Virus record (IMG/VR): IMGVR_UViG_3300032223_000428
Location: 1 to 64,000 of that record
Length of the DNA stretch: 64,000 nt
Strand: one strand, 5' to 3'
DNA from: a virus
Shown: positions 1 through 64,000 of the stretch, in pieces
How the letters are laid out: every line of letters begins with the position of its first letter
How positions within the stretch are numbered: position 1 is the stretch's first letter
Program-made: the position numbers and the translations under genes
The notes under the pieces: generated by a model
What the model was told of the DNA's origin: nothing
Seen by the model: the letters and a program-made list of their open reading frames with translations, nothing else
Databases searched by the model: none

Positions 1-774
1 CATCCAACGACCGTTTGAGTCGGTGTCAAGGTTAAACACACCAGCGGTAACTGTACCTGCTTGTGCACCTGGTTTAGCAACTTGATAGATTGTGCGGATA
101 ACTTCACGGTTGATCTCAGCAAGAATTTCTGTAGAAAGAATGTTGCTTAGTTCGCCTTCAGCGTCAAGACCATGAACTGATTTCAAGTCTTGTGCCAATT
201 CGATAGAGTATTCTGCCTTCAAAGCACGAGTCTTTGCAGTAACAGAACGCTTTTCGATGCTGAATGCCATTTGTTGCATTGTAGTACCACCACCGAAATC
301 TTCACCAGTGGAAGTAGAAACGCCAACACCAGTTGCGACGTTACCAGCCATTGGAGTGCCAGAGTTTGCAGTAGAGTCACCAGAGAAACCAGCGTTTACT
401 TCGTTGAACAACGCTTCAGTACCACCTTGGCTGGTGTAACGTGATTTCATTGCGAAGATCAAACCAGTTGGTTGAGTCATTGGTTGTACACCAGCAACAT
501 CATAAGCGATAAGTTGTGGCATTGCACGACGAACCAAGCTGATCAATACTGGATCAAACTTAGCGATACCGCCAGTGTCAGCATAAGAACCAACAGCGTT
601 AGCTGGAGCAGTTTCGTTAAGAGCACTTAATTGCTCGCTATACTGCATTTGCTCACGTTCTTGGTTTTCTAATAGAACAGCAGTAACTTCTTTACGATAC
701 TGGTCTTTAATTGGGGCAGAACCTTCGTGTTCTAGGATTGGTGCCCATTTTTTAACTAAATCTTTGCGATCCAT
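1..774 (-). CDS. 23: Major capsid protein gp23, 5' part (runs off window start; not in ORF track)
   Basis: Manual translation from ATG at 774: MDRKDLVKKWAPILEHEG...VTAVLLENQE...FDPVLISLVRRAMPQLIAYDVAGVQPMTQPTGLIFAMKSRY...RALKAEYSIELAQDLKSVHGLDAEGELSNILSTEILAEINREVIRTIY, which are hallmark gp23 motifs; lies downstream of gp22. Confidence 0.97.
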   Translation of the reverse strand, partial: MDRKDLVKKWAPILEHEGSAPIKDQYRKEVTAVLLENQEREQMQYSEQLSALNETAPANAVGSYADTGGIAKFDPVLISLVRRAMPQLIAYDVAGVQPMTQPTGLIFAMKSRYTSQGGTEALFNEVNAGFSGDSTANSGTPMAGNVATGVGVSTSTGEDFGGGTTMQQMAFSIEKRSVTAKTRALKAEYSIELAQDLKSVHGLDAEGELSNILSTEILAEINREVIRTIYQVAKPGAQAGTVTAGVFNLDTDSNGRWM

Positions 775-785
775 TTTGGATTCCT

Positions 786-1862
786 TTATTTGTTGAGTGC
801 GGATAGATATTTTGCCATGACAGGATCCATAGCTTGTTGCTTTGTTTCTGTCAAGACTTCTACTGGAGCATCAGTTACTACTGATTTAACTTCAGTTAAC
901 TGTTTAGCGCTGAAATAACTTTCACGAATAGTTTTCATTTTTGTTTCGAAAGAATCAGAATCTTCAAAAGCGATTTCATTTGCCAATGTCAAAAACTTTT
1001 CAGTTTCTGTATCAGTCAAACCTTCGCTGATAGACTTAACGATTTCTGCACGTTTTGCTTCTGAAAGAGTTTTTGTCAACTCAACATTAGCTTCAACTTG
1101 CTCATCAAGTTTAGATTTTAATTCATCAATAGTATTTTCCATCTCACCAAGAACATCGAAACGCTCTTCTGGGATATCAATATAATGTTCTTCGAATAGA
1201 CCTTTCAGTCCATTAATGAAACCTTCGATAATCTCTGATTTCATGCCTTGCTCTAGGGCGATTTCATTCTGTGCAATCCACTGCTCGGCAATATAGCCAA
1301 GGTATCCATCAACTTGTTCAACAATTCCCTGTGTATTCTGCTCAACTTGCTCAGCAAGTTTTGCTTCGAATTCTTCTTCAATACGTGCAACTTCAGCAGT
1401 AACACGTGACATAACAGCAGCTTCAAAAATTGTAGCTGCTTTATTCTTAAATTCTTCTGTCAATTCTTCGCCATTTAACATAGCGTCAATGTCTACTTGT
1501 AGACTTTCAAAAGCAACATGTTCTTTACCTTTGGAATTTTGTCCAACGATAGCATTTTTTGATTTAGTGATTGGTTTCTGATCGCCAGCATTAGCATTTT
1601 GTGTTGCACGATTTGCTTGCTTTGATGTAGCATTTGCTGCATCATCTTCATGAGTTACGTTATTACGCTCAACATCTGGATTTGGTGTTTCACCGCCATT
1701 TGGTACGCTGTTAGTAGCAGTACGCATGACAGATTGGTCGCCATTAGATCCACTTGGTTTAGCAGAATTGCTACCACCTTCTTTGCCTGCAACTTTAAAT
1801 TCGTCTAATTGTTGTTTCTTAGACTCTGCTAAAATTTCAGCGATTTTTTGTTCGATTGACAT
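786..1862 (-). CDS. 22: Prohead core scaffolding protein gp22
   Basis: Acidic coiled-coil with EEFKNKAATIFEAAV, VDGYLGY..EQW..NE.A.E.G.KSEI.E.FI.GLK.LF.EHYIDIPEE; lies between gp21 and gp23. Confidence 0.93.
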   Translation of the reverse strand: MSIEQKIAEILAESKKQQLDEFKVAGKEGGSNSAKPSGSNGDQSVMRTATNSVPNGGETPNPDVERNNVTHEDDAANATSKQANRATQNANAGDQKPITKSKNAIVGQNSKGKEHVAFESLQVDIDAMLNGEELTEEFKNKAATIFEAAVMSRVTAEVARIEEEFEAKLAEQVEQNTQGIVEQVDGYLGYIAEQWIAQNEIALEQGMKSEIIEGFINGLKGLFEEHYIDIPEERFDVLGEMENTIDELKSKLDEQVEANVELTKTLSEAKRAEIVKSISEGLTDTETEKFLTLANEIAFEDSDSFETKMKTIRESYFSAKQLTEVKSVVTDAPVEVLTETKQQAMDPVMAKYLSALNK

Positions 1863-1889
1863 TTAGTTCTCCTAACTGGATAGTTCTGT

Positions 1890-1900
1890 TATTTATTTAT
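1890..1900 (-). promoter_or_regulatory. T4-type late promoter (ATAAATA) upstream of gp22
   Basis: tatttatttat on + strand = ATAAATAAATA on minus, ~30 nt upstream of the gp22 start. Confidence 0.6.
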
Positions 1901-1903
1901 TAT

Positions 1904-2560
1904 TTATCTGATTTTACTCAGGAAGTGTTGGAAAGCCTTCACCTTTGCTTCTTGAAGATCTCTAGAAGCAGTTCTTCTAATAAGAGATTTAACCTCTTCA
2001 ATATTTTGTTCCACAAACTTTCCATCAACAAAAACCCACTCTTTGTTCTCCATAATGCCACGAACATATGCGTCTGGTGCTGATGGATCTGCCACAATAT
2101 CTGCAGCAGTAGATAACATAAAGTCATCTTGAACAATCTGAACTCCCTCATTATTTGATTTGAGAGAACCCATAGCTCTACTTGAAACACCAAGGTTTGC
2201 ACCGCCTTCTAAAAGACCTCTAGCAATTAAACCATTTGGAGTTTCTAAAATCTTTGCTCTGCCAATCCAATTAGTGCCTTCTTTACGAAGGTCAGTAATC
2301 ATATGTGATACCAAATGTAAGTTAATACCTGGACCATCTGGATGACCGAGTTCACCATAAGCACGATTGTTTTGAACTTGTTCTTTCAAATAACGACCGA
2401 CTTCTTTGTCCATTGTACTTTCTTTGTACATACGACCATTACGATTTACAATTTCTGATTGAAGAAAAACACCTTCAATGAAGTATTGTTTTGGTTTTCC
2501 TAAACCTTTATCTTCAACGATAAATTTAGTATCTTGAACGTCTTCTCTGATTAGTTTCAT
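1904..2560 (-). CDS. 21: Prohead core protease gp21
   Basis: IEGVFLQSEIVNRNGRMY, RAYGELGHP, LGVSSRAMGSL, DIVADPSAPDAYV motifs. Confidence 0.97.
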   Translation of the reverse strand: MKLIREDVQDTKFIVEDKGLGKPKQYFIEGVFLQSEIVNRNGRMYKESTMDKEVGRYLKEQVQNNRAYGELGHPDGPGINLHLVSHMITDLRKEGTNWIGRAKILETPNGLIARGLLEGGANLGVSSRAMGSLKSNNEGVQIVQDDFMLSTAADIVADPSAPDAYVRGIMENKEWVFVDGKFVEQNIEEVKSLIRRTASRDLQEAKVKAFQHFLSKIR

Positions 2561-2561
2561 A

Positions 2562-3014
2562 TTAGCTTCCTACGGCAGCTTGGTTATCTTTAGCACCAAA
2601 ATTGGCAGTTTCAACTGTTGTATCCCAACCAGCAATTTTACGAAGAGTGATATAACCAGTTACACCACCACCAGTAATAGAAAATTGAAGATCACCAGTT
2701 GAATTTGTTGAATCAGAAAAACCATTTGATGTTAAATCAATATCAATAACAGCGGATGGCGAACCATAAAATATTGGTTGCCAAGTAGTTCCACCAGCAC
2801 CAACACCATCTCTTCTATTAATAGTTAAATTTGATGCTGATAATCCAGAACACATAATACGAACGATTCTAACTACTGGATTATCAGAATTTCTTGCTTG
2901 TGTACCAGCAGTTAATCCTGCAATTGAAATTGTACCAGTATCGTTTGCAACACCTTGAAACTTAATAATAGTTTCTTGGTTGGTGTTTCTAAGTACACTT
3001 GAAGTGAATGCCAT
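2562..3014 (-). CDS. Hypothetical virion/head-associated protein
   Basis: 150-aa ORF tightly packed in the head operon; no recognised motif. Confidence 0.6.
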   Translation of the reverse strand: MAFTSSVLRNTNQETIIKFQGVANDTGTISIAGLTAGTQARNSDNPVVRIVRIMCSGLSASNLTINRRDGVGAGGTTWQPIFYGSPSAVIDIDLTSNGFSDSTNSTGDLQFSITGGGVTGYITLRKIAGWDTTVETANFGAKDNQAAVGS

Positions 3015-3017
3015 ATC

Positions 3018-3563
3018 TTATTCCTCTATTTGTTCAAGTACATGAATAAAGTTCTCTTTTGACTCTCTCATGTACTCGATGATATCTGTTTGGTTAGACA
3101 ATAAATTATTTAGGCGACTTTGCGTTTGCAGATTAATTGCAACAATAGAGTCATCGGCTAACACGTAATGTAATTTACCTTCAACAATTCTATCAAGTTT
3201 ATTCAGAGCACGAATGTCTTGAACAACTGGGTCTACACTAAACATATTGGAAGAAGCAAGTTTAATATATGTTTCGATTAGTGTATATGTAACTTTAACA
3301 TCGTGGTATTCTTTAATAATACTAGCGACCTTTTCGTCTGATAATTCTTCGTATGATTCTTTTGATACTTGTTCTTCTAATTTTTGTGAAATGTATTCTT
3401 GTTTAATAGAGTATCTTGCTTCTTCCAAACTCTTATATTCTGTTTCTTTACCATCAACTAAAATCTTATTCTCTATTGTTTTTTCAATTAGATGTAAGTA
3501 AGATCTAATGCTTTCAACAACATTAGATTTTTTTAAAGATTTTGTTAACGTATGATAATACAT
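3018..3563 (-). CDS. Hypothetical protein, possibly prohead core (gp68 position)
   Basis: 181-aa ORF translationally coupled to the upstream gp67-like gene; assignment is by position only. Confidence 0.5.
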   Translation of the reverse strand: MYYHTLTKSLKKSNVVESIRSYLHLIEKTIENKILVDGKETEYKSLEEARYSIKQEYISQKLEEQVSKESYEELSDEKVASIIKEYHDVKVTYTLIETYIKLASSNMFSVDPVVQDIRALNKLDRIVEGKLHYVLADDSIVAINLQTQSRLNNLLSNQTDIIEYMRESKENFIHVLEQIEE

Positions 3564-3784
3564 TACTGTTCTTCTGTTTCAATTTCAGTAGAAGAATCTT
3601 CAATAGAAAGATCTTGATCTACTTCTTGTTCTGGAGTTTTAAACATATTCTGCGATATAGTTTGACGCATATCATCTAAACGAGCAGAAATTTTCTCTGC
3701 CATTGCTGCTTGGAAAGCAGCTTCTGTTGCAATGGCATCTTTAGCCTGTATTGCAGCCACTAAGTCATTTACTGTATCATTCAT
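3563..3784 (-). CDS. Small prohead core protein (gp67-like)
   Basis: 73 aa, DLVAAIQAKDAIATEAAFQAAMAEKISARLD plus acidic tail, immediately after portal as in T4-like phages. Confidence 0.7.
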   Translation of the reverse strand: MNDTVNDLVAAIQAKDAIATEAAFQAAMAEKISARLDDMRQTISQNMFKTPEQEVDQDLSIEDSSTEIETEEQ

Positions 3785-5385
3785 TTATTCACTCCTTGAT
3801 TTGTTGGGGTTGGTGCTACTTGATCAGTAGATGTTTCTACTGCAGCTGGTGCATTGGCTTGTAGGAAATTCTGTTGAGCAGCCTGAGAAGCTGCAGCCAG
3901 AGTACCATCCAATTCAGCATGCTGCATTTGCAAATCACCATCATTTTTCATTTGTTTATTTATTTCATCAATCTCTTCTTGGTTCATTTGTAAGATGTTC
4001 TTACGAACCCAATCCATAGAATAAAACTTACCGATATATGGATCAACTAATTGAAGAGTGGTCAATCTAGCATTAAGAATTTCATTGTCTTTAAATTCTG
4101 CATAGTGATTGTCTTCAACGAAGTCGTATCTGATTTCAGTTTTTAATTCATCCCATTCATCTGGACGAATAATATTCTTTGCTACTAACTGAACAAATAA
4201 TGCATCAGTGAATAGGTTAGAAAACTTCTTACGTAATCTTGCAACAAACTTATGAAACTTAATCTCATCACGATTAATTTCAGTTGAACGACCAATAGAG
4301 AATCCTGCTTGTTCTTGTAAACGACCAATAGGTACATTCAATGCATGGAATAATTTGTTCTGGAAATATTCAATATCTTGAATATCACCTAAATTCTGAC
4401 CACCTGGAAGTGTAGTAATCTCAGTGCCTTTACCACCTTCACGTCGTGGCATCCAGAAATCTTCCATCATTGACAAATGTTTACGATCATCTCTCACTTC
4501 ACCAGTAGTTGCATCATAAACAATCTTGTTACGGAATTTGTTCATAATGTCTGTAACATACTGTTCAGCTTTAATTTTTGGTAAGTTACCAACGTCAATG
4601 TAGAAAATTCTACGCTCAGGTGCTCGACTAATGCGATAAATGACCAAAGAGTCTTCGATCATTTTTAATTGATTAACTGGTTTAATTGCCTTATGGAGAT
4701 AAGACATCATCATACCAGTGTTAGCGTCTAGGTAACCTGATGGTACATAAACGACTGAATCTATGGATAATTTAATACCCTGTGTAGTACTTTCTGTAAT
4801 ACCTTTGTCATTATACAGATAGTATTCTTCAACAGATTTAATCACTTCAACACCTTGTGGTGTTTTTTCTTTCTTTACATTTTTGATACGACGAATTTTG
4901 CGAGGATCAATATAACGTAATTCTTGAATCCCTGCTTTTAAATTCTTTTCATCTATTAAAATATGAAAATATAAACGTCCATCGATATACCATGAACGGA
5001 ACATATCATGTCCACGATCTTCAAACTTTAATACATGTAAAATTTTATTAAATTCTTCACGAATTTTTTTCTTAATGCTTTCAGAAACTTCAACATCATC
5101 TAGATTAATCGCCACACACTTGTTGTTTTCATCAACAACAATCGCTTCATTTATAATATCTTCGATTGCCATATCGCAATCGCTGTATTGAGAAGCCTCT
5201 CTATAACGACGAATGAGGTCGTTTTCATTTTTAACGACCCCTTCTAAATCCATAACCATGCCATAATGCCCACCAGCATTAACGCCAGTGTTTATTACGG
5301 TGGATCCATCGGCAGGACTTGGAGGAATTACACTTCCAAGTGCCTGCTCTTTTTTACGAGTTATCTCGAATCCAAATAATTGCAT
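3781..5385 (-). CDS. 20: Portal vertex protein gp20
   Basis: YLHKAIKPVNQLKMIEDSLVIYRISRAPERRIFYIDVGNLPK, MMEDFWMPRREGGKGTEITTLPGGQNLG. Confidence 0.98.
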   Translation of the reverse strand: MQLFGFEITRKKEQALGSVIPPSPADGSTVINTGVNAGGHYGMVMDLEGVVKNENDLIRRYREASQYSDCDMAIEDIINEAIVVDENNKCVAINLDDVEVSESIKKKIREEFNKILHVLKFEDRGHDMFRSWYIDGRLYFHILIDEKNLKAGIQELRYIDPRKIRRIKNVKKEKTPQGVEVIKSVEEYYLYNDKGITESTTQGIKLSIDSVVYVPSGYLDANTGMMMSYLHKAIKPVNQLKMIEDSLVIYRISRAPERRIFYIDVGNLPKIKAEQYVTDIMNKFRNKIVYDATTGEVRDDRKHLSMMEDFWMPRREGGKGTEITTLPGGQNLGDIQDIEYFQNKLFHALNVPIGRLQEQAGFSIGRSTEINRDEIKFHKFVARLRKKFSNLFTDALFVQLVAKNIIRPDEWDELKTEIRYDFVEDNHYAEFKDNEILNARLTTLQLVDPYIGKFYSMDWVRKNILQMNQEEIDEINKQMKNDGDLQMQHAELDGTLAAASQAAQQNFLQANAPAAVETSTDQVAPTPTNQGVNK

Positions 5386-5404
5386 TATATAAACCTTCGT
5401 TTAA

Positions 5405-5992
5405 TTATAAAGGAATAGTACCAACTGGTGTATCAATAGAAACATTAACTCCAAATCCACCAGAAGCACCAGTAGCAGATGTAAAGAAGTTGTATTGGAA
5501 CTCTACATCAAACTGTTCGATTGCATTTTGTTGTTCGTAATCTAAACCAATTGCAGAAATAGTAGTTGGATAAGCATCTACGAATCTGTATGTTTTAATG
5601 ATTGCGCCTGAACGATCCAATTGGTGAACTGCCATATCAACTTGATAATCAGTTGGATCTGTACGACCCAATGTAGTATCATAGTTCTGAATGCCAGATT
5701 GCCATTGCTCTAATGCATTACGAATACCGAAAGTAGTATCGTTGTAAATTGTTACAGTCCATGGTTGGAATGTACGCTCACCAGCAAAGTTAACTGGACG
5801 TCCTTTAAAGAGAACAGAAATGTTCTCTAAAGTAGACGCAGGTAACTGAGCAGCTTTACACAAAAATTGTGCACGCTGACCAGCTACTGGACCAAGTGTA
5901 ACAAATGCAGGGAAGGTTAATTCAACACGGAATTGATTAGGGCGAGCACCGCCACCAATCATCTGTGATTTGAAATCAGCAATATTTGCCAT
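5405..5992 (-). CDS. 19: Tail tube protein gp19
   Basis: GGARPNQFRV, FLCKAAQLPAS, AGERTFQPWTVTIYND, AYPTTISAI.LDY. Confidence 0.96.
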   Translation of the reverse strand: MANIADFKSQMIGGGARPNQFRVELTFPAFVTLGPVAGQRAQFLCKAAQLPASTLENISVLFKGRPVNFAGERTFQPWTVTIYNDTTFGIRNALEQWQSGIQNYDTTLGRTDPTDYQVDMAVHQLDRSGAIIKTYRFVDAYPTTISAIGLDYEQQNAIEQFDVEFQYNFFTSATGASGGFGVNVSIDTPVGTIPL

Positions 5993-6014
5993 TTAATTCT
6001 CCTTTTGTTCTTTC

Positions 6015-6023
6015 TTATTTATT
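6015..6023 (-). promoter_or_regulatory. Late promoter (ATAAATA) upstream of gp19
   Basis: ttatttatt in the gp18-gp19 intergenic gap. Confidence 0.6.
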
Positions 6024-6029
6024 CTCTAA

Positions 6030-8381
6030 TTAAGCACCAACTTCTGTGAAGTTAATACCAGAACGAGCAGCAACGAAATTAAGAGTGATAAAGTTGATAG
6101 AACGATTTGGTTTAACGAAGATATCAGCAACAAACTGATTAGAGTCGATAACCTCACCAGTATTATTAGATTCATCGCATTTAACACGGAAATCTGTAAT
6201 ACCACGACGACCCTGAACATCACGTAGGAATGGTTCAATCAAATTCTTAAACTGAGCACGAGTAAATCCATCGTTGAATTCGAACAATTGATACTTAGCA
6301 GCAGTAGCGATAGCCTTTTCCATAACGATGAATAGACGACGCACGTTGATGCGATCAAACGCAGATGGTTTGCTCAACAATGTTTTATCACCGTATAGAA
6401 CTGTACCTTGTCCTGGGAATGTAACAACTGGGTTAACACCAGATTTGTACAATGTATCACGATCTGTTTTAGTTGGGTTGATTGCCAACTTAACAACACT
6501 CTTAATTTGACCACGATTTAGACCACCTGGAGAGAACCATGGATCATTAGTGTAATCAGTACGAGCGCATAGACCAGCGATATCACCATTTAATGGGATC
6601 CAACGATACTTGTCGTTGTAACGATCATATTGATACTTGTAACCAGAATCAAGAACTGCGTATGAAGAACTTGGTAGTGCGTTACGATATGCAATAATAG
6701 CAGTAGTAGCATCAGAGCCATTACCAGTAATAACTGCACCAGTGCTTGTATTTTGTGGTGATGCGAACACTACGCAGTCAAGACGAGTTTCTGCCACGTT
6801 TCCGATAACGTATGTAGTTGTAGCAGCATCTGCTTTACCCATCAATACTAATGAGATGTCGTATGTAGCATCATCAGCGAATAGTGCATATGCTGATTGG
6901 ATCTGACCTGCTGTTGGAGCACTTGCACTAATACCATCAACACCACCTGAAAGAGCAAGAATCGATGCAGATGATAATGTTGCAAATGTAGTACCTTGAG
7001 CAGCATTACCCCAGTTAGTTCCTGCTGTTGTATGATCCATCCAGTAAATATATTTGGAATCACCATTAATTACATCTTTATAGTAATTATTAGTTCCATC
7101 TGATTTCTTTGCATCAGATGCTTTAGAAACGAATGCATACTTTTCTAAAACAGTACCAGCAGTTCCAGTCCATGCGCCTGTAGAGTCAACTACAACTACG
7201 TGTAATTCATCTAAAGATCCACCCAAACCAGTAGCATATGGGGATGTAGATGGCGCAGCATCAAAGTTAGCTTTGTATGTCCATGCTGCAAAAGATGCAG
7301 AGTCAGCCATAGAAACTGTTAATGAATTACCGAAAGCACCTGGAAAACGTGCAGCCCATTCTCCAACAACGGCTTCACCATTGATATAAGAAGAACTGTA
7401 AACATCATTGTTATTAATCTTTAAACCACCAACAGAGATAACAGCTGTGCCTTGAGCAGCAGCAGAAATATATGTTAGTGTGGCAGAACCGCTAGCAACT
7501 GCGCCAGATGTATGTGTTGGACCAGTAGAACCAGTTGTACCAGCAGCAGTAACTTGATACAATCTTCCACTAAAGTAAACATATGCGTTAAGAGATACAG
7601 CTGTAGTTGCTGTCCATTGTGTTCCTTGTGAAGAACCAGCAAATGCTACAGTTACTGTAGGAGCAACAGTATATCCAGATCCAGGATTAGTAATAGTAAT
7701 ACCAGTTACTGTAGAAGTAGATATTGTAATTGTACCAGCCGATGCGTTAGTTCCTGGACCGCCAAAACTAATTGTTGGAGCAGATGTATAACCAGAACCA
7801 CCACTAGTAATAGTAATGGAAGTAACCGCACCACCGCTCACTGAAGCAGTACCAGTGGCACGTACACCACCTGATACTTGTGGGTCAGAGAAAGTAATTG
7901 TTGGAGCAGATGTATAACCAGAACCACCATTACCAACTGCTGCTGCAGTAATAGATCCACCAGACATAACTGCTGTACCAGTAGCAGTAGCACCACCAAC
8001 AATCCCTGGAGCACTAAAAGTAACTGTTGGAACTAAAGTACTATCGTATAAAGTACCACCTGCTGTCATAGTAACAGAAGTAACAGTACCAGTTTGAGTT
8101 GCAACAGCATTTCTTGCTAATGTAGAATCAGCACGAACAACCATTAAACTATTAGTATATGACAGGAAGTTTGCTGCAGTGAAAAAAGATGTTGCATTAA
8201 GATCAGATGGTTTACCGAAAGTACGAACCAATTCGTTTTCAGAACTAATCATTGTAGGAGCCATTACTGGACCCCATGGGAACGCACCAGCAAACGCACC
8301 AGTAGAACTAGATACTGCTGGTACGATGGATGTGTAATCTTTTTCTACGACTGCAACGCCTGGAGATAATTGGAAAGGCAT
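6030..8381 (-). CDS. 18: Tail sheath protein gp18 with inserted Gly/Thr-rich repeats and a CBM-like module
   Basis: [12 protein letters not shown]-terminus; [52 protein letters not shown]-terminus. Confidence 0.97.
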
Positions 8382-8439
8382 TGTAATTCTCCTTGTTAAT
8401 AAGTTTTTACTTTAGACAGAAAATCTCGTGTCTACATTT

Positions 8440-8446
8440 TATTTAG
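8440..8446 (-). promoter_or_regulatory. Late promoter variant (CTAAATA) upstream of gp18
   Basis: tatttag in the gp17-gp18 gap; same motif recurs before other late genes. Confidence 0.55.
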
Positions 8447-8461
8447 TTTTTACAAGTTTTC

Positions 8462-10039
8462 TCAAAAATTCAATGGATCTTTTTCATCCTGTCCATCGTT
8501 ATAAAACCCAAATGGTGTTAATTCCTCTTCAATAGCCTGTATTTGTTTCTTATACATAATCTCTCTAAGGTTTACATTATTTAGGTCTTTAAAATAAGGT
8601 TGGGTTGTAACCCATCCGAATAGAACCAATGGCATAACCAAGTCATCGTGATATCCTTCATCAGCAGCATAAGATCCCTTAACCTCAATGAATGTAGAAA
8701 TCTCAGAGATAGTATCTGCGTCGGTGATCAAAAGTTTGTTTTCTTCGACTAACGACTTGAAGTTGTGACATCCAATTCGTTTAATCTTTTTATCAGTATT
8801 GACACCAAGTTGAGTCTTACCTCCACCGAAACCTCCACCGATATATTGCCCCATAGTATGACGATTCACGAATAAAAGATTTTCGTATTCAAGTTCAGAG
8901 TACAGGATGTGGGCGACCTGTTCACTGGTATTAATTTCTATAAGAACGTATGCTTCGTTATATTCTTTACCAACTTTGTATATTACGTTTGGATATAATA
9001 GTGGACTAATATCATTTTTACGATATTTTGCAACAACCCTATATGGTGTTTCAGTGATATCAACAACCTGAAATGCTGAGTGATCGCCACCAACACCTTT
9101 CGCTACGTCACAAACCATACAATATGTATGTCCTGCGCTTGGTTTAATGTAAACGTCCAACCCATCTTTAGAGTGGATTATAGGATCTACTGGCATTTTA
9201 GCGATAACGTCTGCAGAGATAAGAGTTAAACTAGATCCAAGGAATTTACAAGCAACCTCTTGATTGTATTTAAGTTCACCAAGCATAGCCTTTTGTTCTG
9301 CAGCCCATTTGTCATCACGTCCTGGAATTTCCCAGTAAGGAATAAACAATGGAACAAAACCATTTCTACCATTCTCGGCATCATTCCAAAACTTCCAGAA
9401 ATGATTGTATCCAAGTGGAGTTGAAGATAGAAGAATCTTAGTAGTCTGACCAGCAGAAATTGTCGGATAAACAGATGTAAAGAATTCCTCTGCAACTTGG
9501 TTTGGAATAATCGCAGCTTCGTCAACATATAGTAAGTTAACAGATTTACCACGAATACCAGATGCAGAAGTTGCAGAAGTGAATACTTTAGATCCATTCT
9601 CTAGTTCTACGTCACCTTTATTCCAAGTAGTAACACCCTGTTGCATCCACTTTGGAAGTAGTTCATACATAGTCTGATAACGATTTAAAACTTCACGTGC
9701 TGCAGTTGCCTTGTTAGCCAAAATAGCAACAGTTTTATTTGGCTGAAAGATTGTATACCAAAGAATATAAGCAGCAGAAGTAGTTGTCTTTCCCTGCTGG
9801 CGACCTTCCATTAAAATAACTCTACGATTATTATGAATTACATCTAATTTATTTTTCTGACAATCATATAACTTGAACAACTGTAGACCATGGTCTAGTG
9901 TAACGATGTAACAATAATGTTCAATAAAGTAAATATAGTCTTGAGCACACTTAATATACTCTTGAATATTGTCTGGTGTAAATTGTACAGTAACACCAGC
10001 AGCCTTTAAGTTCGAATTCGAATTATAAATTTCAGCCAT
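8462..10039 (-). CDS. 17: Terminase large subunit gp17
   Basis: Walker A GRQQGKTT, Walker B LLYVDEAA, SSTPLGYNHF, nuclease DVAKGVGGDHS and GYHDDLVM. Confidence 0.98.
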   Translation of the reverse strand: MAEIYNSNSNLKAAGVTVQFTPDNIQEYIKCAQDYIYFIEHYCYIVTLDHGLQLFKLYDCQKNKLDVIHNNRRVILMEGRQQGKTTTSAAYILWYTIFQPNKTVAILANKATAAREVLNRYQTMYELLPKWMQQGVTTWNKGDVELENGSKVFTSATSASGIRGKSVNLLYVDEAAIIPNQVAEEFFTSVYPTISAGQTTKILLSSTPLGYNHFWKFWNDAENGRNGFVPLFIPYWEIPGRDDKWAAEQKAMLGELKYNQEVACKFLGSSLTLISADVIAKMPVDPIIHSKDGLDVYIKPSAGHTYCMVCDVAKGVGGDHSAFQVVDITETPYRVVAKYRKNDISPLLYPNVIYKVGKEYNEAYVLIEINTSEQVAHILYSELEYENLLFVNRHTMGQYIGGGFGGGKTQLGVNTDKKIKRIGCHNFKSLVEENKLLITDADTISEISTFIEVKGSYAADEGYHDDLVMPLVLFGWVTTQPYFKDLNNVNLREIMYKKQIQAIEEELTPFGFYNDGQDEKDPLNF

Positions 10040-10041
10040 AA

Positions 10042-10785
10042 TTAAAAGTTATTTTGCCAATTCTCGTTAGTTACAGTATTTGTTATTGGATTGCCCTGCG
10101 CATCGTATGTTCTAGCAGGTGCAGATAGATCTTGATTATTACCTACATTAGCATTAACCTGAGTTATAACAGACTTGTTATTGACTGGTCCAAATAGATT
10201 TAATTTCATTTCAAAGTCTAATGTCTGAACAACAGATCGTCTTTCTTGAAAACTTCCATCATAATCATCTTGTACTTGAACAGAATTTAAAATAATTGGA
10301 ACATCAGTTGATATGCCCATATCTGGTAGCATATCCAATGTTAATGTATATTCTGGTGTAAATGTTGGAAGGATTTGCTCAAGAATCTGTAATCCATCTT
10401 CTTGAGTTTTGGTTAAAATGTATAAAGATATCGATATGTTATATGGTACTGGAGTGTAAACAGTAAGTGGACTATTTCCAGTACCAGATTTAATTTGTTG
10501 CATACGATTAGTCTTACGAGAAGAATCATATTGATATCCAGTAATCTCAAAAGACATTCTTGGTAATGTTGTTTGTACAGCTGTTTCTAAATTACTATCA
10601 GAATCTAAACGAACTAACCACTTTTCTTTTGGGGCATATGCCAGTGGTATTTGCAAACGCTGTAAAGTAGTGCCATTAACAGAGTCACCCTGTTTGCGAT
10701 CGATATAGATGTCACTGAATAGACGACCGAATGCAACGATCGCTTTTCTTATTGAGCCATGATAATAGATGTTACCGTTAAGCAT
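10042..10785 (-). CDS. 15: Tail sheath stabilizer/terminator gp15
   Basis: YYHGSIRKAIVAFGRLF, PLAYAPKEK, LPRMSFEI, QILEQILPTF.P. Confidence 0.95.
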   Translation of the reverse strand: MLNGNIYYHGSIRKAIVAFGRLFSDIYIDRKQGDSVNGTTLQRLQIPLAYAPKEKWLVRLDSDSNLETAVQTTLPRMSFEITGYQYDSSRKTNRMQQIKSGTGNSPLTVYTPVPYNISISLYILTKTQEDGLQILEQILPTFTPEYTLTLDMLPDMGISTDVPIILNSVQVQDDYDGSFQERRSVVQTLDFEMKLNLFGPVNNKSVITQVNANVGNNQDLSAPARTYDAQGNPITNTVTNENWQNNF

Positions 10786-12470
10786 TATGTTAGACCAGTT
10801 CCGCTAATATACCAAGTAGTCGCAGCAACCTTTAATAGTTTAGCAATACCAAATGCAGCAAGAGTTCTTGTACCTGTTGTACCAGCTGGACTCAAGTTTA
10901 ATGTATCAGTGGTAATTGCAATACTTGTACTAGTAGCACCAGAACCACCAACAATTGTAATTTCTGTTCCAATTGGGAATGCTACAGTTGCGTTTGCTGG
11001 GATGGTAATAGTTTGACCAGTGGCTGATACATATACGTGTTTTCCGATATCAGTTAATGCTAAAGTAATACCAACTGCAGTAGAGTTTTGTGGGTATCCG
11101 ATATATCCAACGCTTTGTGCAGTAGTAATAGCACTTGCTGCTGCTAATGTTCCGTTTAGCGTTAAGTTGGTTGTAGAACCAGAAACTGCTGAACCGATAG
11201 TAATGTTGGTAATAGAAGTAGAAACACCTGCAGTACCAATGTTAATTGCTTTAGTAGTTGCAGCTAATGTTGCACCAGTACCAATGTTATATGTTTGAGC
11301 ACCAGTAGACTGACCAAAAGTCATCGTACCAGTCGAAGATGTACCACCAATAGTAACTAATCCAGTTGATAAACCAGTACCAATAGAAATAGAACCAGAA
11401 GTAATTGATGTACCGAGAGAACAGCTACCACTACTTGTACCGCTCAGCGCAATAGTGCTATTACAAGTAAGAGTACCACCAACCAATACACCACCAGCAG
11501 CATATAAAGAATATGCGTTGGTAATGGTTACGTTGGCACCAGCAGATGGAATACCAAGATATAATGTAGTAGCACTAGTAAATGTAGTTGCGAGTGTAGA
11601 AGCAAGAATTGGGTTATTTAAAGAGTGGATCGCTTCAACAGTAGCAACAGTACCAGTTGAAGTTGTATCAGTATAAGTGGCACCTGGAGCAGAAATACCA
11701 ATACCAGTTAAACCCCAAGTGGCTGCAGAAACACCAGATAAGTTGTTAATTGATAGTGTACCACCATTAATAGCCAAAGAAGTAGCAGATGCATTACCAA
11801 GGGTTGGTGTTATAAAAGTTGGACTATTCGTAAAGGCAACAGTATTAGTACCACTCTCATCACTAAGAGCAGCAGCAAGAGTTGCAGATGTTGGATTTAA
11901 TAAAAATGCAGCAACACCAGTACCAAGAGTTGGAACAGATGCTGGAGTGAATGTAAACACACCACCAGAATAACTTAATGAACCACCACCAGAAGCAGCA
12001 GCAGTTGTAACTGATAAAGAGTTAGATTGAATTGGAGTAAAACCGAGAGCAGTGGTAACTTGTGAACTAGTAATAGAACTTAAATAACCACTAGGATTGG
12101 TAGCATTATATGGAGTATATCCTAATGCAGTAACTACCTGTGCAGAAGTAATACCAGTTAAAAAACCGCTAGTATTAGTAGAACCATTATATGGAGTATA
12201 TCCTAATGCAGTAACTACCTGTGTAGAATTTATGGAAGTTAGGTAAGTACTATTATCAAGAACCCAAGTATCAGTAGTTGATTTTTTAAGGAAACCAGAT
12301 GTTCCACTCAATAAAGCAATCGCAGTTAAATCATTGTCCGCATTTTGTAATGATCCTAATGCAGCATAAACTTCAGTAAAGTTAGTGTTAACTTTGGTAA
12401 ATGCTGTTCTTATTGGATCGCCTGTGCCATCATTGGCAACTGTTCCTAATGAAATTGTTTGTTGTGCCAT
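10785..12470 (-). CDS. Fibre-like structural protein (gp9/gp10-type N-terminal motif)
   Basis: MAQQTISLGTVANDGTGDPIRTAFTKVNTNFTEVY N-terminus; 3x TSxQVxTALG[YF]TP repeats; Thr/Gly/Ser-rich; C-terminal TITIPANATVAFPIGTEI...WYISG tip domain. Confidence 0.75.
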   Translation of the reverse strand: MAQQTISLGTVANDGTGDPIRTAFTKVNTNFTEVYAALGSLQNADNDLTAIALLSGTSGFLKKSTTDTWVLDNSTYLTSINSTQVVTALGYTPYNGSTNTSGFLTGITSAQVVTALGYTPYNATNPSGYLSSITSSQVTTALGFTPIQSNSLSVTTAAASGGGSLSYSGGVFTFTPASVPTLGTGVAAFLLNPTSATLAAALSDESGTNTVAFTNSPTFITPTLGNASATSLAINGGTLSINNLSGVSAATWGLTGIGISAPGATYTDTTSTGTVATVEAIHSLNNPILASTLATTFTSATTLYLGIPSAGANVTITNAYSLYAAGGVLVGGTLTCNSTIALSGTSSGSCSLGTSITSGSISIGTGLSTGLVTIGGTSSTGTMTFGQSTGAQTYNIGTGATLAATTKAINIGTAGVSTSITNITIGSAVSGSTTNLTLNGTLAAASAITTAQSVGYIGYPQNSTAVGITLALTDIGKHVYVSATGQTITIPANATVAFPIGTEITIVGGSGATSTSIAITTDTLNLSPAGTTGTRTLAAFGIAKLLKVAATTWYISGTGLT

Positions 12471-13495
12471 TATACGATATCCGCTGTTATAGTTGTTGAA
12501 TCTGCTTTAGCAATTAAAGAATCTGCAGTTGTAGAAAGAGCTGGTACGGTAGAAGCAATATATGTATTTGACAATTCTCCGAATGGATTGGATTCATCAA
12601 AGTTAATAATACCAATAGATTCTTTCTTAAATTTATTATTATCACCGAAATGTTCATATGTGTTATCTGTATTAACAACAATAGAACAAGTAGCAGCAGC
12701 ATTTATTCCACCACCACCAGTAAAACTAATATGTGGAGCAGTCATATATCCAGCACCACCAGATGTTATATCAACACGAATAACTTTCTGAGATAAACTA
12801 CCAGTACCAAGAACAGCAATACCACTTGCACCAGAACCACCATTAGTCGGAGTGAATACAACACTTGGTATAGATGTATATCCGCTACCTTGATTTGTCA
12901 TTGTCACTGCAACCACTGCACCTTGTCCACTTCTAGTTGTATCTGTATTGAATGTTTTGAGTGTTTCAAATGCATCAATTTCTGGGATACCAGTATCAAT
13001 TTGCTCAGAAGCATACTGAAATAATTCAACTTGTAATTTGTAAACATATAGTTTACCCAATTGATAAAATGGATCTTGATGTTTAACAAACTTAATTTCG
13101 AACATATTGTTCGAAAGTGGAAACCATATTAAATCACCTTCACATGGACGATCTGGAATGATGGTTTTACCATATCTTCCAATAAATTTTTCCCATCGTC
13201 TACGAGCAACTACCAATGTAGCCTGTTGTTCCATCATCAATCCAAATTTTTGAATAAATGCGCCATCACCACCATACGAGTCTACGTTTTCAAAATACAT
13301 CTCAATAGGATAAGATGACATAAATTTAGAAAGACGATCTTCACCAAGAATAGAATCTTTTGATACTAATGTTCGTGGAATATAATAAAACTCTTTTCCG
13401 TAAATGCGAAGAGACTCTATGATCAGATCTTGAACAAGATTCTGTTCACCTGCAGTTCCCTGCGTAAAATACGGATTAAGTGTTGAGTTAACCAT
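12470..13495 (-). CDS. 14: Neck protein gp14 with Gly-rich insertion
   Basis: EQNLVQDLIIESLRIYG, YYIPR, RPCEGDLIWFP, FEIKFV, PFYQLGK, ELFQY, FDESNPFG. Confidence 0.95.
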   Translation of the reverse strand: MVNSTLNPYFTQGTAGEQNLVQDLIIESLRIYGKEFYYIPRTLVSKDSILGEDRLSKFMSSYPIEMYFENVDSYGGDGAFIQKFGLMMEQQATLVVARRRWEKFIGRYGKTIIPDRPCEGDLIWFPLSNNMFEIKFVKHQDPFYQLGKLYVYKLQVELFQYASEQIDTGIPEIDAFETLKTFNTDTTRSGQGAVVAVTMTNQGSGYTSIPSVVFTPTNGGSGASGIAVLGTGSLSQKVIRVDITSGGAGYMTAPHISFTGGGGINAAATCSIVVNTDNTYEHFGDNNKFKKESIGIINFDESNPFGELSNTYIASTVPALSTTADSLIAKADSTTITADIV

Positions 13496-13496
13496 A

Positions 13497-14459
13497 TTAG
13501 CCCATTATGAAATTTAATGGTGCTGACTTATTCAGCAAGTCTTGTTCTAGTGAAGTAATCTCATTAGTGGCTTCCAGATAAAGAGAATCGCCATCTAATG
13601 TAACGCCACCAACCATTTGAATTCCTTTGAATTTCTTAAGGTTTGTTGCCCATTGTTTCTTAAACAATGCAGTTGTATATCTACGCAACCACAATTCGTT
13701 CCAAACTTTTGTGAATGCAGATGGATCTAAAACACGATATGCTTTAACGATCACATAATCACCTAAGTTAATATTCTGTTTCCAGTTAATGTCTAAGTAT
13801 AAACAACTTGACATTCTGTTGAATCTAAATGTATCTTTACCATTCAGAGTCCAATCCAACAAATCTAGGTGTTGCATTACCTGAGTGAAGTAGATAATGG
13901 ATGTAGAAGTTAGATCATACAAATCATTAAGACGTAGTTGATACTGCAGATCGAACATACTCTTAGAAGATGATGACTGTCCAATACTTAATACGTCTGT
14001 TACACCAAATACATAATCTGGTATTGTTAGATATTTGTTATCATATTCACGTAAAGTAATTGGGGTTGTGCCAAGAATTGCAGTATGACCAAGAGAACCA
14101 GTAATAGTTTCTCCTGCAATGAATGTCCCAGAAACGTCCATTACTAACAAAAGAGTTCCAGATGAAACTCTGCCTGTTTCTTTACAAACAGTGGCTTTGG
14201 CACCAGATGTTCCACCTGTGATAACTTCTGTTAAAGTGAAATTAGAGGCAACAGATGTAGTGAGATTTATTTCAGAGGCACGAATCTGCTGCTTCAGAAA
14301 CATTTCTTCAATACCATCATAATGATATAGACGCCAATAATCCAAGGCTTCGTCAATACGATCCTCCAACTGCATATCGTCCACGTTAATTTCAATAACA
14401 GGATCGCCCAGTTCTCTTAAGCAATATTCTTTTAATGTTTCTCTAGAGTTTACAGCCAT
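13497..14459 (-). CDS. 13: Neck protein gp13
   Basis: LKEYCLRELGDPVIEINVDDMQLEDRIDEAL, WLRRYTTALFKKQW..NL.KF.GIQM.GGVTLDG. Confidence 0.96.
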   Translation of the reverse strand: MAVNSRETLKEYCLRELGDPVIEINVDDMQLEDRIDEALDYWRLYHYDGIEEMFLKQQIRASEINLTTSVASNFTLTEVITGGTSGAKATVCKETGRVSSGTLLLVMDVSGTFIAGETITGSLGHTAILGTTPITLREYDNKYLTIPDYVFGVTDVLSIGQSSSSKSMFDLQYQLRLNDLYDLTSTSIIYFTQVMQHLDLLDWTLNGKDTFRFNRMSSCLYLDINWKQNINLGDYVIVKAYRVLDPSAFTKVWNELWLRRYTTALFKKQWATNLKKFKGIQMVGGVTLDGDSLYLEATNEITSLEQDLLNKSAPLNFIMG

Positions 14460-14484
14460 TTTGGTCTCTTTTTGGTTATACTTC

Positions 14485-14491
14485 TATTTAT
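14485..14491 (-). promoter_or_regulatory. Late promoter (ATAAATA) upstream of gp13
   Basis: tatttat 26 nt upstream of the gp13 ATG. Confidence 0.6.
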
Positions 14492-14503
14492 TAGACTACA
14501 TAT

Positions 14504-17500
14504 TTATATGTAGATCTCGTCGTCTATTGCAGAGTCGATAAGAGCAATATTACCATAAATTACATCAATATTATCAATGTATATTTGATCGACTGTTACA
14601 TCTATATCAGCCATAATCTTAGATGCGTCTAGGTAGAATACATCTATATCATCAAAATATATTTCATCAGAATAACTGTCAATTAACATAGAAGGTCTAG
14701 ATGAAACCAACTCATAATCCATTGGATAGAATATCCAAACAACAGTTGATTCACCAGCTACTGTAATTTCAGTAACATAAGAAGTCAATATTAATTGAGC
14801 AAGTTCTGTTTCATTTGCATTAATTTGTTCTAATATTCCAGCAGTTGCTAGTTGAGTTGCAAATTGAGCAGCAGTTAGAGAACCTGTTTCTGTTATAAAC
14901 GCTGGCAATGCAGTAACAGCACTAACAACTGCATTCAACAATTCATTGATATTAACAGCATAGAATGGTAACCCAGTTGAAGAATCAACTGCAGACAGTA
15001 TTTCTGCTGCGCTTCTATTTGAAACATTGTTACCAAAATCAGTTTCAATTGCATTTAGTGCTTCTTGAATCGAAGAAATAAATGCTGTTTGAACTGTAGA
15101 TAAATCTTGTCCAAGTAATGTCTCGACAATATTTCCAAGATCAACAGCAGAGGCTGAATCAGTGTCAGAAACATTACCAGTTTCTGTAATAGCTGGATAG
15201 AAATTAGCTTGAGATGTTTCTGAATCAGATGCATTTCCAGTTTCAGTTAATGCTTGGTTTGTAGTTATAATATTTGTTTCAGTTTCTGATGCAGAACCAG
15301 TTTCTGTATTAGAAGATACAAACGCAGCACTACTTGACTCACTCTCTGCAGCTGATCCAGTTTCTGTTCTTGTTTGAGTAGTTGTACTTGAACCTGAATT
15401 AGATTCATTACCTGTTCCAGTTTCAGTAATGACTGGATAGAAATTAGCTTGAGATGTTTCTGAATCAGATGCATTTCCAGTTTCAGTTAACACCTGATTA
15501 GTAGTAATTATGCTAGACTGAACAACTGTCTCGTTTGGATCTACGAACGCAGTTACAGAAGAACCTAGTTCTACCTGTGGTCTCCACAGATAAACAGTTT
15601 GACCAGTAAATGCAGTTCCACTATATGATCCAACCCAGAATTTAGGTCTAAATGTGGCACCAGCAATAAGTGTATATGTCATAGTGGCGAGATACCAGCT
15701 ATTACCAACAGAGGTTAGAGTTGCAGTTGCGTTAGATGCCCCTTGCAGAACTGGTGTTCCAGACATAGTGAATGTAGCAGAATGCGCTACAGGATCTACA
15801 CCAGTAGTTGATTCATTTACTATTGTGAAATATGTTGATGTACCATACTTAACATATACGGATACTGTGTATGTTCCAGGTAAAATTCCAGGAGTTATAT
15901 TGTATATGGAAGAAAACGCAAGGTTGGCAGTTAACAAGAATGCAGTTGTGTCACCATTTGGATCTGTTTGTCCAGATGTTATTGTTGAAGACCCAGCCTT
16001 AATCCAGATTGAATTTGATAGATCGCTTGGAACATAAAATAAGTTTTTATTAGTGTTTTCTAATAAAGAAGAAACAAATCCAATCTGAGTAGACTCTGTT
16101 TCAGATGCGGATCCAGTTTCTGATGAATTAGATGAAGTAGTCCAATTACCGACTGGAGAATCTGCACTAGTGCCAGTTTCTGTAATTGCTGGATAGAAAT
16201 TCGCTTGAGATATTTCAGAGTCAGATGCGCTAGCAGTTTCAGTTAACGACTGAGTAGTTGTGATAACATTAGTCTGAGTAACTGTCTCGTTTGGATCTAC
16301 GAACGCAGTTACAGAAGAACCTAGTTCTAACTGAGAACCCCAAACATAAATTCCAGATGTTCCATCACCAGTTGCAGTTCCAACACCATTTGCATCACCA
16401 AGAGATATCTGTAAGTTGGCTGGTATCATGCCAGCAACACCAAACTGCCATGGCAATTTCGTTGTACCAGTAACAGAACATCTATACCATCCATTACCAA
16501 CAGAAGTTACAGTTGTTACTGTTGGAGTGGTACCAGAAGTTGAACCATCAGTTAAGTTTATTAAAGCACCAGCACCTTGATATCCATTTGGTCCAATATT
16601 TGCAAATGGTATATCAAACCAAATAGTAGCATTGGTAAATCCAGCTTGTTTTAGATAAACGCTATACGTGTAAGTTGTGTTTTGAGTTAAATATGCACCA
16701 CCATAGTAAACTGATTTTCTTATTGTAACCCCACTATTGCCAATAATTTTATCTGCAGTTTGTGTTCCATCAGGTGCGACCGCAACATTTGTAGATAATG
16801 TAGAGTTATATGTAGTCCAAGGTGATGCTGATATATCGTTTGGATATTTTATTATGTTTGTACTAGTATATTCCCACAACTGATTTAGAGCAGATAAAGA
16901 TGTTGTCTCAGAATCAGATGCAGTTCCAGTTTCATTAGTAGACTGATTAGTAGAATTTGAACCTGAATTAGATTCATTACCTGTTCCAGTTTCTGTAATA
17001 ACTGGATAGAAATTCGCTTGAGATGTTTCAGTTTCAGTAGCTGTTCCAGTTTCTGTATTATATTGAACTTGGAATACTGTTTGAGTTTCAGTTTCAGATG
17101 CATTTCCAGTTTCATTAGTAGATTGATTGGTTGTAATTATACCAACATCAGAATCTAATGTATTATTTGCTTGATATGCAGTTAATGAACCAATTTCAAA
17201 TTGTGGTCCATATATGAATAAACCAGAAGTACCATCACCAGTATATGTAAAGTTGCCAAGATTGTCTATTAATCTAAATGTGTGGGTAACTCCAGAAAGA
17301 TTAGTTGTTGCTGTGAAAGTAAAGGATGCTCTATACCAACCATTACCTTCATTGGTTAATGTGCTACTAGTAATAGTACCAGTTCCTGTGAAATAATTTA
17401 TTTTAGTTCCTGCAATTAGGTCTAATTGCAAACCTGCTCTATTTGCACTGTTTCCTTCTTCATGAAAGAAAACAAATTTACTTCTAGTGTCAGCTTTAAC

Positions 17501-20500
17501 ATAAACAGATAATGTATAAACTGTTCCAGCAATATGAGGTGTAGTATATACCTCTCTGTGAATAGTGTTTAATGTATCTTCAGCTAATCTGTATGCACCA
17601 TTACCACCAAATGGATCTGTTGTAAGAGCAGTAGATGTAAGAGTTCCATTATTTACTGACCAACCAGAACCGAATATATCAGAATTGGCATATATGTTTT
17701 TACGAGTAGTTTCTAGATTAGATGAATACTGAACTGATTTGTTAGACTCTGTTTCTGTAGCAGTACCAGTTTCAGTAATAGCTGGATAGAAATCAGCCTG
17801 AGATGTTTCATTTTCAGTAGCTGTTCCAGTTTCTGTTAACACCTGAGTAGTAGATATTATATTTGAACCAGAATCAGTTGCACTAATACCAGTATTTTCA
17901 GTAACAGACTGACTAGTAGTAATTATATTTGATTCTTGTTCATTAGCTGAACCAGTTTCAGTAACGTCTCTAGTAGCAGTTAATGTTCTATCTTCTGTCT
18001 CATTAGCTGAACCAGTTTCAGTAACGTCTCTAGTAGCAGTTAATGTTCTATCTTCTGTCTCATTAGCTGAACCAGTTTCAGTAACATCTCTTGTTGCAGT
18101 TAATGTTCGATCTTCTGTCTCTGCTGCAGTTCCAGTTTCAGTAACGTCTCTAGTAGCAGTTAATGTTCTATCTTCTGCCTCAATAGCTGAACCAGTCTCA
18201 GTAATAGTATTAACTGCGCCTGAAGTAGATTGTGTTCCAGATTCTGTGGCACTAATACCAGTGTTCTCTGTAATAACTGGATAGAAATTCGCTTGAGATG
18301 TTTCAGTTTCAGTAGCTGTTCCAGTTTCTGTTCTATCAGAAACGAACGCTACTGTAGTAGTTTTTGTATCAGTGGCTGTAATACCTACGTTCTCATATAC
18401 AGTTTCACCTGCGCCTGGAATATTACCAATTCCAGAATCAGTGGCAGTTGTGTTACTATTCTCAGTAATATTTTTATTAATTAATAATCCACTAATAGGT
18501 GTTTCACTGGTATTAGTTGAATATTCAATTGATAGTGGTGGAACAGGATTAATATATGGATTAGTAGTAGTATCCCATGTAAAGCCAGAAGTCAATCCTG
18601 TAGTTGTACCTACAGTACCAGTACCATAATAATATGTTTTACCAACTCTGTAGCCAAACCATGCAGCAGGATCTGTTCCATTTGAATTTTGGGTTTGAAT
18701 AGACCAAGTTTTGGTGCTAGTATAATTCCAATCAGAACCTGTGGAGAATATTACTGCATATGATATTCCAGCAACTAAAACTGCACCTGATATGTTAGAA
18801 AAATCCCAAAGTGGTGCTGGACCAGTAGATGGGAAATCTGTTGCTGCAACTGGTATTGATGCAACCAATATTGTGGCAGCAGTACCAGGAGCACCAGCAA
18901 GTTGCCATAACTCTAATGCACCATTACTAACTGATGGGTTTGCATTACCATTAGAATAATTACCACTACCACCAGTACTACTTCTAACCCAACTAACTTT
19001 ACCTAATTGCCCAGTAGTAGTTGCAGTAAAACCCCAACCAGTTCTAGAATTTGCATTCATTGAATTAGCATCACCAGATATTGTACTAAACTGATAGTCG
19101 TTAAATAATGGTGCAATTCCAGAAGAAGTTTCTACAATAGCACCTGGAATTCTTTTTAAAGAAGCTGATGTATCGAGAGAATAACCAACTTCTGTTGCGG
19201 CACTTGCAGCAGAAATGGTAAATGTATTGGTGTCGCTTGGTACATACCCAGTTATCGTCCATGGATAGAGATAGTCATTTTGTAAAGTAGTATTTACATA
19301 CCAAGTATTTGAGGCTGCAGGATAACTACTGCTAAAAGATTTAGTTTTTCCTTCATAATCAGTTGTGAAATTAGAGATGCCAATATATCTTCCACGTGGA
19401 CCACATACCGTACTAGGACCACCAGTAGTATTCCAATCTGATCCATTTAAAAATACTAAACCATATGCAACTCCAGATGTTACTGATACGCCTAACGATG
19501 ACACATCAACGACTACTCTTTGATCACCACCACTAATATAAGAAGATCTTATGTCGGAAACATAAACTGGATAAGATAAAAGTAAAGATGATGGAATTGC
19601 TGATATAGAATTACTTGCAAGTTGCCACAGTTGGAAATATCCAGGATTTGTTGAATCTGAAGAACCAGAAGCAAACATTGTTAGAGATATTGTTTTGACG
19701 AGTCCTGTATAATTTGATATGAATGTTTGTCCAGCAGCATATTCTAATCCAGCACGAGGAGTGCCTGTATATGATAGCTCAGGCGACATATCAAATATTG
19801 GTTCTTCTACCCTTTCTCCTATACTTGAATTCTGACCACGAATAGTATTTAATGTGTCACTAGCAGCAGCCTGCTCACCAACAAATGGTGTTGTTACCTG
19901 AGAACTATCTGTAACATCAGCTGTGTTATATGTGCTATACACAGCCATGTTAAATTGGTAAGGTTCACTAACCAAAGCAATAGCCCAAATTCCAGTATTT
20001 GCACTTCTTGTTATTGGAGTTGAATTGTAAGGGATATATAAATTATCACTATTAGCATACACAGCAAGATACTGTGTATTAGTTAAATCCCAATCTGATC
20101 CAGCAGTAATTGCAAGCGCATATCCAACACCTGATGTTAGTGTAATGTTTAAAGAACTAAAATCAATTCTAACTGGTCCACCAGAAGTAGTAGCAATTGA
20201 TGGCATTACAGCAATTTGCCCAAGTAAAGTATTTGGTAGTGCTGATATAGAATTACTTGCAAGTTGCCATAATTGAGCATAACCAGTTTGTACTGGTGCT
20301 GGTCTTACCCCACCATAGGTATTAATTAAATCAAATTCAAGGTAACTTACTGGTCCAGTAAATCCAGCAATAAATGTTCTACCGCAAGAAAGATTTCCAC
20401 CAGTAGTACCCCAAACAGAGTACCCACCATTTCCATGAGGAGTACTAAACGTGCTTAAGAATGGAGCCTGTGATGATGTATGAACCTGTCCAGTATATGC

Positions 20501-23500
20501 TGTAACTGTGCTCTTTTGTGTTATTGAATCAGTAGCAAACAGTGGCTCATTATAACCTTGTGTTTGAGAAAGATATAATGCATCTGTTGAATCTGCTGCT
20601 ATGTTTGCATATCCAACACCTAATAATGCCAAAGTACCTAGAGCACTTCCTTGAGGATTGCCAATTATACTAGAGTAATATGCGAAATTACCAGAATTGT
20701 ATACATTAATTAAATTAATGCCATTTAAATATGCTGTTGGGTAAACCCAATCAGTTCCTTTGTAAAATCTTATTGCATATCCAACACCTGCAGTAACTGT
20801 CGCCCCAGAAACATTACTAAATCCTTCAATCAGAGTACTCTGAACTGCATCACTGCTTGTAATATAAAGAGGTTTAGAAGCCAACAGTGTTGTTGGTGTG
20901 GCAGTTACACTATTAGAAGCTAACTGCCATAATTGAATTGATCCTGCTGTTGTTCCATTACCAACAGCACCAGCACTAGGAATAATAATTGAACCAAGTT
21001 GTCCAGTTTTTGGAGCAATGAATGAAATACCCCATCCATCAGTTAGGTTTCCAGGAAATACATAACTAGAATAATTACCAGCACCAGTTCCAAGGTCATA
21101 CGCATTAACTGCAAAATTTTCTGCTGCTAATCCAAATTTTGGAATAGCTCTAACAGAAGAATCTAATGCAGATCCTGCTTCTGCATCTGCTGCGTAATAT
21201 GTGCTAGCTGCAACTACATCAATATCAGTTGCATAGGATTCTTCTGTAGAATTTACAGTGAACCTAAAAATATTATTTGTATCTGTTGATGGAGCAAACC
21301 ATGTACTTCCATTATTTGCTATTGGAGTATATACAGATCTTAAATACCAATATATTGGTAAACCATAGAAGGATCCACCTGTTAATATGTTATGATAACC
21401 AACAGCATCATGTCTATAAAGACCTAAGTAAGAAGATGCAGAAGAAGACCAATCTGAACCAGCAGTAACTGTAACTGCATATGCAACACCAGAAGTTAGT
21501 GATAGATTAGCAGAAGAAAAATCAATATTTACTGGTACATATGCATAAGGATAACCAGTTGTTTTAGAAACAAGTCTAAAACCCACATTAGTATAAGAAG
21601 TTGTTGGCCATGCACCAACTAATGCCTCCTCAGAATACACACCCCATAAAGTAGGAAGAAGCGGAAATGAACCATCGGGGAGGGTAATGCCATATCCACT
21701 AAAACTTCCACGTAAATTTGCTCCAACCTGTATATCAATTTGAGATGTATTGTTTTCATAGAACACTGCTTCCCAAAGCAGTGTTGGAGAACCAAGTGTG
21801 CCAACAGTATTAGCAGTTCCTTCAAATACAATACGATATGTTCTATTTGGAGCAGTACCCTCTGTTCCATAATATATACGTTGTGCAGAATTATCTGTAG
21901 AAGATATGCAAATTTTTGGAACTGCTGGGTTTGCTGCATCTACCGCAACATATTGAGTGGCACCAGCACCAAAAGTTAAATAACTATTAGTCCCAACAAA
22001 AACTGTGCTATAAGAATTACCAAGATAATTTACACTCCATGGTAAAGAAAGTGTCCAGTATCCATCATCATTATTACCAGCAGTTGGAGTTGTGCTAGAA
22101 GTTAAAGAAGCTGCGCCAAGTAAACTATTCGTGATAGATGACATCGATTGTATTGGCGATGGCAAATCATTTAAAGAAAAGTTTCTAGATGCTAATAATG
22201 TAGATGGATTACCAGTAAGAGTATTGTTATTTAACTGCCACAGTTCAACTTTACCTGTAGAAATAGGTGGGGTGCTAGAAGATATACTATTGTTAATTCT
22301 GTATGCATTAATTTGAATATTTGAAAGAGTCTTAGTTTTATTTGCAATAAACTTTAAACCCTTACCATATCCACCACTGGTAATTGGTTCACCAATAGCT
22401 GCTTTTGGATATGTTCCAGTTGATATAGATGTAACAATAGTATCCAAGAATGGAGAAGTATTGTTTATGTATGCACCAGCAGTATTTGTTTGAGATAATG
22501 ATTCAGATGCTGTTACAGTTTCAGTTATAGGAATAGCATTGATAGCATTTTCTACATCAACAGCAGTAGATGCATATTCAATAGTCATAATAGGGCTATT
22601 TTGGTATGTGGACCACAAAGTTCCACTAGCAATAGTTCCGCTTGCGCCTATTGGCGTTGAACTAGTAGCATAATAAATATAATAATTAGAAGAATATTTT
22701 GCAAACTCTTGATACCACTGGTCAGAGCTGGTTGTTGGATTACTAACAAATAATAATCCACCACTAGTCGCATAGTTTCCAGTATTTACCCAATCACTGC
22801 CACCAGCAAGTAATATTGCATATGATGTTCCATTAGTAAGAGATGCACCAGAAACTGTGGAAAAATCAAATAATGGCGAATAACTTCCATTTACATAACC
22901 ACCATTTATGTAAAATGGTATTGATGCAAGTAATGTTGAAGTAGCTGTAGCTGTACCAGGGGCAGCGGCAAGTTGCCATAATTCTACTGCACCTGCTGTT
23001 GTAGTTGAAGAAGTTAAACCACCATTTGGGAATGCCTGTGCAAGTGCTACTTTCCCTAATTGTGCAGTTCTAGAAGCAGTGAATGCAATACCATATTTTT
23101 GATTGGCATACAGAATTTGAGCATTACCTCCGCCAAAAACGCTTCTTACAAAATCCCATGAATCAAATAACGCATTACCATCATCACCATTGATTACACT
23201 TTTTTGATATCCTAAAAACGATTTATAAGTTGTTGAAACATCACTAGCATACAAACCTTCTAAAACAAATGCTGGCACAAATAAATCTTGTGAAGTAGTT
23301 ACTGTTCCAGATTCGTTTATTGTTTGATTAGATGATAATCCAGAAAGAGAAGAATCAGAACTAGAACCTGATTCTGTTATTGTGTATGCTTGATAAATTA
23401 CGCTTGCGGCTGCGCTGGCTGCTGCTGAGGCAGACTCTTTGATTACACTACCACGTGATAATGGTAATGCACTTAATGGTGCTGACGATAAGGGAGAAAA

Positions 23501-23509
23501 ACCTAACAT
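14504..23509 (-). CDS. Giant (3001 aa) modular fibre/adhesin-like virion protein
   Basis: MLGFSPLSSAPLSALP N-terminus; TETGxAxE stalk repeats; six LWQL...GSDW beta domains; three ...WY...[GP]Q[LFV]E[LI]GS CBM-like domains. Confidence 0.8.
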   Translation of the reverse strand: MLGFSPLSSAPLSALPLSRGSVIKESASAAASAAASVIYQAYTITESGSSSDSSLSGLSSNQTINESGTVTTSQDLFVPAFVLEGLYASDVSTTYKSFLGYQKSVINGDDGNALFDSWDFVRSVFGGGNAQILYANQKYGIAFTASRTAQLGKVALAQAFPNGGLTSSTTTAGAVELWQLAAAPGTATATSTLLASIPFYINGGYVNGSYSPLFDFSTVSGASLTNGTSYAILLAGGSDWVNTGNYATSGGLLFVSNPTTSSDQWYQEFAKYSSNYYIYYATSSTPIGASGTIASGTLWSTYQNSPIMTIEYASTAVDVENAINAIPITETVTASESLSQTNTAGAYINNTSPFLDTIVTSISTGTYPKAAIGEPITSGGYGKGLKFIANKTKTLSNIQINAYRINNSISSSTPPISTGKVELWQLNNNTLTGNPSTLLASRNFSLNDLPSPIQSMSSITNSLLGAASLTSSTTPTAGNNDDGYWTLSLPWSVNYLGNSYSTVFVGTNSYLTFGAGATQYVAVDAANPAVPKICISSTDNSAQRIYYGTEGTAPNRTYRIVFEGTANTVGTLGSPTLLWEAVFYENNTSQIDIQVGANLRGSFSGYGITLPDGSFPLLPTLWGVYSEEALVGAWPTTSYTNVGFRLVSKTTGYPYAYVPVNIDFSSANLSLTSGVAYAVTVTAGSDWSSSASSYLGLYRHDAVGYHNILTGGSFYGLPIYWYLRSVYTPIANNGSTWFAPSTDTNNIFRFTVNSTEESYATDIDVVAASTYYAADAEAGSALDSSVRAIPKFGLAAENFAVNAYDLGTGAGNYSSYVFPGNLTDGWGISFIAPKTGQLGSIIIPSAGAVGNGTTAGSIQLWQLASNSVTATPTTLLASKPLYITSSDAVQSTLIEGFSNVSGATVTAGVGYAIRFYKGTDWVYPTAYLNGINLINVYNSGNFAYYSSIIGNPQGSALGTLALLGVGYANIAADSTDALYLSQTQGYNEPLFATDSITQKSTVTAYTGQVHTSSQAPFLSTFSTPHGNGGYSVWGTTGGNLSCGRTFIAGFTGPVSYLEFDLINTYGGVRPAPVQTGYAQLWQLASNSISALPNTLLGQIAVMPSIATTSGGPVRIDFSSLNITLTSGVGYALAITAGSDWDLTNTQYLAVYANSDNLYIPYNSTPITRSANTGIWAIALVSEPYQFNMAVYSTYNTADVTDSSQVTTPFVGEQAAASDTLNTIRGQNSSIGERVEEPIFDMSPELSYTGTPRAGLEYAAGQTFISNYTGLVKTISLTMFASGSSDSTNPGYFQLWQLASNSISAIPSSLLLSYPVYVSDIRSSYISGGDQRVVVDVSSLGVSVTSGVAYGLVFLNGSDWNTTGGPSTVCGPRGRYIGISNFTTDYEGKTKSFSSSYPAASNTWYVNTTLQNDYLYPWTITGYVPSDTNTFTISAASAATEVGYSLDTSASLKRIPGAIVETSSGIAPLFNDYQFSTISGDANSMNANSRTGWGFTATTTGQLGKVSWVRSSTGGSGNYSNGNANPSVSNGALELWQLAGAPGTAATILVASIPVAATDFPSTGPAPLWDFSNISGAVLVAGISYAVIFSTGSDWNYTSTKTWSIQTQNSNGTDPAAWFGYRVGKTYYYGTGTVGTTTGLTSGFTWDTTTNPYINPVPPLSIEYSTNTSETPISGLLINKNITENSNTTATDSGIGNIPGAGETVYENVGITATDTKTTTVAFVSDRTETGTATETETSQANFYPVITENTGISATESGTQSTSGAVNTITETGSAIEAEDRTLTATRDVTETGTAAETEDRTLTATRDVTETGSANETEDRTLTATRDVTETGSANETEDRTLTATRDVTETGSANEQESNIITTSQSVTENTGISATDSGSNIISTTQVLTETGTATENETSQADFYPAITETGTATETESNKSVQYSSNLETTRKNIYANSDIFGSGWSVNNGTLTSTALTTDPFGGNGAYRLAEDTLNTIHREVYTTPHIAGTVYTLSVYVKADTRSKFVFFHEEGNSANRAGLQLDLIAGTKINYFTGTGTITSSTLTNEGNGWYRASFTFTATTNLSGVTHTFRLIDNLGNFTYTGDGTSGLFIYGPQFEIGSLTAYQANNTLDSDVGIITTNQSTNETGNASETETQTVFQVQYNTETGTATETETSQANFYPVITETGTGNESNSGSNSTNQSTNETGTASDSETTSLSALNQLWEYTSTNIIKYPNDISASPWTTYNSTLSTNVAVAPDGTQTADKIIGNSGVTIRKSVYYGGAYLTQNTTYTYSVYLKQAGFTNATIWFDIPFANIGPNGYQGAGALINLTDGSTSGTTPTVTTVTSVGNGWYRCSVTGTTKLPWQFGVAGMIPANLQISLGDANGVGTATGDGTSGIYVWGSQLELGSSVTAFVDPNETVTQTNVITTTQSLTETASASDSEISQANFYPAITETGTSADSPVGNWTTSSNSSETGSASETESTQIGFVSSLLENTNKNLFYVPSDLSNSIWIKAGSSTITSGQTDPNGDTTAFLLTANLAFSSIYNITPGILPGTYTVSVYVKYGTSTYFTIVNESTTGVDPVAHSATFTMSGTPVLQGASNATATLTSVGNSWYLATMTYTLIAGATFRPKFWVGSYSGTAFTGQTVYLWRPQVELGSSVTAFVDPNETVVQSSIITTNQVLTETGNASDSETSQANFYPVITETGTGNESNSGSSTTTQTRTETGSAAESESSSAAFVSSNTETGSASETETNIITTNQALTETGNASDSETSQANFYPAITETGNVSDTDSASAVDLGNIVETLLGQDLSTVQTAFISSIQEALNAIETDFGNNVSNRSAAEILSAVDSSTGLPFYAVNINELLNAVVSAVTALPAFITETGSLTAAQFATQLATAGILEQINANETELAQLILTSYVTEITVAGESTVVWIFYPMDYELVSSRPSMLIDSYSDEIYFDDIDVFYLDASKIMADIDVTVDQIYIDNIDVIYGNIALIDSAIDDEIYI
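15193..15490. repeat. 58-bp exact direct repeat (15193-15250 / 15433-15490) within the giant gene
   Basis: ctggatagaaattagcttgagatgtttctgaatcagatgcatttccagtttcagttaa occurs twice, 240 bp apart. Confidence 0.9.
15524..16329. repeat. 50-bp exact direct repeat (15524-15573 / 16280-16329) flanking one CBM-like domain
   Basis: aactgtctcgtttggatctacgaacgcagttacagaagaacctagttcta occurs twice (encodes ELGSSVTAFVDPNETV). Confidence 0.9.
17941..18200. repeat. 60-bp coding tandem repeat, ~4 copies (TETGSANETEDRTLTATRDV)
   Basis: Lines 17941 and 18001 are identical; 18061 and 18121 are near-identical. Confidence 0.95.
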
Positions 23510-23552
23510 TTATTATTTTCGTTTTCTATTAGTATTTTCTACTAATATTAGT

Positions 23553-24515
23553 TTACCAACTTAGAATATAAACGAACCCTGGACCACCATCACCTGGTCT
23601 TGCTAATGTTGTTACAGTTGTATTTGATCCACCAGCACCGCCACCACCACATCCTGGTGCTCCATTTCCACCTGCGCCAGCAAGACCACCTGCTGTTGTA
23701 GTGGAACCACCACCGCCAGCACCACCTGTATATTGGAACATCTTTAGCATAGTGCCACCAGAGCCAGCACCAGCAGGAGTAGATGTGACTGCTGCCGCAC
23801 CACCTGCAATTGCTGGAAAACTATCACCGAATCCTGCAAGTGTGATTGCGCCACCAGCTTGTGCTGATCCACTAGCTGTACCACCTCCACCTGCTCCACC
23901 CTGAACCATAAGACCAGTTGTTGGATATGTTTGTGCAATCCCTGCTGTAGTGTTAGTACCACCTGTTGAGCCCACTTGCCCTGCATAGAACTGATATGCG
24001 CCACGACCAGCCAGTGGCATGTTAGCAATAGTGGCGATAATAGCAGCAGTACCACCACTACCGCCAGTTGATGTAGTGGCTGCTGTTGTCACAGTTCCAG
24101 GCGAAGCAAAGAGAACTGTTAATTGAGCAGACAATGTATTCCATGGCTCAAGAGCAACATAGGTAATTGTTCCAGCAACACCAACAGCAGCAGAAACTAA
24201 TGTTGCTGGTTGTGAACCACCAAGTCCTGCTTGAATATAAAGAACATCAGGTAAAAACATGGCAGGAATCATCAGTGTACTTTGAGCACCAGAGCCACCT
24301 CCTGCACCACCACCAGAGTTTGTGGCTGATGTGTTTAGACCGCAACCACCAGATGCGCCACCACCAACAGCAATCATGTAAACAAATCTTGCTCCACGTG
24401 GTTTACGCCATGTTTTCCATTCACCAGAAGATGCACCAGCAGTCGTCTGCGCTTGACCAATAAATGTTTGAACATCTATGTTTGGATTAGTTAATATATG
24501 ATTAAAGTCTAACAT
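23553..24515 (-). CDS. Glycine-rich domain protein (putative fibre tip/adhesin), paralog B
   Basis: WKTWRKPRGARFVYMIAVGGGASGG, many GGxG runs, ends GDGGPGFVYILSW. Confidence 0.7.
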   Translation of the reverse strand: MLDFNHILTNPNIDVQTFIGQAQTTAGASSGEWKTWRKPRGARFVYMIAVGGGASGGCGLNTSATNSGGGAGGGSGAQSTLMIPAMFLPDVLYIQAGLGGSQPATLVSAAVGVAGTITYVALEPWNTLSAQLTVLFASPGTVTTAATTSTGGSGGTAAIIATIANMPLAGRGAYQFYAGQVGSTGGTNTTAGIAQTYPTTGLMVQGGAGGGGTASGSAQAGGAITLAGFGDSFPAIAGGAAAVTSTPAGAGSGGTMLKMFQYTGGAGGGGSTTTAGGLAGAGGNGAPGCGGGGAGGSNTTVTTLARPGDGGPGFVYILSW

Positions 24516-24519
24516 GTTA

Positions 24520-25473
24520 TTACCAACTTATTATGTAAACGAATCCGTCGCCACCGTCACCAGCACGACCTGTTGTTGTGTATCCTGGACCACTTGCGCC
24601 ACCGCCACATCCTGGTCCACCATTACCACCAGAACTACCTGTTGAGCCGTTACCAGTTGCAGCAAAAGCACCAGAACCACCACCAGATCCACCATAGAAC
24701 ATAAATGGTTTTACCATGTATCCATTAATACCGTTACCACCATTGGTACCAGATGCTGCCGCAGCACCACCAGCCAAGGTAGGAAAAGTTCCACCTAAAC
24801 CAAGACCAGTAATTGCACCGCCAGCACCACCTGCACCACCAGTGACATCTTTACCACCAGAACCTGCGCCACCTGTTACCATTAATCCTGTTGTTGGTAA
24901 TGTAATTGAACCACCAGCACCGTTCTGCGTTGCGCCAGCTGCACCACCATTCTGTCCTGCAAAATTCTGGCTCCAACCTCGACCAGCGAGTGGAAAGTTA
25001 CCAGACATTGCTGTTGCAGTTCCACCAGTTGTTGAAGCAGCACCATTGGCTAATAAGAAAAATAAATTAACAGAAGATGTAACTGTAGTCGTTGGTTCAA
25101 CTGCCACATAAGTTGCTGAACCTGCCACTGAAGCCAAAGCACTTGTTATCGCAGTACCCTGACGACCACCCAATCCTGTTTGAATGAACAATTCATTCGG
25201 AACAAACATCGCAGGTATTAAAAGCATACTTTGAGCACCAGAGCCACCTCCTGCTGCACCAGCGGCAGCAACAGATGTATTAGTAAATGTTCCACCAACA
25301 CCTGATGCGCCAGCACCAACAGCAATCATGTAAACCCAGTTTATACCACGTGGTTTAGTCCAAGTTCTCCAATCAAGTATGTTAGTTGAAGTTTGGCCAG
25401 TAGAATCCGAATCTCCAAAGAAACTCTGGATATCTACGCCAGGATTACTAACAACATGACTAAAATCTAACAT
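24520..25473 (-). CDS. Glycine-rich domain protein (putative fibre tip/adhesin), paralog A
   Basis: WRTWTKPRGINWVYMIAVGAGASG, ends GDGGDGFVYIISW; colinear with the neighbouring gene. Confidence 0.7.
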   Translation of the reverse strand: MLDFSHVVSNPGVDIQSFFGDSDSTGQTSTNILDWRTWTKPRGINWVYMIAVGAGASGVGGTFTNTSVAAAGAAGGGSGAQSMLLIPAMFVPNELFIQTGLGGRQGTAITSALASVAGSATYVAVEPTTTVTSSVNLFFLLANGAASTTGGTATAMSGNFPLAGRGWSQNFAGQNGGAAGATQNGAGGSITLPTTGLMVTGGAGSGGKDVTGGAGGAGGAITGLGLGGTFPTLAGGAAAASGTNGGNGINGYMVKPFMFYGGSGGGSGAFAATGNGSTGSSGGNGGPGCGGGASGPGYTTTGRAGDGGDGFVYIISW

Positions 25474-25476
25474 TTT

Positions 25477-25899
25477 TTAATAAGCACCAGCAACTACTGT
25501 AGCTACCCATCCTGAAGCTACGGTAGTTGCAACTCCAGCATATATTCTATAACCAGCTGGTAATGCAAGGTTTAATGGATAATCAATATCAACTGTGGCT
25601 GCTGTGTTTGAAGCTGTAGTTGCTGGTAAAGAAATTTCACCATAAAACACGTTGTTGGTTGCAGTACCATTGGTTGAGCCGTTGTTTATGTATATACGCA
25701 TTACTGTGGCGATGTTAGTACCAATTGCTTTAAATCTAATACGTTGTACAAAACCACCATTGGTTGCATCTGACGTAAAAATCAAAATGTTGTTGGCACC
25801 AATACCAGTGTAATCAGCAGTTGCCGTTAATATTGTAGTAGAACCAATACCACCGATGGCACCGATTCTTGAAAAGATTGGGGTTGTATTTCCTGCCAT
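25477..25899 (-). CDS. Hypothetical virion structural protein
   Basis: 140 aa, beta-rich, SD aagga upstream, within the fibre block. Confidence 0.65.
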   Translation of the reverse strand: MAGNTTPIFSRIGAIGGIGSTTILTATADYTGIGANNILIFTSDATNGGFVQRIRFKAIGTNIATVMRIYINNGSTNGTATNNVFYGEISLPATTASNTAATVDIDYPLNLALPAGYRIYAGVATTVASGWVATVVAGAY

Positions 25900-25909
25900 T
25901 ATTATTCCT

Positions 25910-26278
25910 TTAAGTTAAATTCCATCCCATCGCAGTCGTTACTCCGAGTCCTATTGCATTACCCATGTTAACTGCCATCGCTGCAGGATAATCACAAAAT
26001 ACCACATAACCAGCAGATACACTGATCTTAGCCAGCGATCCTGCTGAGGATGCTAGCACAGTGTCTCGAGAAAGGGTAGTTCCAGATAATGTGTATGTAC
26101 CAATACCAACTTCCCAGTTGGCACCAGTAGTATTATCTGTTATTGTATAATATGTTTGATTGCCGTTACCAATAGCAGCAAATGACTGGTAACCAGCAAC
26201 AGCACCTTGTAGGGTTATTGTGCCAGTACCAGCAGCGTTTGTTGTCTCTTGGACACGATCAGCTAATACGAGAGCCAT
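25910..26278 (-). CDS. Virion structural protein (fibre N-terminal-type domain)
   Basis: MALVLADRVQETT..GTGTITL.GA..GYQSF...WEVGIGTY...TLSR.TVL.SS, a motif typical of phage fibre N-termini. Confidence 0.7.
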   Translation of the reverse strand: MALVLADRVQETTNAAGTGTITLQGAVAGYQSFAAIGNGNQTYYTITDNTTGANWEVGIGTYTLSGTTLSRDTVLASSAGSLAKISVSAGYVVFCDYPAAMAVNMGNAIGLGVTTAMGWNLT

Positions 26279-26303
26279 TTAATCACTCCTTGCAGAGCGA
26301 TTA

Positions 26304-26480
26304 TTAAACCGCCTCTACTTCGCTTACTAAGAAATAGCGTTCTTGTGGAACATTATCGAAATCAGTATATTGAACTAGATACTGCATTTCGAATGTAGTA
26401 CCATCAACAGCTGCGCCAGTTACTACTCCAGTAAGAGTAGTATTTTTAATTTTAACTTGGTCGTCTTTTTTAAATGCCAT
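26304..26480 (-). CDS. Small hypothetical protein (58 aa), missing from ORF track
   Basis: MAFKKDDQVKIKNTTLTGVVTGAAVDGTTFEMQYLVQYTDFDNVPQERYFLVSEVEAV; SD agggga upstream; fills the gap between neighbours. Confidence 0.8.
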   Translation of the reverse strand: MAFKKDDQVKIKNTTLTGVVTGAAVDGTTFEMQYLVQYTDFDNVPQERYFLVSEVEAV

Positions 26481-26492
26481 TTTAATCCCCTA

Positions 26493-27074
26493 TTATACTG
26501 AAGCAGTGTAAGTTACGTTCAATGTATCGCCAGAAGCAACAGCTTTGTTACCACCAGTGAAAGAACCAGCTGAGTAAAGAATACCACCACCACCGTTGGA
26601 AGCAGTACCACGAGCCTGAGTTGAGCATAACAATGTACCAGCAATAGTAGCAGTACCAGTGATAGCGAATGCAGTTGCAGTAGTTGCTTTAGAACCAGCA
26701 GAAGCAGATGACCATGATGGAGTTGCTCTGTTAGTTGCGGAACCACCAGCAGTATAAGTAACAGAAGCTGCAATTTCTGACCAACCAGAGTGTGATGCTA
26801 AAGTATCACCAGCAGCGTATGTTGGAGTTGTACCACCATCAACTAGACCTAGATACCATGCTGCAGTATATGCAGAACCTGCTAGGTATTTATCTAGTAA
26901 GTCGTTTTTACCAACTGTTGTTACTAAGTTTGTATAAGTGTCTGTCCACTTTAAATTACCTTCTGAATCATAGCATGTTGCTGTATAAACACCAGATGCC
27001 TGAAGCATTTCGTCCATGCTGTTTCCAGTAGAAATACCACTAGAAACTACAGAGTTCGCATTTACTTGTTCCAT
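26493..27074 (-). CDS. Virion structural protein
   Basis: NLVTTVGKN.LLD, WYLGL, ends VASGDTLNVTYTASV; resembles 43148-43615. Confidence 0.7.
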   Translation of the reverse strand: MEQVNANSVVSSGISTGNSMDEMLQASGVYTATCYDSEGNLKWTDTYTNLVTTVGKNDLLDKYLAGSAYTAAWYLGLVDGGTTPTYAAGDTLASHSGWSEIAASVTYTAGGSATNRATPSWSSASAGSKATTATAFAITGTATIAGTLLCSTQARGTASNGGGGILYSAGSFTGGNKAVASGDTLNVTYTASV

Positions 27075-27092
27075 TTAAATCTCCTTGTTGAA

Positions 27093-27419
27093 TTAAGCGA
27101 ATTGTGCTCTTACCTGAAATTGAAGTGTATCATAAACTGTCTGTTTAGTTCCAGAGTAATTTAACTCAACTTCGCCTTCGTAATACCCTGGATCCACATT
27201 TAATGCAGTCCCAGAAAAATTAAAAATTACTATCCCATCAGATCCACCATTTGGCTTAGTGCATGCGATTGTAGAAAGAACGGTAGTAGAACCTTTCGCT
27301 CTAAAATACATCTGAACTGTTGCCGCAGATACATCTATTGGAAGACCAGTAGCATGTTTAAGGGTGAGTCTGATATAAGGCAAATTATCGCCCTGAACCA
27401 GTTTAATCCTTTCAGCCAT
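27093..27419 (-). CDS. Small Ig-like/BppU-N-like structural protein
   Basis: IKLVQGDNLP, PIDVSAATV, GYYEGEVELNYSG..QTVYD.L.F.VR. Confidence 0.65.
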   Translation of the reverse strand: MAERIKLVQGDNLPYIRLTLKHATGLPIDVSAATVQMYFRAKGSTTVLSTIACTKPNGGSDGIVIFNFSGTALNVDPGYYEGEVELNYSGTKQTVYDTLQFQVRAQFA

Positions 27420-27431
27420 CTGTACTCCTTT

Positions 27432-27454
27432 TATTTAGTTACTCTTTATTTATA
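27432..27454 (-). promoter_or_regulatory. Late promoter pair: TATAAATA (27447-27454) and CTAAATA (27432-27438)
   Basis: Exact T4 late consensus TATAAATA on the minus strand upstream of the fibre block. Confidence 0.75.
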
Positions 27455-27471
27455 AACGATTGTATTTGTAA

Positions 27472-28512
27472 TTAATCGTTAAGAATATTTTGATAGTTTT
27501 TAAGAAGAAATAACCACTGTTGATTCGTAAACTGTAACACTGATGTTCCTTTAGATTTGTTTTTGGAGTAGTGTTCCTCTCCGAACAAATCTCTAAGAGC
27601 CTCTCTCATCTGCCATCTATGAGTACTAGAATCACCACGAACTTTAATAAAAGGTTCATTAGTAGTCATGGACCAAAGTTGAAAATCATCTGTAGCGAAA
27701 AATGGAATTATTCTCTCTGCCTTTTCATTATGCATCATTGTTTTATGATCGTATAAACCAGTATACCAGTTTAAATTAAATAGACAATACCATCTTAAAT
27801 CATAGATCGTTTCGATTTTCCTATGAGATGCTTTAATCATAGGATCGAAAAACTCTAACAATTCTGGATTAATATGTTTCTCATAGGATTCATAAATCGT
27901 ATCTTTATTACCTAATTTGTAGTGAAACGCCATAGATCCATCTGTATCGAACATGTCATCAGTTGGACCAAATAAATGATTGGCACACATTCCACTAACG
28001 AAGATACAATCTATTGCATTAAAAGAATGCACATTAGGTGGAGGAACCTCTATTCTATATTTAAATTCATCTTTAAGTCTTCTATCAAATAAGTCACCAG
28101 ATTCTATTAAAGAATTAAATGTACCCCAGACTCTAACTTGATCTGGATCATTTGAATAATATTTTAGAAGAAATAAAATAAAAGTGCTATCAAGTCCTCC
28201 AGACCAAAGAACATGAATAACTTTGTTTTGATTTAATAACTCTTTGGCTCTTTCTTCACAAACTTCCATAAAAGTTTTATTAAATGGTTTTATGGCAGGA
28301 AGATGATTAGATTTATCAATGTTTAAATAATGCGGTAAAATACCAGATCTATCGTAAACCATATTACTAGAATTTAATCCTAGTTTATTATAAGTTTCCA
28401 ATAATGAATCATCAAAATCTTCAGATAAAAATGGTACCAATACATTACGATGTGTTTTTATTAAAGATGGAACCTCTTTATAATTATAATATAAAATGTC
28501 TTTTTTAAGCAT
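27472..28512 (-). CDS. Asparagine-synthetase-like N-type ATP pyrophosphatase (no glutaminase domain)
   Basis: PP-loop VLWSGGLDST; FVSGMCANHLFG (cf. lsGeGaDElfG); IIPFF..DDFQ.W; late K.K motif. Confidence 0.7.
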   Translation of the reverse strand: MLKKDILYYNYKEVPSLIKTHRNVLVPFLSEDFDDSLLETYNKLGLNSSNMVYDRSGILPHYLNIDKSNHLPAIKPFNKTFMEVCEERAKELLNQNKVIHVLWSGGLDSTFILFLLKYYSNDPDQVRVWGTFNSLIESGDLFDRRLKDEFKYRIEVPPPNVHSFNAIDCIFVSGMCANHLFGPTDDMFDTDGSMAFHYKLGNKDTIYESYEKHINPELLEFFDPMIKASHRKIETIYDLRWYCLFNLNWYTGLYDHKTMMHNEKAERIIPFFATDDFQLWSMTTNEPFIKVRGDSSTHRWQMREALRDLFGEEHYSKNKSKGTSVLQFTNQQWLFLLKNYQNILND

Positions 28513-28522
28513 AGAATCAAAC

Positions 28523-28546
28523 TAAAAGTGGGGTTAAAACCCCACT
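28523..28546 (-). terminator. Hairpin / probable intrinsic terminator after the DctP-like gene
   Basis: Minus strand AGTGGGGT-TTTA-ACCCCACT followed by TTTAGTTT. Confidence 0.55.
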
Positions 28547-28564
28547 ATAATATATTTTTTATAA

Positions 28565-29497
28565 TTAAGATTTAAGTTTATCAATAAGTCCTTCAGAAAA
28601 TACATCATTGTATTTTCCATAAACAGAAGATGTCGCCTGTTTAATTTTGTCTTTTTCTTCTTGTGTTAATTCAACTATTTCAATTCCCTCAGTTTGACAT
28701 GCAGTTTTAATAGCTTCAAGATTTGGCATAGAAACGAATGCAGCATTAGTAGAAGCAGTTAATAATGCTTCTTTAGTTTCATCATCTAATTCATCAAAGA
28801 ACATTTTATTAATTACAATGCAACCTAGCGATAGACTATGTTCAGTATCACTAACATATTTAAAAGATTTACTCTTTATTAAAGGTAGTAAATTAAAATA
28901 ATCTATTTCTGCAGAATCAATAATATTAAATTTTGCGGAAGAAACAATATTCTGATATTCGATATTATGGACTGGAGTAGATTCAATAGACTTAAACGTC
29001 TCATTAGAAACAGAGTTATTTCCTGTTTTAATTTTTTTATCTTTAAATGATGTTAATGTATCGCATTTAACTTTAGAAGCTATTACATTAGCTCCATTAG
29101 AAAACGTGAATTTTAATGCTTTGATACCAACTTTATTTTCTACACCAACCAATAGGTCAGATCCAGCTTCTCCATTTAATACAGTATAAGCATCTGAAAT
29201 GCTGTCGAAAATAAATGGTAATTGCAATGCATCAAGATCTTTATTGATATCTGCCAAGACTTCAGTTGGCAAAATACCCATAGTAATATCACCCTTACCA
29301 ATTAGGTGTAGGATATTACGTGGATTGCTGGATGAGTCTGGTGCATATTTCTCAACATATTCAGAAGAAGACATTACTTCAAAACTGAGTTTATCACTAC
29401 ACTTTTGGTCTACTTCTTTAACGAAAGAATCTGTAACATTAAAAGATACATCGAATGGATCCACAGAAACAACCCATTTTACTTTTTTAATTTCCAT
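28565..29497 (-). CDS. TRAP transporter solute-binding protein (DctP-like), no signal peptide
   Basis: L..GDITMG, LDALQLPFIFDS, L.GEAG..LL, D.K.KKIK, H.L....IVINK.FFDELD.ETK.AL..A, GIEIVEL..EE. Confidence 0.8.
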   Translation of the reverse strand: MEIKKVKWVVSVDPFDVSFNVTDSFVKEVDQKCSDKLSFEVMSSSEYVEKYAPDSSSNPRNILHLIGKGDITMGILPTEVLADINKDLDALQLPFIFDSISDAYTVLNGEAGSDLLVGVENKVGIKALKFTFSNGANVIASKVKCDTLTSFKDKKIKTGNNSVSNETFKSIESTPVHNIEYQNIVSSAKFNIIDSAEIDYFNLLPLIKSKSFKYVSDTEHSLSLGCIVINKMFFDELDDETKEALLTASTNAAFVSMPNLEAIKTACQTEGIEIVELTQEEKDKIKQATSSVYGKYNDVFSEGLIDKLKS

Positions 29498-29789
29498 TTT
29501 TTATTTCTCCTAATTTACTAGTATCGAACGACCAACTGCTTGTTTGTTGTTCTATTGTTCTTTGAGCGATCATTATCTTACTATTTATAAAGTATTTTAG
29601 TATGTCCATTGTAAACTGTTCTCTATTTTCAAAACATTCCAATGGAATCAAAGTATCTCTAGACTCATAATTTTTGTTATTAGAGTCGTAATAAAATACA
29701 TCTTTTATACAAAAATATTCAGTAGTGTGTTTTAATATTCTAGGATACTGTCTTATTTCAACCATGTATCCTTCAAAAAATGAACTCAT
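29487..29789 (-). CDS. Hypothetical protein
   Basis: 100-aa ORF overlapping both neighbours (ATGA coupling with the radical SAM gene). Confidence 0.6.
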   Translation of the reverse strand: MSSFFEGYMVEIRQYPRILKHTTEYFCIKDVFYYDSNNKNYESRDTLIPLECFENREQFTMDILKYFINSKIMIAQRTIEQQTSSWSFDTSKLGEIKNGN

Positions 29790-31177
29790 GCAACCACCGA
29801 AATTGGTATAATTTTTCTTGGTTTTCTAACATTAGATGGTTTACCATTAGTCCACCAGAATATATCTTTCCTATCTTCCCTTAGTGGACCTTCGATATAT
29901 TCTGGAATGCACCCAGTAATTTCTTCTATTGCTATACTAAACATAACGATATTATCACTAAATGCATTATCGCATGATGCATCCCATAGTGGTCCAGAAA
30001 GAAACATACATGCACCTTTACATATATGAATAACAGGACAGTTAGGGCACTCTTTTCTATCACTCCAATGAGTGGCAGTATTTAATTGAGAAGAATTTAA
30101 ATCAGAGATATGTCCTATCTTATGAGACATTCCTGCAGGATTATTAGAAACTGCGCTAACATTCTGACATGTCAAAACATTACCATTTAAGTCTAATGCA
30201 ATAGAATCTGATTTATCCATACCACACTTTTGTGGTAAAGATTCTATTCTAGAACCATTCTTAATAGAATTTAAAAATGTATTAAATTTACTGCCAATTA
30301 CAGAAAATCTGCTGGCACCACCACGTCTTAATTCATCTAGAGAAAGATTTCTAAATTTATTATCCTCTTCCCCATCCAATAATGAATTGGCAAGACCACC
30401 TTCATCATAAGCATCAACGAACGCACCTTCACCAATAGTTAAAAAATCACAGTATTCTTTTCCAATATTATCAGTAATAAATTTGATAAAAAATTCTTGG
30501 ATTTTTGTTCTGCTTATATTTTTAGAGTTAATCATAGAATTAAAACTAAAACGACGTTTAGGTGCCAATCTTTTATAAAGATCTAAAATGGCTTCTTTTG
30601 ATACTGGATCGTCAAAAGGATCTGGTCCACGAACTGGTTGTCCTGGACCATCATGAGAAACTGCAATACCAAACCCTAAAGATTCTAGCCAGTCATTCTT
30701 TTCTTTATCCAATAAACTACCATTAGTGATAATACCCATATTGCAATTTGGATATTTTTGTTTAATCGCTTCAGCTAAAGGTTTTAGTGTTTTCCAATAA
30801 ACAAATGGTTCACCACCCCAAAATTCAAAGGTTGTATTTTTTCCTAATAAATCATCTCCTCCCTCAAACCATGAGGACATATTTTCTACGAAAGGGAGAA
30901 CATCATCGGGATTGGTTTGATCGGCATGAGGAACGAAACGCTGGTTGCAATAATCACACTCGAAATTGCATGAAAGACCTAGCTGTATTTTTACAGTCTT
31001 TAGGTCTTTCTTCCCATGTTCTATTTTTGCTGGAGCCAGAACATCTGGTTGTGTCATTACATTATCATAAATTGGAGTTCCATCTTCCCATGTTAATGTA
31101 CTAACACTACTATCATAAATTATCACTTTATGTTTTTGTTCTTTAACATCCCATGATTTAATTTCAAATTTTGCCAT
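29786..31177 (-). CDS. Radical SAM enzyme with SPASM domain
   Basis: CNFECDYC (CxxxCxxC), FWGGEP, ITNGSLL, SHDGP; SPASM cysteines KCG...LTCQ...CPNCPVIHICKGAC...SCD. Confidence 0.95.
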   Translation of the reverse strand: MAKFEIKSWDVKEQKHKVIIYDSSVSTLTWEDGTPIYDNVMTQPDVLAPAKIEHGKKDLKTVKIQLGLSCNFECDYCNQRFVPHADQTNPDDVLPFVENMSSWFEGGDDLLGKNTTFEFWGGEPFVYWKTLKPLAEAIKQKYPNCNMGIITNGSLLDKEKNDWLESLGFGIAVSHDGPGQPVRGPDPFDDPVSKEAILDLYKRLAPKRRFSFNSMINSKNISRTKIQEFFIKFITDNIGKEYCDFLTIGEGAFVDAYDEGGLANSLLDGEEDNKFRNLSLDELRRGGASRFSVIGSKFNTFLNSIKNGSRIESLPQKCGMDKSDSIALDLNGNVLTCQNVSAVSNNPAGMSHKIGHISDLNSSQLNTATHWSDRKECPNCPVIHICKGACMFLSGPLWDASCDNAFSDNIVMFSIAIEEITGCIPEYIEGPLREDRKDIFWWTNGKPSNVRKPRKIIPISVVA

Positions 31178-31222
31178 ATAATTTCCAAAATTGGCACTCT
31201 ACCATAGAGCACCTCATAAATC

Positions 31223-31229
31223 TATTTAG
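31223..31229 (-). promoter_or_regulatory. Candidate late promoter (CTAAATA) upstream of the radical SAM gene
   Basis: tatttag overlapping the stop of the upstream ORF, 46 nt before the rSAM ATG; same motif as before gp18, gp25, gp2 and gp4. Confidence 0.4.
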
Positions 31230-32146
31230 ATCGTTTTAGTGAATGTGGTTTGAGCAAGCCAAAACTTAAATCCAATTTTAACTGAAACTGTATCTCCAGA
31301 ATCTAATCCTGTAGTTATAACTTTAAAAGAACCAGTTCCATTAGTTAATGGAATTTTTGTTTTTGGCAAAAATCCAGTATTTGTTTGTAAATATAAAAAA
31401 TCAATTCTTTCATCGGTTGTTACATTCACAGTAATAACATCACCAGAAATACTCGAGGTCGTGTTTATCTGAGCCATTAATTCTTCTGGAGGAGATATAA
31501 ATTCTTTTAATAAAGATAAACTAGTATCAACTTCTATAGTATGATCAGCGAAGCCAGTTCTATCTACAATATTATCACCACCTGGTCTAACAGTTTTTGG
31601 TGGATAATAATCTCTTGTGTCAGATATCGCCATTGGTTTTTGAATAACCAAAATAATGTCATCAGAAGTAGGATTATCACTTGTGACAAAGAAATTAAAT
31701 AAAGATTTACCACCAAAAATATTATTCACACCATTCCCATATGATAAAGAATATGCATTATAAATTTTATCAGATGGAATTGTGGTAGAATTAGTAGGAA
31801 GTAAAGATTCTATAAAATCCTGATCAATTCCCCATGCTGTTTGTGCTGGAGATTTTAGTAAAGGAGTGATATCAATTAAAAAATCATAAACTTTTAAATT
31901 TTCTGTAGTGTTAGTTAATACAATTTTAAATAAATTATCTTGTACGTTCTGTATTTCCCATTTAAAATGTATTGGAGTAGTCTCCCATAAAGGGTGATCT
32001 CTTAAGTCATCTTGTATTTCTTGAGAAAACTCTGATGCGTTATCCCAATCTAAATTTGGATATAATCCATGTTTCCAATTTAAACTAATAGTATTATTAA
32101 CAAAAGAATATTTTCTACTATCTGTTAGTCTTAGTGCGTATTTCAT
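31226..32146 (-). CDS. Hypothetical protein with C-terminal Ig-like beta domain (fibre/rSAM-associated)
   Basis: 306 aa; C-terminal LYLQTNTGFLPKTKIPLTNGTGSFKVITTGLDSGDTVSVKIGFKFW; sandwiched between fibre and rSAM genes. Confidence 0.65.
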   Translation of the reverse strand: MKYALRLTDSRKYSFVNNTISLNWKHGLYPNLDWDNASEFSQEIQDDLRDHPLWETTPIHFKWEIQNVQDNLFKIVLTNTTENLKVYDFLIDITPLLKSPAQTAWGIDQDFIESLLPTNSTTIPSDKIYNAYSLSYGNGVNNIFGGKSLFNFFVTSDNPTSDDIILVIQKPMAISDTRDYYPPKTVRPGGDNIVDRTGFADHTIEVDTSLSLLKEFISPPEELMAQINTTSSISGDVITVNVTTDERIDFLYLQTNTGFLPKTKIPLTNGTGSFKVITTGLDSGDTVSVKIGFKFWLAQTTFTKTI

Positions 32147-32155
32147 GCATATTCC

Positions 32156-33484
32156 TTAACAATTACAATTGCAGTTAATACAATTTAAATAATGGTGATG
32201 TGGGTCAAGACCTGTGCCAGTATCTAAATGTTCTCTTCCATAACAATTATATGAGTGAAAGAAATGAGAATATTGGCCATGATTACCAGATCCAGCACCA
32301 CGCCCCCAGACACTAACGAAGCTGTTTACCTTTGTATTGGCTGCTACTGCCATATCATTTGTGAACTGTGATAGATGTCCTGGTCTACCTTGAATACCAC
32401 CCCATGGTGCATGTGAAGAATGGTGAGTAAAGTCACTACTATGTGCCGCATGAGAATAAGAACTATTGAAGGCATGACTGACATTAGAAACAATAACAGC
32501 ACCAGTGTTACCCTGAACAGATGATACTGGAACAGAAACGATTACGTTACCAGTCGCACCATTAACAGATTGAACTGGCACGTTAACAATAACAGCACCA
32601 GTGTTACCCTGAACAGATGTAACTGGAACAGAAACGATTACGTTACCAGTATTACCCTGAACAGTTAATACGTTTGCATTAATAGTTGGGTTACCACCAG
32701 TACCATCACCATTCTGAACAGTAATACCTGATCCTGCAGCTATAGATCTTACCGTTGCAGTCGCTGCGCCAGTTCTAATGTAAATACCGTTAGACGAAAC
32801 ACTAGAAAGACCAGCAAGGTTATTAGCATATGCTTGGACATCTGTACCAATTGTTAAACCTAGACCAGTACGAGCAGTTGCTTGATCGGCAGACGCTTCC
32901 AATCCACGCATAAATGCAGAAGAAGTATATGTACCAGCTGTTCCTACCCCAGTAAAATATGGAACAGCACCAGCAGCAGAAGATACACTGGCCAGTGCAG
33001 CAAGTTCAGCATCATAAGCCTGAACGTCTGTGCCAATTGCCAAACCCAATGCAGTTCTTGCAGCAGGGGCATTATTAGATCCAGTACCACCAGAGCCAAT
33101 AGGTAGAGCAGTTGTAAGTGTTGTAATAGAACCACTAGTAATTGCTGCTACGCCAGTAAATGTACCAGAAAAATTCGTAGCTGTAATGGTGTTACCAGCG
33201 AAGTTACCAGAACTATCACGAACTACAACAGAACTTTTATTGACACCTGCAGGTAATGCAGAAGATGTATCTAATCCATCTAGAAAGTCAGCGTCTAGAA
33301 GAGAACCTGTACCATCAACGGTAATAAGTTTAGCCAGTACATCTGCAGCAGTATAACTAGCAGCAGTAAGACCTGTTTGAAGAGCTGTATTGAGGGCTGA
33401 GAAGTTATTATCAACTTCAGTATTAGTAAGAGGACTGCCCTTAGTACCTCTTAACGTAATGGTTGCAGCGGATATATTTGCCAT
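32156..33484 (-). CDS. Tail fibre protein with His-rich, Asn-Cys-repeat C-terminus
   Basis: ITLRGTKGSPLTNTEVDNNF N-terminus, LDADFLDG, GGTG...AARTALGL, ~5x VxSVxGxTG repeats, ends PHHHYLNCINCNCNC. Confidence 0.85.
   Translation of the reverse strand: MANISAATITLRGTKGSPLTNTEVDNNFSALNTALQTGLTAASYTAADVLAKLITVDGTGSLLDADFLDGLDTSSALPAGVNKSSVVVRDSSGNFAGNTITATNFSGTFTGVAAITSGSITTLTTALPIGSGGTGSNNAPAARTALGLAIGTDVQAYDAELAALASVSSAAGAVPYFTGVGTAGTYTSSAFMRGLEASADQATARTGLGLTIGTDVQAYANNLAGLSSVSSNGIYIRTGAATATVRSIAAGSGITVQNGDGTGGNPTINANVLTVQGNTGNVIVSVPVTSVQGNTGAVIVNVPVQSVNGATGNVIVSVPVSSVQGNTGAVIVSNVSHAFNSSYSHAAHSSDFTHHSSHAPWGGIQGRPGHLSQFTNDMAVAANTKVNSFVSVWGRGAGSGNHGQYSHFFHSYNCYGREHLDTGTGLDPHHHYLNCINCNCNC
32490..32670. 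repeat. 45-bp coding repeats (VPVxSVQGNTGxVIV), ~4-5 copies
   Basis: Recurrent ttaccctgaacag and ctggaacagaaacgattacgttaccag. Confidence 0.85.
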
Positions 33485-33501
33485 TTAAGGATTCCTTTAA
33501 A

Positions 33502-33738
33502 TCAATCTTTTTTATTCATAAATTCGATAATTAATGATTTTATCTCTTTTAGATCATTCTTTATATTATTTATGTCTTCTTCATGCTGAGAAATTTGACG
33601 ATTACGATCTTCAGCGATACGTCTTCTTTCCATATATTCTTGATATTCCGTTTGACTAGTATTGATGATAGCCCCAGTCGAAACATCTCGAACTAGGCTA
33701 TCATGACCAACAACTTTTAAGTAGTCCATTATGGGCAA
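33502..33738 (-). CDS. Conserved small T4-like phage protein
   Basis: YLKVVGHDSLVRDVSTGAIIN...coiled coil INNIKNDLKEIKSL; follows the large structural gene. Confidence 0.7.
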   Translation of the reverse strand: MPIMDYLKVVGHDSLVRDVSTGAIINTSQTEYQEYMERRRIAEDRNRQISQHEEDINNIKNDLKEIKSLIIEFMNKKD

Positions 33739-36700
33739 GCAATAAGTCTAAAATCTTTAATAATTGGGACTGCAGCACTGTTTGCAGACTGCATTACTAG
33801 TTTAACCACAACAGTATCAAAAGGAATCATATTATTTAATGTATAGTCAACATCATAAAATGTGTTGTTTCCATTATCTACTTTGGTTAAACCAGTTCCA
33901 TCAGCTGTAGCTAAAGTATATTTAGTTGTGTCTAGTTGGGAAGCATCACCCAAACATGTTTTATAATATACCTTAACGTCTGCCTCACTTGGGCAATTTG
34001 CACTCAATTTAATTCTAGTGTATGTAGAAGAATTTGCAAATTTTACAGGTGTGGTTACATATTTACTAATACTATTGCTACCAACTGGAGCGATCTCGTC
34101 AAAGAATAGTTCTTTCAGAGAGATAGTTGTACCAGAAGCTGCAGCTTCCGAAGCCATAACTGCCTCTGTAGAAGCAGTAGATGATACGTTAACTGTTGCT
34201 GTTGTTCCATTATCAGAGAAACCAGTAACTATCCATGTTCCATTATTAGAAGTAGTTGTAGCACTGGCAATAACAATGTATCTACCAATACCAAGTCCTG
34301 ACAATACGCCTCTGGCTGTTGAGTTTGTAGAAGTAATAGAAGATGGATTACCAACATATCCAAGAAGAGCACTACCATGATAAGCAGTACCAAATGTATG
34401 AGATGGAGCACTAGTACTACCAGTTCCACCGATCAAACAGATGTATAATTTATTACCATAATAATACTGAGTTCCTGCAGTCAAAGATTGAGAACCAGTT
34501 AAAGTTAACAATGTTCCAGTAATGGCAAAGTTAAATGCACCAGAAGAACCTATGTGAACTTGTTTCAAATCTAATGCAGCCACGTTAGTGTTTGCTTCTG
34601 TTGGCCAGTTTAATTTATTTGAAATTAACTGAACGCTAGAACGTGCAGTATCTATAACTGGAGAGACTGAATCATTTGTAGTGGAAATCTGTGCAGTTAA
34701 TATTAAAGATGGAGAACGAGTTGAAGGATCTAATTCTGCAGCAATAAGTTTTGTCTGTTTAAAGATATTATCTTGTTTCATCAAAACTGATGTAGAAGTA
34801 TCTGTAGAATATGCAGTTTGATTACCATCCATTGATGTACCAGTAGTTGTTGTAACAGAATAACTTACTTTATTATCAGAGAAAGCCTGAACTTCCATTG
34901 TTGGGTTTAAAATATCATAAGTGATATTATGTGTGGCTCTCAATAAATTACCACCAGCATATCCAGTACTAGTTGCATTAGTAGCAGTTGTTATTGTATA
35001 ACAATGCATATCTACGTTGCTAACAGTTTTACTTCCACTAGACAAAGTTGGTGCAGAGCATATTTCTGTGTATGGAATTCCATTAAATGTTGTTAATGAA
35101 ATATATGTTAATACAGCAGTACCATTAGTTGCTTGGCCAACAGTATGAGTTGGCGCAGAAGATCCAGTGGTTCCAGCAGTTGTTACCTGATAAACTTTAC
35201 CACTTGATATTACATAAGAGTTTAATGTAACTGCAGTAGATGCTGCCCATGTTGTCGATCCATATGTAATCCATGGCACTGTAAGTTTAACAGATGATGC
35301 TGTTACAGGACTGAAACCATGGTTAGGGTGCCAGACTCTTACTGTGTTGCTTCCACTAACAGTCTGTAGAGGATCGCCATAAAGTTGATCATATGGTAAT
35401 ACGTTATTAACAAATGATACGTTGGCGATCGAATTTGTAGTAAACTTAGCACGATATAAAGTAAATTTAATATCTTGATTTTGATCTGGAGTCCATGTTG
35501 AAGCATTTTGAGACTTAAACATTACACCAGCATATGGTTGCTCAGAAATAGTTCTACTAGTTCCAGGAATCTCGTCACCCATATTAGAGATCCAAACTTT
35601 ATAATTGTTTGAATCTGATTGGATAACGAAACAATATTCTTGACCATCCATCACATAAACAGGTGCATCAAATTTAAAATTAGTTGCAACATTATAGTCA
35701 GCGTAAGAATTTCCATCCCATATTGTTACTGGATTGTATCCAGAAGCTGTAGGATCTGCACCAGCAACTGGGGCATTAACCGAATCTGATTTCAATGATA
35801 CTGTACTAAATGGAAGAACATATTTTCCTGGAGTACCATTAACTATTTCACGAATAGAAACAGTGACAGGAATATTTGCATCTTTAGTTGCAAAGAAAAT
35901 ATCAATAGATGTTAAGAATGCTCCACCTTTATTTTGAACCAAGAATGATTGTGCAAGTGGATCATACCAACCAGTATCAGAAATAACTGTTGTAACCCCA
36001 CCACCATAACTTCCATCTTTAGATAAAGTTTGGTACATATTAGGATTATTTGCATCATAATTAATCTGTTCTTGAACATATTCTGGAGATCTAATAGATT
36101 GAACTACAGATTGAACAGTCTGTAGTGTTCCAGTAGCATCATACATGCCCATAGCACGTGATGTATAGTTTCCGAATGCTGTAGAAGAATCAACTAGTTT
36201 AAGTTGAGACTTGCCAGTTCTGAAACGAATAGATTCAGTATTTGGAATATAGTATAAGAAATTAAGTTCACCAGCCTGATTAGTGGTTAAAGTAGTATTA
36301 ACTGTTGTTGATATTACAGTACCAGTAGCACTATTATTAAGAGTACCAGTGATAGTTTCGTTTGCACTGAATGTTCCAATAATATTGACTAAATCTAAGG
36401 CATATGAAGTTGTACCATCAGAATTTAATATTGTATATTTTCCAACAACTACAGCAGAAGCTGTTTGTGCCTGATTATTGATGACATCACCTTTTGTTAA
36501 ACAAACCTGTGTATCACCAGCTATTCTTCGCTTAGCATCTGTACCTGCACCACCAACATTTGTTGTAGTATCAAATAATTTATGTGTAACCAGTTTGGCA
36601 GAAGAAGTTGAGCCAGTTGGCGTATAAATCATCGTTGTTGTTGGAGTGCAATAGTCAGAAACTGCAATCTCATTAAAATATGCATAGAATCTTGTATTTG

Positions 36701-39700
36701 GTTTTAACCCTTTGGCTTGAACCAATAAATTTCTAGATCTTACATAAGGAATCATTGCTGTAGAAAGAACCTTATCGCCAACAGTGACTCTATCTGTTTT
36801 AGGAATAACAGATGTTTTAGTTCCTGTTCTAGATTTAAATCCAGTTTGTGACCATGTAGTTACACCTGTAGTAGATGTTGTTAGAGATCTAAGAGCCATT
36901 CCACCATTGGCTGACCAATTTCCACCTAGATTATTTAATTGATCTCTACTTGTACTATTTTGATTATATGATTGAATCGTTGATGGTGCAGTAGAAGATT
37001 GAACGCCATTCCAATGGTCATTCCATTCTCCCCAAATAGGGAATCCATTATTTGAATCAACCCAATTTTTAACAGCGGTATAATTATCAATATTCTCAAC
37101 CAATTCTGGCGCACGAGCAGTATCAAACCAATCATCAGATGGTGGATTAATTTGAACAGTTCCTAAGAATGTAAATATTGCAAATGGATTAACATTCTCA
37201 AGTCTAGATGCATATCCTTGTTTAATAAATTCTTGTGATGTATATGGTAAAGTTATAACATCACCAGTTAATTGATATCCTGAAGAAGTTCTAGCAGCAG
37301 TGTTAGAATTTTGTTCAATTAAATCAACATTATGGGATGTGTGCGCTGGACGTAATAAGTTATTCTTCATATCAATAGAACAAACATAGTCTTTTGACGT
37401 AGTATTTGCTAATGAAGAACCACCGAAATTGTCAACGACAAATCCGTTTTTCATTCTATCAAGACCAGTACTATCTGTAATTTTAAGTGTACTAGTTTCT
37501 GCTTCTAATAAAGATAAAGAAGTATAGTATTCTAAGTTATCAATACGTTTTTCAAGTTTACCAATATCACGCATTGTGTAGCGTTTGTTATCGACTTTAA
37601 TGACAGCTACGCTAGATGTAGTAGTACCAAATGTATATGGTTCTAATGTTAGATTATAAAGAACCATCGCATTGGCTGGTGCTGTTGGCTCTCCTGGAGA
37701 AACAGATGAAACACCAAGAACATCAAAGAATGTTCCATTTTTATCAATAGAAATTTTATCTTTTCTACCAAGATAATAGCTAAAGTCTAATGTTGTATAT
37801 TCACCTCGTTTTGGTGGATTAGACCATGAAGAGCCAGTACCAGCAAATACTCTAGTAGAAGCATTAACAGATTTATTGGCAACTCTTGGACGGAAGTCCA
37901 AAGAGTCTCTCAATAGAGGAGGAATTTGTTTATAATCTATCGAATAAGAATCTCTATCAAAATAATCTCCAGCACCATGTTCAAAATATTCATATTGAAT
38001 TTGAATTGGATTTGATGGAGCTGTATATGAAGGTAATAGATTTAATCTACCCAAATCATAATGAGTAGTTCTTTGTCCATTATCAAAACTGTAACGCTCA
38101 GAGATATCTTGTGTATAATAAGAAGGGTCTTTAGAAGCTGTACCACTAAAAGACAATGATGGAGCCATCTTAATGCTTATAATTCTAAACACATCAGCTT
38201 TATCTAATAATAGAGTTGTAGCCTGTGCAGTATCAGCAGTAATAAAGGTATCATGATCTTTTGTACCATCACTAGAGATTGGTGATACAGTTGTGGTTAA
38301 TGATTTAGTCTTTTCGAATCCTGATCCACTTTTCTTAACTGCAGCAATAACTGAATATGTTCCAGCTGATGGGACAGTTATGGTTACGTTACTTCCAGAA
38401 ACAGAAATTTTATCATATGTAATATTCTGTATACTTCCATCAGAATCTTTAGTTACAATATAATTGTCCTGATCTGCAGCTGGAGCAAATGTTCCAGCGA
38501 CACTTAAACCAAGAGATGTAGTTGCTGTTGTGACACTGGTAAATTTAACGTATGAATAGTAGTTTAAGTTATTAACACCACCACTACCAGAAGTTCTTAC
38601 ATTCTTAACAGAAGAATATGGAAGTGGGAAAATTAATGATGTATTTGTTGCTTCATTAATAGCAGTACTTGCAATTTGCATTGCACCACCACTAACTGTA
38701 ATTGCTGAATCAACAGTTATTGAAGTTTGGCTGTTAATTGCTGTAACTTTACGATAACTAGAAGCAGAGCCATCAGTGATTAAAAGATAATCATTAAGTT
38801 TAACATCAGTTTGGAAAGATGTTCCAGTACCAGTTAAAGTGGCAGAAGCAGAAGCAGTGACAGATCCAGTTATTTTAGTTAATATAGGTTGGATATCTGC
38901 TGTGAAGATAAGAGTGCCACCTGGATTATAGTATATTGATTTTACGTTTCTGCTAAAATCATAACCAGAATACATCTGAATATCAAATAAACCCAATTTG
39001 TAAATCGATGTGCTACCATATGGAAGGACACTTTGCCATTCCATAAAACGAACACGTGCGGTTCCAACTGCAGTTCCTAGATTGGATGCTGTTGTAGTTC
39101 CTCTATATGATGATCCAGATAATCCATTATACAATGTAACAATACCAGCACTGTCTACTGGTGGTGGGTTATACACGTTTGTTACATTAATGTAATTTCC
39201 GATTGTTGGTGCCAATACTGAACTTGTTGCTTGTTCATAATCTCTGGCTTTTGGCACTGTTAAGTATGATGTTCCAAGTTTTTCAATCTCAACACCTCTA
39301 ACATAAGCCTTACCAGCTTCTAAACCAATAGCCAATTTTGTTTCATCACCATCTAAATTAATACCACGATTGTATAGTGGATTTATATCATAGAACCATG
39401 TGATAGTACCATCTGATGCATTACCAGATGTATGAGTTGGAGCTGTACTACCAGAAGTTGCGCTAGTTCTAGCTGTATAAGTTAAACCAGCATTTGTTAC
39501 AACATCACCAATTATATAAGCAGTATTCTGTGTCCACTGCCCACGATTATTATTTCTATGTTCACGAACATCAATGTTAAAATCACGAACAGTGTAATCT
39601 CCAGATTCATCATAAGTACGACGTGCAAGTTCGACATCAATATCTGAATAGATCTGATTTAATGGATTATCAGGAACAATTGTTGCAACTTGTCCATTAG

Positions 39701-40505
39701 TTACACGGATAAGTTCAATAAAATTATAATCACTAGTATCTGATAATGAACGCTTTGCTAGAGTCAAATCAATATAGTAACGATGCGCTCCAGGCGCAGC
39801 AAAGTTGTAACTATTTTGAGCATTATCTAATAAAGATTCATCATCCTCTGATGTGATAATTTTCTCAGATACTTCCAAACCAATACGATAAGATGGAGTA
39901 CCAGTATATTTGTCTAATACTAAATTCTGTTTTTCAACTAATACGAAATTCTTATTGACATAATAAACACCACGTTCTACAGTGGTCATGGAACCTTTAC
40001 CAGTAGAACTAGTAGAGTATGCCTGAACATAAAGAGAGCTAGAATCAGTTGTATGAATAACTTCGTTATCAGCGAATGTTTTTGTTACTTTATCTGTTCC
40101 AGAAGCAGTATAACGAATATAAAGTGTGGCAGGATCAGTATTCTCAGCTGGCAGTGCTACGATAACTTGAGCAGTAACACCAGTAGTTCCACCAACAATA
40201 GTTTTTCCATTTAACGAATTAATAAATGTAGCAACAGCAACACCATTATAAGAATTCTGTAATTTAACATAATCTATACCTTTGGTGTTTGAGTAGGCAG
40301 TTTCAACAGAAGCCTGTCCAGGAACAACCATAGCACCTTGTTTAAATGCATTATCACCATGACGAGATATTTGATTTTGCAGAATAGTCTGCAATTGAGT
40401 CAATTCACGTGCCTGAACTGCAAAAGATGGACGAAATAGTATACGATAAAACTTTTTATCTTCACTATAATCGTCATTGTATGGTTCGGTATTAAAATCG
40501 ATCAT
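33729..40505 (-). CDS. Large virion structural protein (DUF4815/VrlC-like)
   Basis: PYNDDYSEDKKFYRILFRPSFAVQARELTQLQTILQNQI, APGAHR, LARRTYDESGDY, KRYTMRDIGKLEKRIDNLEYYTSLSLLE, DPLAQSF, FKSQNASTW. Confidence 0.9.
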   Translation of the reverse strand: MIDFNTEPYNDDYSEDKKFYRILFRPSFAVQARELTQLQTILQNQISRHGDNAFKQGAMVVPGQASVETAYSNTKGIDYVKLQNSYNGVAVATFINSLNGKTIVGGTTGVTAQVIVALPAENTDPATLYIRYTASGTDKVTKTFADNEVIHTTDSSSLYVQAYSTSSTGKGSMTTVERGVYYVNKNFVLVEKQNLVLDKYTGTPSYRIGLEVSEKIITSEDDESLLDNAQNSYNFAAPGAHRYYIDLTLAKRSLSDTSDYNFIELIRVTNGQVATIVPDNPLNQIYSDIDVELARRTYDESGDYTVRDFNIDVREHRNNNRGQWTQNTAYIIGDVVTNAGLTYTARTSATSGSTAPTHTSGNASDGTITWFYDINPLYNRGINLDGDETKLAIGLEAGKAYVRGVEIEKLGTSYLTVPKARDYEQATSSVLAPTIGNYINVTNVYNPPPVDSAGIVTLYNGLSGSSYRGTTTASNLGTAVGTARVRFMEWQSVLPYGSTSIYKLGLFDIQMYSGYDFSRNVKSIYYNPGGTLIFTADIQPILTKITGSVTASASATLTGTGTSFQTDVKLNDYLLITDGSASSYRKVTAINSQTSITVDSAITVSGGAMQIASTAINEATNTSLIFPLPYSSVKNVRTSGSGGVNNLNYYSYVKFTSVTTATTSLGLSVAGTFAPAADQDNYIVTKDSDGSIQNITYDKISVSGSNVTITVPSAGTYSVIAAVKKSGSGFEKTKSLTTTVSPISSDGTKDHDTFITADTAQATTLLLDKADVFRIISIKMAPSLSFSGTASKDPSYYTQDISERYSFDNGQRTTHYDLGRLNLLPSYTAPSNPIQIQYEYFEHGAGDYFDRDSYSIDYKQIPPLLRDSLDFRPRVANKSVNASTRVFAGTGSSWSNPPKRGEYTTLDFSYYLGRKDKISIDKNGTFFDVLGVSSVSPGEPTAPANAMVLYNLTLEPYTFGTTTSSVAVIKVDNKRYTMRDIGKLEKRIDNLEYYTSLSLLEAETSTLKITDSTGLDRMKNGFVVDNFGGSSLANTTSKDYVCSIDMKNNLLRPAHTSHNVDLIEQNSNTAARTSSGYQLTGDVITLPYTSQEFIKQGYASRLENVNPFAIFTFLGTVQINPPSDDWFDTARAPELVENIDNYTAVKNWVDSNNGFPIWGEWNDHWNGVQSSTAPSTIQSYNQNSTSRDQLNNLGGNWSANGGMALRSLTTSTTGVTTWSQTGFKSRTGTKTSVIPKTDRVTVGDKVLSTAMIPYVRSRNLLVQAKGLKPNTRFYAYFNEIAVSDYCTPTTTMIYTPTGSTSSAKLVTHKLFDTTTNVGGAGTDAKRRIAGDTQVCLTKGDVINNQAQTASAVVVGKYTILNSDGTTSYALDLVNIIGTFSANETITGTLNNSATGTVISTTVNTTLTTNQAGELNFLYYIPNTESIRFRTGKSQLKLVDSSTAFGNYTSRAMGMYDATGTLQTVQSVVQSIRSPEYVQEQINYDANNPNMYQTLSKDGSYGGGVTTVISDTGWYDPLAQSFLVQNKGGAFLTSIDIFFATKDANIPVTVSIREIVNGTPGKYVLPFSTVSLKSDSVNAPVAGADPTASGYNPVTIWDGNSYADYNVATNFKFDAPVYVMDGQEYCFVIQSDSNNYKVWISNMGDEIPGTSRTISEQPYAGVMFKSQNASTWTPDQNQDIKFTLYRAKFTTNSIANVSFVNNVLPYDQLYGDPLQTVSGSNTVRVWHPNHGFSPVTASSVKLTVPWITYGSTTWAASTAVTLNSYVISSGKVYQVTTAGTTGSSAPTHTVGQATNGTAVLTYISLTTFNGIPYTEICSAPTLSSGSKTVSNVDMHCYTITTATNATSTGYAGGNLLRATHNITYDILNPTMEVQAFSDNKVSYSVTTTTGTSMDGNQTAYSTDTSTSVLMKQDNIFKQTKLIAAELDPSTRSPSLILTAQISTTNDSVSPVIDTARSSVQLISNKLNWPTEANTNVAALDLKQVHIGSSGAFNFAITGTLLTLTGSQSLTAGTQYYYGNKLYICLIGGTGSTSAPSHTFGTAYHGSALLGYVGNPSSITSTNSTARGVLSGLGIGRYIVIASATTTSNNGTWIVTGFSDNGTTATVNVSSTASTEAVMASEAAASGTTISLKELFFDEIAPVGSNSISKYVTTPVKFANSSTYTRIKLSANCPSEADVKVYYKTCLGDASQLDTTKYTLATADGTGLTKVDNGNNTFYDVDYTLNNMIPFDTVVVKLVMQSANSAAVPIIKDFRLIACP

Positions 40506-40537
40506 TCGTTTACTCTTCTCTAATTGTTAATTACTAT

Positions 40538-40544
40538 TATTTAT
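40538..40544 (-). promoter_or_regulatory. Late promoter (ATAAATA)
   Basis: tatttat 33 nt upstream of the 2258-aa gene. Confidence 0.55.
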
Positions 40545-43141
40545 TAGAATTTAATAACAGTTCTTAATGTTACTGTTTGGTCTGTAGTTGGTGTAAATGC
40601 CTGTTTATTATCTATAAACATAATATGACCAGAATATTTATCAACAGTCGGTGTAGTCACTCCAGCAGCTGTGAAACTATTAGCAACAGAATTTAAAAAT
40701 ACAGATCCAACTGTTGGTACAGCATTATCCAAAGATTGTAATAATACTTGAGTTGATGTTATGGCAACAATTCTAAATCTTCTTCCTGTTGTAGTACCAA
40801 CTGTTATTAGCATATCTTGAGTGAATTGATTTGTATCAATTTGTGCTGTAACAACCCAGCATGCTGATGCCAATGAACTTTTTAGGTTACCATAAGATCC
40901 ATACTGTCTTGGGTTTTTAATAATACCTAACTGACGGAAGTCATTATTTACATCAAATCCTTGATTCTTATCTTTAGATATATTTGTATAGAACATTAAA
41001 GTGCTTGCAAACATACCAGTAATAGGATCTTTACCATGACCACCATATGGAGCCATTACCGCTCTAGCCTTAGCACCATATCCAGTACCAGAGATTGTAA
41101 TATTCGCCCATCTATATCCTAGACCATAGTTATCTACCACTATTTTTTTAAGAACACCACCATCAATTACTGTATGTGCAGAAGCACCTGTTCCATCTCC
41201 ATCAATAGTTACTGTTGGTGCACCACCATATCCATATCCACCAGAGATAATTGGATACGCCATAATACGTCCGTCTGGAGTAAGCAATTCGGTATTTGCT
41301 TGTAACGTATTAATATCTCCTGGACTTAAATCGACTGTTAAAGAAGCCTCTGTCCCAGTAGTTCCACCATCACCATCACCACTAACTGTTAAGTTAGCAT
41401 ACGTATATCCAACTCCACCATCATCAATTTGTACAGAAGTAATTTGTCCATTATTAATAATAGGAATCAATTTTGCCTCTGATTTAACAGAAGAAAAATA
41501 TCCAGTCGCACCTGATCCACCAGAAACTGGAGATATAGAAATGCTAGGTAATGAAGAATAACCAGAGCCGTATTTCAAGATAGCTGTTGCAGTAGCTGGA
41601 GAACCAGCATATGTTAATACTGCAGTTCCATTTGTAACTGCGCCAGAAGTATGTGAAGGATAAATTGAGGAACTACTAGTTCCAGCTGTCGTTACAGTGT
41701 ACAGACGAGTTTGATAATATATCTGCTGTCCTAAAGTATATGCAGTACTAGTGGAAAACTGAGTTCCAAATGTTACTGTCGGTACTGATGTATAGTTCTG
41801 TCCAGCATCTGAAATGTATACTCTTTGAACAGAAGTGCCACTCATTACAACAGCACCAACGAATCCAGATCCGCTTCCACCTGTTACATTAACAGTTGGA
41901 GCAGTTGTATATCCAATACCACCAGAGGACATTGTTATATCATAAAGCATACCATTTAAGGCAATACTAGTCACTACACCAGCAGTTACAACTGGAGTTC
42001 CAGTTACTCTGGTTCCAATATATTTTAAAGCAGCTGTTCCGTTTGCAACAATACCTGATTTATGAGATGGCGCTGGAGCAGATGTAACTCCAGTAACAGT
42101 TGCTTCATATAAGTTATTGTTATATTCTACTTTTTGTCCAAGCAAAATAGAATTACCTGCAACCCAAGTGTTTGCTCCATTGAAAGGTGGAGCAAACAAT
42201 ACAGTGGCACCAGATGTATAACCAGTTCCACCATTATTAATATTAACAGAAGTCAATAGAAGAGGATCAGAAGCACGATATCCGTCACCTGAAACAGAAA
42301 TACTAGCATAAGTATAGTTTTGTCCAGGATTTTCAATAACTATGTTTAAGATCTCACCATCTGAATAGAATTGTGATTTTAAAGAGTTCACAATCGGCAT
42401 GTAAACATCTGTCAAGAATTTATTGCGTAAGGCAATTGGGATACTATACAAATATTTCCACATATATCCGTCAGGCATAATAACTGGATCTACAACAGTA
42501 CCAACTGGTTTATATGTAGAAATTGCATTATTATTGTTGTCAAGACATTTATATACGTTATATTCATCTGTCATAGCATAACAATTGGTGTCTTCTAAAC
42601 GCTGTGCACCTGAATATGCTTTACAAATAACACCAGTAGCATATGCACCTTCGCCCCCACCACCAAGAATGTTTATAGTTGGAGCAGATGTATATCCAAT
42701 TCCTCTAGAAGTAAGTTCTACAGATGTAACAACACCTTCTGTTAAATATGCAACTGCAGCAGCACCTGTGCCACCACCGCCTGTAATTGTCACAGAAGGC
42801 ACGTCTGAGTAACCATATCCACCAGAAATTAAATTTATCCCCTGCACTTCAGTGCTATACTGGTCATCATACATATCATAAATCGTACCAGAAGTCCAAT
42901 CACGTCTAATAATAACGAAAGAGCAATCAGTTGATTTGATTTCTTTCATCGTAATTATTTCATTACGTGTTTGTAATTCATAGTTGTGACTGTCCACAGG
43001 GTAGGGTGGAGATGCTTCGTCTACCCAATTGATGGTTTTACCTAAAAAATAATAGTATCTTCCACTACGATTTTGAAGTTCATCATAGATACCCTCTGCA
43101 ACAGAGTTATGCAATGGCGATTTCAGTAAAGAGGATGTCAT
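40544..43141 (-). CDS. 8: Baseplate wedge protein gp8 with large insertions
   Basis: YYFLGK...W, RRDWTSGTIYDMYDD, YNVYKCLDNN, DGYMWKYLY, GGHGKD, NDFRQLGIIKNP, YSGHIMFIDN. Confidence 0.88.
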   Translation of the reverse strand: MTSSLLKSPLHNSVAEGIYDELQNRSGRYYYFLGKTINWVDEASPPYPVDSHNYELQTRNEIITMKEIKSTDCSFVIIRRDWTSGTIYDMYDDQYSTEVQGINLISGGYGYSDVPSVTITGGGGTGAAAVAYLTEGVVTSVELTSRGIGYTSAPTINILGGGGEGAYATGVICKAYSGAQRLEDTNCYAMTDEYNVYKCLDNNNNAISTYKPVGTVVDPVIMPDGYMWKYLYSIPIALRNKFLTDVYMPIVNSLKSQFYSDGEILNIVIENPGQNYTYASISVSGDGYRASDPLLLTSVNINNGGTGYTSGATVLFAPPFNGANTWVAGNSILLGQKVEYNNNLYEATVTGVTSAPAPSHKSGIVANGTAALKYIGTRVTGTPVVTAGVVTSIALNGMLYDITMSSGGIGYTTAPTVNVTGGSGSGFVGAVVMSGTSVQRVYISDAGQNYTSVPTVTFGTQFSTSTAYTLGQQIYYQTRLYTVTTAGTSSSSIYPSHTSGAVTNGTAVLTYAGSPATATAILKYGSGYSSLPSISISPVSGGSGATGYFSSVKSEAKLIPIINNGQITSVQIDDGGVGYTYANLTVSGDGDGGTTGTEASLTVDLSPGDINTLQANTELLTPDGRIMAYPIISGGYGYGGAPTVTIDGDGTGASAHTVIDGGVLKKIVVDNYGLGYRWANITISGTGYGAKARAVMAPYGGHGKDPITGMFASTLMFYTNISKDKNQGFDVNNDFRQLGIIKNPRQYGSYGNLKSSLASACWVVTAQIDTNQFTQDMLITVGTTTGRRFRIVAITSTQVLLQSLDNAVPTVGSVFLNSVANSFTAAGVTTPTVDKYSGHIMFIDNKQAFTPTTDQTVTLRTVIKF

Positions 43142-43147
43142 TTTTTA

Positions 43148-43615
43148 TTAACTTACAGTTACTTTCCATGTAACAGCGATAGAATCGCCAGCTGCTTTGT
43201 TTACAACAGGGAATGTTGTACGGCACATCATAGTACCACCAGAAGTACCTGCGGATGCAGGATTAAAAATACCTGCTTCAGTGATAGCACCAGTACCAGT
43301 ACCAGCTGGGAAAGTTGCAGTTGCAGTAACTTCGTTACCAGAAGTACCACCTGCAGAGAAAGATGCTGTTGCAACTCGACCAGCCTCAGAAACTAATACA
43401 GTTTGTGTTGCAGCAGGAGTTGTAGTTCCAACACCAATAGCCATGGTATTCATAATCTGAGTACCAGATCCAGTCATACGTTGAGCAATATACGCTTTAC
43501 CAACAGTCATAACTAGGTTTTTAATGCTACGTGTTTCTTTAATCTGGCCAGCGTCATCAGTAACTACGATATCTACGTGTCCTGTTACTGTTAGATCTTG
43601 TTCATTTAAATCCAT
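43148..43615 (-). CDS. Virion structural protein
   Basis: KNLVMTVGK, FPAGTGTGAITEAGIFN, RTTFPVVNKAAGDSIAVTW. Confidence 0.75.
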   Translation of the reverse strand: MDLNEQDLTVTGHVDIVVTDDAGQIKETRSIKNLVMTVGKAYIAQRMTGSGTQIMNTMAIGVGTTTPAATQTVLVSEAGRVATASFSAGGTSGNEVTATATFPAGTGTGAITEAGIFNPASAGTSGGTMMCRTTFPVVNKAAGDSIAVTWKVTVS

Positions 43616-43642
43616 AAAAATCTCCTATTATTGAGTAATTTG

Positions 43643-46219
43643 TTAAACTCCAGCACCAGTAAAGGTCTGGTATCCGAATCCTTGCCCATCTACATATGGA
43701 ACACCCAAATATTGACCACCATCATTCAAGAAATAGTCACCTAATACATATGGGTTTAAATCTACAGATCCACTTTCACCAGAAGTTGGTAATAAAACAT
43801 TATCATCTCCAGCGTATGTTCCACTTCCAACAATGAAGTACTGACTATTTAAAGTTGTAGTAAGAGCAAATGCTGGGTATGTTCTATTTAGGTCAGTTGC
43901 ACTTAGGGCATCAGTATCACTAATAAGTTGTGTCTCATTATCTATCGTAGTTCCATCATACAAATAATGCACAGCATCCAGCAATTTACTTGTACCAATA
44001 ACATTAACACCGATACGTGTTAAACTAGAATAACCCATTGATACCGTGTCTTCAGTAATAACCTGTGTATTATTATCTAACACATTATCATAATTAAAAG
44101 TTGTATTATCTAATGTTTTACCCACAGCGAAATAAGGAAGAGTTCTCGATAGATCATTAGTATTTCCAGTCTCATCCATTATTACAGATTCACTATCTGT
44201 AGTAACCCCATCATTAATATAGTGATCTAAAGATAGTAATTTTGTAAAATCAAATACGTTTGCTCCGAGACGAGTACTACTGTCTGCATAAGTTGCAGTA
44301 GTCTCTTGCATTGTAACATCTTGAGATTCAGCAGTTCCAAGATATGTTAATGTTGTGCTGTCAAGTGGTTTAAGTATATCAAGATATGGCATCGTTCTAG
44401 TGCCATCAAGAGCTATACCAAATTCATTTATAGTGACAGATTCGCCTAATACGTTTCCATCATAATTTAATGTAGTACCATCTAATGGTTTTGTTAAATA
44501 CAGATAGGGAACTGTTCTTTGTAAATCTGATCCAACTCCAGAAGATGTCAAAACTCCATCATTGACTGTAACAGAAAGAATCTTGATCATAGACTCAAGT
44601 GTTAACCCAATATCAAATTCATTGCGGATGTCATATTCACCAAAGATAGCCATACCAGCAGGATGAATTAAATTCTTAACTGTTGTTTTATAACTGTTTA
44701 GCGTCTCATCAATTTTAATTACATATGAATATGATTGGTAATAGTAACTATCTTGAATGTAAATAGCATCATTCAAGAAACCATCGTTATTGATGTAATA
44801 ACCTGGATATTTCGCCAGTGGACCAAGAGAAACTTTAATAATTGCTGGAGATGTAGAAGTAGCTGTTGCGTCTATACTACTAATACCGAATTCTCGAATA
44901 ACTAAACCAGCAAATGCACCATCTAAGAAATTGCCTCTGACTGATCCATATGTTGCAATATCAGCTGCTATTTCAGATGCACTTTCTAAGTTATAGTCTG
45001 CATAGTTGAACGAACCATTTTCAGAAAAACCATCTAATCCTTCTGTTATACTTAAATTAACAAAAGAGTTAACACCACCACCTGGACGAGATCTAGCAAC
45101 ACTTGTTAATCCAGAAGCAGTTGCGCCTTTGTAAGTTGTGGTTAAAACTAAAGTCGTGCTATTAGTTACACTTTGAACAGTGTAATACCCATTTGGGAAA
45201 AATAGATAATCTCCTGGGGCTACTTGACTTGTGAAAGAAGATGAACTTCCTGTAACTGTTGTTGAATTATTAGTGACAGATAATGTACCTGACAAAGTAG
45301 TATTGGTTATTGCTTGGTCAACACGTTGGACGACAGTTCCAGCAGTTCCAGCAACATCTTGTCCAGAAACGCTTGATATTGTTGTAGTAAAATCTGTGGT
45401 ATAACCAATACCATATTTAATAAATTGCGCTTGAGCGATTCCACCATTACTATCAACAGCAGAAACTTTTAAAATTGATCCATAACCATTATAGTTTTTA
45501 ACATTATAAATATCACCAACTTTAAATCCAGTTCCAGGAACCTGTACTTGTAATCCTGCAGTCGTTGTTAATATTTCACCGCTAAAATAAATCGCATTAG
45601 CATCATCACGAAAACGTATTCTATCACCAACAGAAATATTACCGAAGAAGCGACGATCTATAAAGAATTCATAAATATCGTCAGAAACAAAAACCGCACG
45701 ATCTACTTCAACTTCAACGTATTGACGACGATCAACTAAAACTCGAATAACTTTACTAGTTGTAACAATATCTACAAGTTTACCAACAATGTCGTTTGGG
45801 TGTCCCTGCAATATTTTAACGAATATAGAAACGTCTTGATTCCATTTACCGTCAGATGCACGCAGCATCTGTTTGGCAGGATAATCAACAGTAACTTCTT
45901 TATTAAAAAGAATTTTAAAAAGAAGTTTATAAGATGATTCACTACCTTTGGCAAGATAGTGATCTTTAATATGTTGTAATAAAAATCTTTGATCGACAGT
46001 ACTATACGGAAGTTTTAAAGCAAGTTCATCTTTAAAATACGTAATAAAATCATCTAATGTTTTGTCTAAATCACGTGTCGTTAATAAATCTACTTGTGTA
46101 GATTCCAAGAATTCATAGTAAGCCTGAAGAAATGTTACGAATTGATCGTAGTCTTCTCTTACGAACTCTGGTAGCTGTGACGCTATTAAAGATTTTAATT
46201 GTGGTTTAGTAATTGCCAT
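43643..46219 (-). CDS. Baseplate wedge subunit (gp7-like)
   Basis: LIASQLPEFVREDY..FV.FL.AYYEFLE, Y.AKGSESSYKLLFKILF, IQDSYYYQSYSYVIK, VKNLIHPAGM; lies between gp6 and gp8. Confidence 0.8.
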   Translation of the reverse strand: MAITKPQLKSLIASQLPEFVREDYDQFVTFLQAYYEFLESTQVDLLTTRDLDKTLDDFITYFKDELALKLPYSTVDQRFLLQHIKDHYLAKGSESSYKLLFKILFNKEVTVDYPAKQMLRASDGKWNQDVSIFVKILQGHPNDIVGKLVDIVTTSKVIRVLVDRRQYVEVEVDRAVFVSDDIYEFFIDRRFFGNISVGDRIRFRDDANAIYFSGEILTTTAGLQVQVPGTGFKVGDIYNVKNYNGYGSILKVSAVDSNGGIAQAQFIKYGIGYTTDFTTTISSVSGQDVAGTAGTVVQRVDQAITNTTLSGTLSVTNNSTTVTGSSSSFTSQVAPGDYLFFPNGYYTVQSVTNSTTLVLTTTYKGATASGLTSVARSRPGGGVNSFVNLSITEGLDGFSENGSFNYADYNLESASEIAADIATYGSVRGNFLDGAFAGLVIREFGISSIDATATSTSPAIIKVSLGPLAKYPGYYINNDGFLNDAIYIQDSYYYQSYSYVIKIDETLNSYKTTVKNLIHPAGMAIFGEYDIRNEFDIGLTLESMIKILSVTVNDGVLTSSGVGSDLQRTVPYLYLTKPLDGTTLNYDGNVLGESVTINEFGIALDGTRTMPYLDILKPLDSTTLTYLGTAESQDVTMQETTATYADSSTRLGANVFDFTKLLSLDHYINDGVTTDSESVIMDETGNTNDLSRTLPYFAVGKTLDNTTFNYDNVLDNNTQVITEDTVSMGYSSLTRIGVNVIGTSKLLDAVHYLYDGTTIDNETQLISDTDALSATDLNRTYPAFALTTTLNSQYFIVGSGTYAGDDNVLLPTSGESGSVDLNPYVLGDYFLNDGGQYLGVPYVDGQGFGYQTFTGAGV

Positions 46220-48051
46220 TATGAACGACTAGAAGTAAACTGATAATTATATCCACCACGTAAATCTCCAGAAGCAGTCTGATCTGCTATTGCTGTTACA
46301 TACAGATGGTCTGTTGCAATTTCTGCTATCTGAGTTAAGGCAGAAACTACGTCATTTGAAAGAGGACGAATAGAAATTTCGAAATCAACATCAGCTAATG
46401 CAACAATATTTAGGTTGCGTATATCGATATATCCTCTTGTATAGTCAATAGTTCCTAATTGATTATCAACAATGATTTTAATACCATTATCACCATATCT
46501 CCAAAGACGAACATAACTAACACCATCGTCATCAAGATAATGAATTTGATCTGAACCAGAGATATAAAAACCAGTACTACTAAATGAACTTTCTGGTAAA
46601 CCAGTGCTCAAAATTGGGTTAATCATATTAAGAATATATTGAGCACTAGTATTATATCTTGGTGACAATTTTCTACGTAAAAGGACTGTTGTAATATTGT
46701 TTACGATAGAAGGGTCAGTTTCATCTATTAGCTTGCTCAACTGAGAGTATCTAAATACACCATCAAATGTTTGTAGATGAGTATTGTTATATTCCATAAC
46801 TGCGCCACGAACTGCACTGGCAATCTCAGAAGCAGTTTTCACAGTTGACTGTTCATTATAATAAACAGTAACATTTAAAGCGATATTAATATATTCTGGA
46901 TCCACAATTTCTGGAATTACTGAAACTACGCTTCTAGAAGATAAAACGCTGGAAACAATTTCTGCTTTTTGTACAGTAGTTAGTTTAGTAGCATTTCTAG
47001 GTTTAACGCAAATAAATGTTTTTCCGTAAACAGGAGGATCGTTATCTTCCCCACCCCAAACAGTTACAGATTGTGCTTGTGGGATATTTGCATAAATTAA
47101 CGCTTTATAATCATCTGGTGTTACTGCACGATTTTGAGCAGCATATGTTCTTGGTGCATTAAATCTGATACTATCAACAGTTTCTTTATCTGCTCCATTA
47201 TTAGCATAATCTACTACAGTCACAGAAACGACTGAACCAGAAAGAAGAGTACTACCATTATATGTGAAAGATCTTGCTCCATTGGGCGCATCTAAACTAG
47301 AAACGAAATAATCTAAATGAACTATGTTACCATTAGTTAATGCACGTCCTATGTTATCATCTCCAAAAGTCATTTCATAAAGACCATCATCTATCTCTTT
47401 AACCCAATATGCATTAGAATCATTTGCTACATCTACTAAAACACCAGCTTCAGTCCATGCTTCATATACGTTAGAGTTGGAGTTTTCTTGAACTCTAACT
47501 TTTAATGTTTTAAGATCTACATTAGTATTTGGAATAATATAACGAAGTCCTTCTGAAACTGTATAGTTAAACTTTAGTGGAGTTCCTTCAACTATTTCTA
47601 AGTCATAAAATGTGTAAGTAGTTCCAATTTTATTAATAGTAACAGTACCAGTAGTATAAAACGTATATGTAGTTCCATCTACTGTAGTGGTAAATGGACT
47701 ATATGCTGGAAGTGTTAAGTTGACTGGCAAATTTGAACCACCAGAAATAGTGACAGTTACATTTGCTTTAGAACATGTGGCAGATCTTGGGCTATATCCA
47801 AGCATTTTTGATATTGATACTACGCTATTTCTTTTACGAGCAGAATCTAAAAACATCTCATTAATTGCCATATTATTGTAAAGAGCATTGTAATGAGTAT
47901 TGTAAGCCAAAATGTCCATAAGAACAGACATTGCTGATCCTTCAAAATCGTAATCTTGAAATTCTGTCTGTCCCTTTAAGAAATTTTTAAGATTAGTTTT
48001 GATGCCATCAAAATCTAATTCTGTTACTGTAATTCTTTTATTATTTGCCAT
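46219..48051 (-). CDS. 6: Baseplate wedge protein gp6
   Basis: ELDFDGIKTNLKNFL, DYDFEGS, LAYNTHYNA, NEMFLDSA, FGDDNIG, QNRAVTPDDY. Confidence 0.96.
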   Translation of the reverse strand: MANNKRITVTELDFDGIKTNLKNFLKGQTEFQDYDFEGSAMSVLMDILAYNTHYNALYNNMAINEMFLDSARKRNSVVSISKMLGYSPRSATCSKANVTVTISGGSNLPVNLTLPAYSPFTTTVDGTTYTFYTTGTVTINKIGTTYTFYDLEIVEGTPLKFNYTVSEGLRYIIPNTNVDLKTLKVRVQENSNSNVYEAWTEAGVLVDVANDSNAYWVKEIDDGLYEMTFGDDNIGRALTNGNIVHLDYFVSSLDAPNGARSFTYNGSTLLSGSVVSVTVVDYANNGADKETVDSIRFNAPRTYAAQNRAVTPDDYKALIYANIPQAQSVTVWGGEDNDPPVYGKTFICVKPRNATKLTTVQKAEIVSSVLSSRSVVSVIPEIVDPEYINIALNVTVYYNEQSTVKTASEIASAVRGAVMEYNNTHLQTFDGVFRYSQLSKLIDETDPSIVNNITTVLLRRKLSPRYNTSAQYILNMINPILSTGLPESSFSSTGFYISGSDQIHYLDDDGVSYVRLWRYGDNGIKIIVDNQLGTIDYTRGYIDIRNLNIVALADVDFEISIRPLSNDVVSALTQIAEIATDHLYVTAIADQTASGDLRGGYNYQFTSSRS

Positions 48052-48441
48052 TTATCGTGTTCTCTCTAGAGTTAATTCAAGAGTTATTGGTTGAGATGTA
48101 TGGATAATTTTAAATTCTATAGTTACACCTATTGTGTATTCATCTGGACTTATAGAAATAATAACATCTATTAGCTCAACTCTTGGTTCAAAATTATTAA
48201 TAGTATCAATAATAACACGTTTCATTGAAGCACCCAACATTGGGGTAGCTGGTTCGAATAGAAGACGTTTTATTGGACTTCCAATTTCACTATGGAAAGG
48301 TCTTTCATAATTTGAAGTTAAAATAAGAGATTTTAAGGAAGCCTTAATAGCATCCTCATCATATCTGCGTGTTATATCTTTAGTTACTGGGTGAGCAGTA
48401 AAATTAAAATCCAGATCTGAAAAAAGTCTTGTTTTTGCCAT
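48052..48441 (-). CDS. 25: Baseplate wedge subunit gp25
   Basis: FSDLDFNFTAHPVTKD, ERPFHSEIGS, NFEPRV. Confidence 0.95.
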   Translation of the reverse strand: MAKTRLFSDLDFNFTAHPVTKDITRRYDEDAIKASLKSLILTSNYERPFHSEIGSPIKRLLFEPATPMLGASMKRVIIDTINNFEPRVELIDVIISISPDEYTIGVTIEFKIIHTSQPITLELTLERTR

Positions 48442-48448
48442 AATTCTT

Positions 48449-48455
48449 TATTTAG
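48449..48455 (-). promoter_or_regulatory. Late promoter variant (CTAAATA) upstream of gp25
   Basis: tatttag in the 15-bp gap between PAAR and gp25. Confidence 0.55.
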
Positions 48456-48456
48456 G

Positions 48457-48756
48457 TTATTCTATGAAAGTCTTTGCAGAACCTTGCGCCACAGTATCAC
48501 CATCAGCAATCCCATCATTAATTCTTGCAGCAAGATTTCCTTCAAAATAGGTTTTAGAAGCTCCAGAAGTTATTTGGCGAAGACTTGTTTGGTGTGTAGT
48601 TCTACCAACTGTATGTGCATCAAATTGATCCCCAACAACACCAATTAAACCCTCAGCAACATAACTTTTCGTGCACTGAACCAACGTGTTTAAACCAGTA
48701 GGAGATCCACCATCGGATCCTGCTGATAATGCACCTTTGTATGTCACTGCTGCCAT
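48457..48756 (-). CDS. PAAR-like spike tip protein (gp5.4-like)
   Basis: 99 aa; VGDQFDAH...H, GASKTYFEGNLAARINDGIADGDTVAQGS; directly after gp5. Confidence 0.8.
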   Translation of the reverse strand: MAAVTYKGALSAGSDGGSPTGLNTLVQCTKSYVAEGLIGVVGDQFDAHTVGRTTHQTSLRQITSGASKTYFEGNLAARINDGIADGDTVAQGSAKTFIE

Positions 48757-51700
48757 TATGCTGGTTTATTCTTTGGTGGTATATCTGTTAGTAGATAGAA
48801 TCCTGAAGGAATTCCTTTACTATCACGTTTGTATGTTGAATCATTCACCATCGTAAATGCCATTTTTCTGTTTCCATTGGGCTTATATCCAGTATGGATC
48901 CATACAGAAGTTGGGTTTCTATATTCAAGAATGATTTGATCGTAGGTTATTAATCTTTCCAGTTTTTGCACTAAATCATAAGTTGATTGATAACGATCTG
49001 GTGATAATAAAGCGATATCGAAACAGTGTCCTTTACAGTGATCAGAAAATGGTGATTCAGTAGGAACAACACCCTTCAAACGATAACCAGAAGAAATCTT
49101 CCACTGTTTATTGTATCCTCCGATACCACCTGGAAGTGCAGCCAAATATGGCTCTAATATGTTTTGTGCAGACATAGCCAGATTACAAACAATTTCCTGA
49201 ACAGTATATAAACGCTCTGGAGTATTTGGACCATCTTTTAACATTTGATCCACTAGTTTATGTTTACCGTTAACTCCACCATCCATACACATACCAAGAG
49301 TAAAATTCTTAGAAAGTGTATAATCATTGGTAAAGTTTTTAGTAGCGTAAATTATCTTACAATCAACTGGAACAGTCGCTCCTGTGCCACCACTTGCTGC
49401 AGGTGCTTCTTCAGTTGCTGATGGGGCAGGGGCATTAGGAATACCCTGTTGAGTCTGTTTATTAGAATTTTGACGACCTTCAGGTGTGTCATAATCTTCT
49501 GGAGTTTCTACTGCAGCTTTTTCTTCGACTTCTCGTTCAGGAGGAATTAAATATGGGATATTTGGATCTAATGGTGAACCAGCATCTGGAGGTGTTAATT
49601 TAACTGCAGTTGGACTTGTTGCACTAACACCAAAGTTACCTTTACTATAATTAACATTAGTTACTCCAGAGGAATTAATATCAATGGTTCCACTTGATCC
49701 GAGTTTCATAGCAGTATCAGCCAACTGATTAATGTTTGCTGCCTGTAGATTAAAATCACCTACAGCTTTAATATTAAAACTACCACCAATCGCAAAGTCT
49801 ACATTATTTGCAACTCCAAGGGAAACATTATTACCAACTCTTACATTTGCATTTTGTGACACTTCGATATTAGCATCAGTTCTACAGAAAATATTTGCAT
49901 TTCCATCAACTGTTAGATTATATTCACCAGCCACATGGATACATCCGTTACGTTCCATAAGGGTAAAATTATCACCAACAATATAATTAACAACTGTACC
50001 ATTGGCATCTATCTCGTAGAAAGTTCCAGCACGATGGTATGTATGGATTCTCTCATGACCTGGACTATCATCAAATTCTTGAAGATGACCAGATTCAGTT
50101 TCAAATACTTTATTGAATGGATACTTTGCACCGAATGCAGTTTTTGGTTGATCCCATGATCCCTCATCATATGCTTTTGGAACTCCAATTTTTATATTGG
50201 CATCTTTTTTCTCAACAATAGTTCCATCAATAATACCACGTGCGAGACGATTTGTATCTGGTTCATTAATGTAATCTTTTAAGGGATACTTATTATTTGG
50301 ATCTCTAAATCCTGTATTGTCACTACCACGTTTAATACTATCTGGAGATGGTCCAGGTGTTGGTGAAGAACCATCTGCTGGTGGTTGTGCAGGTGGTGAA
50401 CCAGCATCTTTTTCTACAGCACCAGTCGCTGCATCACCATAAAAATATTCATAGTATGATAATTTTCTTGCAGCAATGTCTGGAGAATTCACCCCAACTG
50501 CTTTTTTCGCTGCATAAAAATATCCTGGATGATCAGTTGATTTTACACCTGATGGTACACGATCCTTAATATAAAGTGCAGCAATGAGAGCACTGGTATT
50601 TAAATCATTATCCAGAGAATCTGGATTATTAAGAATATCAATCCCCAAACCCATCTTATTTGCTAGATCATTATATCGTTTGTAGTTTCCACGTCCAGTT
50701 AACTGAATAAAACCACGTCCATAATATTTACCACCATCTTCATCAGTTAAATTGCCAAGGAAACCTTTACCACGTTTCGTTGGTCCATAAATGACTTGGA
50801 AAAACTGCTCACGTGTAATACCTTTCTTTGAAGCATCAGAATACTGTTCTGCTTCTGCGTCAGTTAAGAAAGAGAAAATTTGTTTAATTCTAGGTTTAGA
50901 ATAACTAAATGATTCGTTCTGAGGAATCCATGTAGATTCACCTCCAGCAATTCCAAGTAATGCACACTTCTGTTCTTTTGTAGTTAATCCAACTCTATCA
51001 CATGCAGCAATAAGTGCTTTTATACCATCAGAAGATCTACCTGCATTAGGAGAAGATTTTGGTGGTGGAGTTGTTGGAATAGAAGTATTAGTGGAAGTTT
51101 GGGCAACAGGGCTGTTTCCTATTTGAACTGGTGTGCCATCAGAAGTTGTTACAGGTTTTCCACTAGAATCTGTAAGTGTAGAAGAAGCCTTACTAGAATT
51201 TACTGCATCTAAATTAGATGGTGCGTCCTTGAAAGTTATAATGTTTTCACCATAACCATTAACTTCTTGACTAATACTAATTTGAGTAGGACTATCTACA
51301 CTAGTAATAAATGTTCCATCTTTTAAACCAAATCCAATAACACGCATATTGGCTTTTAGATTTGATGTAAGATTAGTTTTACCAGTCTGTTTATCAATAA
51401 ATGTTAATTGTTTTCCAGAAACTGGACCAACAATAGTTCTAAGTTCAATGTCTTTAGTTTTTGTTGCAGAATTTATTTCTACTGCATTGTCATCATCATC
51501 AATAGATGCAGGAATCTGAGGTATTCCACCAACAGTGCCAAGCATAATGGGTTGTTGGTTATGTTCATCTGCGAACATAACAATAACAGTAGTACCTTCC
51601 ACTGGACCAAGTGGAGTGAAACCTATACCATTCATAGCAGCTGAACCAATAGGTTGCACTGGCATTGACCATGGAAGGTCATTAGTTGGGAGTTGTGTTT

Positions 51701-51791
51701 TATCGTGGGTATGTAAACCTACTATTCGAACCTGACAACGTCCAAGTTGTAATGGATCTGCTCTGTTTTCAACTACACCTGTGTATATCAT
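48756..51791 (-). CDS. 5: Baseplate hub/spike gp5 with GH19 glycosidase and C-terminal M15 peptidase
   Basis: OB-fold YTGVVENRADPLQLGRCQVRIVGLH; GH19 YYGRGFIQLTGRGNY; YPFNKVFETESGHLQEFDDSPGHERIH beta-helix; ISSGYR...SDH.KG...DI...WIH. Confidence 0.93.
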   Translation of the reverse strand: MIYTGVVENRADPLQLGRCQVRIVGLHTHDKTQLPTNDLPWSMPVQPIGSAAMNGIGFTPLGPVEGTTVIVMFADEHNQQPIMLGTVGGIPQIPASIDDDDNAVEINSATKTKDIELRTIVGPVSGKQLTFIDKQTGKTNLTSNLKANMRVIGFGLKDGTFITSVDSPTQISISQEVNGYGENIITFKDAPSNLDAVNSSKASSTLTDSSGKPVTTSDGTPVQIGNSPVAQTSTNTSIPTTPPPKSSPNAGRSSDGIKALIAACDRVGLTTKEQKCALLGIAGGESTWIPQNESFSYSKPRIKQIFSFLTDAEAEQYSDASKKGITREQFFQVIYGPTKRGKGFLGNLTDEDGGKYYGRGFIQLTGRGNYKRYNDLANKMGLGIDILNNPDSLDNDLNTSALIAALYIKDRVPSGVKSTDHPGYFYAAKKAVGVNSPDIAARKLSYYEYFYGDAATGAVEKDAGSPPAQPPADGSSPTPGPSPDSIKRGSDNTGFRDPNNKYPLKDYINEPDTNRLARGIIDGTIVEKKDANIKIGVPKAYDEGSWDQPKTAFGAKYPFNKVFETESGHLQEFDDSPGHERIHTYHRAGTFYEIDANGTVVNYIVGDNFTLMERNGCIHVAGEYNLTVDGNANIFCRTDANIEVSQNANVRVGNNVSLGVANNVDFAIGGSFNIKAVGDFNLQAANINQLADTAMKLGSSGTIDINSSGVTNVNYSKGNFGVSATSPTAVKLTPPDAGSPLDPNIPYLIPPEREVEEKAAVETPEDYDTPEGRQNSNKQTQQGIPNAPAPSATEEAPAASGGTGATVPVDCKIIYATKNFTNDYTLSKNFTLGMCMDGGVNGKHKLVDQMLKDGPNTPERLYTVQEIVCNLAMSAQNILEPYLAALPGGIGGYNKQWKISSGYRLKGVVPTESPFSDHCKGHCFDIALLSPDRYQSTYDLVQKLERLITYDQIILEYRNPTSVWIHTGYKPNGNRKMAFTMVNDSTYKRDSKGIPSGFYLLTDIPPKNKPA

Positions 51792-53065
51792 TTCACTGCC
51801 TTATCTACGCTCATTAATAAACTATCTTTGATCAATTCCATATGACATTCATGCATTTCTCTATTGATGTCATGATTAATCGCAGAAACAATATAATTAC
51901 CAGAAAACATCTTATCAGTAATATCTGTATCTTCTTTTCTTATTGGTTCCATTTTATTTAATGTTACCTTAAATTTCTGACCAACTGTATAATCAAATCT
52001 TCCAGGAACAGTTACTGTAATTTTATTTGTTTCTGCAGCTTTTAATAATGATAATCGTTTTTGTATATTTTTATAAGTAGTGGCGTCACCATATCCACTA
52101 AAATTGGCATTGTCTCTTGGTAAATTTATAATCAAAGAATTCGTTCTAAAAATAGAATTTGTTGTACCGATATTATATTTGTTTAAATGGGTTTGCTTAT
52201 CAAAAACATCAAACATATTATAATTTTTGACATTATATGATTTTTTAGTTATATCATAAGAAATAACTTTAGAAGCAAACAATCCGCTACGAATTCTATC
52301 GATATAATCAAAACCTGTAGGGATACTTAGATCTGATATTCTTTTATAATCTTCTTTAACATCTCTAATGTCTGCTCCCATTGGAAGTTTATCACGTGTG
52401 TATCTATCATAAATTAGTTCTTGATATACAGCATTTCCATATAATGTTTCTAAACTAATAAAATAAAATCCTTCTCTATTTTCAAAAAACAAATAACTCG
52501 GTGAATTATTTTTATTTTCTGCAAATGAAGATGCATAATTAATAGATTTAACTGGTGACCAAAAATTAGAAATAAATTTACAGCTTCTTGCTGTTGGTTC
52601 GATAGTTAAAGTTTTTTCAGATTGAAGACCATCAACTTTATTAGTAACTAAGTCTTTAACAACATCTCCTACGTTACCTGTATAAACTTTACTAAGTTTT
52701 TTATTGAGATCTATAATCGCTTCAGATGAAATAAAATGTAACTGATAAACTACACTTCTATCACCAAGAAGTTCTCTATCAGTTAATTTGTATATGTAAA
52801 ATATACCTTTAATTGTTGCTTTATCAAAAGCTGGAGTACTAATTTCCATTTCTAGTTCTTCTTCACCAGAAAATGGTAATACATTTATAAAATCTAATGA
52901 TTCTTTTATAATAAGAGAGCCTGTCATAAAAGGATTGAATATATCCTCGAATATCTGTATCCTAATAACCTGCCCTGTGATGTCTTGTGAATTACCACTT
53001 CTAGTGATAATTTTAACTTTATCGATTTTTACATCGCCAGCAAATCTAATAGCTTGTTCACTCAT
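51788..53065 (-). CDS. Baseplate hub/tail protein (gp27-like)
   Basis: IQIFEDIF...MTGSL, LPFSGEE, YLFFENREGFYFISLE, SGNYIVSAINH; lies between gp53 and gp5. Confidence 0.7.
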   Translation of the reverse strand: MSEQAIRFAGDVKIDKVKIITRSGNSQDITGQVIRIQIFEDIFNPFMTGSLIIKESLDFINVLPFSGEEELEMEISTPAFDKATIKGIFYIYKLTDRELLGDRSVVYQLHFISSEAIIDLNKKLSKVYTGNVGDVVKDLVTNKVDGLQSEKTLTIEPTARSCKFISNFWSPVKSINYASSFAENKNNSPSYLFFENREGFYFISLETLYGNAVYQELIYDRYTRDKLPMGADIRDVKEDYKRISDLSIPTGFDYIDRIRSGLFASKVISYDITKKSYNVKNYNMFDVFDKQTHLNKYNIGTTNSIFRTNSLIINLPRDNANFSGYGDATTYKNIQKRLSLLKAAETNKITVTVPGRFDYTVGQKFKVTLNKMEPIRKEDTDITDKMFSGNYIVSAINHDINREMHECHMELIKDSLLMSVDKAVK

Positions 53066-53829
53066 TACATTAAATCTTTATAATTTTTTAATATAACATT
53101 AATAAGAGAAGGAGAGATTATTTTTATTCTTCGTTTTTGTTCATTTAGATCTTGTTCATATTGCATATTAGAAACTGATGTTGCACCTGCTTGATCCGAA
53201 CTAACTACAAATCCATTTGAATCAATATAATGGTGGTCATCATATTCATTACCAGAACCATATTTGTCAGTAACATATTGTTCTAATGCTACACTTGTCA
53301 AAGGAAAATCTGCTCTATAATCATAAATGTCATTGGCCAGCATAACTATCCAATGGTAAAGAGCATTTCCATAAATCTTTTCTGCAATTATTTCTGGAGT
53401 TTCTCCATCAACAATATCATATTGATCATAAACAGAAACATTGGCTAAAACGTCTCTACGAAAACGGATATTTTTAGTGATATCTTTAAGAGCCATTAAT
53501 TTATGATATTTTTTAGTAATACCATAAGGTGAAGAGATTTCAATAGTCGGTGTTGATGTATATCCAGTTCCAGGATTTAATACAAGAATAGATGATACCT
53601 GACCACCAATAACAATAACTTTACCTGTGGCAGAAACACCCTGCGCTCCATTATCTGGTGCAGAAAATACACATGTGGCAGAAACATATCCAGAACCAAC
53701 ATTAGTTACAGTCACAGAATTAACTCCACCGCCAGCTATATCACAAACTGCAGTTGCCTGCACACCTGTTCCAGTTTTAGCTTCTATATCGAAGTCGTAT
53801 AATATGTCATCGAAATTTTTAAAATACAT
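53065..53829 (-). CDS. 53: Baseplate wedge protein gp53 with Gly-rich insertion
   Basis: MYFKNF, YDIVDGETPEIIAEKIYGNALYHWIVMLANDI, YE..LNEQKRRIKII. Confidence 0.92.
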   Translation of the reverse strand: MYFKNFDDILYDFDIEAKTGTGVQATAVCDIAGGGVNSVTVTNVGSGYVSATCVFSAPDNGAQGVSATGKVIVIGGQVSSILVLNPGTGYTSTPTIEISSPYGITKKYHKLMALKDITKNIRFRRDVLANVSVYDQYDIVDGETPEIIAEKIYGNALYHWIVMLANDIYDYRADFPLTSVALEQYVTDKYGSGNEYDDHHYIDSNGFVVSSDQAGATSVSNMQYEQDLNEQKRRIKIISPSLINVILKNYKDLM

Positions 53830-54971
53830 TATAGACCATCCTTAATTTTATCTTTGGTCAATAGAGCCAATTCACGGAATGCTAATGTAATGTTTATATG
53901 AGTTGGCATGCCGTTATCAAAAGTAGTGAACTGACCATTTGGAGTATAATCTACATTCATGTTAGTCAACACACAAGAAGTATGACGATGTAAATTTAAG
54001 TTTTCTGATCCATCTTGATAGTAAAAAATATCAAATTCAGAAGGATACAAATATACAAAGTTATTATCATCCTTAAACTCTGGGTGCATATGATATTTAA
54101 ATTCTTTGATAATGTTTAAAACATTCTGTGCTTCATCTCCATTTTTAGGGAAGAATGAATAATCGAAAGAGAATGTTCTAAAATCGACACCCTTAAAAAC
54201 TTGTTCTTTCTTTGGGTTGGCTGCTAGACCAAGTAGTTGAGAGTTTGCTCCAGCATTTGGTCCTTTTGAAAGAGCCAAATTTGTTATAACTGCTTGAGCA
54301 ACTCCAGTAACATCACTATCTTTGCTACTAGAAGATAATGCTTTAAGTATTTCTTCTCCACCTTTAGCAAACATCATTAATCCAGAAGTATCTTCTTCTG
54401 AGTATTGAACTCCATAACTAATGTTTAATTTGTGTGGGATATGCAGAGCAATAGCAGTTTTTAATCTTCTTTGAGAACGTAAAACCTCTGGAGACATTGT
54501 TGCAGCGATACCAACACCAACTGTTGCAACTGTACCGACAGCTGCACCTTTAACTGCGCCAGTAGTACCACCTGCTATACCGCCAGCAATCGCACCACCA
54601 ACCACGTTTGCTGAAGCATTCGCACCAACCAATCCTGCTTTGCTACTAATCATTTGACGATTATCTCCAACATCTCTAGCTGGAAAGTCATCTACTGTCT
54701 GTACAGCCTTATCCTGAAATAATTTAGAATCAGAAGCGACATTAATATAGAACAATACATAGTTGCCACCATATCTTAGATCTGTTGTTAAATCAGAAGG
54801 ATATTGGTGATTGTAAATGTCGTATTTTGTATCTTCAAAAGATGACGCAGACCCTCTTTTGTTATAAAGATTTGTGCTAGAATTTGGAGCCGTAGGTGAT
54901 GGTGGGGCTGCTTGCGTTGCTGGATCGTATTCTCCGATCGCATTGCCCAGTTCGTCGTATTGGATGGCCAT
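53829..54971 (-). CDS. 48: Baseplate tail tube cap gp48
   Basis: NPKKEQVFKGVDFRTFSFDYSFFPKN, IIKEFKYHMHP, CVLTNMNVDYTP, L.FRELALLTK. Confidence 0.9.
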   Translation of the reverse strand: MAIQYDELGNAIGEYDPATQAAPPSPTAPNSSTNLYNKRGSASSFEDTKYDIYNHQYPSDLTTDLRYGGNYVLFYINVASDSKLFQDKAVQTVDDFPARDVGDNRQMISSKAGLVGANASANVVGGAIAGGIAGGTTGAVKGAAVGTVATVGVGIAATMSPEVLRSQRRLKTAIALHIPHKLNISYGVQYSEEDTSGLMMFAKGGEEILKALSSSSKDSDVTGVAQAVITNLALSKGPNAGANSQLLGLAANPKKEQVFKGVDFRTFSFDYSFFPKNGDEAQNVLNIIKEFKYHMHPEFKDDNNFVYLYPSEFDIFYYQDGSENLNLHRHTSCVLTNMNVDYTPNGQFTTFDNGMPTHINITLAFRELALLTKDKIKDGL

Positions 54972-54982
54972 ATATATTTTCT

Positions 54983-55022
54983 CTAAATAAGTGAGGGTTA
55001 TTTATCCTTATTACTTATTTAT
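54983..55022. promoter_or_regulatory. Overlapping divergent late promoters within an inverted repeat
   Basis: CTAAATA (+) 54983-54989; ATAAATA (-) 54999-55005 and 55016-55022; 9-bp inverted repeat taaataagt/acttattta. Confidence 0.65.
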
Positions 55023-55446
55023 GTTCCATAAAAGATTGTTCAAACCTATATTTCCAGAAAAGTATGCTGGGGATCCGACTAATATCATAATGAGATCTAG
55101 TTGGGAGACCAAGTTCGCCAATTGGTGTGACAAAAATCCCAGTATTATTAGATGGAGTTCAGAAGAGACAGTTATACCATATCGCTGTCCAACGGATAAT
55201 CACATTCATCGTTATTTCGTTGATTTTAAAATAACAACATCTAATAACAAAACATATTTGATAGAAGTTAAACCAGAAAAGCAGACAAAACCACCTGAAT
55301 ATCCTGGAAAACAAACTAAAAGATATATTATAGAATCGTTAACCTATATGAAAAATCAGGCGAAATGGATAGCTGCACGAGAATATGCAAAAGATCGTGG
55401 GTGGGAATTTAAGATACTAACTGAGTATGAACTTGGGTTGAAGTAA
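55021..55446 (+). CDS. 4: Head completion nuclease gp4 (TnsA-like fold)
   Basis: FKPIFPEKYAGDPTNIIMRSSWE, WSSEE..IPY, HRYFVDF, IEVKP, NQAKW.AA; start moved to ATG 55021. Confidence 0.93.
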   Translation: MFHKRLFKPIFPEKYAGDPTNIIMRSSWETKFANWCDKNPSIIRWSSEETVIPYRCPTDNHIHRYFVDFKITTSNNKTYLIEVKPEKQTKPPEYPGKQTKRYIIESLTYMKNQAKWIAAREYAKDRGWEFKILTEYELGLK

Positions 55447-55447
55447 C

Positions 55448-55454
55448 CTAAATA
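55448..55454 (+). promoter_or_regulatory. Late promoter variant (CTAAATA) upstream of gp2
   Basis: ctaaata 5 nt before the gp2 ATG. Confidence 0.5.
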
Positions 55455-55459
55455 ACATT

Positions 55460-56059
55460 ATGCCCAAAAAACCGATACAAGACGTCTTCGAAAAGAACCA
55501 ATATGATTTAGCGACAGCTGTCAAAAAATCATCAAGTTGGTTTAATAAACAGGTTAGTTCTCTAGCCCAGCAGAACATCACCCCAAATAAAATACTCGGT
55601 GGAAATGTATCGCAAAATACAACTAATATAATGCCTGGAAATCTATACATGTATATGTATGATCCAAAAACAAAAGAAGATTTACCATACTATGATAGAT
55701 TCCCCTTAGTCTTTCCATTTAGGAAAACTGCTGATGGATTCTATGGTTTGAATATGCATTATCTACCATATGATCTTAGAATTTATCTTCTTGATGCGCT
55801 TTTAATCTATAAATCCAATTCTAGAATGGATGATACTACAAGACTGAAATACTCTTGGGCTTTAATTGATGGAGTTTCTAAATTTAAAGCAGCTAGACCA
55901 TGTGTGAAACAATATCTAATGGATCATGTTAGAAGTCCATTTAGAAAGGTAAGTTCCAACGATTGGGCGACAGCTATGTTATTACCAGTAGAAAGATTCG
56001 TTGGTGCAACTAAACAACAAGTCTGGAAAGAGTCCAGAAAAATAATTAGAAAAGCATAA
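55460..56059 (+). CDS. 2: DNA end protector gp2
   Basis: PGNLYMYMYDPKTKEDLPYYDRFPLV, GLNMHYLP, CVKQYL..HV.S, W..A.LLP.E.F. Confidence 0.95.
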   Translation: MPKKPIQDVFEKNQYDLATAVKKSSSWFNKQVSSLAQQNITPNKILGGNVSQNTTNIMPGNLYMYMYDPKTKEDLPYYDRFPLVFPFRKTADGFYGLNMHYLPYDLRIYLLDALLIYKSNSRMDDTTRLKYSWALIDGVSKFKAARPCVKQYLMDHVRSPFRKVSSNDWATAMLLPVERFVGATKQQVWKESRKIIRKA

Positions 56060-56781
56060 TGGCAACAATAGACAAATTTATCAGCGTAGTAAAGGGAGAT
56101 GGTCTGGCCAGAACAAACAGATTCGTTGTTATGTTCACTCCAACATTTGTACCATTGGGTGGTGGCGATTGGCCATTAGAAAATATTTTAATGTTTTGCG
56201 ATCAGGTACAAATTCCTGGAACAAACTTTAATACTACAGCGAATAGAGTATTTGGTGAAAGTAGAGAAACACCATACGAAAGATTATATGAACCAATTTC
56301 TATGTCTTTTTATGTAGACAGAGGTATGTTCGTTAAGGAATTATTTGATACTTGGATGGAAGCTATTCAAGATCCTGAAACACGTTTATTTAATTTCTAT
56401 GATAATTATACAGTTGATATTTCGATATACGTTGAAGATACACTAAACAAAAAAAGATATTTCGTAGGATTAAAAGAAGCATATCCAAAAAGTATTGATC
56501 CAATACAATTAGATACAAGTTCAAAAGATATTATGAAAATGAATGTTCATTTCGCATACAAATATTATGTAACTCAGGCGGTAGAAGGAGACTTTCATTT
56601 ACAACAGTCAGAAATAGATCAGGCTATGAAAAATAGGTATAGTCCAGATTTTACTACAAATCCTGCTCCAGTTAGCCAAACTCCACAAAATACATTCATG
56701 AGAAAACTACAAAACTTTGCGATTGGAGCCATTGGTTCTAAACTGGTAACAAAATTACCTAGTTTATTAAAAAGAAGATAA
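56059..56781 (+). CDS. Tail tube initiator / gp19-fold baseplate protein (gp54-like)
   Basis: GLARTNRFVV, FCDQVQIPG, FD.WM..I, L.EAYPKSI. Confidence 0.75.
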   Translation: MATIDKFISVVKGDGLARTNRFVVMFTPTFVPLGGGDWPLENILMFCDQVQIPGTNFNTTANRVFGESRETPYERLYEPISMSFYVDRGMFVKELFDTWMEAIQDPETRLFNFYDNYTVDISIYVEDTLNKKRYFVGLKEAYPKSIDPIQLDTSSKDIMKMNVHFAYKYYVTQAVEGDFHLQQSEIDQAMKNRYSPDFTTNPAPVSQTPQNTFMRKLQNFAIGAIGSKLVTKLPSLLKRR

Positions 56782-56791
56782 GGAACTAAAC

Positions 56792-57265
56792 ATGACACAA
56801 GAAGTTAAAAAAGACGAAGATTGGATGCAAAAGAAGTGGCGTCCAGCAATGGGTTGGATGTACATGATTGTATGTATGTGTGACATGGTTGTATTTCCAG
56901 TATGCTGGAGTATTTTACAAGCATTAACTCATACACAAATCACTCAATGGAACCCATTAACACTTCAAGGTGCTGGTCTATTTCATTTAGCAATGGGCGC
57001 AGTATTAGGTATCGCAGCATTCGGTCGCACACAAGAAAAAATTGCAGGGAGCGCAACAAATGCCACGCCAACTACTACCACACCAACAACGCCATCCTTC
57101 CCAGTTGGCATGTCAACAACATCTAGCTTACCTGCGACAAACACAAGTTCATTCGGATCACAACCCTTGGCTAGTCCAAGTAGCTTTGGAAGCGCATCTT
57201 CAACAGGTTTTGGCTCTGGGCTATCCCCAGATGATCCTCCAACAAGAAACACGAGAAACGATTAA
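56792..57265 (+). CDS. Putative holin (GTA 3TM-type) with Ser/Thr/Pro-rich tail
   Basis: KWRPAMGWMY..C..D.V.FP, FHLAMGAVLGIAAFGRTQEK; hydrophobic segments. Confidence 0.7.
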   Translation: MTQEVKKDEDWMQKKWRPAMGWMYMIVCMCDMVVFPVCWSILQALTHTQITQWNPLTLQGAGLFHLAMGAVLGIAAFGRTQEKIAGSATNATPTTTTPTTPSFPVGMSTTSSLPATNTSSFGSQPLASPSSFGSASSTGFGSGLSPDDPPTRNTRND

Positions 57266-57267
57266 TA

Positions 57268-57678
57268 ATGAAAATAGATGATTCTTTATCAGAAGTCTTT
57301 GACATCCCAACGATGCCAAAGAATGAATTGGTTATATCAAATACTGAAGAAGTTAAACCCAATGAGAGGATTGAATCTGACTATGACACAGCCAGAGAAA
57401 ATCTACGTGAACTTTTAATAACTGGACAGAATGCATTAATGCATTCTTTGGAAGTTGCTAAACAATCTGAACACCCACGTGCTTTTGAAGTAGTGGGTAA
57501 TTTAATAAAACAACTTGCTGATGTTAACCAACAACTTATGGATCTACATCAGCAAAAACAGAAGTTAGATGCTCCCGTGAAAGGTGAAGCGAAAAAAGTG
57601 ACGAATAATGCTATCTTTGTGGGTAGCACAACTGAGTTGAATAAGTTTATTAAAAATAGTATGTCTAAAGGAGAATAA
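57268..57678 (+). CDS. 16: Terminase small subunit gp16
   Basis: DYDTARENL, A.QSEHPRAFEVVGNLIK, TNNAIFVGSTTEL. Confidence 0.92.
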   Translation: MKIDDSLSEVFDIPTMPKNELVISNTEEVKPNERIESDYDTARENLRELLITGQNALMHSLEVAKQSEHPRAFEVVGNLIKQLADVNQQLMDLHQQKQKLDAPVKGEAKKVTNNAIFVGSTTELNKFIKNSMSKGE

Positions 57679-57679
57679 T

Positions 57680-58402
57680 ATGACATTGCCAGTAATGAGT
57701 ACACCAACATATAGTTTGGTAATACCTTCCACTAAAGAATCTGTTAAGTACAGACCATTTTTAGTTAAAGAAGAAAAGGCATTATTGATAGCACAACAAA
57801 GTGAAGATGCTGTCGTTATGGTTGATACGTTAAAGAGTGTAATTAAATCATGTGTTTTAAGTAAGATAGATCCAAACTCTCTGTCTACATTCGATTTAGA
57901 ATACTTGTTCACACAAATTAGAGCTAAATCTGTGGGAGAAATTATTGAGTTATTGTTTCCATGCGATAATGATCATGGTGAACAGAACGATAAAGCAAAG
58001 GTAAAAATTTCTATCGATCTTACTAAAATTGAAGTTGATTTCCCAGAAGGGCATCAAAGTAAAATTGAGTTGTTTGGTAATGTTGGTGTTATGATGAAAT
58101 ACCCAACTATTGAGATTATGACTAAGTTAGAAAAGACTGACCATGATGATTTAGATAATATTTTTGATATTGTTGCTAGTTGCATTGATTACATTTACGA
58201 AGATGATGTTATTCATTATGCCAAAGAACAAAAGAAACAAGATCTACTAGAATTTTTATATAACTTAAACTCTGAACAATTCGTTAAAGTACAAAATTTC
58301 TTTGCTACATTGCCTAGAATTAAAAAAGAAGTTGAATATGACTGCCCAATTTGCAATTTGCACCATAAGAAAACTTTGGAGGGAATGCAAAGTTTTTTTT
58401 AA
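57680..58402 (+). CDS. 26: Baseplate hub assembly protein gp26
   Basis: MTLP...P.Y.L.IPS, YRPFLVKEEK.LL.A, FDLEYLF..IRAKSVGE, MKYPT, FF..LP, CPIC, LEGMQSFF. Confidence 0.93.
   Translation: MTLPVMSTPTYSLVIPSTKESVKYRPFLVKEEKALLIAQQSEDAVVMVDTLKSVIKSCVLSKIDPNSLSTFDLEYLFTQIRAKSVGEIIELLFPCDNDHGEQNDKAKVKISIDLTKIEVDFPEGHQSKIELFGNVGVMMKYPTIEIMTKLEKTDHDDLDNIFDIVASCIDYIYEDDVIHYAKEQKKQDLLEFLYNLNSEQFVKVQNFFATLPRIKKEVEYDCPICNLHHKKTLEGMQSFF
58393..58402 (+). other. Candidate -1 ribosomal frameshift slippery site (T TTT TTT then TAA)
   Basis: gp26 frame agt ttt ttt taa; the -1 frame is open and continuous with gp51. Confidence 0.65.
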
Positions 58403-58440
58403 TAAATCTCTGCCATGAAAGTTTGGTAAATTACTATAAA

Positions 58441-58584
58441 ATGAATTTCGCTTTGATTCAATACCACAAATACTCTTTGGCAGAGATTGAAAATATGATA
58501 CCCTTTGAAAGAGAAATTTATGTACACATGTTAATTAACTATCTTGAAGAAGAAAAACAAAGACTAGATTCACAAAAGAGATAA
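58441..58584 (+). CDS. 51: Baseplate hub assembly catalyst gp51-like (missing from ORF track; frame open from 58393)
   Basis: (LINLCHESLVNYYK)MNFALIQYHKYSLAEIENMIPFEREIYVHMLINYLEEEKQRLDSQKR; HKYSL.EIENM.P.ER.IY motif. Confidence 0.85.
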   Translation: MNFALIQYHKYSLAEIENMIPFEREIYVHMLINYLEEEKQRLDSQKR

Positions 58585-58586
58585 AA

Positions 58587-60365
58587 ATGCCAAAAAGAAA
58601 AAGTAAACCACAACAACCTGCTGGAATCCAATCAATTCAGCAAACCATTACCCAATCAGTAGTTGCATGGGATGATGTCGCTTTTTCTAAATTACTCGAA
58701 ACTCAAAAAGCAGCTCTTGGTGAACTTACCGCAGTTAAAACATTACTTGAACTTTCCAAAGAAGTTAAAAAAGCAGAAACCCCTGTAGCAGAAGCACCCA
58801 CTAATACTAGAAATATTTCTCCAGAGATATTAGCACTTAGAGCATTAAAAGAAAAACAAGCTAAACAAATAACACCAACTGCTGCAGCTGCTGCACCTGA
58901 TCTTGATAGAATCCAAGAAAAGATGTTTGAAATTGCTAAAGAACATTTAAAAGTTAGCAGAAAAACACTAAAAACTCAAGAAGACTTTCAAAAAGAGTGG
59001 GATGTTGAAGCAAAGAATATTGCTGAGATGGCAAAGGGTATGAAAGTATTTAAATCTTTCGGTGAAAAAGCAGCTGATAAAAAAGCAGCATTATCTGAGA
59101 AATATGGAATTGCAAATGGTGGTTTAAAGAAAACTGTACTTGGTGCAATGAATGTTGGTGGAATCTTTAATAAAACATTAGCAAGAGATGAGTTCGTTAA
59201 GAAACAACAAGCACTTGGTAGCAAAGCATCTGTTAAAGAATTGAAATCAGATTTTGAAGGTGCTCAAACAGCAACAAAAGCAATTCAAAAGAACGAAAAG
59301 AAAATCCAAGATCTAAAAGATTTAACTGGTGCGGACGAAGATGAATTAAAAGTTCATCATTCTCATCTATTCGAAGAACGCCAGACACAAACAGAACAAT
59401 TGAGTAAGTACGATCGTGGTGCTAGATTATTCAGTCCAGATAAAAAGAATGCAAAACTGGCTGGATTAATACCAACTGCTGGTGCTCCTGTTATGGGCAA
59501 AACACCTACATCTGCAGCAGCGGACGTTGGTAAAACTGCTGAATCTGAAGAAGAAAATGGAAGAGTGCAAAAAGAGCAAGAAGAAACACTCAAGAAAATT
59601 GAAAAAAATACTGAGGGGTTGGGACTTATAAGTGCCAAGAAAGAAGAAAAGAAACCAGAGCCTGTTAAAGAAGAAGGTGGTATACTTAATACCATTATGA
59701 GTTTCTTGGGTGCAGGTTTGATAGCATCATTTAAAGCGATGTTTAATCCAAAAAATATTTTGAAATTCTTAGGTAAAGCATTCGCCATTGGTGCAATTAT
59801 TGGTGCATTATGGGAAGGTATTAGTGATGGTTTCGATGAGTTTATGAAGACAGGAGATATCGGTAAAGCACTTATTGCTGGTCTTGCTGGTATTATAGAC
59901 TTCTTAACATTCGGTCTATTCGATAAAGAAAAGATTAAAGCAGTTATCGGAGATATGGCTGCATGGACTAATGAACATATCGTTAAACCAGTGACAGAAT
60001 TTTTCACATCAATGAAAGATGCTTTTATGGGTATGCTATCTAAGATAGGCATCCCAGAAATAACATTATTAGATAATAAATTAACTGGTAAAGTTACTGT
60101 TGGTCCATTCTATCCATTTAAAGATACTGCACCAACACCAGCAGGAAAAACACCAGAAGCACCAACACCAACTTCTGCAAATACAGTTGAACAAAAATCT
60201 AGTGACAACAAAGCAGCAGAAATACAGGCTGGTGGTGCCACTACTAATACAACAGTCGTTAACGCTCCAGTTAATAATAATTCTACAACAAATAGAATGT
60301 CACAACCTGCTATTCGAAATCAAGAATCTAGTGTTTCTAGGTATATCGGTTCAAGATACGCATAA
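58587..60365 (+). CDS. Probable tape measure protein (gp29-like)
   Basis: 592 aa, helical Lys/Glu/Ala-rich with Gly/hydrophobic segments, C-terminal TTVVNAPVNNN; follows gp26/gp51. Confidence 0.65.
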   Translation: MPKRKSKPQQPAGIQSIQQTITQSVVAWDDVAFSKLLETQKAALGELTAVKTLLELSKEVKKAETPVAEAPTNTRNISPEILALRALKEKQAKQITPTAAAAAPDLDRIQEKMFEIAKEHLKVSRKTLKTQEDFQKEWDVEAKNIAEMAKGMKVFKSFGEKAADKKAALSEKYGIANGGLKKTVLGAMNVGGIFNKTLARDEFVKKQQALGSKASVKELKSDFEGAQTATKAIQKNEKKIQDLKDLTGADEDELKVHHSHLFEERQTQTEQLSKYDRGARLFSPDKKNAKLAGLIPTAGAPVMGKTPTSAAADVGKTAESEEENGRVQKEQEETLKKIEKNTEGLGLISAKKEEKKPEPVKEEGGILNTIMSFLGAGLIASFKAMFNPKNILKFLGKAFAIGAIIGALWEGISDGFDEFMKTGDIGKALIAGLAGIIDFLTFGLFDKEKIKAVIGDMAAWTNEHIVKPVTEFFTSMKDAFMGMLSKIGIPEITLLDNKLTGKVTVGPFYPFKDTAPTPAGKTPEAPTPTSANTVEQKSSDNKAAEIQAGGATTNTTVVNAPVNNNSTTNRMSQPAIRNQESSVSRYIGSRYA

Positions 60366-60391
60366 AAAAAGGGATCCAAAGATCCCTTTTA
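60364..60391. terminator. Bidirectional intrinsic terminator
   Basis: aaaaaaagggatc-caaa-gatccctttt between convergent tape measure and gp32 genes. Confidence 0.85.
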
Positions 60392-60410
60392 ATTTATAGA
60401 CAGTTAGATT

Positions 60411-61313
60411 TTATTCTTCCTGTGCAATCTTCTGGAAATAAGACATAACATCTTCGTCATCGTCCATTGATTTAACAACAGGCGCAGCTTTAGATGAAAT
60501 CTTTGGTGCAGAAGCAACTGGACGATCTTCTTCAGCAATCTGTGCAGCAGACTTGCTTGCAAAAGTATCACCAGACAAAACATCATTTAGTTTTTTCTTC
60601 AATTCATCGTATGACTTAAAGTTCTTACGATCCAAAAACTCAGACAACTTATACTGAGAATTTACGATACGTACCATTTCCTCATCATCATTCGATACAG
60701 GAGATGGGTCTTGGAATGCAGACTCATCATAGTTAGCGTAACCATCTTTCTTACGCATACGCAGTTTGAAGTTAGCACCTTCCCACAAATCAAACACGTT
60801 AACTGGCTTTTCGTCTTCGAAAGTTGGCTTTGCTTTATCCATAATCTTATCAAAGATTTTCTTACCAAACTTAAACAAGAATACCTTGCCTTCGTTTTCT
60901 GGATGTTTAGGATCAGAAACAACTAACACGTTGGCAATAAATGACAACTTACGTTTCTGTTTACGAGCAATTTCTTTGTTGGCATCAGAACCAGAGTTCC
61001 AAAGAGTGGTGTTCAATTCACCAACAGGGTCGTTCTCACCAAGAGTTGTTAGGGAGTTTTCTATATACCACTTTCCAGTTGGACCTTGGAATCCATGACT
61101 GAAGATACGAACCCATGGGAGTTCATCGCCTTCAACACGTGGTAGGAATCGGAGAGTTGATGTACCATTGCCAGCCTTGTCACCTTCAAGACGCCAAATA
61201 CGATTATCTTCGTATGACTTCTTTTCAGTTTGTGGATTAGCAATCTTATCGAATTCTCCAGAAATTTTAGAGAAGTCTTGATTGCGCATTTTGCGGAGTG
61301 TTTGAATGTCCAT
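60411..61313 (-). CDS. 32: Single-stranded DNA-binding protein gp32
   Basis: DKAGNG...RFLP, HGFQGPTGKWYIENSLTTLG..DPV, FGKKIFDK, FDLWEGANFKL, FKSYDELK, acidic tail. Confidence 0.97.
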   Translation of the reverse strand: MDIQTLRKMRNQDFSKISGEFDKIANPQTEKKSYEDNRIWRLEGDKAGNGTSTLRFLPRVEGDELPWVRIFSHGFQGPTGKWYIENSLTTLGENDPVGELNTTLWNSGSDANKEIARKQKRKLSFIANVLVVSDPKHPENEGKVFLFKFGKKIFDKIMDKAKPTFEDEKPVNVFDLWEGANFKLRMRKKDGYANYDESAFQDPSPVSNDDEEMVRIVNSQYKLSEFLDRKNFKSYDELKKKLNDVLSGDTFASKSAAQIAEEDRPVASAPKISSKAAPVVKSMDDDEDVMSYFQKIAQEE

Positions 61314-61330
61314 AGTATTTTCCTTTGTAT

Positions 61331-61552
61331 TTACTTTGTATTAGTATTATGTTGTATATTAATCTCATCATCTAAATCAATTTGATCATCAAAGTCTTCA
61401 TCGTTTAAATCATAATCTTCTTCAACATAACTATTTAGCATTCTCATACCACCAGTTTTTTTACCGTTGGTATGTCTGGCAGTTTTACCTGAACGCTTAC
61501 CAGAACCCTCATCATCATAACTCTTTGATGATTTATAATATGTCTTGCCCAT
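61331..61552 (-). CDS. Hypothetical protein (basic N-half, acidic C-half)
   Basis: 73-aa ORF between gp59 and gp32. Confidence 0.6.
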   Translation of the reverse strand: MGKTYYKSSKSYDDEGSGKRSGKTARHTNGKKTGGMRMLNSYVEEDYDLNDEDFDDQIDLDDEINIQHNTNTK

Positions 61553-61554
61553 AA

Positions 61555-62166
61555 TTACTCAACTATTTCGTCTAGGAAATGAGAAAATATCTTATTGATT
61601 TTGATCTTATCGTATTTAACGAATCCAGTCAACTTTTTAATTCGCAATAGTTCTTGGTTCCAAATATACTTAACTGAAGTATTTGTTTCCCATTGCAATA
61701 TGATTGGGTATATGTCATCAATAATCCTAAGTGTTTCTATTCCAATCTTTCCACCGATAAACAATTCTAGCGCAACAGGGTATGCTGAGTCAAAGAAATT
61801 AAATGTTGCAGATGGAGAAAGTTTATTTGTTTCAATATGTGTTAGTATAATCGCTAAGTCATCTATGAACTTTTGTGTTATACTCTGCTTTCGTTTAATC
61901 CACTCTGTTAAATTATCTTCTGCCTGTTGCCCCTCATATATTGCAGACTCATTACAGTATGCAAAATTAGCAACAAAAAATTGAATTAGTTCTCTATCTT
62001 CGCCATACTTGTTAGCGAGTTTCTCGAATATGTATCTATCATTACGAGCAGTAAATGCCTCACGAGTGCCTTTAACATTACCTCGATTTTCGAAGACGTT
62101 AAATTTTTCTGTTGTGAAGTGAAGTTTAATTGCTAGGTAATAACGATATGCTTTAAATCCGTCCAC
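61555..62166 (-). CDS. 59: Helicase loader gp59
   Basis: MDGFKAYRYYLAIKLHFT, F..RNDRY.FEKLA, FFVANF, IETL. Confidence 0.9.
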   Translation of the reverse strand: MDGFKAYRYYLAIKLHFTTEKFNVFENRGNVKGTREAFTARNDRYIFEKLANKYGEDRELIQFFVANFAYCNESAIYEGQQAEDNLTEWIKRKQSITQKFIDDLAIILTHIETNKLSPSATFNFFDSAYPVALELFIGGKIGIETLRIIDDIYPIILQWETNTSVKYIWNQELLRIKKLTGFVKYDKIKINKIFSHFLDEIVE

Positions 62167-62341
62167 TTAATTTCTTCCTACAGGCTTCTTTTACTTGAAT
62201 TGGAAAATCTGGTGAGATCTCAGCAATAGAACAATCATACTTTATAGTTCGTTTATCTGCTTGAACTGCAACATGCAGAATTGCTGTCATCATCAAAATA
62301 AGAATAACGAAAGGTAAAAAAAGCCAAAAATATTTAAACAT
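62153..62341 (-). CDS. Small membrane-anchored protein
   Basis: N-terminal hydrophobic helix, YDCSIAEISPDFP..VKEACR. Confidence 0.6.
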   Translation of the reverse strand: MFKYFWLFLPFVILILMMTAILHVAVQADKRTIKYDCSIAEISPDFPIQVKEACRKKLSGRI

Positions 62342-62549
62342 CTAATTTTGCCTGTTTTGGTAAATAGTTTAACTCACGAAAATCCATTTCAATTTTATCT
62401 TTAAGTGATTTATTTATCAGAGATGCAACATCATCTGGTTCCAAATAATTTTCTTTACAATATTCTAAAACAGCATCCATATAAGTGATTTTCTTATCAC
62501 GGACGATCTCTTCTATATGTAGTGAAAATTCATTTGATGATTTAAACAT
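62334..62549 (-). CDS. 33: Late transcription coactivator gp33
   Basis: FS..IE..V......YMDAVLEYC.EN.LE.DDVA.LI...LKDKIE....LNYL; start reassigned to ATG 62549. Confidence 0.88.
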   Translation of the reverse strand: MFKSSNEFSLHIEEIVRDKKITYMDAVLEYCKENYLEPDDVASLINKSLKDKIEMDFRELNYLPKQAKLDV

Positions 62550-62763
62550 GGGCTTGCTGTTTAATGTAATATTGGGTGACTCTAAGTTCTCTAACGAGAT
62601 CATGATATTCTTTCGATTTAGTTTTATACAGTTTCCAAATTGGTGTATCTGTTTTATCGGGATCCATCTTTCGTTCAAATTTTTCTAAGAACATTGTAAA
62701 GAATTTATCCATCTTCATAATTTCAACTTGAAGGTTATTGTATTTAGTTTCCAATTCAGTCAT
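62542..62763 (-). CDS. Hypothetical protein
   Basis: 73-aa ORF coupled to gp33. Confidence 0.6.
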   Translation of the reverse strand: MTELETKYNNLQVEIMKMDKFFTMFLEKFERKMDPDKTDTPIWKLYKTKSKEYHDLVRELRVTQYYIKQQAHV

Positions 62764-62772
62764 TATTATACC

Positions 62773-62958
62773 TTATTTGTCATTGCAAGACAAGTTGATC
62801 ATACTACCACCATAGAATGCAACATCTAAAGATAAAGCATCTACCTGATTCTGTAAATTATCTATCTTCAACTGCATATTTCTAATTTCTTCAAAATGTT
62901 CTTTACGAATTATTTCTAACTCTGCTTCTTTTTCAATGCATTTTGTACAGAACATCAT
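62773..62958 (-). CDS. Hypothetical coiled-coil protein
   Basis: 61 aa, CxxC near N-terminus, SD aaggag. Confidence 0.55.
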   Translation of the reverse strand: MMFCTKCIEKEAELEIIRKEHFEEIRNMQLKIDNLQNQVDALSLDVAFYGGSMINLSCNDK

Positions 62959-63140
62959 TTCTTCTCCTTAATAGAATTGATTACAAAATTGGCTTCTTTA
63001 AAATCACCTAGTTCCAAAAATCGTTCAATTATGATATCATAAATCATATCGACAGGTTTAGGTGTAGTAGAAACATAAACATATGATTGATTCAACTTAT
63101 CATAATTTACGTTATATGTAATACTTTTATAATCTTTCAT
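62955..63140 (-). CDS. Hypothetical protein
   Basis: 61 aa, SD gaggag, coupled to neighbours. Confidence 0.55.
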   Translation of the reverse strand: MKDYKSITYNVNYDKLNQSYVYVSTTPKPVDMIYDIIIERFLELGDFKEANFVINSIKEKK

Positions 63141-63141
63141 A

Positions 63142-63489
63142 TCATCTCCTCATTGAAGCAATATCTTTCGCTTCATCATCACTAAAAATTGGAACAGCAT
63201 TAGACTTATGCATAGTTCCAATACCTATAATCTTAGTACCTGTATATACTTTTTCTGGTGCTTTGGTGCATGCACCACCACTAAATGGAAGACTTGGAAT
63301 CTTAGGCGTCTCACGACGAGCAGGTTTCCCAAGTGAGTACACATCACTGAGTGATTGTTCTTTCTTTGGAACAATCGTCTTTGTGGCATACTTCTTTATC
63401 AATGCCTCCCAAGAGGCATCTAACTCACGCTGTTTAGCGTTAGGTTTTCTTTTCTTGGACTTACCAAGAGATGTATGTAGCATTTGCAT
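63142..63489 (-). CDS. Conserved T4-like phage hypothetical protein
   Basis: C-terminal VYTGTKIIGIGTMHKSNAVPIFSDDEAKDIASMRR. Confidence 0.7.
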   Translation of the reverse strand: MQMLHTSLGKSKKRKPNAKQRELDASWEALIKKYATKTIVPKKEQSLSDVYSLGKPARRETPKIPSLPFSGGACTKAPEKVYTGTKIIGIGTMHKSNAVPIFSDDEAKDIASMRR

Positions 63490-63491
63490 AA

Positions 63492-63986
63492 TTATTTCAC
63501 ATAAACATTGATCATCGATACATTCTTAATTATATCGTTTTTTGCCATAAAAGTCAATGGAATTTTTTGTTCTTCTTCTTCAAAAATAAAAATAGCTGGT
63601 TGATGGTAGGTAGTTTTGTACTTATTCAACCATTTGTTTTGGATAGAATCTCCTGAAGAGATATGTTTGTAAAGAGTGGTGTTAAACAATTGTTCGTGGA
63701 GAACCACATCTTTATCATTAATCTTTCCAATTATAATAATCCTTGGAGTTTCTGGCAAGTACATAGTAGATTCTAGAGAAGAACATTTTACTGAAGAATC
63801 ATATTTTGCACCAAAACATAACATAGTATCAGTGGAATTAGTAACATGTTCTGGTTTAGTTGCAGCAAAAACCCCAATTGAAGCAATAGCACCACCAATC
63901 CCAAATTGAGACAACATAGTAGAAAATAAACTTGTAGAAAGATTATCGTGGCTATTTGTGCTTACTTTACCTTCTTGATCTATCAC
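63492..63986 (-). CDS. Hypothetical protein (probably 5'-truncated by window edge)
   Basis: Frame stays open to the window end; one hydrophobic segment. Confidence 0.45.
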   Translation of the reverse strand: MIDQEGKVSTNSHDNLSTSLFSTMLSQFGIGGAIASIGVFAATKPEHVTNSTDTMLCFGAKYDSSVKCSSLESTMYLPETPRIIIIGKINDKDVVLHEQLFNTTLYKHISSGDSIQNKWLNKYKTTYHQPAIFIFEEEEQKIPLTFMAKNDIIKNVSMINVYVK

Positions 63987-64000
63987 AGAAAGAAAAGATT

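Follow-up and report, generated by a model that had tools for sequence, protein, structure and literature searches.

Why would an uncultured T4-like phage place a radical SAM enzyme in the same gene block as a tail fibre whose last residues form a ladder of Asn-Cys pairs? In the present study, this question was addressed for a window of 64,000 nucleotides (the whole stretch of DNA that was analysed) from a 76.6-kb contig. The explanation favoured here, which we consider probable, is that the SPASM radical SAM enzyme (rSAM) encoded next to the fibre takes its (Asn-Cys)n ladder as substrate and that the fibre tip is crosslinked by thioethers. Judged from sequence and gene neighbourhood, action of the rSAM on the tail appears highly likely, and a thioether would be the modestly favoured product.

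Results

The block at positions 27472-33484 consists of six genes, all on the minus strand (as are all features given below), separated by intergenic gaps of -11 to +52 nt. This layout agrees with that described in an earlier sequence-only reading of the DNA, which had also regarded the non-fibre genes as AT-richer than their surroundings. The computed GC contents bore this out: the five genes lay at 0.27-0.34, below the fibre (0.42) and the genes that follow downstream (0.39-0.42). The flanks look structural, as had been proposed: the upstream side encodes a DUF4815 protein of 2258 aa together with a virion protein (phrog_473), and the downstream side encodes Gly-rich and phrog_8123 proteins.

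The first gene (32156..33484) encodes a tail-fibre protein of 442 aa, which matched phrog_24210 (tail fibre, 4.9e-13) and phrog_7389 (1.9e-06) in the PHROG search. An alignment of 10 homologues revealed a conserved N-terminal shaft and a variable C-terminal region of approximately 100 aa, in which N437, C438 and C440 were invariant. Both His and Cys are absent from the first 335 aa, and the last 107 aa (32159..32479) hold 14 His and 5 Cys, each Cys preceded by Asn. The protein terminates in NCINCNCNC (32159..32185), the proposed substrate site, directly followed by the stop codon TAA (32156-32158). The fibre was the sole real ORF in the window with a run of (xC)>=3; the other matches were in frames of at most 86 aa, none of them at an ORF end. 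The His residues and the Asn-Cys pairs had initially been read as one tip feature. The ladder was indeed conserved, whereas the His-rich stretch proved to be clade-specific and not conserved with the rSAM, being missing from relatives such as L016, L017 and L020, which retain the ladder. Across the tails, Cys was invariant and the x positions between Cys residues were N (75%), D (12%) or A (7%). Prophage versions of the tail include endings such as CCGC or CDCCC.

A search for rSAM homologues next to (NC)n-ended fibres, suggested by the sequence-only reading, gave a strongly positive result whether started from the enzyme or from the tail, and did so in phage types that are unrelated. In the forward direction, an (xC)n-tailed ORF was present in 58-60 of the 62 rSAM-seeded loci with adequate flanks (58 in the HMM census, plus 2 NCRNCNC variants), and all 23 viral rSAM loci with enough upstream DNA contained a protein ending in (NC)n. 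Cultured phages are represented by the rSAM loci of myovirus RSP15, with the tail NTNCQCGN, and of siphovirus JWF, with the tail NCNCDCNCNCSC followed by a Hint domain; Achromobacter phage 2-1 is another cultured carrier. An independent set comprised 80 loci from cellular genomes, 60 of which had at least 2.5 kb of upstream DNA; a strict regular expression for the tail was passed by 44 of these 60, and 16 of the 17 loci outside the expression had variant NC-run endings or Hint fusions. In the reverse direction, the rSAM was found within the fetched DNA for 42 of 65 real viral ORFs ending in NCNCNC-TAA. Where at least 5 kb of downstream DNA was available, the enzyme was found in 25 of 28 cases. 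Whenever present, it lay downstream on the same strand, at a distance of 14-3623 nt. Short chance frames ending in NCNCNC had no rSAM beside them (0/15).

At least seven otherwise unrelated substrate types, with the ladder as their only common feature, were recognised, including 340-440-aa fibres, triplets of ~90-aa proteins, siphovirus fibres, Hint fusions and 125-175-aa proteins with 14-19 NC pairs. Almost all of the related phage and prophage loci sampled contain the rSAM-fibre pair, and this two-way linkage gives a good foundation to the earlier idea that the 'precursor' is part of a virion protein. Accessory genes differ between loci as in a tailoring cluster and include 2OG oxygenases, a Trp-halogenase-like flavoenzyme and a PP-loop gene.

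The 306-aa 'GFK' family protein (31226..32146) is the usual third partner of the rSAM and the tail; its homologues, which the suggested neighbourhood search had also covered, were present in 49 of the 62 rSAM loci. The fold of its N-terminal ~220 aa is unassigned, and its C-terminus is an intimin/invasin-type Ig (Big_1) domain that finishes in a conserved V-K-x-G-F-K-x-W strand. Residues G258, G272, G284, K290 and G292 were invariant among 13 aligned homologues. In the AF2 model (pLDDT 79), residues 225-306 superposed on intimin 1f02_I with a VIA-align Z of 9.6 and an rmsd of 2.2 A over 79 residues.

The remaining three genes form a trio. The 100-aa protein (29487..29789), whose function is unassigned, had no match in Pfam, NCBIfam or PHROG, and its gene co-occurs with the other two both near the rSAM and apart from it. 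The 310-aa DctP-type (TRAP family 7) solute-binding-protein homologue (28565..29497) matched PF03480 at 4.8e-27 and the PDB profile 4p47 at 1.2e-29. The N-termini of such proteins start at the mature domain in 7/7 homologues, with the signal peptide absent, and no DctM was found on the 76.6-kb contig; the protein is thus predicted to be cytoplasmic and to lack membrane partners encoded on this contig. Six homologues retain the Arg that binds the carboxylate in TRAP proteins; the window's copy has Lys at this position, which counts against the favoured explanation. The third protein, a stand-alone PP-loop ATP pyrophosphatase of 346 aa (27472..28512), carries an SGGLDS motif. It scored 13.2 bits against Asn_synthase (cut-off 21), and the PDB profile search matched the PP-loop motif alone. 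Its low-confidence AF2 model (pLDDT 59) gave carbapenam synthetase as the best Foldseek match (3.8e-04), followed by ASNS and beta-lactam synthetase, and the Atlas assigns it to an extensive family of phage proteins under the label Asn synthase, at TM values of 0.54-0.61 to stand-alone AsnB-like proteins. On these matches, the protein is probably an AsnB-type synthetase domain without the glutaminase domain. Direct support for the previously suggested lasso-like or isopeptide-forming role was absent, the AsnB-like fold assignment being weak.

The view of all six genes as one pathway was upheld only in part. The trio is a clade-specific, separable add-on cassette: it was present in 11-12 of the 62 rSAM loci and missing from ~50, and in ~10 of 35 PP-loop-seeded loci it stood among nrdAB, glutaredoxin, IscU (NifU_N, 2.6e-54) and IscA (4.4e-16) genes, with the 7 kb to each side free of any rSAM. 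On the side of a shared pathway, at least five separate rSAM lineages had a PP-loop gene no more than 7 kb from the enzyme, and the gene order varied: the PP-loop gene is flanked by the 306-aa gene and the rSAM in L020/L242 and directly precedes the rSAM in L256, L260/L261, L035 and L196. There is a chance, falling slightly short of even, that the rSAM forms a tip-maturation unit with the fibre and the 306-aa protein and that the trio is an unrelated auxiliary metabolic cassette, which merely shares a hypervariable AT-rich host-recognition region. The PP-loop family is large among phages in its own right, and a study of pelagimyophages described the gain and loss of rSAM cassettes in this cluster (PMC7029224), both of which favour such a division. 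Besides the recurrent PP-loop neighbours, it is opposed by the state of the trio-only contigs, which are just 6-11% complete, so that an rSAM may lie elsewhere on those genomes. The odds that the trio acts on the same tail as the rSAM are about even.

The linkage of enzyme and tail had exceptions. Three families of NCNCNC-tailed virion-module proteins occurred without this rSAM, one of them on a phage contig rated 100% complete by CheckV that holds no rSAM family member at all. Conversely, one rSAM subclade, the L256 type (a true family member at 35% identity), had a PP-loop neighbour, and the 7 kb to each side of it contained no (xC)n ORF. The rSAM-less tails suggest that the tail may have an intrinsic role, namely as a structural motif that forms a disulfide knot or a metal-thiolate site of the metallothionein kind in the trimeric fibre end. 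In that case the target of the rSAM would be something other than the ladder (a small molecule, a different residue or the 306-aa protein), or the enzyme would only aid metal or cluster loading. Cys-x-Cys spacing and endings of the CCGC or CDCCC kind resemble metal-binding motifs, and the 14 His of the fibre tip point the same way. Nevertheless, this explanation is unlikely: the enzyme-tail linkage is near-universal, two-way and maintained across unrelated substrates, the His stretch is not conserved, and the rSAM is of the RiPP SPASM type, its seven Cys being arranged in a pattern that suits the binding of a substrate thiolate.

The rSAM (29786..31177) is a protein of 463 aa with a full SPASM domain, which matched PF04055 at 9e-07, TIGR04085 (SPASM) at 1.2e-08 and phrog_1802 at 2e-62, and its homologues fill at least 2903 clusters at E<=1e-20. 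Its CX3CX2C motif corresponds to C70/C74/C77. Among nine divergent homologues, seven Cys of the SPASM domain were invariant, and no eighth invariant Cys was found anywhere. Seven Cys and an open Aux I site constitute the pattern of AlbA and CteB, the latter of which binds the substrate Cys there, whereas anSME is fully ligated (PMC6231123). The phage rSAM, without a counterpart to the extra Aux I Cys of anSME, resembles the thioether synthases AlbA and CteB in Cys count. The PDB profile matches were TvgB (8vpo, 1e-16), CteB (1.4e-09) and anSME (7e-08); the nearest solved relative by sequence is the cyclopropylglycine synthase TvgB and not a thioether synthase. The NCBIfam equivalog scores were all far under their cut-offs (e.g., PapB, 50 bits vs 340). 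The N-terminal extension is short (~60 aa), a recognisable full RRE was not found, and alignments to RRE-bearing maturases begin 35-50 residues into those maturases.

The missing full RRE is a feature shared with anSME, to which the only full-length alignment to a solved structure was obtained (residues 70-390 vs 15-330), and the JWF homologue was formerly annotated as anSME. An anSME-like rSAM would oxidise the tail Cys to formylglycine or another oxidised form without crosslinking, leaving reactive aldehydes at the fibre end. This is quite unlikely, given that the TIGR03942 score was 39 bits vs a cut-off of 349, that one of the eight auxiliary-cluster Cys of anSME is missing, that the tails are without the C/S-x-P/A-x-R sulfatase motif, and that no sulfatase is encoded on the 76.6-kb contig, which extends an earlier observation on the window.

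Discussion

For thioether crosslinking of the fibre tip, the following course is proposed. In the infected cell, the open iron site of auxiliary cluster I of the rSAM would take a tail Cys thiolate, and the enzyme would abstract hydrogen from one of the neighbouring residues, usually Asn but in some cases Asp or Ala, and make the carbon-sulfur (thioether) bond. Reiteration of this reaction along the ladder would yield a crosslinked fibre end that is protease-resistant and redox-insensitive. The crosslinks may be intra-chain, as overlapping NxxC-type rings, or possibly among the three chains. Because the rSAM is without a full RRE, the 306-aa protein may serve as an adaptor or chaperone that presents the tail; it may also be a component of the tip. 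If the trio is active on the tail, its most plausible task would be to bind a carboxylate, for example the terminal one on the last Cys, and to adenylate it. It is very improbable that the fibre or small protein instead serves as a giant leader from which the modified tail is cleaved, to be set free as a RiPP-like peptide and not kept on the virion: the ~90-aa tandem triplets (N-terminus conserved, middle variable) do resemble leader-core precursor arrays and the variation in accessory tailoring genes is like that of biosynthetic gene clusters, but the motif forms the very C-terminus of proteins that are genuine fibre homologues, the module has no conserved protease or exporter, Hint self-cleavage would leave the ladder on the fibre, and the small proteins come after S74-chaperone fibres and have fibre-like N-termini.

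The ranthipeptide systems CteB/CteA (SCIFF) and PapB/PapA (freyrasin) likewise encode a SPASM rSAM beside a Cys-rich substrate. PapB was the top NCBIfam match and CteB the second PDB match, and the seven SPASM Cys would imply an open auxiliary-cluster site as in CteB. Unlike these systems, the phage rSAM is without a full N-terminal RRE and scores far under the family cut-offs, and it presumably acts on an (Asn-Cys)n motif at the C-terminus of a 442-aa phage virion fibre rather than on a leader-core peptide. Moreover, the NCNC ladder holds overlapping NxxC motifs, as in the streptococcal RaS-RiPP pair NxxcB/NxxcA, which forms a Cys-Asn beta-thioether. The native acceptor of NxxcB is reported to be Asn; the enzyme also accepts Ala, Gln or Asp in its place, and the Cys is obligatory (PMC9389541). 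The variation of x in the tails, N followed by D and then A, is close to this tolerance; the likeness concerns the substrate only, and NxxcA is a short quorum-regulated peptide.

Precedents for protein-sized thioether substrates are QhpD/QhpC and CrpC/CrpA (PMC13692751), in which a SPASM rSAM is likewise paired with a Cys-rich protein of the same cluster, sometimes with further tailoring enzymes. The phage rSAM matched QhpD at 2.7e-11, far under the cut-off. These two systems differ in using an RRE and a leader, and in acting on an enzyme subunit and on an archaeal protein of unassigned role, not on a virion structural protein. The anSME enzymes are similar in overall architecture, and differ in the auxiliary-cluster Cys that the phage rSAM lacks and in the sulfatase and CxPxR motif that are absent here. 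Furthermore, the S74 fibre chaperone and the isopeptide chainmail of the HK97 capsid also mature and stabilise a virion protein through a post-translational covalent or processing step; those reactions are autocatalytic, whereas a dedicated iron-sulfur radical enzyme is encoded here. S74 domains and Hint domains were also found in the same modules as the rSAM.

No description of the chemical modification of phage fibre tips by such an enzyme was found in the literature searched. The near-constancy of the rSAM-fibre pair across loci indicates that these viruses probably modify their host-binding fibre tips chemically. If the proposed mechanism is true, these phages would tailor the fibre tips with which they bind their hosts through a dedicated iron-sulfur radical enzyme.

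Organization and genomic setting of the cassette

The source contig (76.6 kb, IMG/VR viral, approximately 47% complete) belongs to a phage that looks T4-like or pelagimyophage-like. The cassette consists of six minus-strand genes with intergenic gaps of -11 to +52 nt, which encode the following in transcription order: a 442-aa tail-fibre homologue (32156-33484; phrog_24210, 4.9e-13) with the C-terminus HHHYLNCINCNCNC; a 306-aa protein without a family match (31226-32146); a 463-aa radical SAM enzyme with a SPASM domain, here called the rSAM (29786-31177; TIGR04085, 1.2e-08; phrog_1802, 2e-62); a 100-aa protein of unassigned function (29487-29789); a DctP-type binding protein (28565-29497; PF03480, 4.8e-27); and a 346-aa PP-loop protein with an SGGLDS motif (27472-28512). 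The GC content of the five non-fibre genes was 0.27-0.34, that of the fibre 0.42 and that of the next downstream genes 0.39-0.42. The sequence-only reading had reported this gene set, order, packing and AT-richness, and it was right in every detail that could be checked. Moreover, the fibre alone contains an alternating-Cys run among the real open reading frames of the window, and a DNA-level search of positions 27000-34000 against known phages returned a sole match, 190 bp in the fibre.

A phrog_473 virion protein and a 2258-aa DUF4815 (VrlC-type) protein (33729-40505), the latter with a weak CBM_5_12 match, are encoded just upstream of the cassette, which is also flanked by two adjoining Gly-rich paralogues of 317 and 320 aa (23553-25473; weak Gly_rich_2 match). 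The paralogues and the DUF4815 protein are presumably virion proteins. Outside the window, approximately 42 kb from the cassette, the contig carries a 2OG-FeII_Oxy_5 oxygenase gene (G000:C1:75280-75579; 6.1e-23), and the same family was found inside the rSAM module of other phages.

Linkage of the rSAM to (Asn-Cys)n tails

In named phages, the nearest relatives of the rSAM (45-48% identity) were found in the myovirus Ralstonia phage RSP15 and the siphoviruses Achromobacter phages JWF and 2-1, and in RSP15 and JWF the rSAM gene lies two or three genes past a tail-fibre gene. The RSP15 fibre ends in NTNCQCGN, and the JWF fibre carries NCNCDCNCNCSC directly ahead of a Hint domain (PF05203, 3e-12), whose predicted self-cleavage would put this ladder of alternating cysteines at a new C-terminus. 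An rSAM scan of IMG/VR gave 23 loci with 56-80% identity, and a protein with an (NC)n end was present at all those with enough upstream DNA. A cellular scan covering one genome per prokaryotic species gave 80 further loci. Freshwater Burkholderiales contributed most of these, and cultured strains of Limnohabitans, Polynucleobacter, Paraburkholderia and Burkholderia paludis were among the carriers. A strict regular expression for a C-terminal (xC)n with n of at least 3 was passed by 44 of the 60 cellular loci with at least 2.5 kb upstream, and 16 of 17 failing loci had an NC run with a variant ending (e.g. CCGCC) or a Hint fusion.

It had been proposed that rSAM homologues would adjoin fibres ending in (NC)n, and the searches were positive in both directions. 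In the forward direction, an HMM census of loci with good flanks found the tail in 58 of 62, or 60 when two NCRNCNC variants are included, and many of the loci labelled as having none in the neighbourhood censuses were truncated. In the reverse direction, IMG/VR was scanned for DNA encoding NCNCNC followed by TAA. This gave 109 stretches. Of the 80 examined, 65 terminate open frames no shorter than 80 aa and the other 15 are short chance frames. Within the retrieved sequence, an rSAM accompanied 42 of the 65 open frames and none of the chance frames; where 5 kb or more of downstream sequence was available, it accompanied 25 of 28 open frames. The rSAM invariably lay on the strand of the tail gene, 14-3623 nt downstream. 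These locus censuses place a Cys-containing candidate substrate next to the enzyme, the arrangement seen with the thioether-forming sactisynthases and ranthisynthases (CteB, PapB, AlbA, NxxcB and QhpD).

Three families of NCNCNC-ended proteins occur in structural modules without a nearby rSAM, which indicates that the ladder can exist without this enzyme. These are proteins of approximately 185-200 aa (comparison loci L074:2672-3226, L079:11273-11881 and L068:4896-5450), and no member of the rSAM family was found anywhere on the first of these contigs (89.7 kb), which is rated 100% complete. The ladder may thus have a metal-binding or disulfide role, either as a rival or as an ancestral function. 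Conversely, no (xC)n open reading frame was found in the 7 kb to each side of the rSAM in a subclade typified by locus L256 (35% identical, E 2e-79), although a PP-loop gene and an S74 fibre lie nearby; the order there (L256:6989-13143) is PP-loop protein, 98-aa protein, rSAM, 231-aa protein and a 918-aa fibre with Gp34_trimer and S74 domains. With these exceptions set beside the forward and reverse censuses, it is very probable that the rSAM acts on the (Asn-Cys)n tail.

Diversity of the tail-bearing proteins

The tail-bearing proteins are mutually unrelated apart from the tail. Some are fibres: 340-440-aa ones resembling that of the window, high-GC ones from siphoviruses, and Hint fusions. 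Others are small, namely triplets of 81-167-aa proteins placed behind S74-chaperone fibres, and proteins of 125-175 aa that contain 14-19 NC pairs. Alternating Cys at the C-terminus or at most 4 residues from it was the sole common feature (56 of 65 distinct proteins), as would be expected if the enzyme recognises the tail itself. At loci picked via the enzyme and not via the motif, the residues between the tail cysteines were Asn in 75%, Asp in 12% and Ala in 7% of cases, with each other residue at 2% or less (n=299). The NCNC ladders contain overlapping NxxC units. The His-rich stretch was rejected as part of the conserved system because many relatives lack it. An N-glycosylation sequon was also rejected because NCNC is not N-x-S/T/C in register, and intein-like Asn-Cys cleavage was set aside as having no supporting feature.

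The triplets (L025:2799-3608, L078:7111-8282, L084, L102 and L105) directly follow an S74-domain fibre. The paralogues share a conserved N-terminus (M-x-T-x-L-x-N-G-x-x-T-F-G-D-G-T), a variable middle and the C-terminus NCNC[N/A/V]CNC; at L025, three tandem proteins of 86-87 aa each end in NCNCNC. That there are always three of them points to a heterotrimeric tip. Fibres with a ladder followed by a Hint domain were found at L002:6670-8121 (JWF gp028), near nt 4820 of L175 and near nt 5753 of L190 (Burkholderia paludis MSh1), with the junction motif C-F-P-x-G/D-T; judging from this arrangement, self-cleavage would expose the ladder as the C-terminus via a thioester at the junction carbonyl. At loci with the NC-rich 125-175-aa proteins (L080:1173-2357, minus strand, and L043), a gene for a tryptophan-halogenase-like flavoenzyme (PF04820, 5.2e-27) comes after the rSAM and the homologue of the 306-aa protein.

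Conserved motifs and likely chemistry of the rSAM

The radical SAM core was recognized by PF04055 (29.6 bits; cut-off 29.5), and the CX3CX2C residues C70, C74 and C77 are invariant across nine divergent homologues. The SPASM domain was recognized by TIGR04085 (35.2 bits; cut-off 27), and its motif (CX9-15GX4C, then CX2CX5CX3C, then C) is represented by C318-X13-G-X4-C337, C377-X2-C380-X5-C386-X3-C390 and C402, all invariant in the same homologues. Exactly seven SPASM cysteines are thus invariant in the family, with no further invariant Cys beyond CX3CX2C. In alignment with the anaerobic sulfatase maturase anSME, the rSAM has no counterpart to one cysteine of auxiliary cluster I. Previous studies have outlined that both auxiliary clusters of anSME are fully ligated, that the sactisynthase AlbA has seven cysteines and that in CteB a substrate cysteine binds to auxiliary cluster I at a site left open (PMC6231123). 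With seven cysteines and without the additional anSME-type cysteine, the phage family looks like the thioether formers in its auxiliary-cluster pattern. At the level of sequence only, an open coordination site on auxiliary cluster I is predicted, at which a non-Cys ligand is possible.

The curated equivalog models scored far under their cut-offs (PapB, 50 against 340; QhpD, 43 against 453; SCIFF maturase, 30 against 425). The closest solved sequence relative was the cyclopropylglycine synthase TvgB (8vpo, 1e-16), followed by CteB (1.4e-09) and anSME (7e-08). Only approximately 60 residues precede the core, and alignments start at residues 75-106 of RRE-bearing maturases; this N-terminal extension is, as read from the alignments, probably too short for a standard RRE. 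The alternative that the rSAM is itself an anaerobic sulfatase maturase, with anSME among its solved relatives, is contradicted by a TIGR03942 score of 39 bits against 349, by seven auxiliary-cluster cysteines against the eight required, by the absence of the C/S-x-P/A-x-R sulfatase motif from the tails and by the absence of any sulfatase from the approximately 47% complete contig, which extends the earlier remark that none was visible in the window. Thioether crosslinking is the most likely chemistry of the rSAM, by a judgment somewhat on the favourable side of even, and the product is a predicted one.

The Ig-domain partner

An AF2 model of the 306-aa protein (pLDDT 79), taken together with the family alignment, indicates that its C-terminus is an intimin/invasin-type Ig domain: residues 225-306 matched 1f02_I with a Z of 9.6 and an rmsd of 2.2 A over 79 residues. 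No clear structural match to the N-terminal ~220 aa was found by Foldseek against pdb or VIA-wide, and Atlas feature matches reached 0.76, which is under the useful range. The Ig domain of the family ends in a conserved V-K-x-G-F-K-x-W strand, with K290 and G292 invariant; within this end strand (residues 289-294), K294 is nearly invariant as well. Lys-Asn isopeptide chemistry occurs in pilins and HK97, and the strand lysines beside an Asn-rich tail recall it by analogy. Homologues were present at 49 of 62 rSAM loci, and a different 240-aa protein takes their place at JWF-type loci. When the 306-aa protein was modelled together with the C-terminal 110 aa of the fibre, the complex scored 0.00 with the partner poorly folded, a result that has no bearing on binding. 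The 306-aa protein may present the tail to the rSAM, act as a chaperone for the tip or form part of the tip.

The DctP-like and PP-loop cassette

The 100-aa, DctP-like and PP-loop genes form a trio that is the distinguishing feature of the window's clade. The DctP-like protein clearly belongs to its family (PF03480, 95.5 bits against a cut-off of 23.4; PDB match 4p47, 1.2e-29), and the signs of a periplasmic protein with TRAP partners were not found: no export signal was seen in seven of seven homologues, which all begin at the mature domain, and no DctM is encoded on the contig, which is approximately 47% complete. The TRAP carboxylate-binding Arg is kept in six homologues and is Lys in the window's copy (K-I-K-T in place of V/I-R-T/I-S). 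This copy is only 34-37% identical to these six, although the adjoining PP-loop proteins are 52-61% identical.

In the PP-loop protein, the residues of the SGGLDS motif (S104, G105, G106, D108 and S109) are invariant in nine homologues. Pfam PF00733 scored 13.2 bits against a cut-off of 21, and a PDB profile search matched the PP-loop motif alone (nitrile synthetase, E 0.05). The AF2 model was poor (pLDDT 59), with weak best Foldseek matches to carbapenam synthetase (1q15, 3.8e-04), ASNS and beta-lactam synthetase. The Atlas placed the protein in a large asparagine-synthase-like phage family, with a TM of 0.54-0.61 to stand-alone AsnB-type proteins. By family assignment, neither a lasso leader peptidase (B protein) nor a precursor with an N-terminal amine and Asp-Glu ring pair was evident among the cassette genes.

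A single pathway of all six genes was borne out only in part. An rSAM was found at 25 of 35 loci seeded with the PP-loop protein, and in a tree of 93 rSAM sequences PP-loop neighbours occur in the large T4-like clade to which the window belongs and in four or more further lineages (L256, L260/L261, L196 and L239). Gene orders vary, with the PP-loop gene placed between the 306-aa gene and the rSAM in some. The trio, on the other hand, is present at only 11-12 of 62 rSAM loci, and at approximately 10 of the 35 PP-loop-seeded loci it lies among nrdAB, glutaredoxin, IscU and IscA genes, and the flanking 7 kb on both sides lack an rSAM. A search for an rSAM on five trio-only contigs was empty and, at 6-11% completeness, uninformative. 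On T4-like contigs other than that of the window (L229:5768-8732 and L247:6724-10335), the trio lies between nrdAB-glutaredoxin and phage-encoded IscU (NifU_N, 2.6e-54) and IscA (4.4e-16), with small membrane proteins, which is an iron-sulfur assembly neighbourhood and not a fibre one. The trio is a separable cassette, and the chances that it acts on the same tail are about even. If it does, carboxylate binding and adenylation would be its natural activity. The Hint fusions, in which the same C-terminal carbonyl would become activated as a thioester, offer a suggestive though unproven parallel.

Comparison with known systems and significance

The phage system would function like ranthipeptide and sactipeptide maturation and like QhpD/QhpC and CrpC/CrpA, although no curated family claims it by score. 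Four features set it apart from these: a substrate located at the tip of a virion fibre, an (Asn-Cys)n motif, the probable lack of a full RRE in the rSAM and the usual presence of an Ig-domain partner. Substrates of protein size are already known from QhpD/QhpC and, since September 2026, from CrpC/CrpA, whose authors call such cases limited (PMC13692751). A pelagimyophage study found that rSAM cassettes vary in the host-recognition cluster and left them uninterpreted (PMC7029224), and a cyanophage paper naming both an rSAM and a fibre treats its rSAM as an 'antibiotic' gene (PMC12801897). The paper on JWF-related lake phages does not mention the rSAM or fibre genes, and the literature search found no paper pairing an rSAM with a phage fibre.

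A more specific mechanism, which we consider improbable, is that an inter-chain thioether 'knot' made by the rSAM staples three fibre chains covalently at the receptor-binding end and perhaps also anchors the Ig-domain partner. For the clade of the window, this mechanism would further have the cytoplasmic DctP-like protein and the AsnB-like enzyme bind the carboxylate at the C-terminus of the last Cys and adenylate it, so that it can be amidated or ligated; JWF-type fibres would reach this same chemical end via a thioester with the C-terminal Hint domain. Such a knot would be the earliest known case of a covalent crosslink put into a virion by an enzyme.

If the main reading, action of the rSAM on the fibre tail, is right, the region of the particle in contact with the host would be hardened or shaped by an iron-sulfur enzyme dedicated to this task. 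Fibre assembly is otherwise seen as a matter of folding, chaperones and autoproteolysis, and it would then gain an enzymatic post-translational step. The protein-sized thioether substrates, of which very few are listed so far (QhpC and CrpA), would also gain a member.

The rSAM family comprises at least 2903 clusters; prophages of Burkholderiales commonly carry it, as do the abundant T4-like phages of fresh and marine waters. Cultured carriers exist, namely phages JWF, 2-1 and RSP15 and isolates of Limnohabitans, Polynucleobacter and Burkholderia paludis, which makes the action of the rSAM on the tail directly testable. Because the rSAM lies in the host-recognition cluster, the system may bear on host range, on how stable particles are in water that is oxidising or rich in proteases, and on the engineering of robust fibres. 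If the main reading is right, tailed phages apply RiPP-type radical chemistry to their own virion.

What the first reader, a model, noticed from the sequence alone, without database searches (positions are those of the whole stretch)
29786..31177. Phage-encoded radical SAM/SPASM maturase in a tail gene cluster
Seen: a complete CxxxCxxC motif plus a seven-Cys SPASM pattern (C..C..CxxCxxxxxCxxxC..C), a ~55-aa N-terminal extension (IIYDSSVSTLTWEDG) and a C-terminal RKIIPISVVA tail. This architecture differs from the usual phage rSAMs (NrdG, QueE). The N-terminal extension might serve substrate recognition (inference).
Basis: partly seen in the sequence, partly recalled or inferred. Interest (0 to 1): 0.7.

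Follow-up and report, generated by a model that had tools for sequence, protein, structure and literature searches.

The report
Radical-SAM enzyme for phage fibre tips
This marine phage carries a radical-SAM enzyme of the peptide cross-linking kind next to a tail-fibre gene whose product ends in an Asn-Cys repeat; enzyme and repeat travel together in nearly every related phage and prophage sampled, so the enzyme probably modifies the host-binding fibre tip, a reaction described in none of the papers I searched.

Summary
ORF 29786-31177 (-) encodes a 463-aa radical SAM protein with CxxxCxxC (C70/74/77) and a full seven-Cys SPASM motif (TIGR04085, 35.2 bits against a cut-off of 27). It also has a conserved 55-aa N-terminal extension and a basic/IPI C-terminal tail.

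It belongs to a large, uncharacterised phage family (phrog_1802; 257 clusters at E<=1e-30). It reaches no curated NCBIfam subfamily cut-off. Its closest structures are CteB (Z 23), ChlB and anSME.

The informative evidence lies outside the given coordinates. The tail fibre two genes upstream (32156-33484) ends ...HHHYLNCINCNCNC. About 64 of 67 loci found through the enzyme have an (X-Cys)n tail upstream, with X = Asn 73%, Asp 10%, Ala 9%. In the reverse test, 29 of 33 loci found blind through NCNCNC-stop carry the enzyme downstream.

My best reading is that it installs thioether-type cross-links in the fibre's C-terminal tail. The substrate link rests on this two-way association; the chemistry is inferred. 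The N-terminal extension has the three strands of an RRE but not its helices.

This clade replaces the 2OG oxygenases of other clades with a 100-aa protein, a leaderless DctP-like protein and an Asn-synthase-like PP-loop enzyme.

The scan has already noted this system on other DNA (146 notes). No paper I searched describes it.

The parts
29786..31177 (-). Radical SAM/SPASM enzyme, 463 aa (phrog_1802 family). It has 3 + 7 conserved Cys, an N-terminal three-stranded sheet (residues 3-30) and a C-terminal basic/IPI tail (454-463).
32156..33484 (-). Tail-fibre protein, 442 aa. The shaft resembles phage tail fibres. The last 107 aa hold all 14 His and all 5 Cys, and every Cys is preceded by Asn.
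   Evidence: PHROG tail-fibre hits; tblastn to tail fibres over residues ~85-300 only; composition
32159..32185 (-). C-terminal NCINCNCNC tail, the proposed substrate site. It contains two overlapping NxxC motifs at residues 437 and 439.
   Evidence: conserved in all 14 fibres of this clade
31226..32146 (-). 306-aa partner protein (cluster c3, the RSP15 ORF047 family). It is all-beta, with a C-terminal intimin/invasin-type Ig-like domain (225-306) and a near-invariant VKxGFKxF motif.
   Evidence: within 4.5 kb upstream of the rSAM in 53 of 72 loci
29487..29789 (-). 100-aa conserved ORF of unknown fold. Its start overlaps the rSAM stop by 4 nt.
   Evidence: no hits
28565..29497 (-). DctP/TRAP solute-binding-protein homologue without a signal peptide, 310 aa. 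It overlaps the 100-aa ORF by 11 nt.
   Evidence: Pfam DctP 4.8e-27, NCBIfam TRAP_S1 85 bits; alignment
27472..28512 (-). Stand-alone Asn-synthase-like PP-loop ATP pyrophosphatase, 346 aa (SGGLDS at residue 104).
33502..33738 (-). 78-aa virion structural protein (phrog_473), always found just before the fibre gene in this clade.
28527..28546 (-). Terminator-like hairpin between the DctP-like and PP-loop genes.
   Evidence: consensus match only

Best explanation
The gene encodes a three-cluster radical SAM/SPASM enzyme. I propose that it post-translationally modifies the extreme C-terminal (Asn-Cys)n tail of the tail-fibre protein encoded two genes upstream.

Proposed mechanism. A tail Cys thiolate binds the open iron of auxiliary cluster I. 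The 5'-deoxyadenosyl radical abstracts a hydrogen atom from a neighbouring Asn, at the beta- or alpha-carbon. The resulting carbon radical then couples to the sulfur. Repeating this along NCINCNCNC would give a short ladder of thioether rings. That ladder would rigidify or covalently staple the host-binding tip of the trimeric fibre.

The 306-aa Ig-like protein is a dedicated partner, either an adaptor or chaperone for the tip or a cap on it. The 100-aa, DctP-like and PP-loop proteins are clade-specific tailoring or presenting factors. They take the place of the 2OG-Fe(II) oxygenases seen in other clades.

What is shown: the enzyme class, cofactor motifs, predicted fold, gene order, and a two-way statistical link between enzyme and tail. 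What is inferred: that the tail is the substrate, that the chemistry is thioether formation, and the roles of all the partners.
For: Enzyme class.

Cluster ligands: the family conserves only 7 SPASM Cys for two auxiliary clusters. That is consistent with one open iron site, as I recall for CteB from the literature; I did not check CteB's or anSME's ligand counts here. A review proposes that NxxcB activates the Cys thiol by chelation to an auxiliary cluster (PMC9389541).

Forward association: 50 of 67 enzyme-anchored loci with at least 4.5 kb upstream have a called ORF with (X-Cys)>=3 within 6 kb upstream on the same strand. A looser six-frame scan (runs of two or more units) adds 14 more. The motif occurs in 65 of 382 upstream ORFs against 3 of 959 elsewhere.

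Reverse association: a blind IMG/VR scan for NCNCNC-TAA gave 65 hits at the ends of open frames of at least 60 aa. Of the 33 with at least 4.5 kb of downstream DNA held, 29 carry the enzyme, lying from 250 bp before to 3.6 kb after the match end.

Breadth: the pairing spans T4-like marine myophages, Ralstonia phage RSP15, Achromobacter phage JWF and JWF-like prophages of Limnohabitans, Polynucleobacter and Paraburkholderia.

C-terminal position matters: in JWF gp028 the ladder NCNCDCNCNCSC (297-308) is followed directly by a Hint self-cleaving domain, so the mature fibre would again end in the ladder.

Acceptor residues: X in the repeats is Asn 73%, Asp 10% and Ala 9%. [quoted passage not shown]

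Precedent: a SPASM enzyme installs thioethers on a whole protein in CrpC/CrpA (PMC13692751).

Tip specificity: the fibre tip (residues 300-442) has no match in phages of the collection, whereas the shaft does.
Against: No biochemical data exist for any member of the family. The enzyme scores far below every curated thioether-maturase model, so the chemistry cannot be transferred by homology. anSME is almost as close in structure (Z 19.5). The N-terminal extension lacks the helices of an RRE. The His/Cys-rich tip could be a metal site in its own right. Four of 33 NCNCNC-tailed ORFs had no enzyme in the DNA held, and 3 of 67 enzyme loci had no clear repeat. The hosts are aerobes, so the enzyme must tolerate an aerobic cytoplasm.
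Confidence: 0.6

Rival explanations
1. The substrate is the same, but the chemistry differs. The enzyme oxidises tail Cys residues without cross-linking, for example to formylglycine as anSME does, or it epimerises or otherwise edits the tail. This would give reactive aldehydes or D-residues at the fibre tip.
For: anSME is a close structural neighbour (Z 19.4-19.7, TM 0.63-0.66). JWF gp030 was annotated by its depositors as an anaerobic sulfatase-maturating enzyme. EpeE and YydG epimerases also appear among the sequence hits.
Against: TIGR03942 scores 39 bits against a cut-off of 349. The fibre has no C/S-x-P/A-x-R motif. The family conserves 7 SPASM Cys, not the 8 I recall for anSME. The alternating Asn/Asp/Ala acceptor pattern fits thioether enzymes.
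Confidence: 0.13
2. The (Asn-Cys)n/His-rich tip is a metal- or disulfide-based folding motif that needs no enzyme. The rSAM acts on another virion protein, such as the 306-aa Ig-like partner.
For: The last 107 aa hold 14 His and 5 Cys. From my recollection of the phage T4 literature, fibre tips can bind iron or zinc through His. The c3 protein is nearly as constant a neighbour as the fibre (53 of 72 loci). In a sample of 201 Burkholderiales genomes, c3 occurred only in genomes where the enzyme lies 1-3 kb away (3 of 3).
Against: c3 has no conserved Cys, and only a few conserved Gly and Lys residues. Many tails lack His altogether. Small 81-134-aa ORFs that consist of little more than a leader plus an NC ladder sit 1-15 bp from the enzyme gene in other phages. 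That arrangement is what one expects of a precursor and its maturase.
Confidence: 0.12
3. The cassette is a metabolic or host-takeover island inserted in the variable host-recognition region. The rSAM, the PP-loop amidotransferase and the DctP-like binder would together make or capture a small carboxylate-bearing molecule, such as a modified sugar acid or a cofactor.
For: The pelagimyophage paper notes that radical SAM cassettes come and go in the hypervariable host-recognition cluster, which also holds LPS genes (PMC7029224). DctP proteins bind small organic acids. The sugar-modifying enzymes BtrN and DesII appear among the structural hits.
Against: The DctP-like and PP-loop genes are confined to this clade plus one prophage, whereas the enzyme-tail pairing is near-universal. 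The nearest structures are peptide and protein maturases, well above DesII and BtrN (Z 23 against 15 and 12.7). No transporter or pathway genes are present.
Confidence: 0.08

Closest known systems
NxxcB/NxxcA (streptococcal RaS-RiPP; Cys-S to Asn beta-carbon thioether)
   Same: The substrate motif matches. NCNCNC reads as overlapping NxxC units, at residues 437 and 439 of the fibre. The acceptor spectrum N > D, A matches the native Asn and the tolerated Ala, Gln and Asp of NxxcB (PMC9389541). In the working model for NxxcB the Cys thiol is activated on an auxiliary cluster.
   Different: The substrate here is the end of a 442-aa virion fibre, not a short leader-core peptide. Repeats are contiguous and C-terminal. 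The system is phage-encoded and sits in a tail module. Sequence kinship to NxxcB was not tested, because no model or sequence of it was on hand.
CteB/CteA (SCIFF, thermocellin) and PapB/PapA (freyrasin), the ranthipeptide thioether maturases
   Same: CteB is the best structural match (Z 23.3, rmsd 3.5 A over 319 residues, with the alignment starting at residue 1-2). PapB is the best NCBIfam hit. The family has 7 conserved SPASM Cys.
   Different: Scores are far below the family cut-offs (50 against 340; 30 against 425). Only the three strands of the N-terminal RRE are present. The substrate is a structural protein.
CrpC/CrpA of Methanococcus voltae (TIGR04463; PMC13692751) and QhpD/QhpC
   Same: These are SPASM enzymes that install thioether cross-links on a Cys-rich protein rather than a peptide. 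The CrpA evidence came from its C-terminal tryptic fragment.
   Different: The host domain, substrate sequence and biology all differ. TIGR04463 scores 30 bits against 525 and TIGR03906 scores 42.8 against 453.
anSME (anaerobic sulfatase-maturating enzyme)
   Same: It acts on a full-length protein without a leader or RRE, and it is a close fold match (Z ~19.5).
   Different: The sulfatase motif is absent. The family has seven conserved SPASM Cys rather than the eight I recall for anSME. TIGR03942 scores 39 bits against 349.

Membership tests
Radical SAM superfamily (PF04055) | CxxxCxxC cluster motif and a partial TIM-barrel core | tested here: met
   C70/C74/C77 are invariant in 104 of 104 representatives. 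Pfam scores 29.6 bits against a cut-off of 29.5. The fold matches rSAM structures at Z 10-23.
SPASM domain (TIGR04085) | Seven-Cys motif Cx9-15Gx4C ... Cx2Cx5Cx3C ... C for two auxiliary [4Fe-4S] clusters | tested here: met
   35.2 bits against a cut-off of 27, over residues 318-392. The motif positions are exact and conserved.
phrog_1802 (phage radical SAM domain-containing protein) | Profile match over most of the length | tested here: met
   E 2e-62, 212.8 bits, residues 41-409.
PapB ranthipeptide maturase (NF047865) | Score at or above the curated cut-off of 340 | tested here: not met
   50.1 bits, mainly over the N-terminal core (best stretch residues 60-178).
SCIFF maturase CteB family (TIGR03974) | Score at or above 425, and a full N-terminal RRE | tested here: not met
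   30.3 bits. The model has three strands and no helices before residue 60. It is nevertheless the best structural neighbour.
anSME (TIGR03942) | Score at or above 349, eight Cys ligating the auxiliary clusters, and a C/SxP/AxR substrate motif | tested here: not met
   39.1 bits. Only 7 SPASM Cys are conserved. The motif is absent from the fibre. The eight-Cys figure for anSME is from my recollection of the literature.
QhpD (TIGR03906) and CrpC family (TIGR04463) | Score at or above 453 / 525 | tested here: not met
   42.8 and 30 bits.
NxxcB-type beta-thioether synthase | NxxC acceptor-donor motif in the substrate | tested here: met
   Two overlapping NxxC motifs in the tail. X composition is N 73%, D 10%, A 9%.
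NxxcB-type beta-thioether synthase | Sequence kinship of the enzyme, and a short leader-core precursor | not tested
   No NxxcB model or sequence was available in the libraries used. The substrate here is a 442-aa fibre, although 81-134-aa NC-tailed ORFs occur in related loci.
RRE / PqqD-like recognition element | Three-stranded sheet plus a three-helix bundle (winged helix) | tested here: not met
   The model has strands 3-10, 15-22 and 27-30, then a loop up to residue 60. There is no PqqD hit in Pfam. Partial superposition on the N-terminal domains of CteB and TigE is suggested only by the alignment ranges.
Thioether-forming activity itself | -2 Da per cross-link, loss of free thiol, 5'-dA formation stimulated by substrate | not testable with these tools
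   This needs an experiment.

The most novel reading that the evidence does not exclude
The modified (Asn-Cys)n tail is not only cross-linked internally. It is also activated at its C-terminal carboxylate, by the Asn-synthase-like PP-loop enzyme in this phage and by the Hint thioester in JWF, and then ligated to another virion component. A candidate acceptor is the near-invariant Lys of the VKxGFKxF strand in the Ig-like partner. The result would be an enzymatically welded, thioether-braced receptor-binding tip.
Probability: 0.1. Interest if true: 0.9.

Novelty: new variant of a known kind. Interest (0 to 1): 0.8.

Why it matters
If true, phages use the radical chemistry of peptide natural products (RiPPs) on their own virion, at the fibre tip that contacts the host.

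That would be a new class of virion post-translational modification. It appears to be widespread: 257 clusters at 50% identity with E<=1e-30, found in abundant marine and freshwater T4-like phages and in many Burkholderiales prophages.

It would bear on how fibre tips gain stability or specificity. It would also explain the "radical SAM cassettes" already noted, but not interpreted, in pelagimyophage host-recognition clusters (PMC7029224). It would give enzymologists a new substrate class, a contiguous X-Cys ladder at a protein C-terminus, and it might offer a tool for stapling proteins.

The idea is directly testable in cultured systems such as RSP15 and JWF.

Tried and rejected
Tools and searches that failed or gave nothing:
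- The search for related loci with the c3 alignment failed because it has no conserved stretch. I used genome searches instead.
- A distant DNA search of the region found only a short fibre-shaft match.
- The 100-aa protein gave nothing in Pfam, PHROGs, NCBIfam, a PDB profile search or the ESM Atlas.
- c3 gave only generic Ig-like matches in PDB, and only uncharacterised phage proteins in BFVD.

Hypotheses considered and dropped:
- A 7-deazaguanine pathway (QueE plus QueC). The rSAM has a SPASM domain, the PP-loop protein looks Asn-synthase-like rather than QueC-like, and none of the neighbouring ORFs scanned matched FolE, QueD or DpdA.
- A TRAP-transporter metabolic gene. There is no signal peptide and no DctQ/DctM.
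- An MqnA-like enzyme. The protein is a full-length DctP homologue.

Literature searches found no description of the system. I searched for NCNCNC, for radical SAM with tail fiber and thioether, for SPASM with prophage, and for JWF with radical SAM. One apparent hit, in Chromobacterium, concerns the unrelated XYE system.
Full report
OBSERVATION

The ORF at 29786-31177 (- strand) encodes 463 aa. Its cluster motifs are:
- CNFECDYC at residues 70-77.
- C318-x13-G332-x4-C337.
- C377-x2-C380-x5-C386-x3-C390.
- C402.

Pfam Radical_SAM scores 29.6 bits, just over its cut-off of 29.5. NCBIfam SPASM TIGR04085 scores 35.2 bits against 27.

WHERE IT SITS

The window is an IMG/VR contig of 76.6 kb, estimated to be about half a genome. 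PHROG hits identify a T4-type baseplate and tail module, all on the - strand: gp6-like wedge, gp5-like hub, tube cap and tail fibres. The gp6 homologue is about 40% identical to those of Pelagibacter phages Mosig and HTVC008M and Methylophilales phage Melnitz. This is therefore a marine T4-like myophage whose host is unknown.

[quoted passage not shown] It gives no function (PMC7029224).

THE ENZYME FAMILY

The best PHROG match is phrog_1802 (2e-62). A full HMMER search of 1.84 billion cluster representatives found 257 at E<=1e-30.

In NCBIfam the top hits are PapB, geopeptide maturase, DynA, QhpD, CbpB, YhhB and anSME. All lie far below their cut-offs, and most matches cover only the N-terminal core. 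The protein therefore belongs to no curated subfamily.

An AlphaFold2 model built on 104 representatives is confident (pLDDT 95, pTM 0.93). By VIA-align its nearest solved structures are:
- CteB: Z 23.3, rmsd 3.5 A over 319 residues.
- ChlB: Z 20.8.
- anSME: Z 19.4-19.7.
- TigE: Z 19.1.
- DesII, SuiB, viperin and BtrN: Z <=15 (Foldseek).

The family conserves exactly ten Cys, three in the SAM-cluster motif and seven in SPASM. The other three Cys of this protein are not conserved. Seven Cys for two auxiliary clusters would leave one iron without a Cys ligand. As I recall, CteB has such an open site and anSME (eight Cys) does not; I did not check those counts here. For NxxcB, a review proposes that the substrate Cys thiol is activated by chelation to an auxiliary cluster (PMC9389541). 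The open site in this enzyme is an inference.

THE N-TERMINAL EXTENSION

It is present in 102 of 104 representatives, with Y21, D22, S26, L28 and G33 conserved. In the model it forms three beta-strands (3-10, 15-22, 27-30), followed by a less confident loop up to residue 60. There are no helices.

A PqqD-type RRE is a three-stranded sheet followed by three helices (my knowledge of the RRE literature, not checked here), so this is at most the sheet half. Alignments to CteB and TigE start at model residue 1-2, while those to anSME and ChlB start at 54-58. This hints at partial superposition on their N-terminal domains, but only the ranges are reported. Substrate binding by strand addition is plausible and untested.

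THE KEY FINDING LIES OUTSIDE THE GIVEN COORDINATES

I collected three sets of loci through the enzyme: 23 IMG/VR relatives, the cultured phages RSP15 and JWF, and 80 bacterial-genome loci. The last set is mostly JWF-like prophages of Limnohabitans, Polynucleobacter, Paraburkholderia and other Burkholderiales. I then clustered all neighbouring ORFs.

Three partners recur upstream on the same strand:
- A tail-fibre protein, in 56 of 72 loci.
- A ~240-340-aa protein, c3, in 53 of 72 loci.
- 2OG-Fe(II) oxygenases, in 47 of 72 loci.

The fibre proteins end in a run of alternating X-Cys. Examples:
- This window: ...DPHHHYLNCINCNCNC-stop.
- Prophages: ...YNFNCNCNCNCDCYC and ...TNCNCNCNCCGC.
- RSP15 ORF048: ...NTNCQCGN.
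- One phage has three tandem 86-87-aa ORFs, each ending in NCNCNC.

In JWF gp028 the ladder NCNCDCNCNCSC (297-308) is followed directly by a Hint domain. Self-cleavage of that domain would leave the ladder at the mature C-terminus. This argues that a C-terminal position is required.

QUANTIFYING THE LINK

Forward direction. Of 67 enzyme-anchored loci with at least 4.5 kb upstream, 50 have a called ORF with ([NDAQSTG]-C)>=3. A looser six-frame scan, accepting runs of two or more units, recovers the motif in 14 of the remaining 17. The motif occurs in 65 of 382 upstream ORFs against 3 of 959 elsewhere in the same loci. In the 64-kb window, the only such run in a plausible gene is the fibre's end.

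Reverse direction. A blind scan of IMG/VR for DNA encoding NCNCNC-TAA matched 109 stretches, of which 80 were returned as loci. Sixty-five hits are at the end of an open frame of at least 60 aa. Of the 33 with at least 4.5 kb of downstream DNA held, 29 carry the enzyme on the same strand, from 250 bp before to 3.6 kb after the match end.

Composition of the repeats. In 82 distinct runs from enzyme-anchored loci, X is Asn 73%, Asp 10% and Ala 9%. Runs have 3-7 units, and 61 of 82 lie within 5 residues of the C-terminus.

The fibre itself. Its shaft (residues ~85-300) matches tail fibres of many phages, but residues 300-442 match nothing in the phage collection. The first 335 aa hold no His and no Cys. 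The last 107 aa hold 14 His and 5 Cys, each Cys preceded by Asn.

THE PARTNERS

c3 (31226-32146). The model (pLDDT 80) is all-beta. The C-terminal domain, residues 225-306, matches intimin and invasin Ig-like domains (Z 9.3, rmsd 2.3 A over 79 residues). A near-invariant VKxGFKxF motif lies at the C-terminal end, and no Cys is conserved. BFVD holds only uncharacterised phage look-alikes. In a sample of 201 genomes of the Limnohabitans family, c3 occurred in 3 and the enzyme in 4. All three c3 genomes have the enzyme 1-3 kb away.

The clade-specific trio. In this window's clade the oxygenases are replaced by three genes:
- A 100-aa ORF whose start overlaps the rSAM stop. It has no detectable relatives of known function.
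- A full-length DctP homologue with no signal peptide (Pfam 4.8e-27).
- A stand-alone Asn-synthase-like PP-loop protein, with SGGLDS at residue 104 and Atlas structural neighbours in the Asn_synthase, NAD_synthase and QueC families.

The block keeps together and is permuted as a unit in two loci. A Polynucleobacter prophage also pairs the enzyme with the PP-loop protein. The roles of these three proteins are unexplained.

MECHANISM

Chemistry known for the nearest families gives the best-supported reading. A tail Cys binds auxiliary cluster I. The 5'-deoxyadenosyl radical abstracts a hydrogen from a neighbouring Asn, Asp or Ala carbon. The C-S bond then forms, and the step repeats along the ladder.

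NCNCNC reads as overlapping NxxC units. NxxcB makes Cys-to-Asn beta-thioethers in NxxC, and besides Asn it tolerates Ala, Gln and Asp as acceptors (PMC9389541). That is close to the residue set seen in the phage repeats. CrpC/CrpA shows that a SPASM enzyme can install such links on a whole protein (PMC13692751).

I put about 0.8 on the tail being the substrate and about 0.5 on thioether chemistry specifically. Rivals are:
- anSME-like oxidation, or other editing of the same tail.
- A self-sufficient metal-binding tip, with the enzyme acting on c3 or another protein.
- A small-molecule island.

NOVELTY

The enzyme class and the likely chemistry are known. The substrate class (a contiguous X-Cys ladder at the C-terminus of a virion fibre), the phage setting and the partner set are described in none of the papers I searched.

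Earlier notes of this scan describe the same pairing on other DNA: 146 notes in at least 107 genomes. I reached the tail, the Hint domain and the partner results before reading those notes. I used one of them only as a lead to the CrpC paper, which I then read.

Noticed in passing
L002:6670-8121 (Achromobacter phage JWF gp028): The fibre carries NCNCDCNCNCSC at residues 297-308, followed directly by a Hint/intein-like domain that starts at C308 (CFPAGTMVLMADG). Self-cleavage would expose the ladder as the mature C-terminus. L067 has the same layout.
   Followed up: partly
L026:3799-4608: Three tandem 86-87-aa ORFs each end in NCNCNC, upstream of two c3 copies, three 2OG oxygenases and the rSAM. 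Elsewhere (for example L119, L130, L141), 134-aa ORFs ending in NCNCNCNCNCNCNC lie 1 bp from the rSAM gene. These look like precursor-sized substrates.
   Followed up: partly
window 29786-29815 (rSAM residues 454-463): The C-terminal basic stretch plus (I/V)IPI motif is kept in 61 of 98 close relatives by a strict pattern. It is less conserved in distant ones and is modelled without secondary structure. It might be a docking strand.
   Followed up: partly
window 32156-32480: All 14 His of the fibre lie in its last 107 aa (HAAHSS, THHSSH, SHFFHSY, DPHHHY). This could be a metal site next to the Cys ladder. Several clade members lack the His runs.
   Followed up: no
window 28565-29497: The DctP-like protein is only 33-37% identical to its counterparts in the clade, which are much more alike among themselves (alignment mean column identity 72%). 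At the position where most have YRVVPA it reads ANVIAS, so ligand binding may differ.
   Followed up: no
window 14504-23509 and 33729-40505: Two giant ORFs of 3001 aa (no Pfam hit) and 2258 aa (DUF4815, 1.2e-52) flank the fibre cassette. The 2258-aa protein is syntenic with RSP15 ORF044.
   Followed up: no
window 48756-51791: The gp5-like hub protein also matches an endolysin/chitinase-type domain (phrog_181, residues 257-446) in addition to the hub/lysozyme family.
   Followed up: no
L148, L154, L159, L184: Four phage ORFs of 185-203 aa end in NCNCNC but have no rSAM in the 4.9-11 kb of downstream DNA held. Their endings are ...ELCGLENCNCNC and ...NPYVNGSSNCNCNC. They may be chance matches or a different arrangement.
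   Followed up: no

What the first reader, a model, noticed from the sequence alone, without database searches (positions are those of the whole stretch)
32156..32480. Abrupt His/Cys-rich fibre tip: 14 His and 5 Cys, every Cys preceded by Asn
Seen: the first ~335 aa of the 442-aa fibre contain no His and no Cys. The last ~107 aa contain 14 His (SHAFNSSYSHAAHSSDFTHHSSHAPW...SHFFHSY...PHHHY) and 5 Cys, all in Asn-Cys pairs (YNCY, NCINCNCNC-stop). Known: NxxC is the substrate motif of the beta-thioether-forming rSAM NxxcB (NCNC fits it), His-Xaa-Ser and His-Ala-Ala motifs are substrates of cyclophane-forming rSAMs, and His pairs bind metal in the T4 gp37/gp12 trimers. Inference: the tip is an enzyme substrate and/or a dense metal-binding site (Fe/Zn/Cu), possibly mimicking a metallophore to use a metal-uptake receptor.
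Basis: partly seen in the sequence, partly recalled or inferred. Interest (0 to 1): 0.85.

Follow-up and report, generated by a model that had tools for sequence, protein, structure and literature searches.

The report
Phage fibre Asn-Cys tail, radical-SAM partner
A marine T4-like phage ends its tail fibre in repeated asparagine-cysteine pairs, and a radical-SAM enzyme of the peptide cross-linking kind is encoded beside such a tail in almost every relative sampled, so the phage probably modifies its fibre tip chemically, whereas the histidine richness is a local variant of a hypervariable tip.

Summary
The 442-aa fibre (32156..33484, minus strand) has 14 His and 5 Cys, all in residues 337-442, and every Cys follows an Asn.

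The two features behave differently in relatives. The (NC)n C-terminal tail is tied to a radical SAM/SPASM enzyme two genes downstream (29786..31177).
- Of 129 related loci with enough upstream DNA, 117 have a same-strand ORF ending in an (NC)n tail. Ten more carry close variants, and one of these is followed by a Hint domain.
- In the reverse test, 20 of 22 real NCNCNC-stop proteins have the enzyme just downstream. None of 19 chance matches does.
- The conserved unit is Asn-Cys, not NxxC. Asn sits at -1 of 79% of isolated Cys but at -3 of only 8%.

The His-rich part lies in a hypervariable tip. Relatives carry 0-16 His there, with His/Tyr swaps, so it is not the enzyme's conserved target.

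The most likely mechanism is enzyme-installed thioether cross-links in the fibre tip. This is inferred, with CrpC/CrpA, PapB and QhpD as precedents. I found no paper describing it. The scan has met the same enzyme-tail pairing on several other genomes.

The parts
32156..33484 (-). Tail fibre gene, 442 aa
   Evidence: ORF. PHROG tail fibre families. Partial tblastn matches to annotated tail fibres of Caulobacter, Rhizobium and Puniceispirillum phages.
32486..32764 (-). Shaft repeats (about 16-aa units of the V-T-S-V-Q-G-N-T-G-A-V-I-V-S-V-P type), conserved in relatives
   Evidence: Self-matches of the tip DNA. Alignments.
32354..32389 (-). Conserved collar motif (GRPGHLSQFTND) after which the relatives' tips become hypervariable
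   Evidence: Alignments (P76, L79, S80 and N84 of the 150-aa tip are invariant or nearly so).
32192..32476 (-). His-rich part of the hypervariable tip (14 His, residues 337-431). It includes an insertion shared only with the closest relatives.
   Evidence: His counts in the last 110 aa of 88 relatives range from 0 to 16.
32243..32248 (-). Isolated Asn413-Cys414 pair
   Evidence: Isolated Cys in relatives are preceded by Asn in 139 of 177 unique contexts.
32159..32185 (-). C-terminal tail N-C-I-N-C-N-C-N-C followed by a TAA stop. This is the conserved, probable enzyme target.
   Evidence: DNA read. Conservation and linkage to the enzyme.
31226..32146 (-). 306-aa partner protein. It has an N-terminal domain with no matched fold and a C-terminal Ig-like (intimin/invasin type) domain at 31229-31477.
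   Evidence: AlphaFold2 pLDDT 88.5, pTM 0.86. VIA-align Z 9.4 to intimin over residues 225-306. Foldseek found nothing for the rest. The family is present between fibre and enzyme in 102 of 126 loci. The C-terminal domain matches RSP15 gp047 at E 4e-8.
29786..31177 (-). Radical SAM/SPASM enzyme, 463 aa. The CxxxCxxC motif is at 30947-30970 and the seven-Cys SPASM motif at 29972-30226.
   Evidence: PF04055 and TIGR04085 above cut-off. Invariant C70, C74, C77, C318, G332, C337, C377, C380, C386, C390 and C402 in 22 diverse relatives. The family profile matches 8VPO, anSME and CteB over the full length.
29487..29789 (-). 100-aa protein of unknown function. It overlaps the enzyme's stop by 4 nt and is conserved in the marine lineage.
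   Evidence: It is cluster 12 in the layout 0-R-12-13-8. No family hit.
28565..29497 (-). DctP-like solute-binding protein, conserved in the marine lineage of the cassette
   Evidence: PF03480 E 4.8e-27. NF037995. In L021 it lies between the partner protein and the enzyme.
28527..28546 (-). Terminator-like hairpin after the DctP-like gene. It may mark the end of the fibre-to-DctP unit.
   Evidence: This is a consensus match only.
27472..28512 (-). 346-aa protein with a PP-loop-type SGGLDS motif, conserved in the marine lineage. Its membership in the cassette is uncertain.
   Evidence: Motif read in the translation. tblastn shows co-occurrence and it forms cluster 8. No Pfam or PDB match. Only a weak QueC-like PHROG hit.

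Best explanation
The fibre's C-terminal (Asn-Cys)n tail, and probably its isolated Asn-Cys pair, is the target of the radical SAM/SPASM enzyme encoded two genes downstream.

Shown:
- Tail and enzyme are inherited together across marine T4-like phages, freshwater Burkholderiales phages and prophages, an Ackermannviridae phage (RSP15) and siphoviruses (JWF, 2-1). The fibres that carry the tail are otherwise unrelated.
- The tail is always at, or is brought to, the C-terminus.

Inferred:
- The enzyme abstracts a hydrogen atom and joins Cys sulfur to a carbon of a neighbouring residue, mostly Asn or Asp. That would give thioether (ranthionine or sactionine type) cross-links within a chain or between the three chains of the fibre.
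- The cross-links would lock the distal tip and replace oxidation-prone free thiols in an extracellular particle.
- The Ig-like 306-aa protein is probably a structural partner or adaptor of the tip, not an enzyme.
- The 14 His belong to a lineage-specific version of the hypervariable receptor-binding tip. They may bind metal but are not what the enzyme family is conserved for.
For: 1. Enzyme identity. It has CxxxCxxC plus a textbook seven-Cys SPASM motif, invariant in 22 relatives at 30-49% identity. Its nearest solved relatives are peptide or protein-modifying SPASM enzymes (8VPO, anSME, CteB).
2. Forward linkage. All 23 close IMG/VR loci with upstream DNA have an (NC)n-ended ORF. Of 129 wider loci (38-76% identical enzymes, from bacterial genomes and viral contigs), 117 have one, 10 more have close variants and only 2 have none. 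The background is 1 in 5119 other ORFs.
3. Reverse linkage. An NCNCNC-stop DNA pattern gave 22 real ORF ends with at least 3.5 kb downstream, and 20 of them have the enzyme within 3.3 kb. None of 19 chance hits does.
4. The carriers are unrelated: RSP15 gp048 (...NCQCGN-stop), JWF and 2-1 fibres (NCNCDCNCNCSC directly before a Hint self-cleaving domain), 87-aa and 133-aa proteins, and the window-type fibre.
5. Asn precedes 184 of 209 Cys in linked proteins. Asn is at -1 in 79% of isolated Cys against a 9% background. In the last 16 residues, the residue before Cys is N 464, D 60, A 31 times. Asn and Asp are the acceptor residues of the known ranthionine-forming enzymes NxxcB and PapB; PapB is documented in PMC12373016.
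6. Precedent for a protein substrate. CrpC installs ranthionine links in the 28.8-kDa CrpA (PMC13692751).
7. The genes are tightly packed, with gaps of 9, 48, -4 and -11 nt.
Against: - No chemistry has been observed. Homology does not single out a reaction, because the profile is about equally distant from a cyclopropyl-synthase-type enzyme, anSME and CteB, and all NCBIfam equivalog scores are far below cut-off.
- The landmark active-site positions differ from CteB at several sites: Asn/Ser after the CxxxCxxC motif, and Gln-Asn after the auxiliary Cys.
- No RiPP recognition element was detected.
- The residue before Cys can be Ala, Gly or Val, so a side-chain acceptor is not obligatory.
- Three unrelated proteins end in NCNCNC without the enzyme, one of them in a contig rated 100% complete.
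- An alternating CxCxC tail could simply bind metal, as metallothioneins do.
- The AlphaFold2 monomer model of the tip was unusable (pLDDT 48).
Confidence: 0.6

Rival explanations
1. The enzyme does act on the Asn-Cys tail, but the chemistry is not thioether formation. Candidates are oxidation of Cys to formylglycine as in anSME, epimerisation, a C-C link, or a reaction within the Asn-Cys dipeptide itself.
For: - The family profile aligns full-length with anSME as well as with CteB (E 3e-19 against 8.5e-19).
- The best PDB hit belongs to yet another chemistry (8VPO, cited in the cyclopropyl synthase paper PMC10878394).
- The strict adjacency of Asn and Cys matches no known thioether motif.
- 2OG-Fe(II) oxygenases accompany the enzyme in 71 of 126 loci, which hints at more elaborate tailoring.
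Against: - The anSME substrate motif (C/S-x-P/A-x-R) is absent. TIGR03942 scores 39 bits against a cut-off of 349.
- Most characterised SPASM enzymes paired with Cys-rich targets make thioethers (PMC10288494, PMC13692751).
Confidence: 0.2
2. The alternating Cys tail, together with the His cluster in this phage, is a metal or iron-sulfur binding site on the three-fold axis of the fibre. The neighbouring radical SAM enzyme does not modify it covalently.
For: - CxCxC runs are typical of metallothionein-type sites.
- From general knowledge, trimeric phage fibres and spikes bind Fe or Zn through alternating His (T4 gp37, gp12; P2 gpV-type spikes).
- The window's tip has HxH-type spacing at 429-431 and elsewhere.
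- Some NCNCNC-ended proteins lack the enzyme.
Against: - It does not explain why the enzyme accompanies the tail in about 98% of loci, or why Asn rather than any residue precedes Cys.
- His is absent from many tips that keep both tail and enzyme.
Confidence: 0.12
3. One reading: the His-Xaa-Ser and His-Ala-Ala motifs are cyclophane-forming substrates, and/or the tip mimics a metallophore to exploit a metal-uptake receptor.
For: The literal motifs H-A-A and H-S-S occur at residues 345-358. A radical SAM/SPASM enzyme is adjacent.
Against: - That His segment is an insertion shared only with the closest relatives.
- The enzyme family is conserved next to tips with 0-1 His.
- HxsB, YhhB and FxsB models score 24-40 bits against cut-offs of 370-445.
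- There is no evidence of any kind on the receptor.
Confidence: 0.05
4. The hypervariable, Asn-codon-rich fibre C-terminus is the variable region of a diversity-generating retroelement (DGR).
For: DGR targets are often fibre C-termini, and their template repeats are rich in AAY codons.
Against: - No second copy of the tip DNA exists in the window apart from the shaft's internal repeats.
- No ORF of the window annotated was a reverse transcriptase. The remaining ORFs were only scanned for a crude Y/FxDD motif, which is uninformative.
- Asn is conserved rather than varied at these positions.
Confidence: 0.01

Closest known systems
CrpC/CrpA of Methanococcus voltae (Dieter et al. 2026, PMC13692751)
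   Same: A radical SAM enzyme with a seven-Cys SPASM domain is encoded next to a Cys-rich protein rather than a short peptide. The modifications were mapped to the C-terminal region, and a second adjacent protein (CrpB) may act as a helper.
   Different: - CrpC has an RRE; none was detected here.
- The CrpA motifs are of the C-A-G-M and C-A-V-D type, with the acceptor after the Cys.
- The TIGR04463 model scores 30 bits against a cut-off of 525.
- CrpA is a cellular protein of unknown role, whereas the target here is a virion fibre.
PapB/PapA (freyrasin) and the streptococcal NxxcB/NxxcA ranthipeptide systems
   Same: SPASM enzymes join Cys sulfur to the beta-carbon of Asp (PapB) or Asn (NxxcB). 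Here Asn and Asp are by far the commonest partners of Cys. PapB also accepts the C-terminal residue as acceptor (PMC12373016), and the tail here is C-terminal.
   Different: - Spacing differs: C-x3-D or N-x-x-C in those systems, directly adjacent N-C here.
- Those substrates are short leader-bearing peptides.
- NF047865 scores 50 bits against a cut-off of 340.
QhpD/QhpC of quinohaemoprotein amine dehydrogenase
   Same: A radical SAM/SPASM enzyme makes Cys-to-Asp/Glu thioethers inside a protein subunit that stays part of a larger assembly (cited in PMC13692751).
   Different: TIGR03906 scores 43 bits against a cut-off of 453. The substrate has no Asn-Cys repeat and is a periplasmic enzyme subunit.
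T4 gp37 / gp12 and P2 gpV-type metal-binding fibre and spike tips (general knowledge)
   Same: These are trimeric distal tips with alternating His facing the three-fold axis. The window's HHH and other HxH spacings near the C-terminus could do the same.
   Different: There is no sequence similarity to any solved structure. The His positions are swapped for Tyr or absent in relatives. None of those proteins has a Cys tail or a dedicated enzyme.
Self-cleaving C-terminal domains of phage fibres (intramolecular chaperones; Hint domains)
   Same: In JWF, 2-1 and L184 the Cys repeat is followed by a Hint domain whose first Cys abuts the repeat. Self-cleavage would leave the repeat at the new C-terminus.
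   Different: The window's fibre simply stops after the repeat. Cleavage in JWF is inferred, not shown.

Membership tests
Radical SAM / SPASM-domain enzymes | CxxxCxxC motif for the SAM-binding [4Fe-4S] cluster | tested here: met
   C70-x3-C74-x2-C77, invariant in 22 relatives. PF04055 scores 29.6 bits against a cut-off of 29.5.
Radical SAM / SPASM-domain enzymes | Seven-Cys SPASM motif (C-x9-15-G-x4-C ... C-x2-C-x5-C-x3-C ... C) | tested here: met
   C318, G332, C337, C377, C380, C386, C390 and C402 are invariant. TIGR04085 scores 35.2 bits against a cut-off of 27.
RiPP-type maturases | RiPP recognition element (about 90-aa winged helix) in the enzyme or a partner | tested here: inconclusive
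   No Pfam or NCBIfam domain in the conserved 55-aa N-terminal extension. The partner protein's N-terminal domain matched no fold. The enzyme itself was not modelled.
PapB-type ranthipeptide maturases | Score above the NF047865 cut-off | tested here: not met
   50.1 bits against 340.
PapB-type ranthipeptide maturases | Thioether product (loss of 2 Da per link, thiol no longer alkylatable) | not testable with these tools
   Needs mass spectrometry.
NxxcB/NxxcA | Asn three residues before the Cys (N-x-x-C) | tested here: not met
   In 177 unique isolated-Cys contexts Asn is at -3 in 8% (background 9%) and at -1 in 79%. NxxC arises in the tail only as a by-product of the N-C period.
CrpC family (TIGR04463) | Score above the family cut-off | tested here: not met
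   30 bits against 525.
Cyclophane-forming maturases (HxsB, YhhB, FxsB) | Score above the family cut-off, with the aromatic-x-x motif conserved alongside the enzyme | tested here: not met
   TIGR03978 32 against 370, NF041707 40 against 445, TIGR04269 24 against 370. His is absent from many linked fibres.
Anaerobic sulfatase-maturating enzymes | Score above the TIGR03942 cut-off, and the substrate motif C/S-x-P/A-x-R | tested here: not met
   39 bits against 349. No such motif occurs in the tip. The fold-level relation is real (profile E 3e-19).
gp37-type metal-binding fibre tip | Alternating His on the trimer axis that bind Fe or Zn | tested here: inconclusive
   HxH spacings are present, but there is no similarity to solved structures, the positions are not conserved and the monomer model is unusable. 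Metal content is not testable here.
DGR variable region | A template repeat and a reverse transcriptase nearby | tested here: not met

The most novel reading that the evidence does not exclude
The enzyme staples the three chains of the fibre together, or staples the tail to the Ig-like partner protein, through inter-chain thioethers at the Asn-Cys pairs. This would give a covalently locked receptor-binding tip. It would be the first radical-SAM cross-link found in any virus particle, and a use of RiPP-type chemistry to build a structure rather than a natural product.
Probability: 0.25. Interest if true: 0.9.

Novelty: new variant of a known kind. Interest (0 to 1): 0.78.

Why it matters
Post-translational chemistry of phage receptor-binding proteins is almost unexplored. 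This system is a dedicated radical enzyme with a portable two-residue tag. It was found in over 500 IMG/VR stretches, 253 stretches of species-representative bacterial genomes and at least 257 enzyme clusters at 50% identity.

If the link is confirmed, three things follow. Many phages would be finishing their fibres enzymatically. Recombinant fibres made without the enzyme may be immature. And the Asn-Cys tag plus its enzyme could become a tool for site-specific protein cross-linking.

It also gives a simple rule for annotation: a fibre-like ORF that ends in (xC)n predicts the enzyme, and the enzyme predicts such an ORF.

Tried and rejected
- An AlphaFold2 monomer of the last 150 residues with 25 relatives gave pLDDT 48 and was unusable.
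- Foldseek on the partner protein found no match at E <= 0.001. The ESM Atlas gave only sub-threshold leads and an Ig-like C-terminus.
- Catalytic-site proximity profiling (PMC10288494) could only be done by sequence landmarks. It gave N78, T151, S174, Q338 and N339, a pattern matching neither CteB nor the sactisynthase StsB. It is inconclusive without the reference set and a model.
- The T4 late-promoter motif TATAAATA occurs 4 times against 9 expected and is not placed before the fibre or the enzyme. The sigma-70 scan was below the shuffle mean.
- The DGR idea is rejected.
- The PP-loop protein has no Pfam or PDB relative, so I do not call it AsnB-like.
- Eight literature searches, five of them aimed at this question, and the papers read found no description of a fibre-plus-radical-SAM pairing or of the motif (searches; two searches looked up a PDB code and a method). 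The cyanophage paper PMC12801897 mentions a radical SAM 'maturase' only as a putative antibiotic gene.
Distant relatives were reached through the search for related loci with a profile instead.
- The exceptions L089, L101 and L044 were searched in their whole contigs for the enzyme, and none was found.

Full report
**Observation.** The minus-strand ORF 32156..33484 encodes a 442-aa protein. PHROGs places it among tail fibres.
- There are 14 His at positions 337-431.
- There are 5 Cys at 414, 435, 438, 440 and 442, each preceded by Asn.
- Residues 1-336 contain no His and no Cys.
- The protein ends N-C-I-N-C-N-C-N-C followed by TAA.
- If His and Cys were placed at random, this segregation has a chance of about 4e-13.
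- In 19 other proteins of the window, only 4 of 72 Cys follow Asn.

**Surroundings.** The window is the structural module of a T4-like marine myovirus.
- It encodes portal, sheath, baseplate wedge and hub proteins.
- The portal is 54-57% identical to those of Methylophilales phage Melnitz, the pelagimyophages Mosig and HTVC008M, and cyanomyoviruses.

Five genes follow the fibre on the same strand:
- A 306-aa protein, 9 nt after the fibre's stop.
- A 463-aa radical SAM enzyme, after a 48-nt gap.
- A 100-aa protein that overlaps the enzyme's stop by 4 nt.
- A DctP-like binding protein.
- After a hairpin, a protein with a PP-loop motif.

The enzyme has CxxxCxxC and a complete seven-Cys SPASM motif. 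Both are invariant in 22 relatives at 30-49% identity. It passes the Pfam radical SAM and NCBIfam SPASM cut-offs. It is far below the cut-off of every named maturase family.

**Linkage test, from enzyme to tail.**
- The enzyme has homologues at 45-48% identity in Ralstonia phage RSP15 (Ackermannviridae) and in Achromobacter phages JWF and 2-1.
- In all three, a fibre gene lies one to three genes upstream.
- RSP15 gp048 ends ...N-C-Q-C-G-N.
- The JWF and 2-1 fibres carry N-C-N-C-D-C-N-C(-N-C)-S-C directly before a Hint domain.
- Every one of the 23 close IMG/VR loci that has upstream DNA holds a fibre-like ORF ending in (NC)n.
- A profile of diverse relatives fetched 160 further loci. Most of the 80 bacterial-genome loci come from freshwater Burkholderiales genomes and MAGs; the other 80 are viral contigs.
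- Of the 129 loci with at least 3 kb upstream, 117 have a same-strand ORF with (NC)>=2 in its last 14 residues.
- Ten of the other twelve carry variants such as N-C-A-C-N-C-D-C, N-C-Q-C-N-C, or a repeat followed by a Hint domain. Only two have nothing.
- Among 5119 other ORFs of at least 100 aa in the same loci, one has such an end.

**Linkage test, from tail to enzyme.**
- A DNA pattern for N-C-N-C-N-C plus a stop codon found more than 117 stretches in IMG/VR.
- Of the 80 loci returned, 43 are ends of ORFs of at least 80 aa.
- Of the 22 with at least 3.5 kb downstream, 20 have the enzyme within 3.3 kb.
- None of 19 short-ORF chance matches has it.
- The two exceptions are unrelated 184-aa proteins. 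One sits in a contig rated complete that lacks the enzyme.

**What exactly is conserved.**
- In enzyme-linked proteins, 184 of 209 Cys follow Asn.
- For 177 unique contexts of isolated Cys, Asn occupies -1 in 79%, -3 in 8% and +1 in 13%, against a 9% background. Gly is common at -2.
- The unit is therefore Asn-Cys, often G-N-C, and not N-x-x-C.
- Within the last 16 residues, the residue before Cys is N 464, C 75, D 60, A 31, G 21 times.
- The last residue is Cys in 112 of 128 unique proteins.
- Where the repeat is internal, a self-cleaving domain follows it. A free C-terminal position therefore seems to matter, though this is inferred.
- Extreme carriers exist: proteins of 133 and 173 aa with 21 and 19 Cys, nearly all in N-C pairs, lie directly before the enzyme.

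**The His-rich part.** I aligned the last 150 residues of 27 window-type fibres.
- The shaft repeats and a collar motif (G-R-P-G-H-L-S-Q-F-x-N) are conserved.
- A hypervariable stretch of 30-90 residues follows, and then the invariant tail.
- High His content is confined to the window's nearest relatives.
- Equivalent positions read H-H-H-Y, H-H-H-H, Y-H-H-F, Y-Y-Y-H or Y-Y-Y-T.
- The segment with H-A-A-H and H-H-S-S-H is an insertion shared with only two close relatives.
- In 88 fibres of at least 250 aa, the last 110 residues hold 0-16 His. Fourteen hold none.
- At a site where relatives have G-N-C-G-N, the window reads G-N-H-G-Q.

The His cluster is therefore a lineage-specific feature of the receptor-binding tip. 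It is not the conserved partner of the enzyme. From general knowledge of gp37-type tips, metal binding is plausible, but it is untested.

**Other cassette members.**
- The 306-aa family lies between fibre and enzyme in 102 of 126 loci. Its model is confident (pLDDT 88.5).
- Only its C-terminal 80 residues match a known fold, the intimin/invasin Ig-like domain (Z 9.4).
- It has no invariant catalytic-type residues, and the window's copy has no Cys. I read it as a structural partner or adaptor.
- RSP15 gp047 shares the Ig-like domain.
- A different 230-aa family takes this position in JWF-like loci.
- 2OG-Fe(II) oxygenases (PF13759) accompany the enzyme in 71 loci.
- The 100-aa, DctP-like and PP-loop genes are specific to the marine lineage. 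In one relative they lie between the partner protein and the enzyme.
- In freshwater loci, the lysis genes follow the enzyme directly.

**Mechanism.**
- Homology does not fix the reaction. The family profile matches 8VPO (E 2e-24), anSME (3e-19) and CteB (9e-19) over the full length.
- Landmark active-site residues differ from those of CteB.
- The best-supported inference is thioether formation between Cys sulfur and a carbon of Asn or Asp.
- This rests on three precedents: PapB (Asp, and the C-terminal residue; PMC12373016); NxxcB (Asn; named in PMC10288494); and the protein substrates of QhpD and CrpC (PMC13692751).
- It also rests on the argument that free thiols would not persist on an extracellular particle.
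- Whether the links are within a chain, between chains, or to the partner protein is unknown.

**Novelty.** I found no paper describing the pairing or the motif. Earlier notes of this scan report the same enzyme family next to Asn-Cys-tailed fibres on several other genomes. My census is an independent test and agrees with them. One of those notes led me to the CrpC paper, which I read. I class the system as a new variant of a known kind: radical SAM/SPASM maturation applied to a virion fibre through an Asn-Cys tag.

Noticed in passing
L042 (also L049, L060, L080, L083), L040, L204, L206: Small proteins of 133-173 aa with 15-21 Cys, almost all in Asn-Cys pairs, lie 14-230 nt before the enzyme with no partner protein in between. 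They may be free-standing targets or small virion proteins.
   Followed up: partly
L002:4670-6121 (JWF gp028), L003:4706-6148, L184:4184-5329: The Cys repeat is internal and directly followed by a Hint (intein-like) domain beginning C-F-P. Self-cleavage would expose the repeat as the new C-terminus.
   Followed up: partly
L026:1799-2608: Three tandem 87-aa ORFs each start with an F-T-N-D-type fibre motif and end N-C-N-C-N-C. They lie upstream of two partner-protein copies, three 2OG oxygenases and the enzyme.
   Followed up: no
L208:3-533, L213:4157-5020: A tail variant with Tyr/Ser-Cys repeats (Y-C-S-Y-C-S-Y-C...) precedes N-C-N-C-D-C. It occurs next to a 40% identical enzyme in Rhodospirillales MAGs.
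   Followed up: no
L101, L089, L044 (with L041, L082): Three unrelated protein families of about 184-203 aa end in N-C-N-C-N-C, but the enzyme is absent from their contigs. One of these contigs is rated 100% complete.
   Followed up: partly
window 28565-29497 and 27472-28512: A DctP-family solute-binding protein sits in a phage structural module with no transporter genes nearby. The following 346-aa protein has an SGGLDS PP-loop motif but no Pfam, NCBIfam or PDB relative. Both travel with the enzyme in the marine lineage.
   Followed up: partly
window 29786-31177: The enzyme family keeps a conserved 55-aa N-terminal extension (M1, F4 and Y21 nearly invariant) and a conserved C-terminal K-x-I-P-I motif. 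The function of both is unknown.
   Followed up: no
window 48756-51791: The baseplate hub (gp5-like, phrog_430) carries an endolysin/chitinase-like domain at residues 257-446 (phrog_181, phrog_14712).
   Followed up: no
window 6030-8381 and 40544-43141: The 783-aa tail sheath and an 865-aa baseplate wedge protein share an inserted 70-aa module. The same module matches 'head closure Hc2' and giant virion structural protein PHROGs.
   Followed up: no
L001:6078-6944 (RSP15 gp046): A 277-aa His-rich protein lies between the partner protein and the enzyme in RSP15. It has no Pfam or NCBIfam hit. By position it corresponds to the 2OG oxygenases of other loci.
   Followed up: partly
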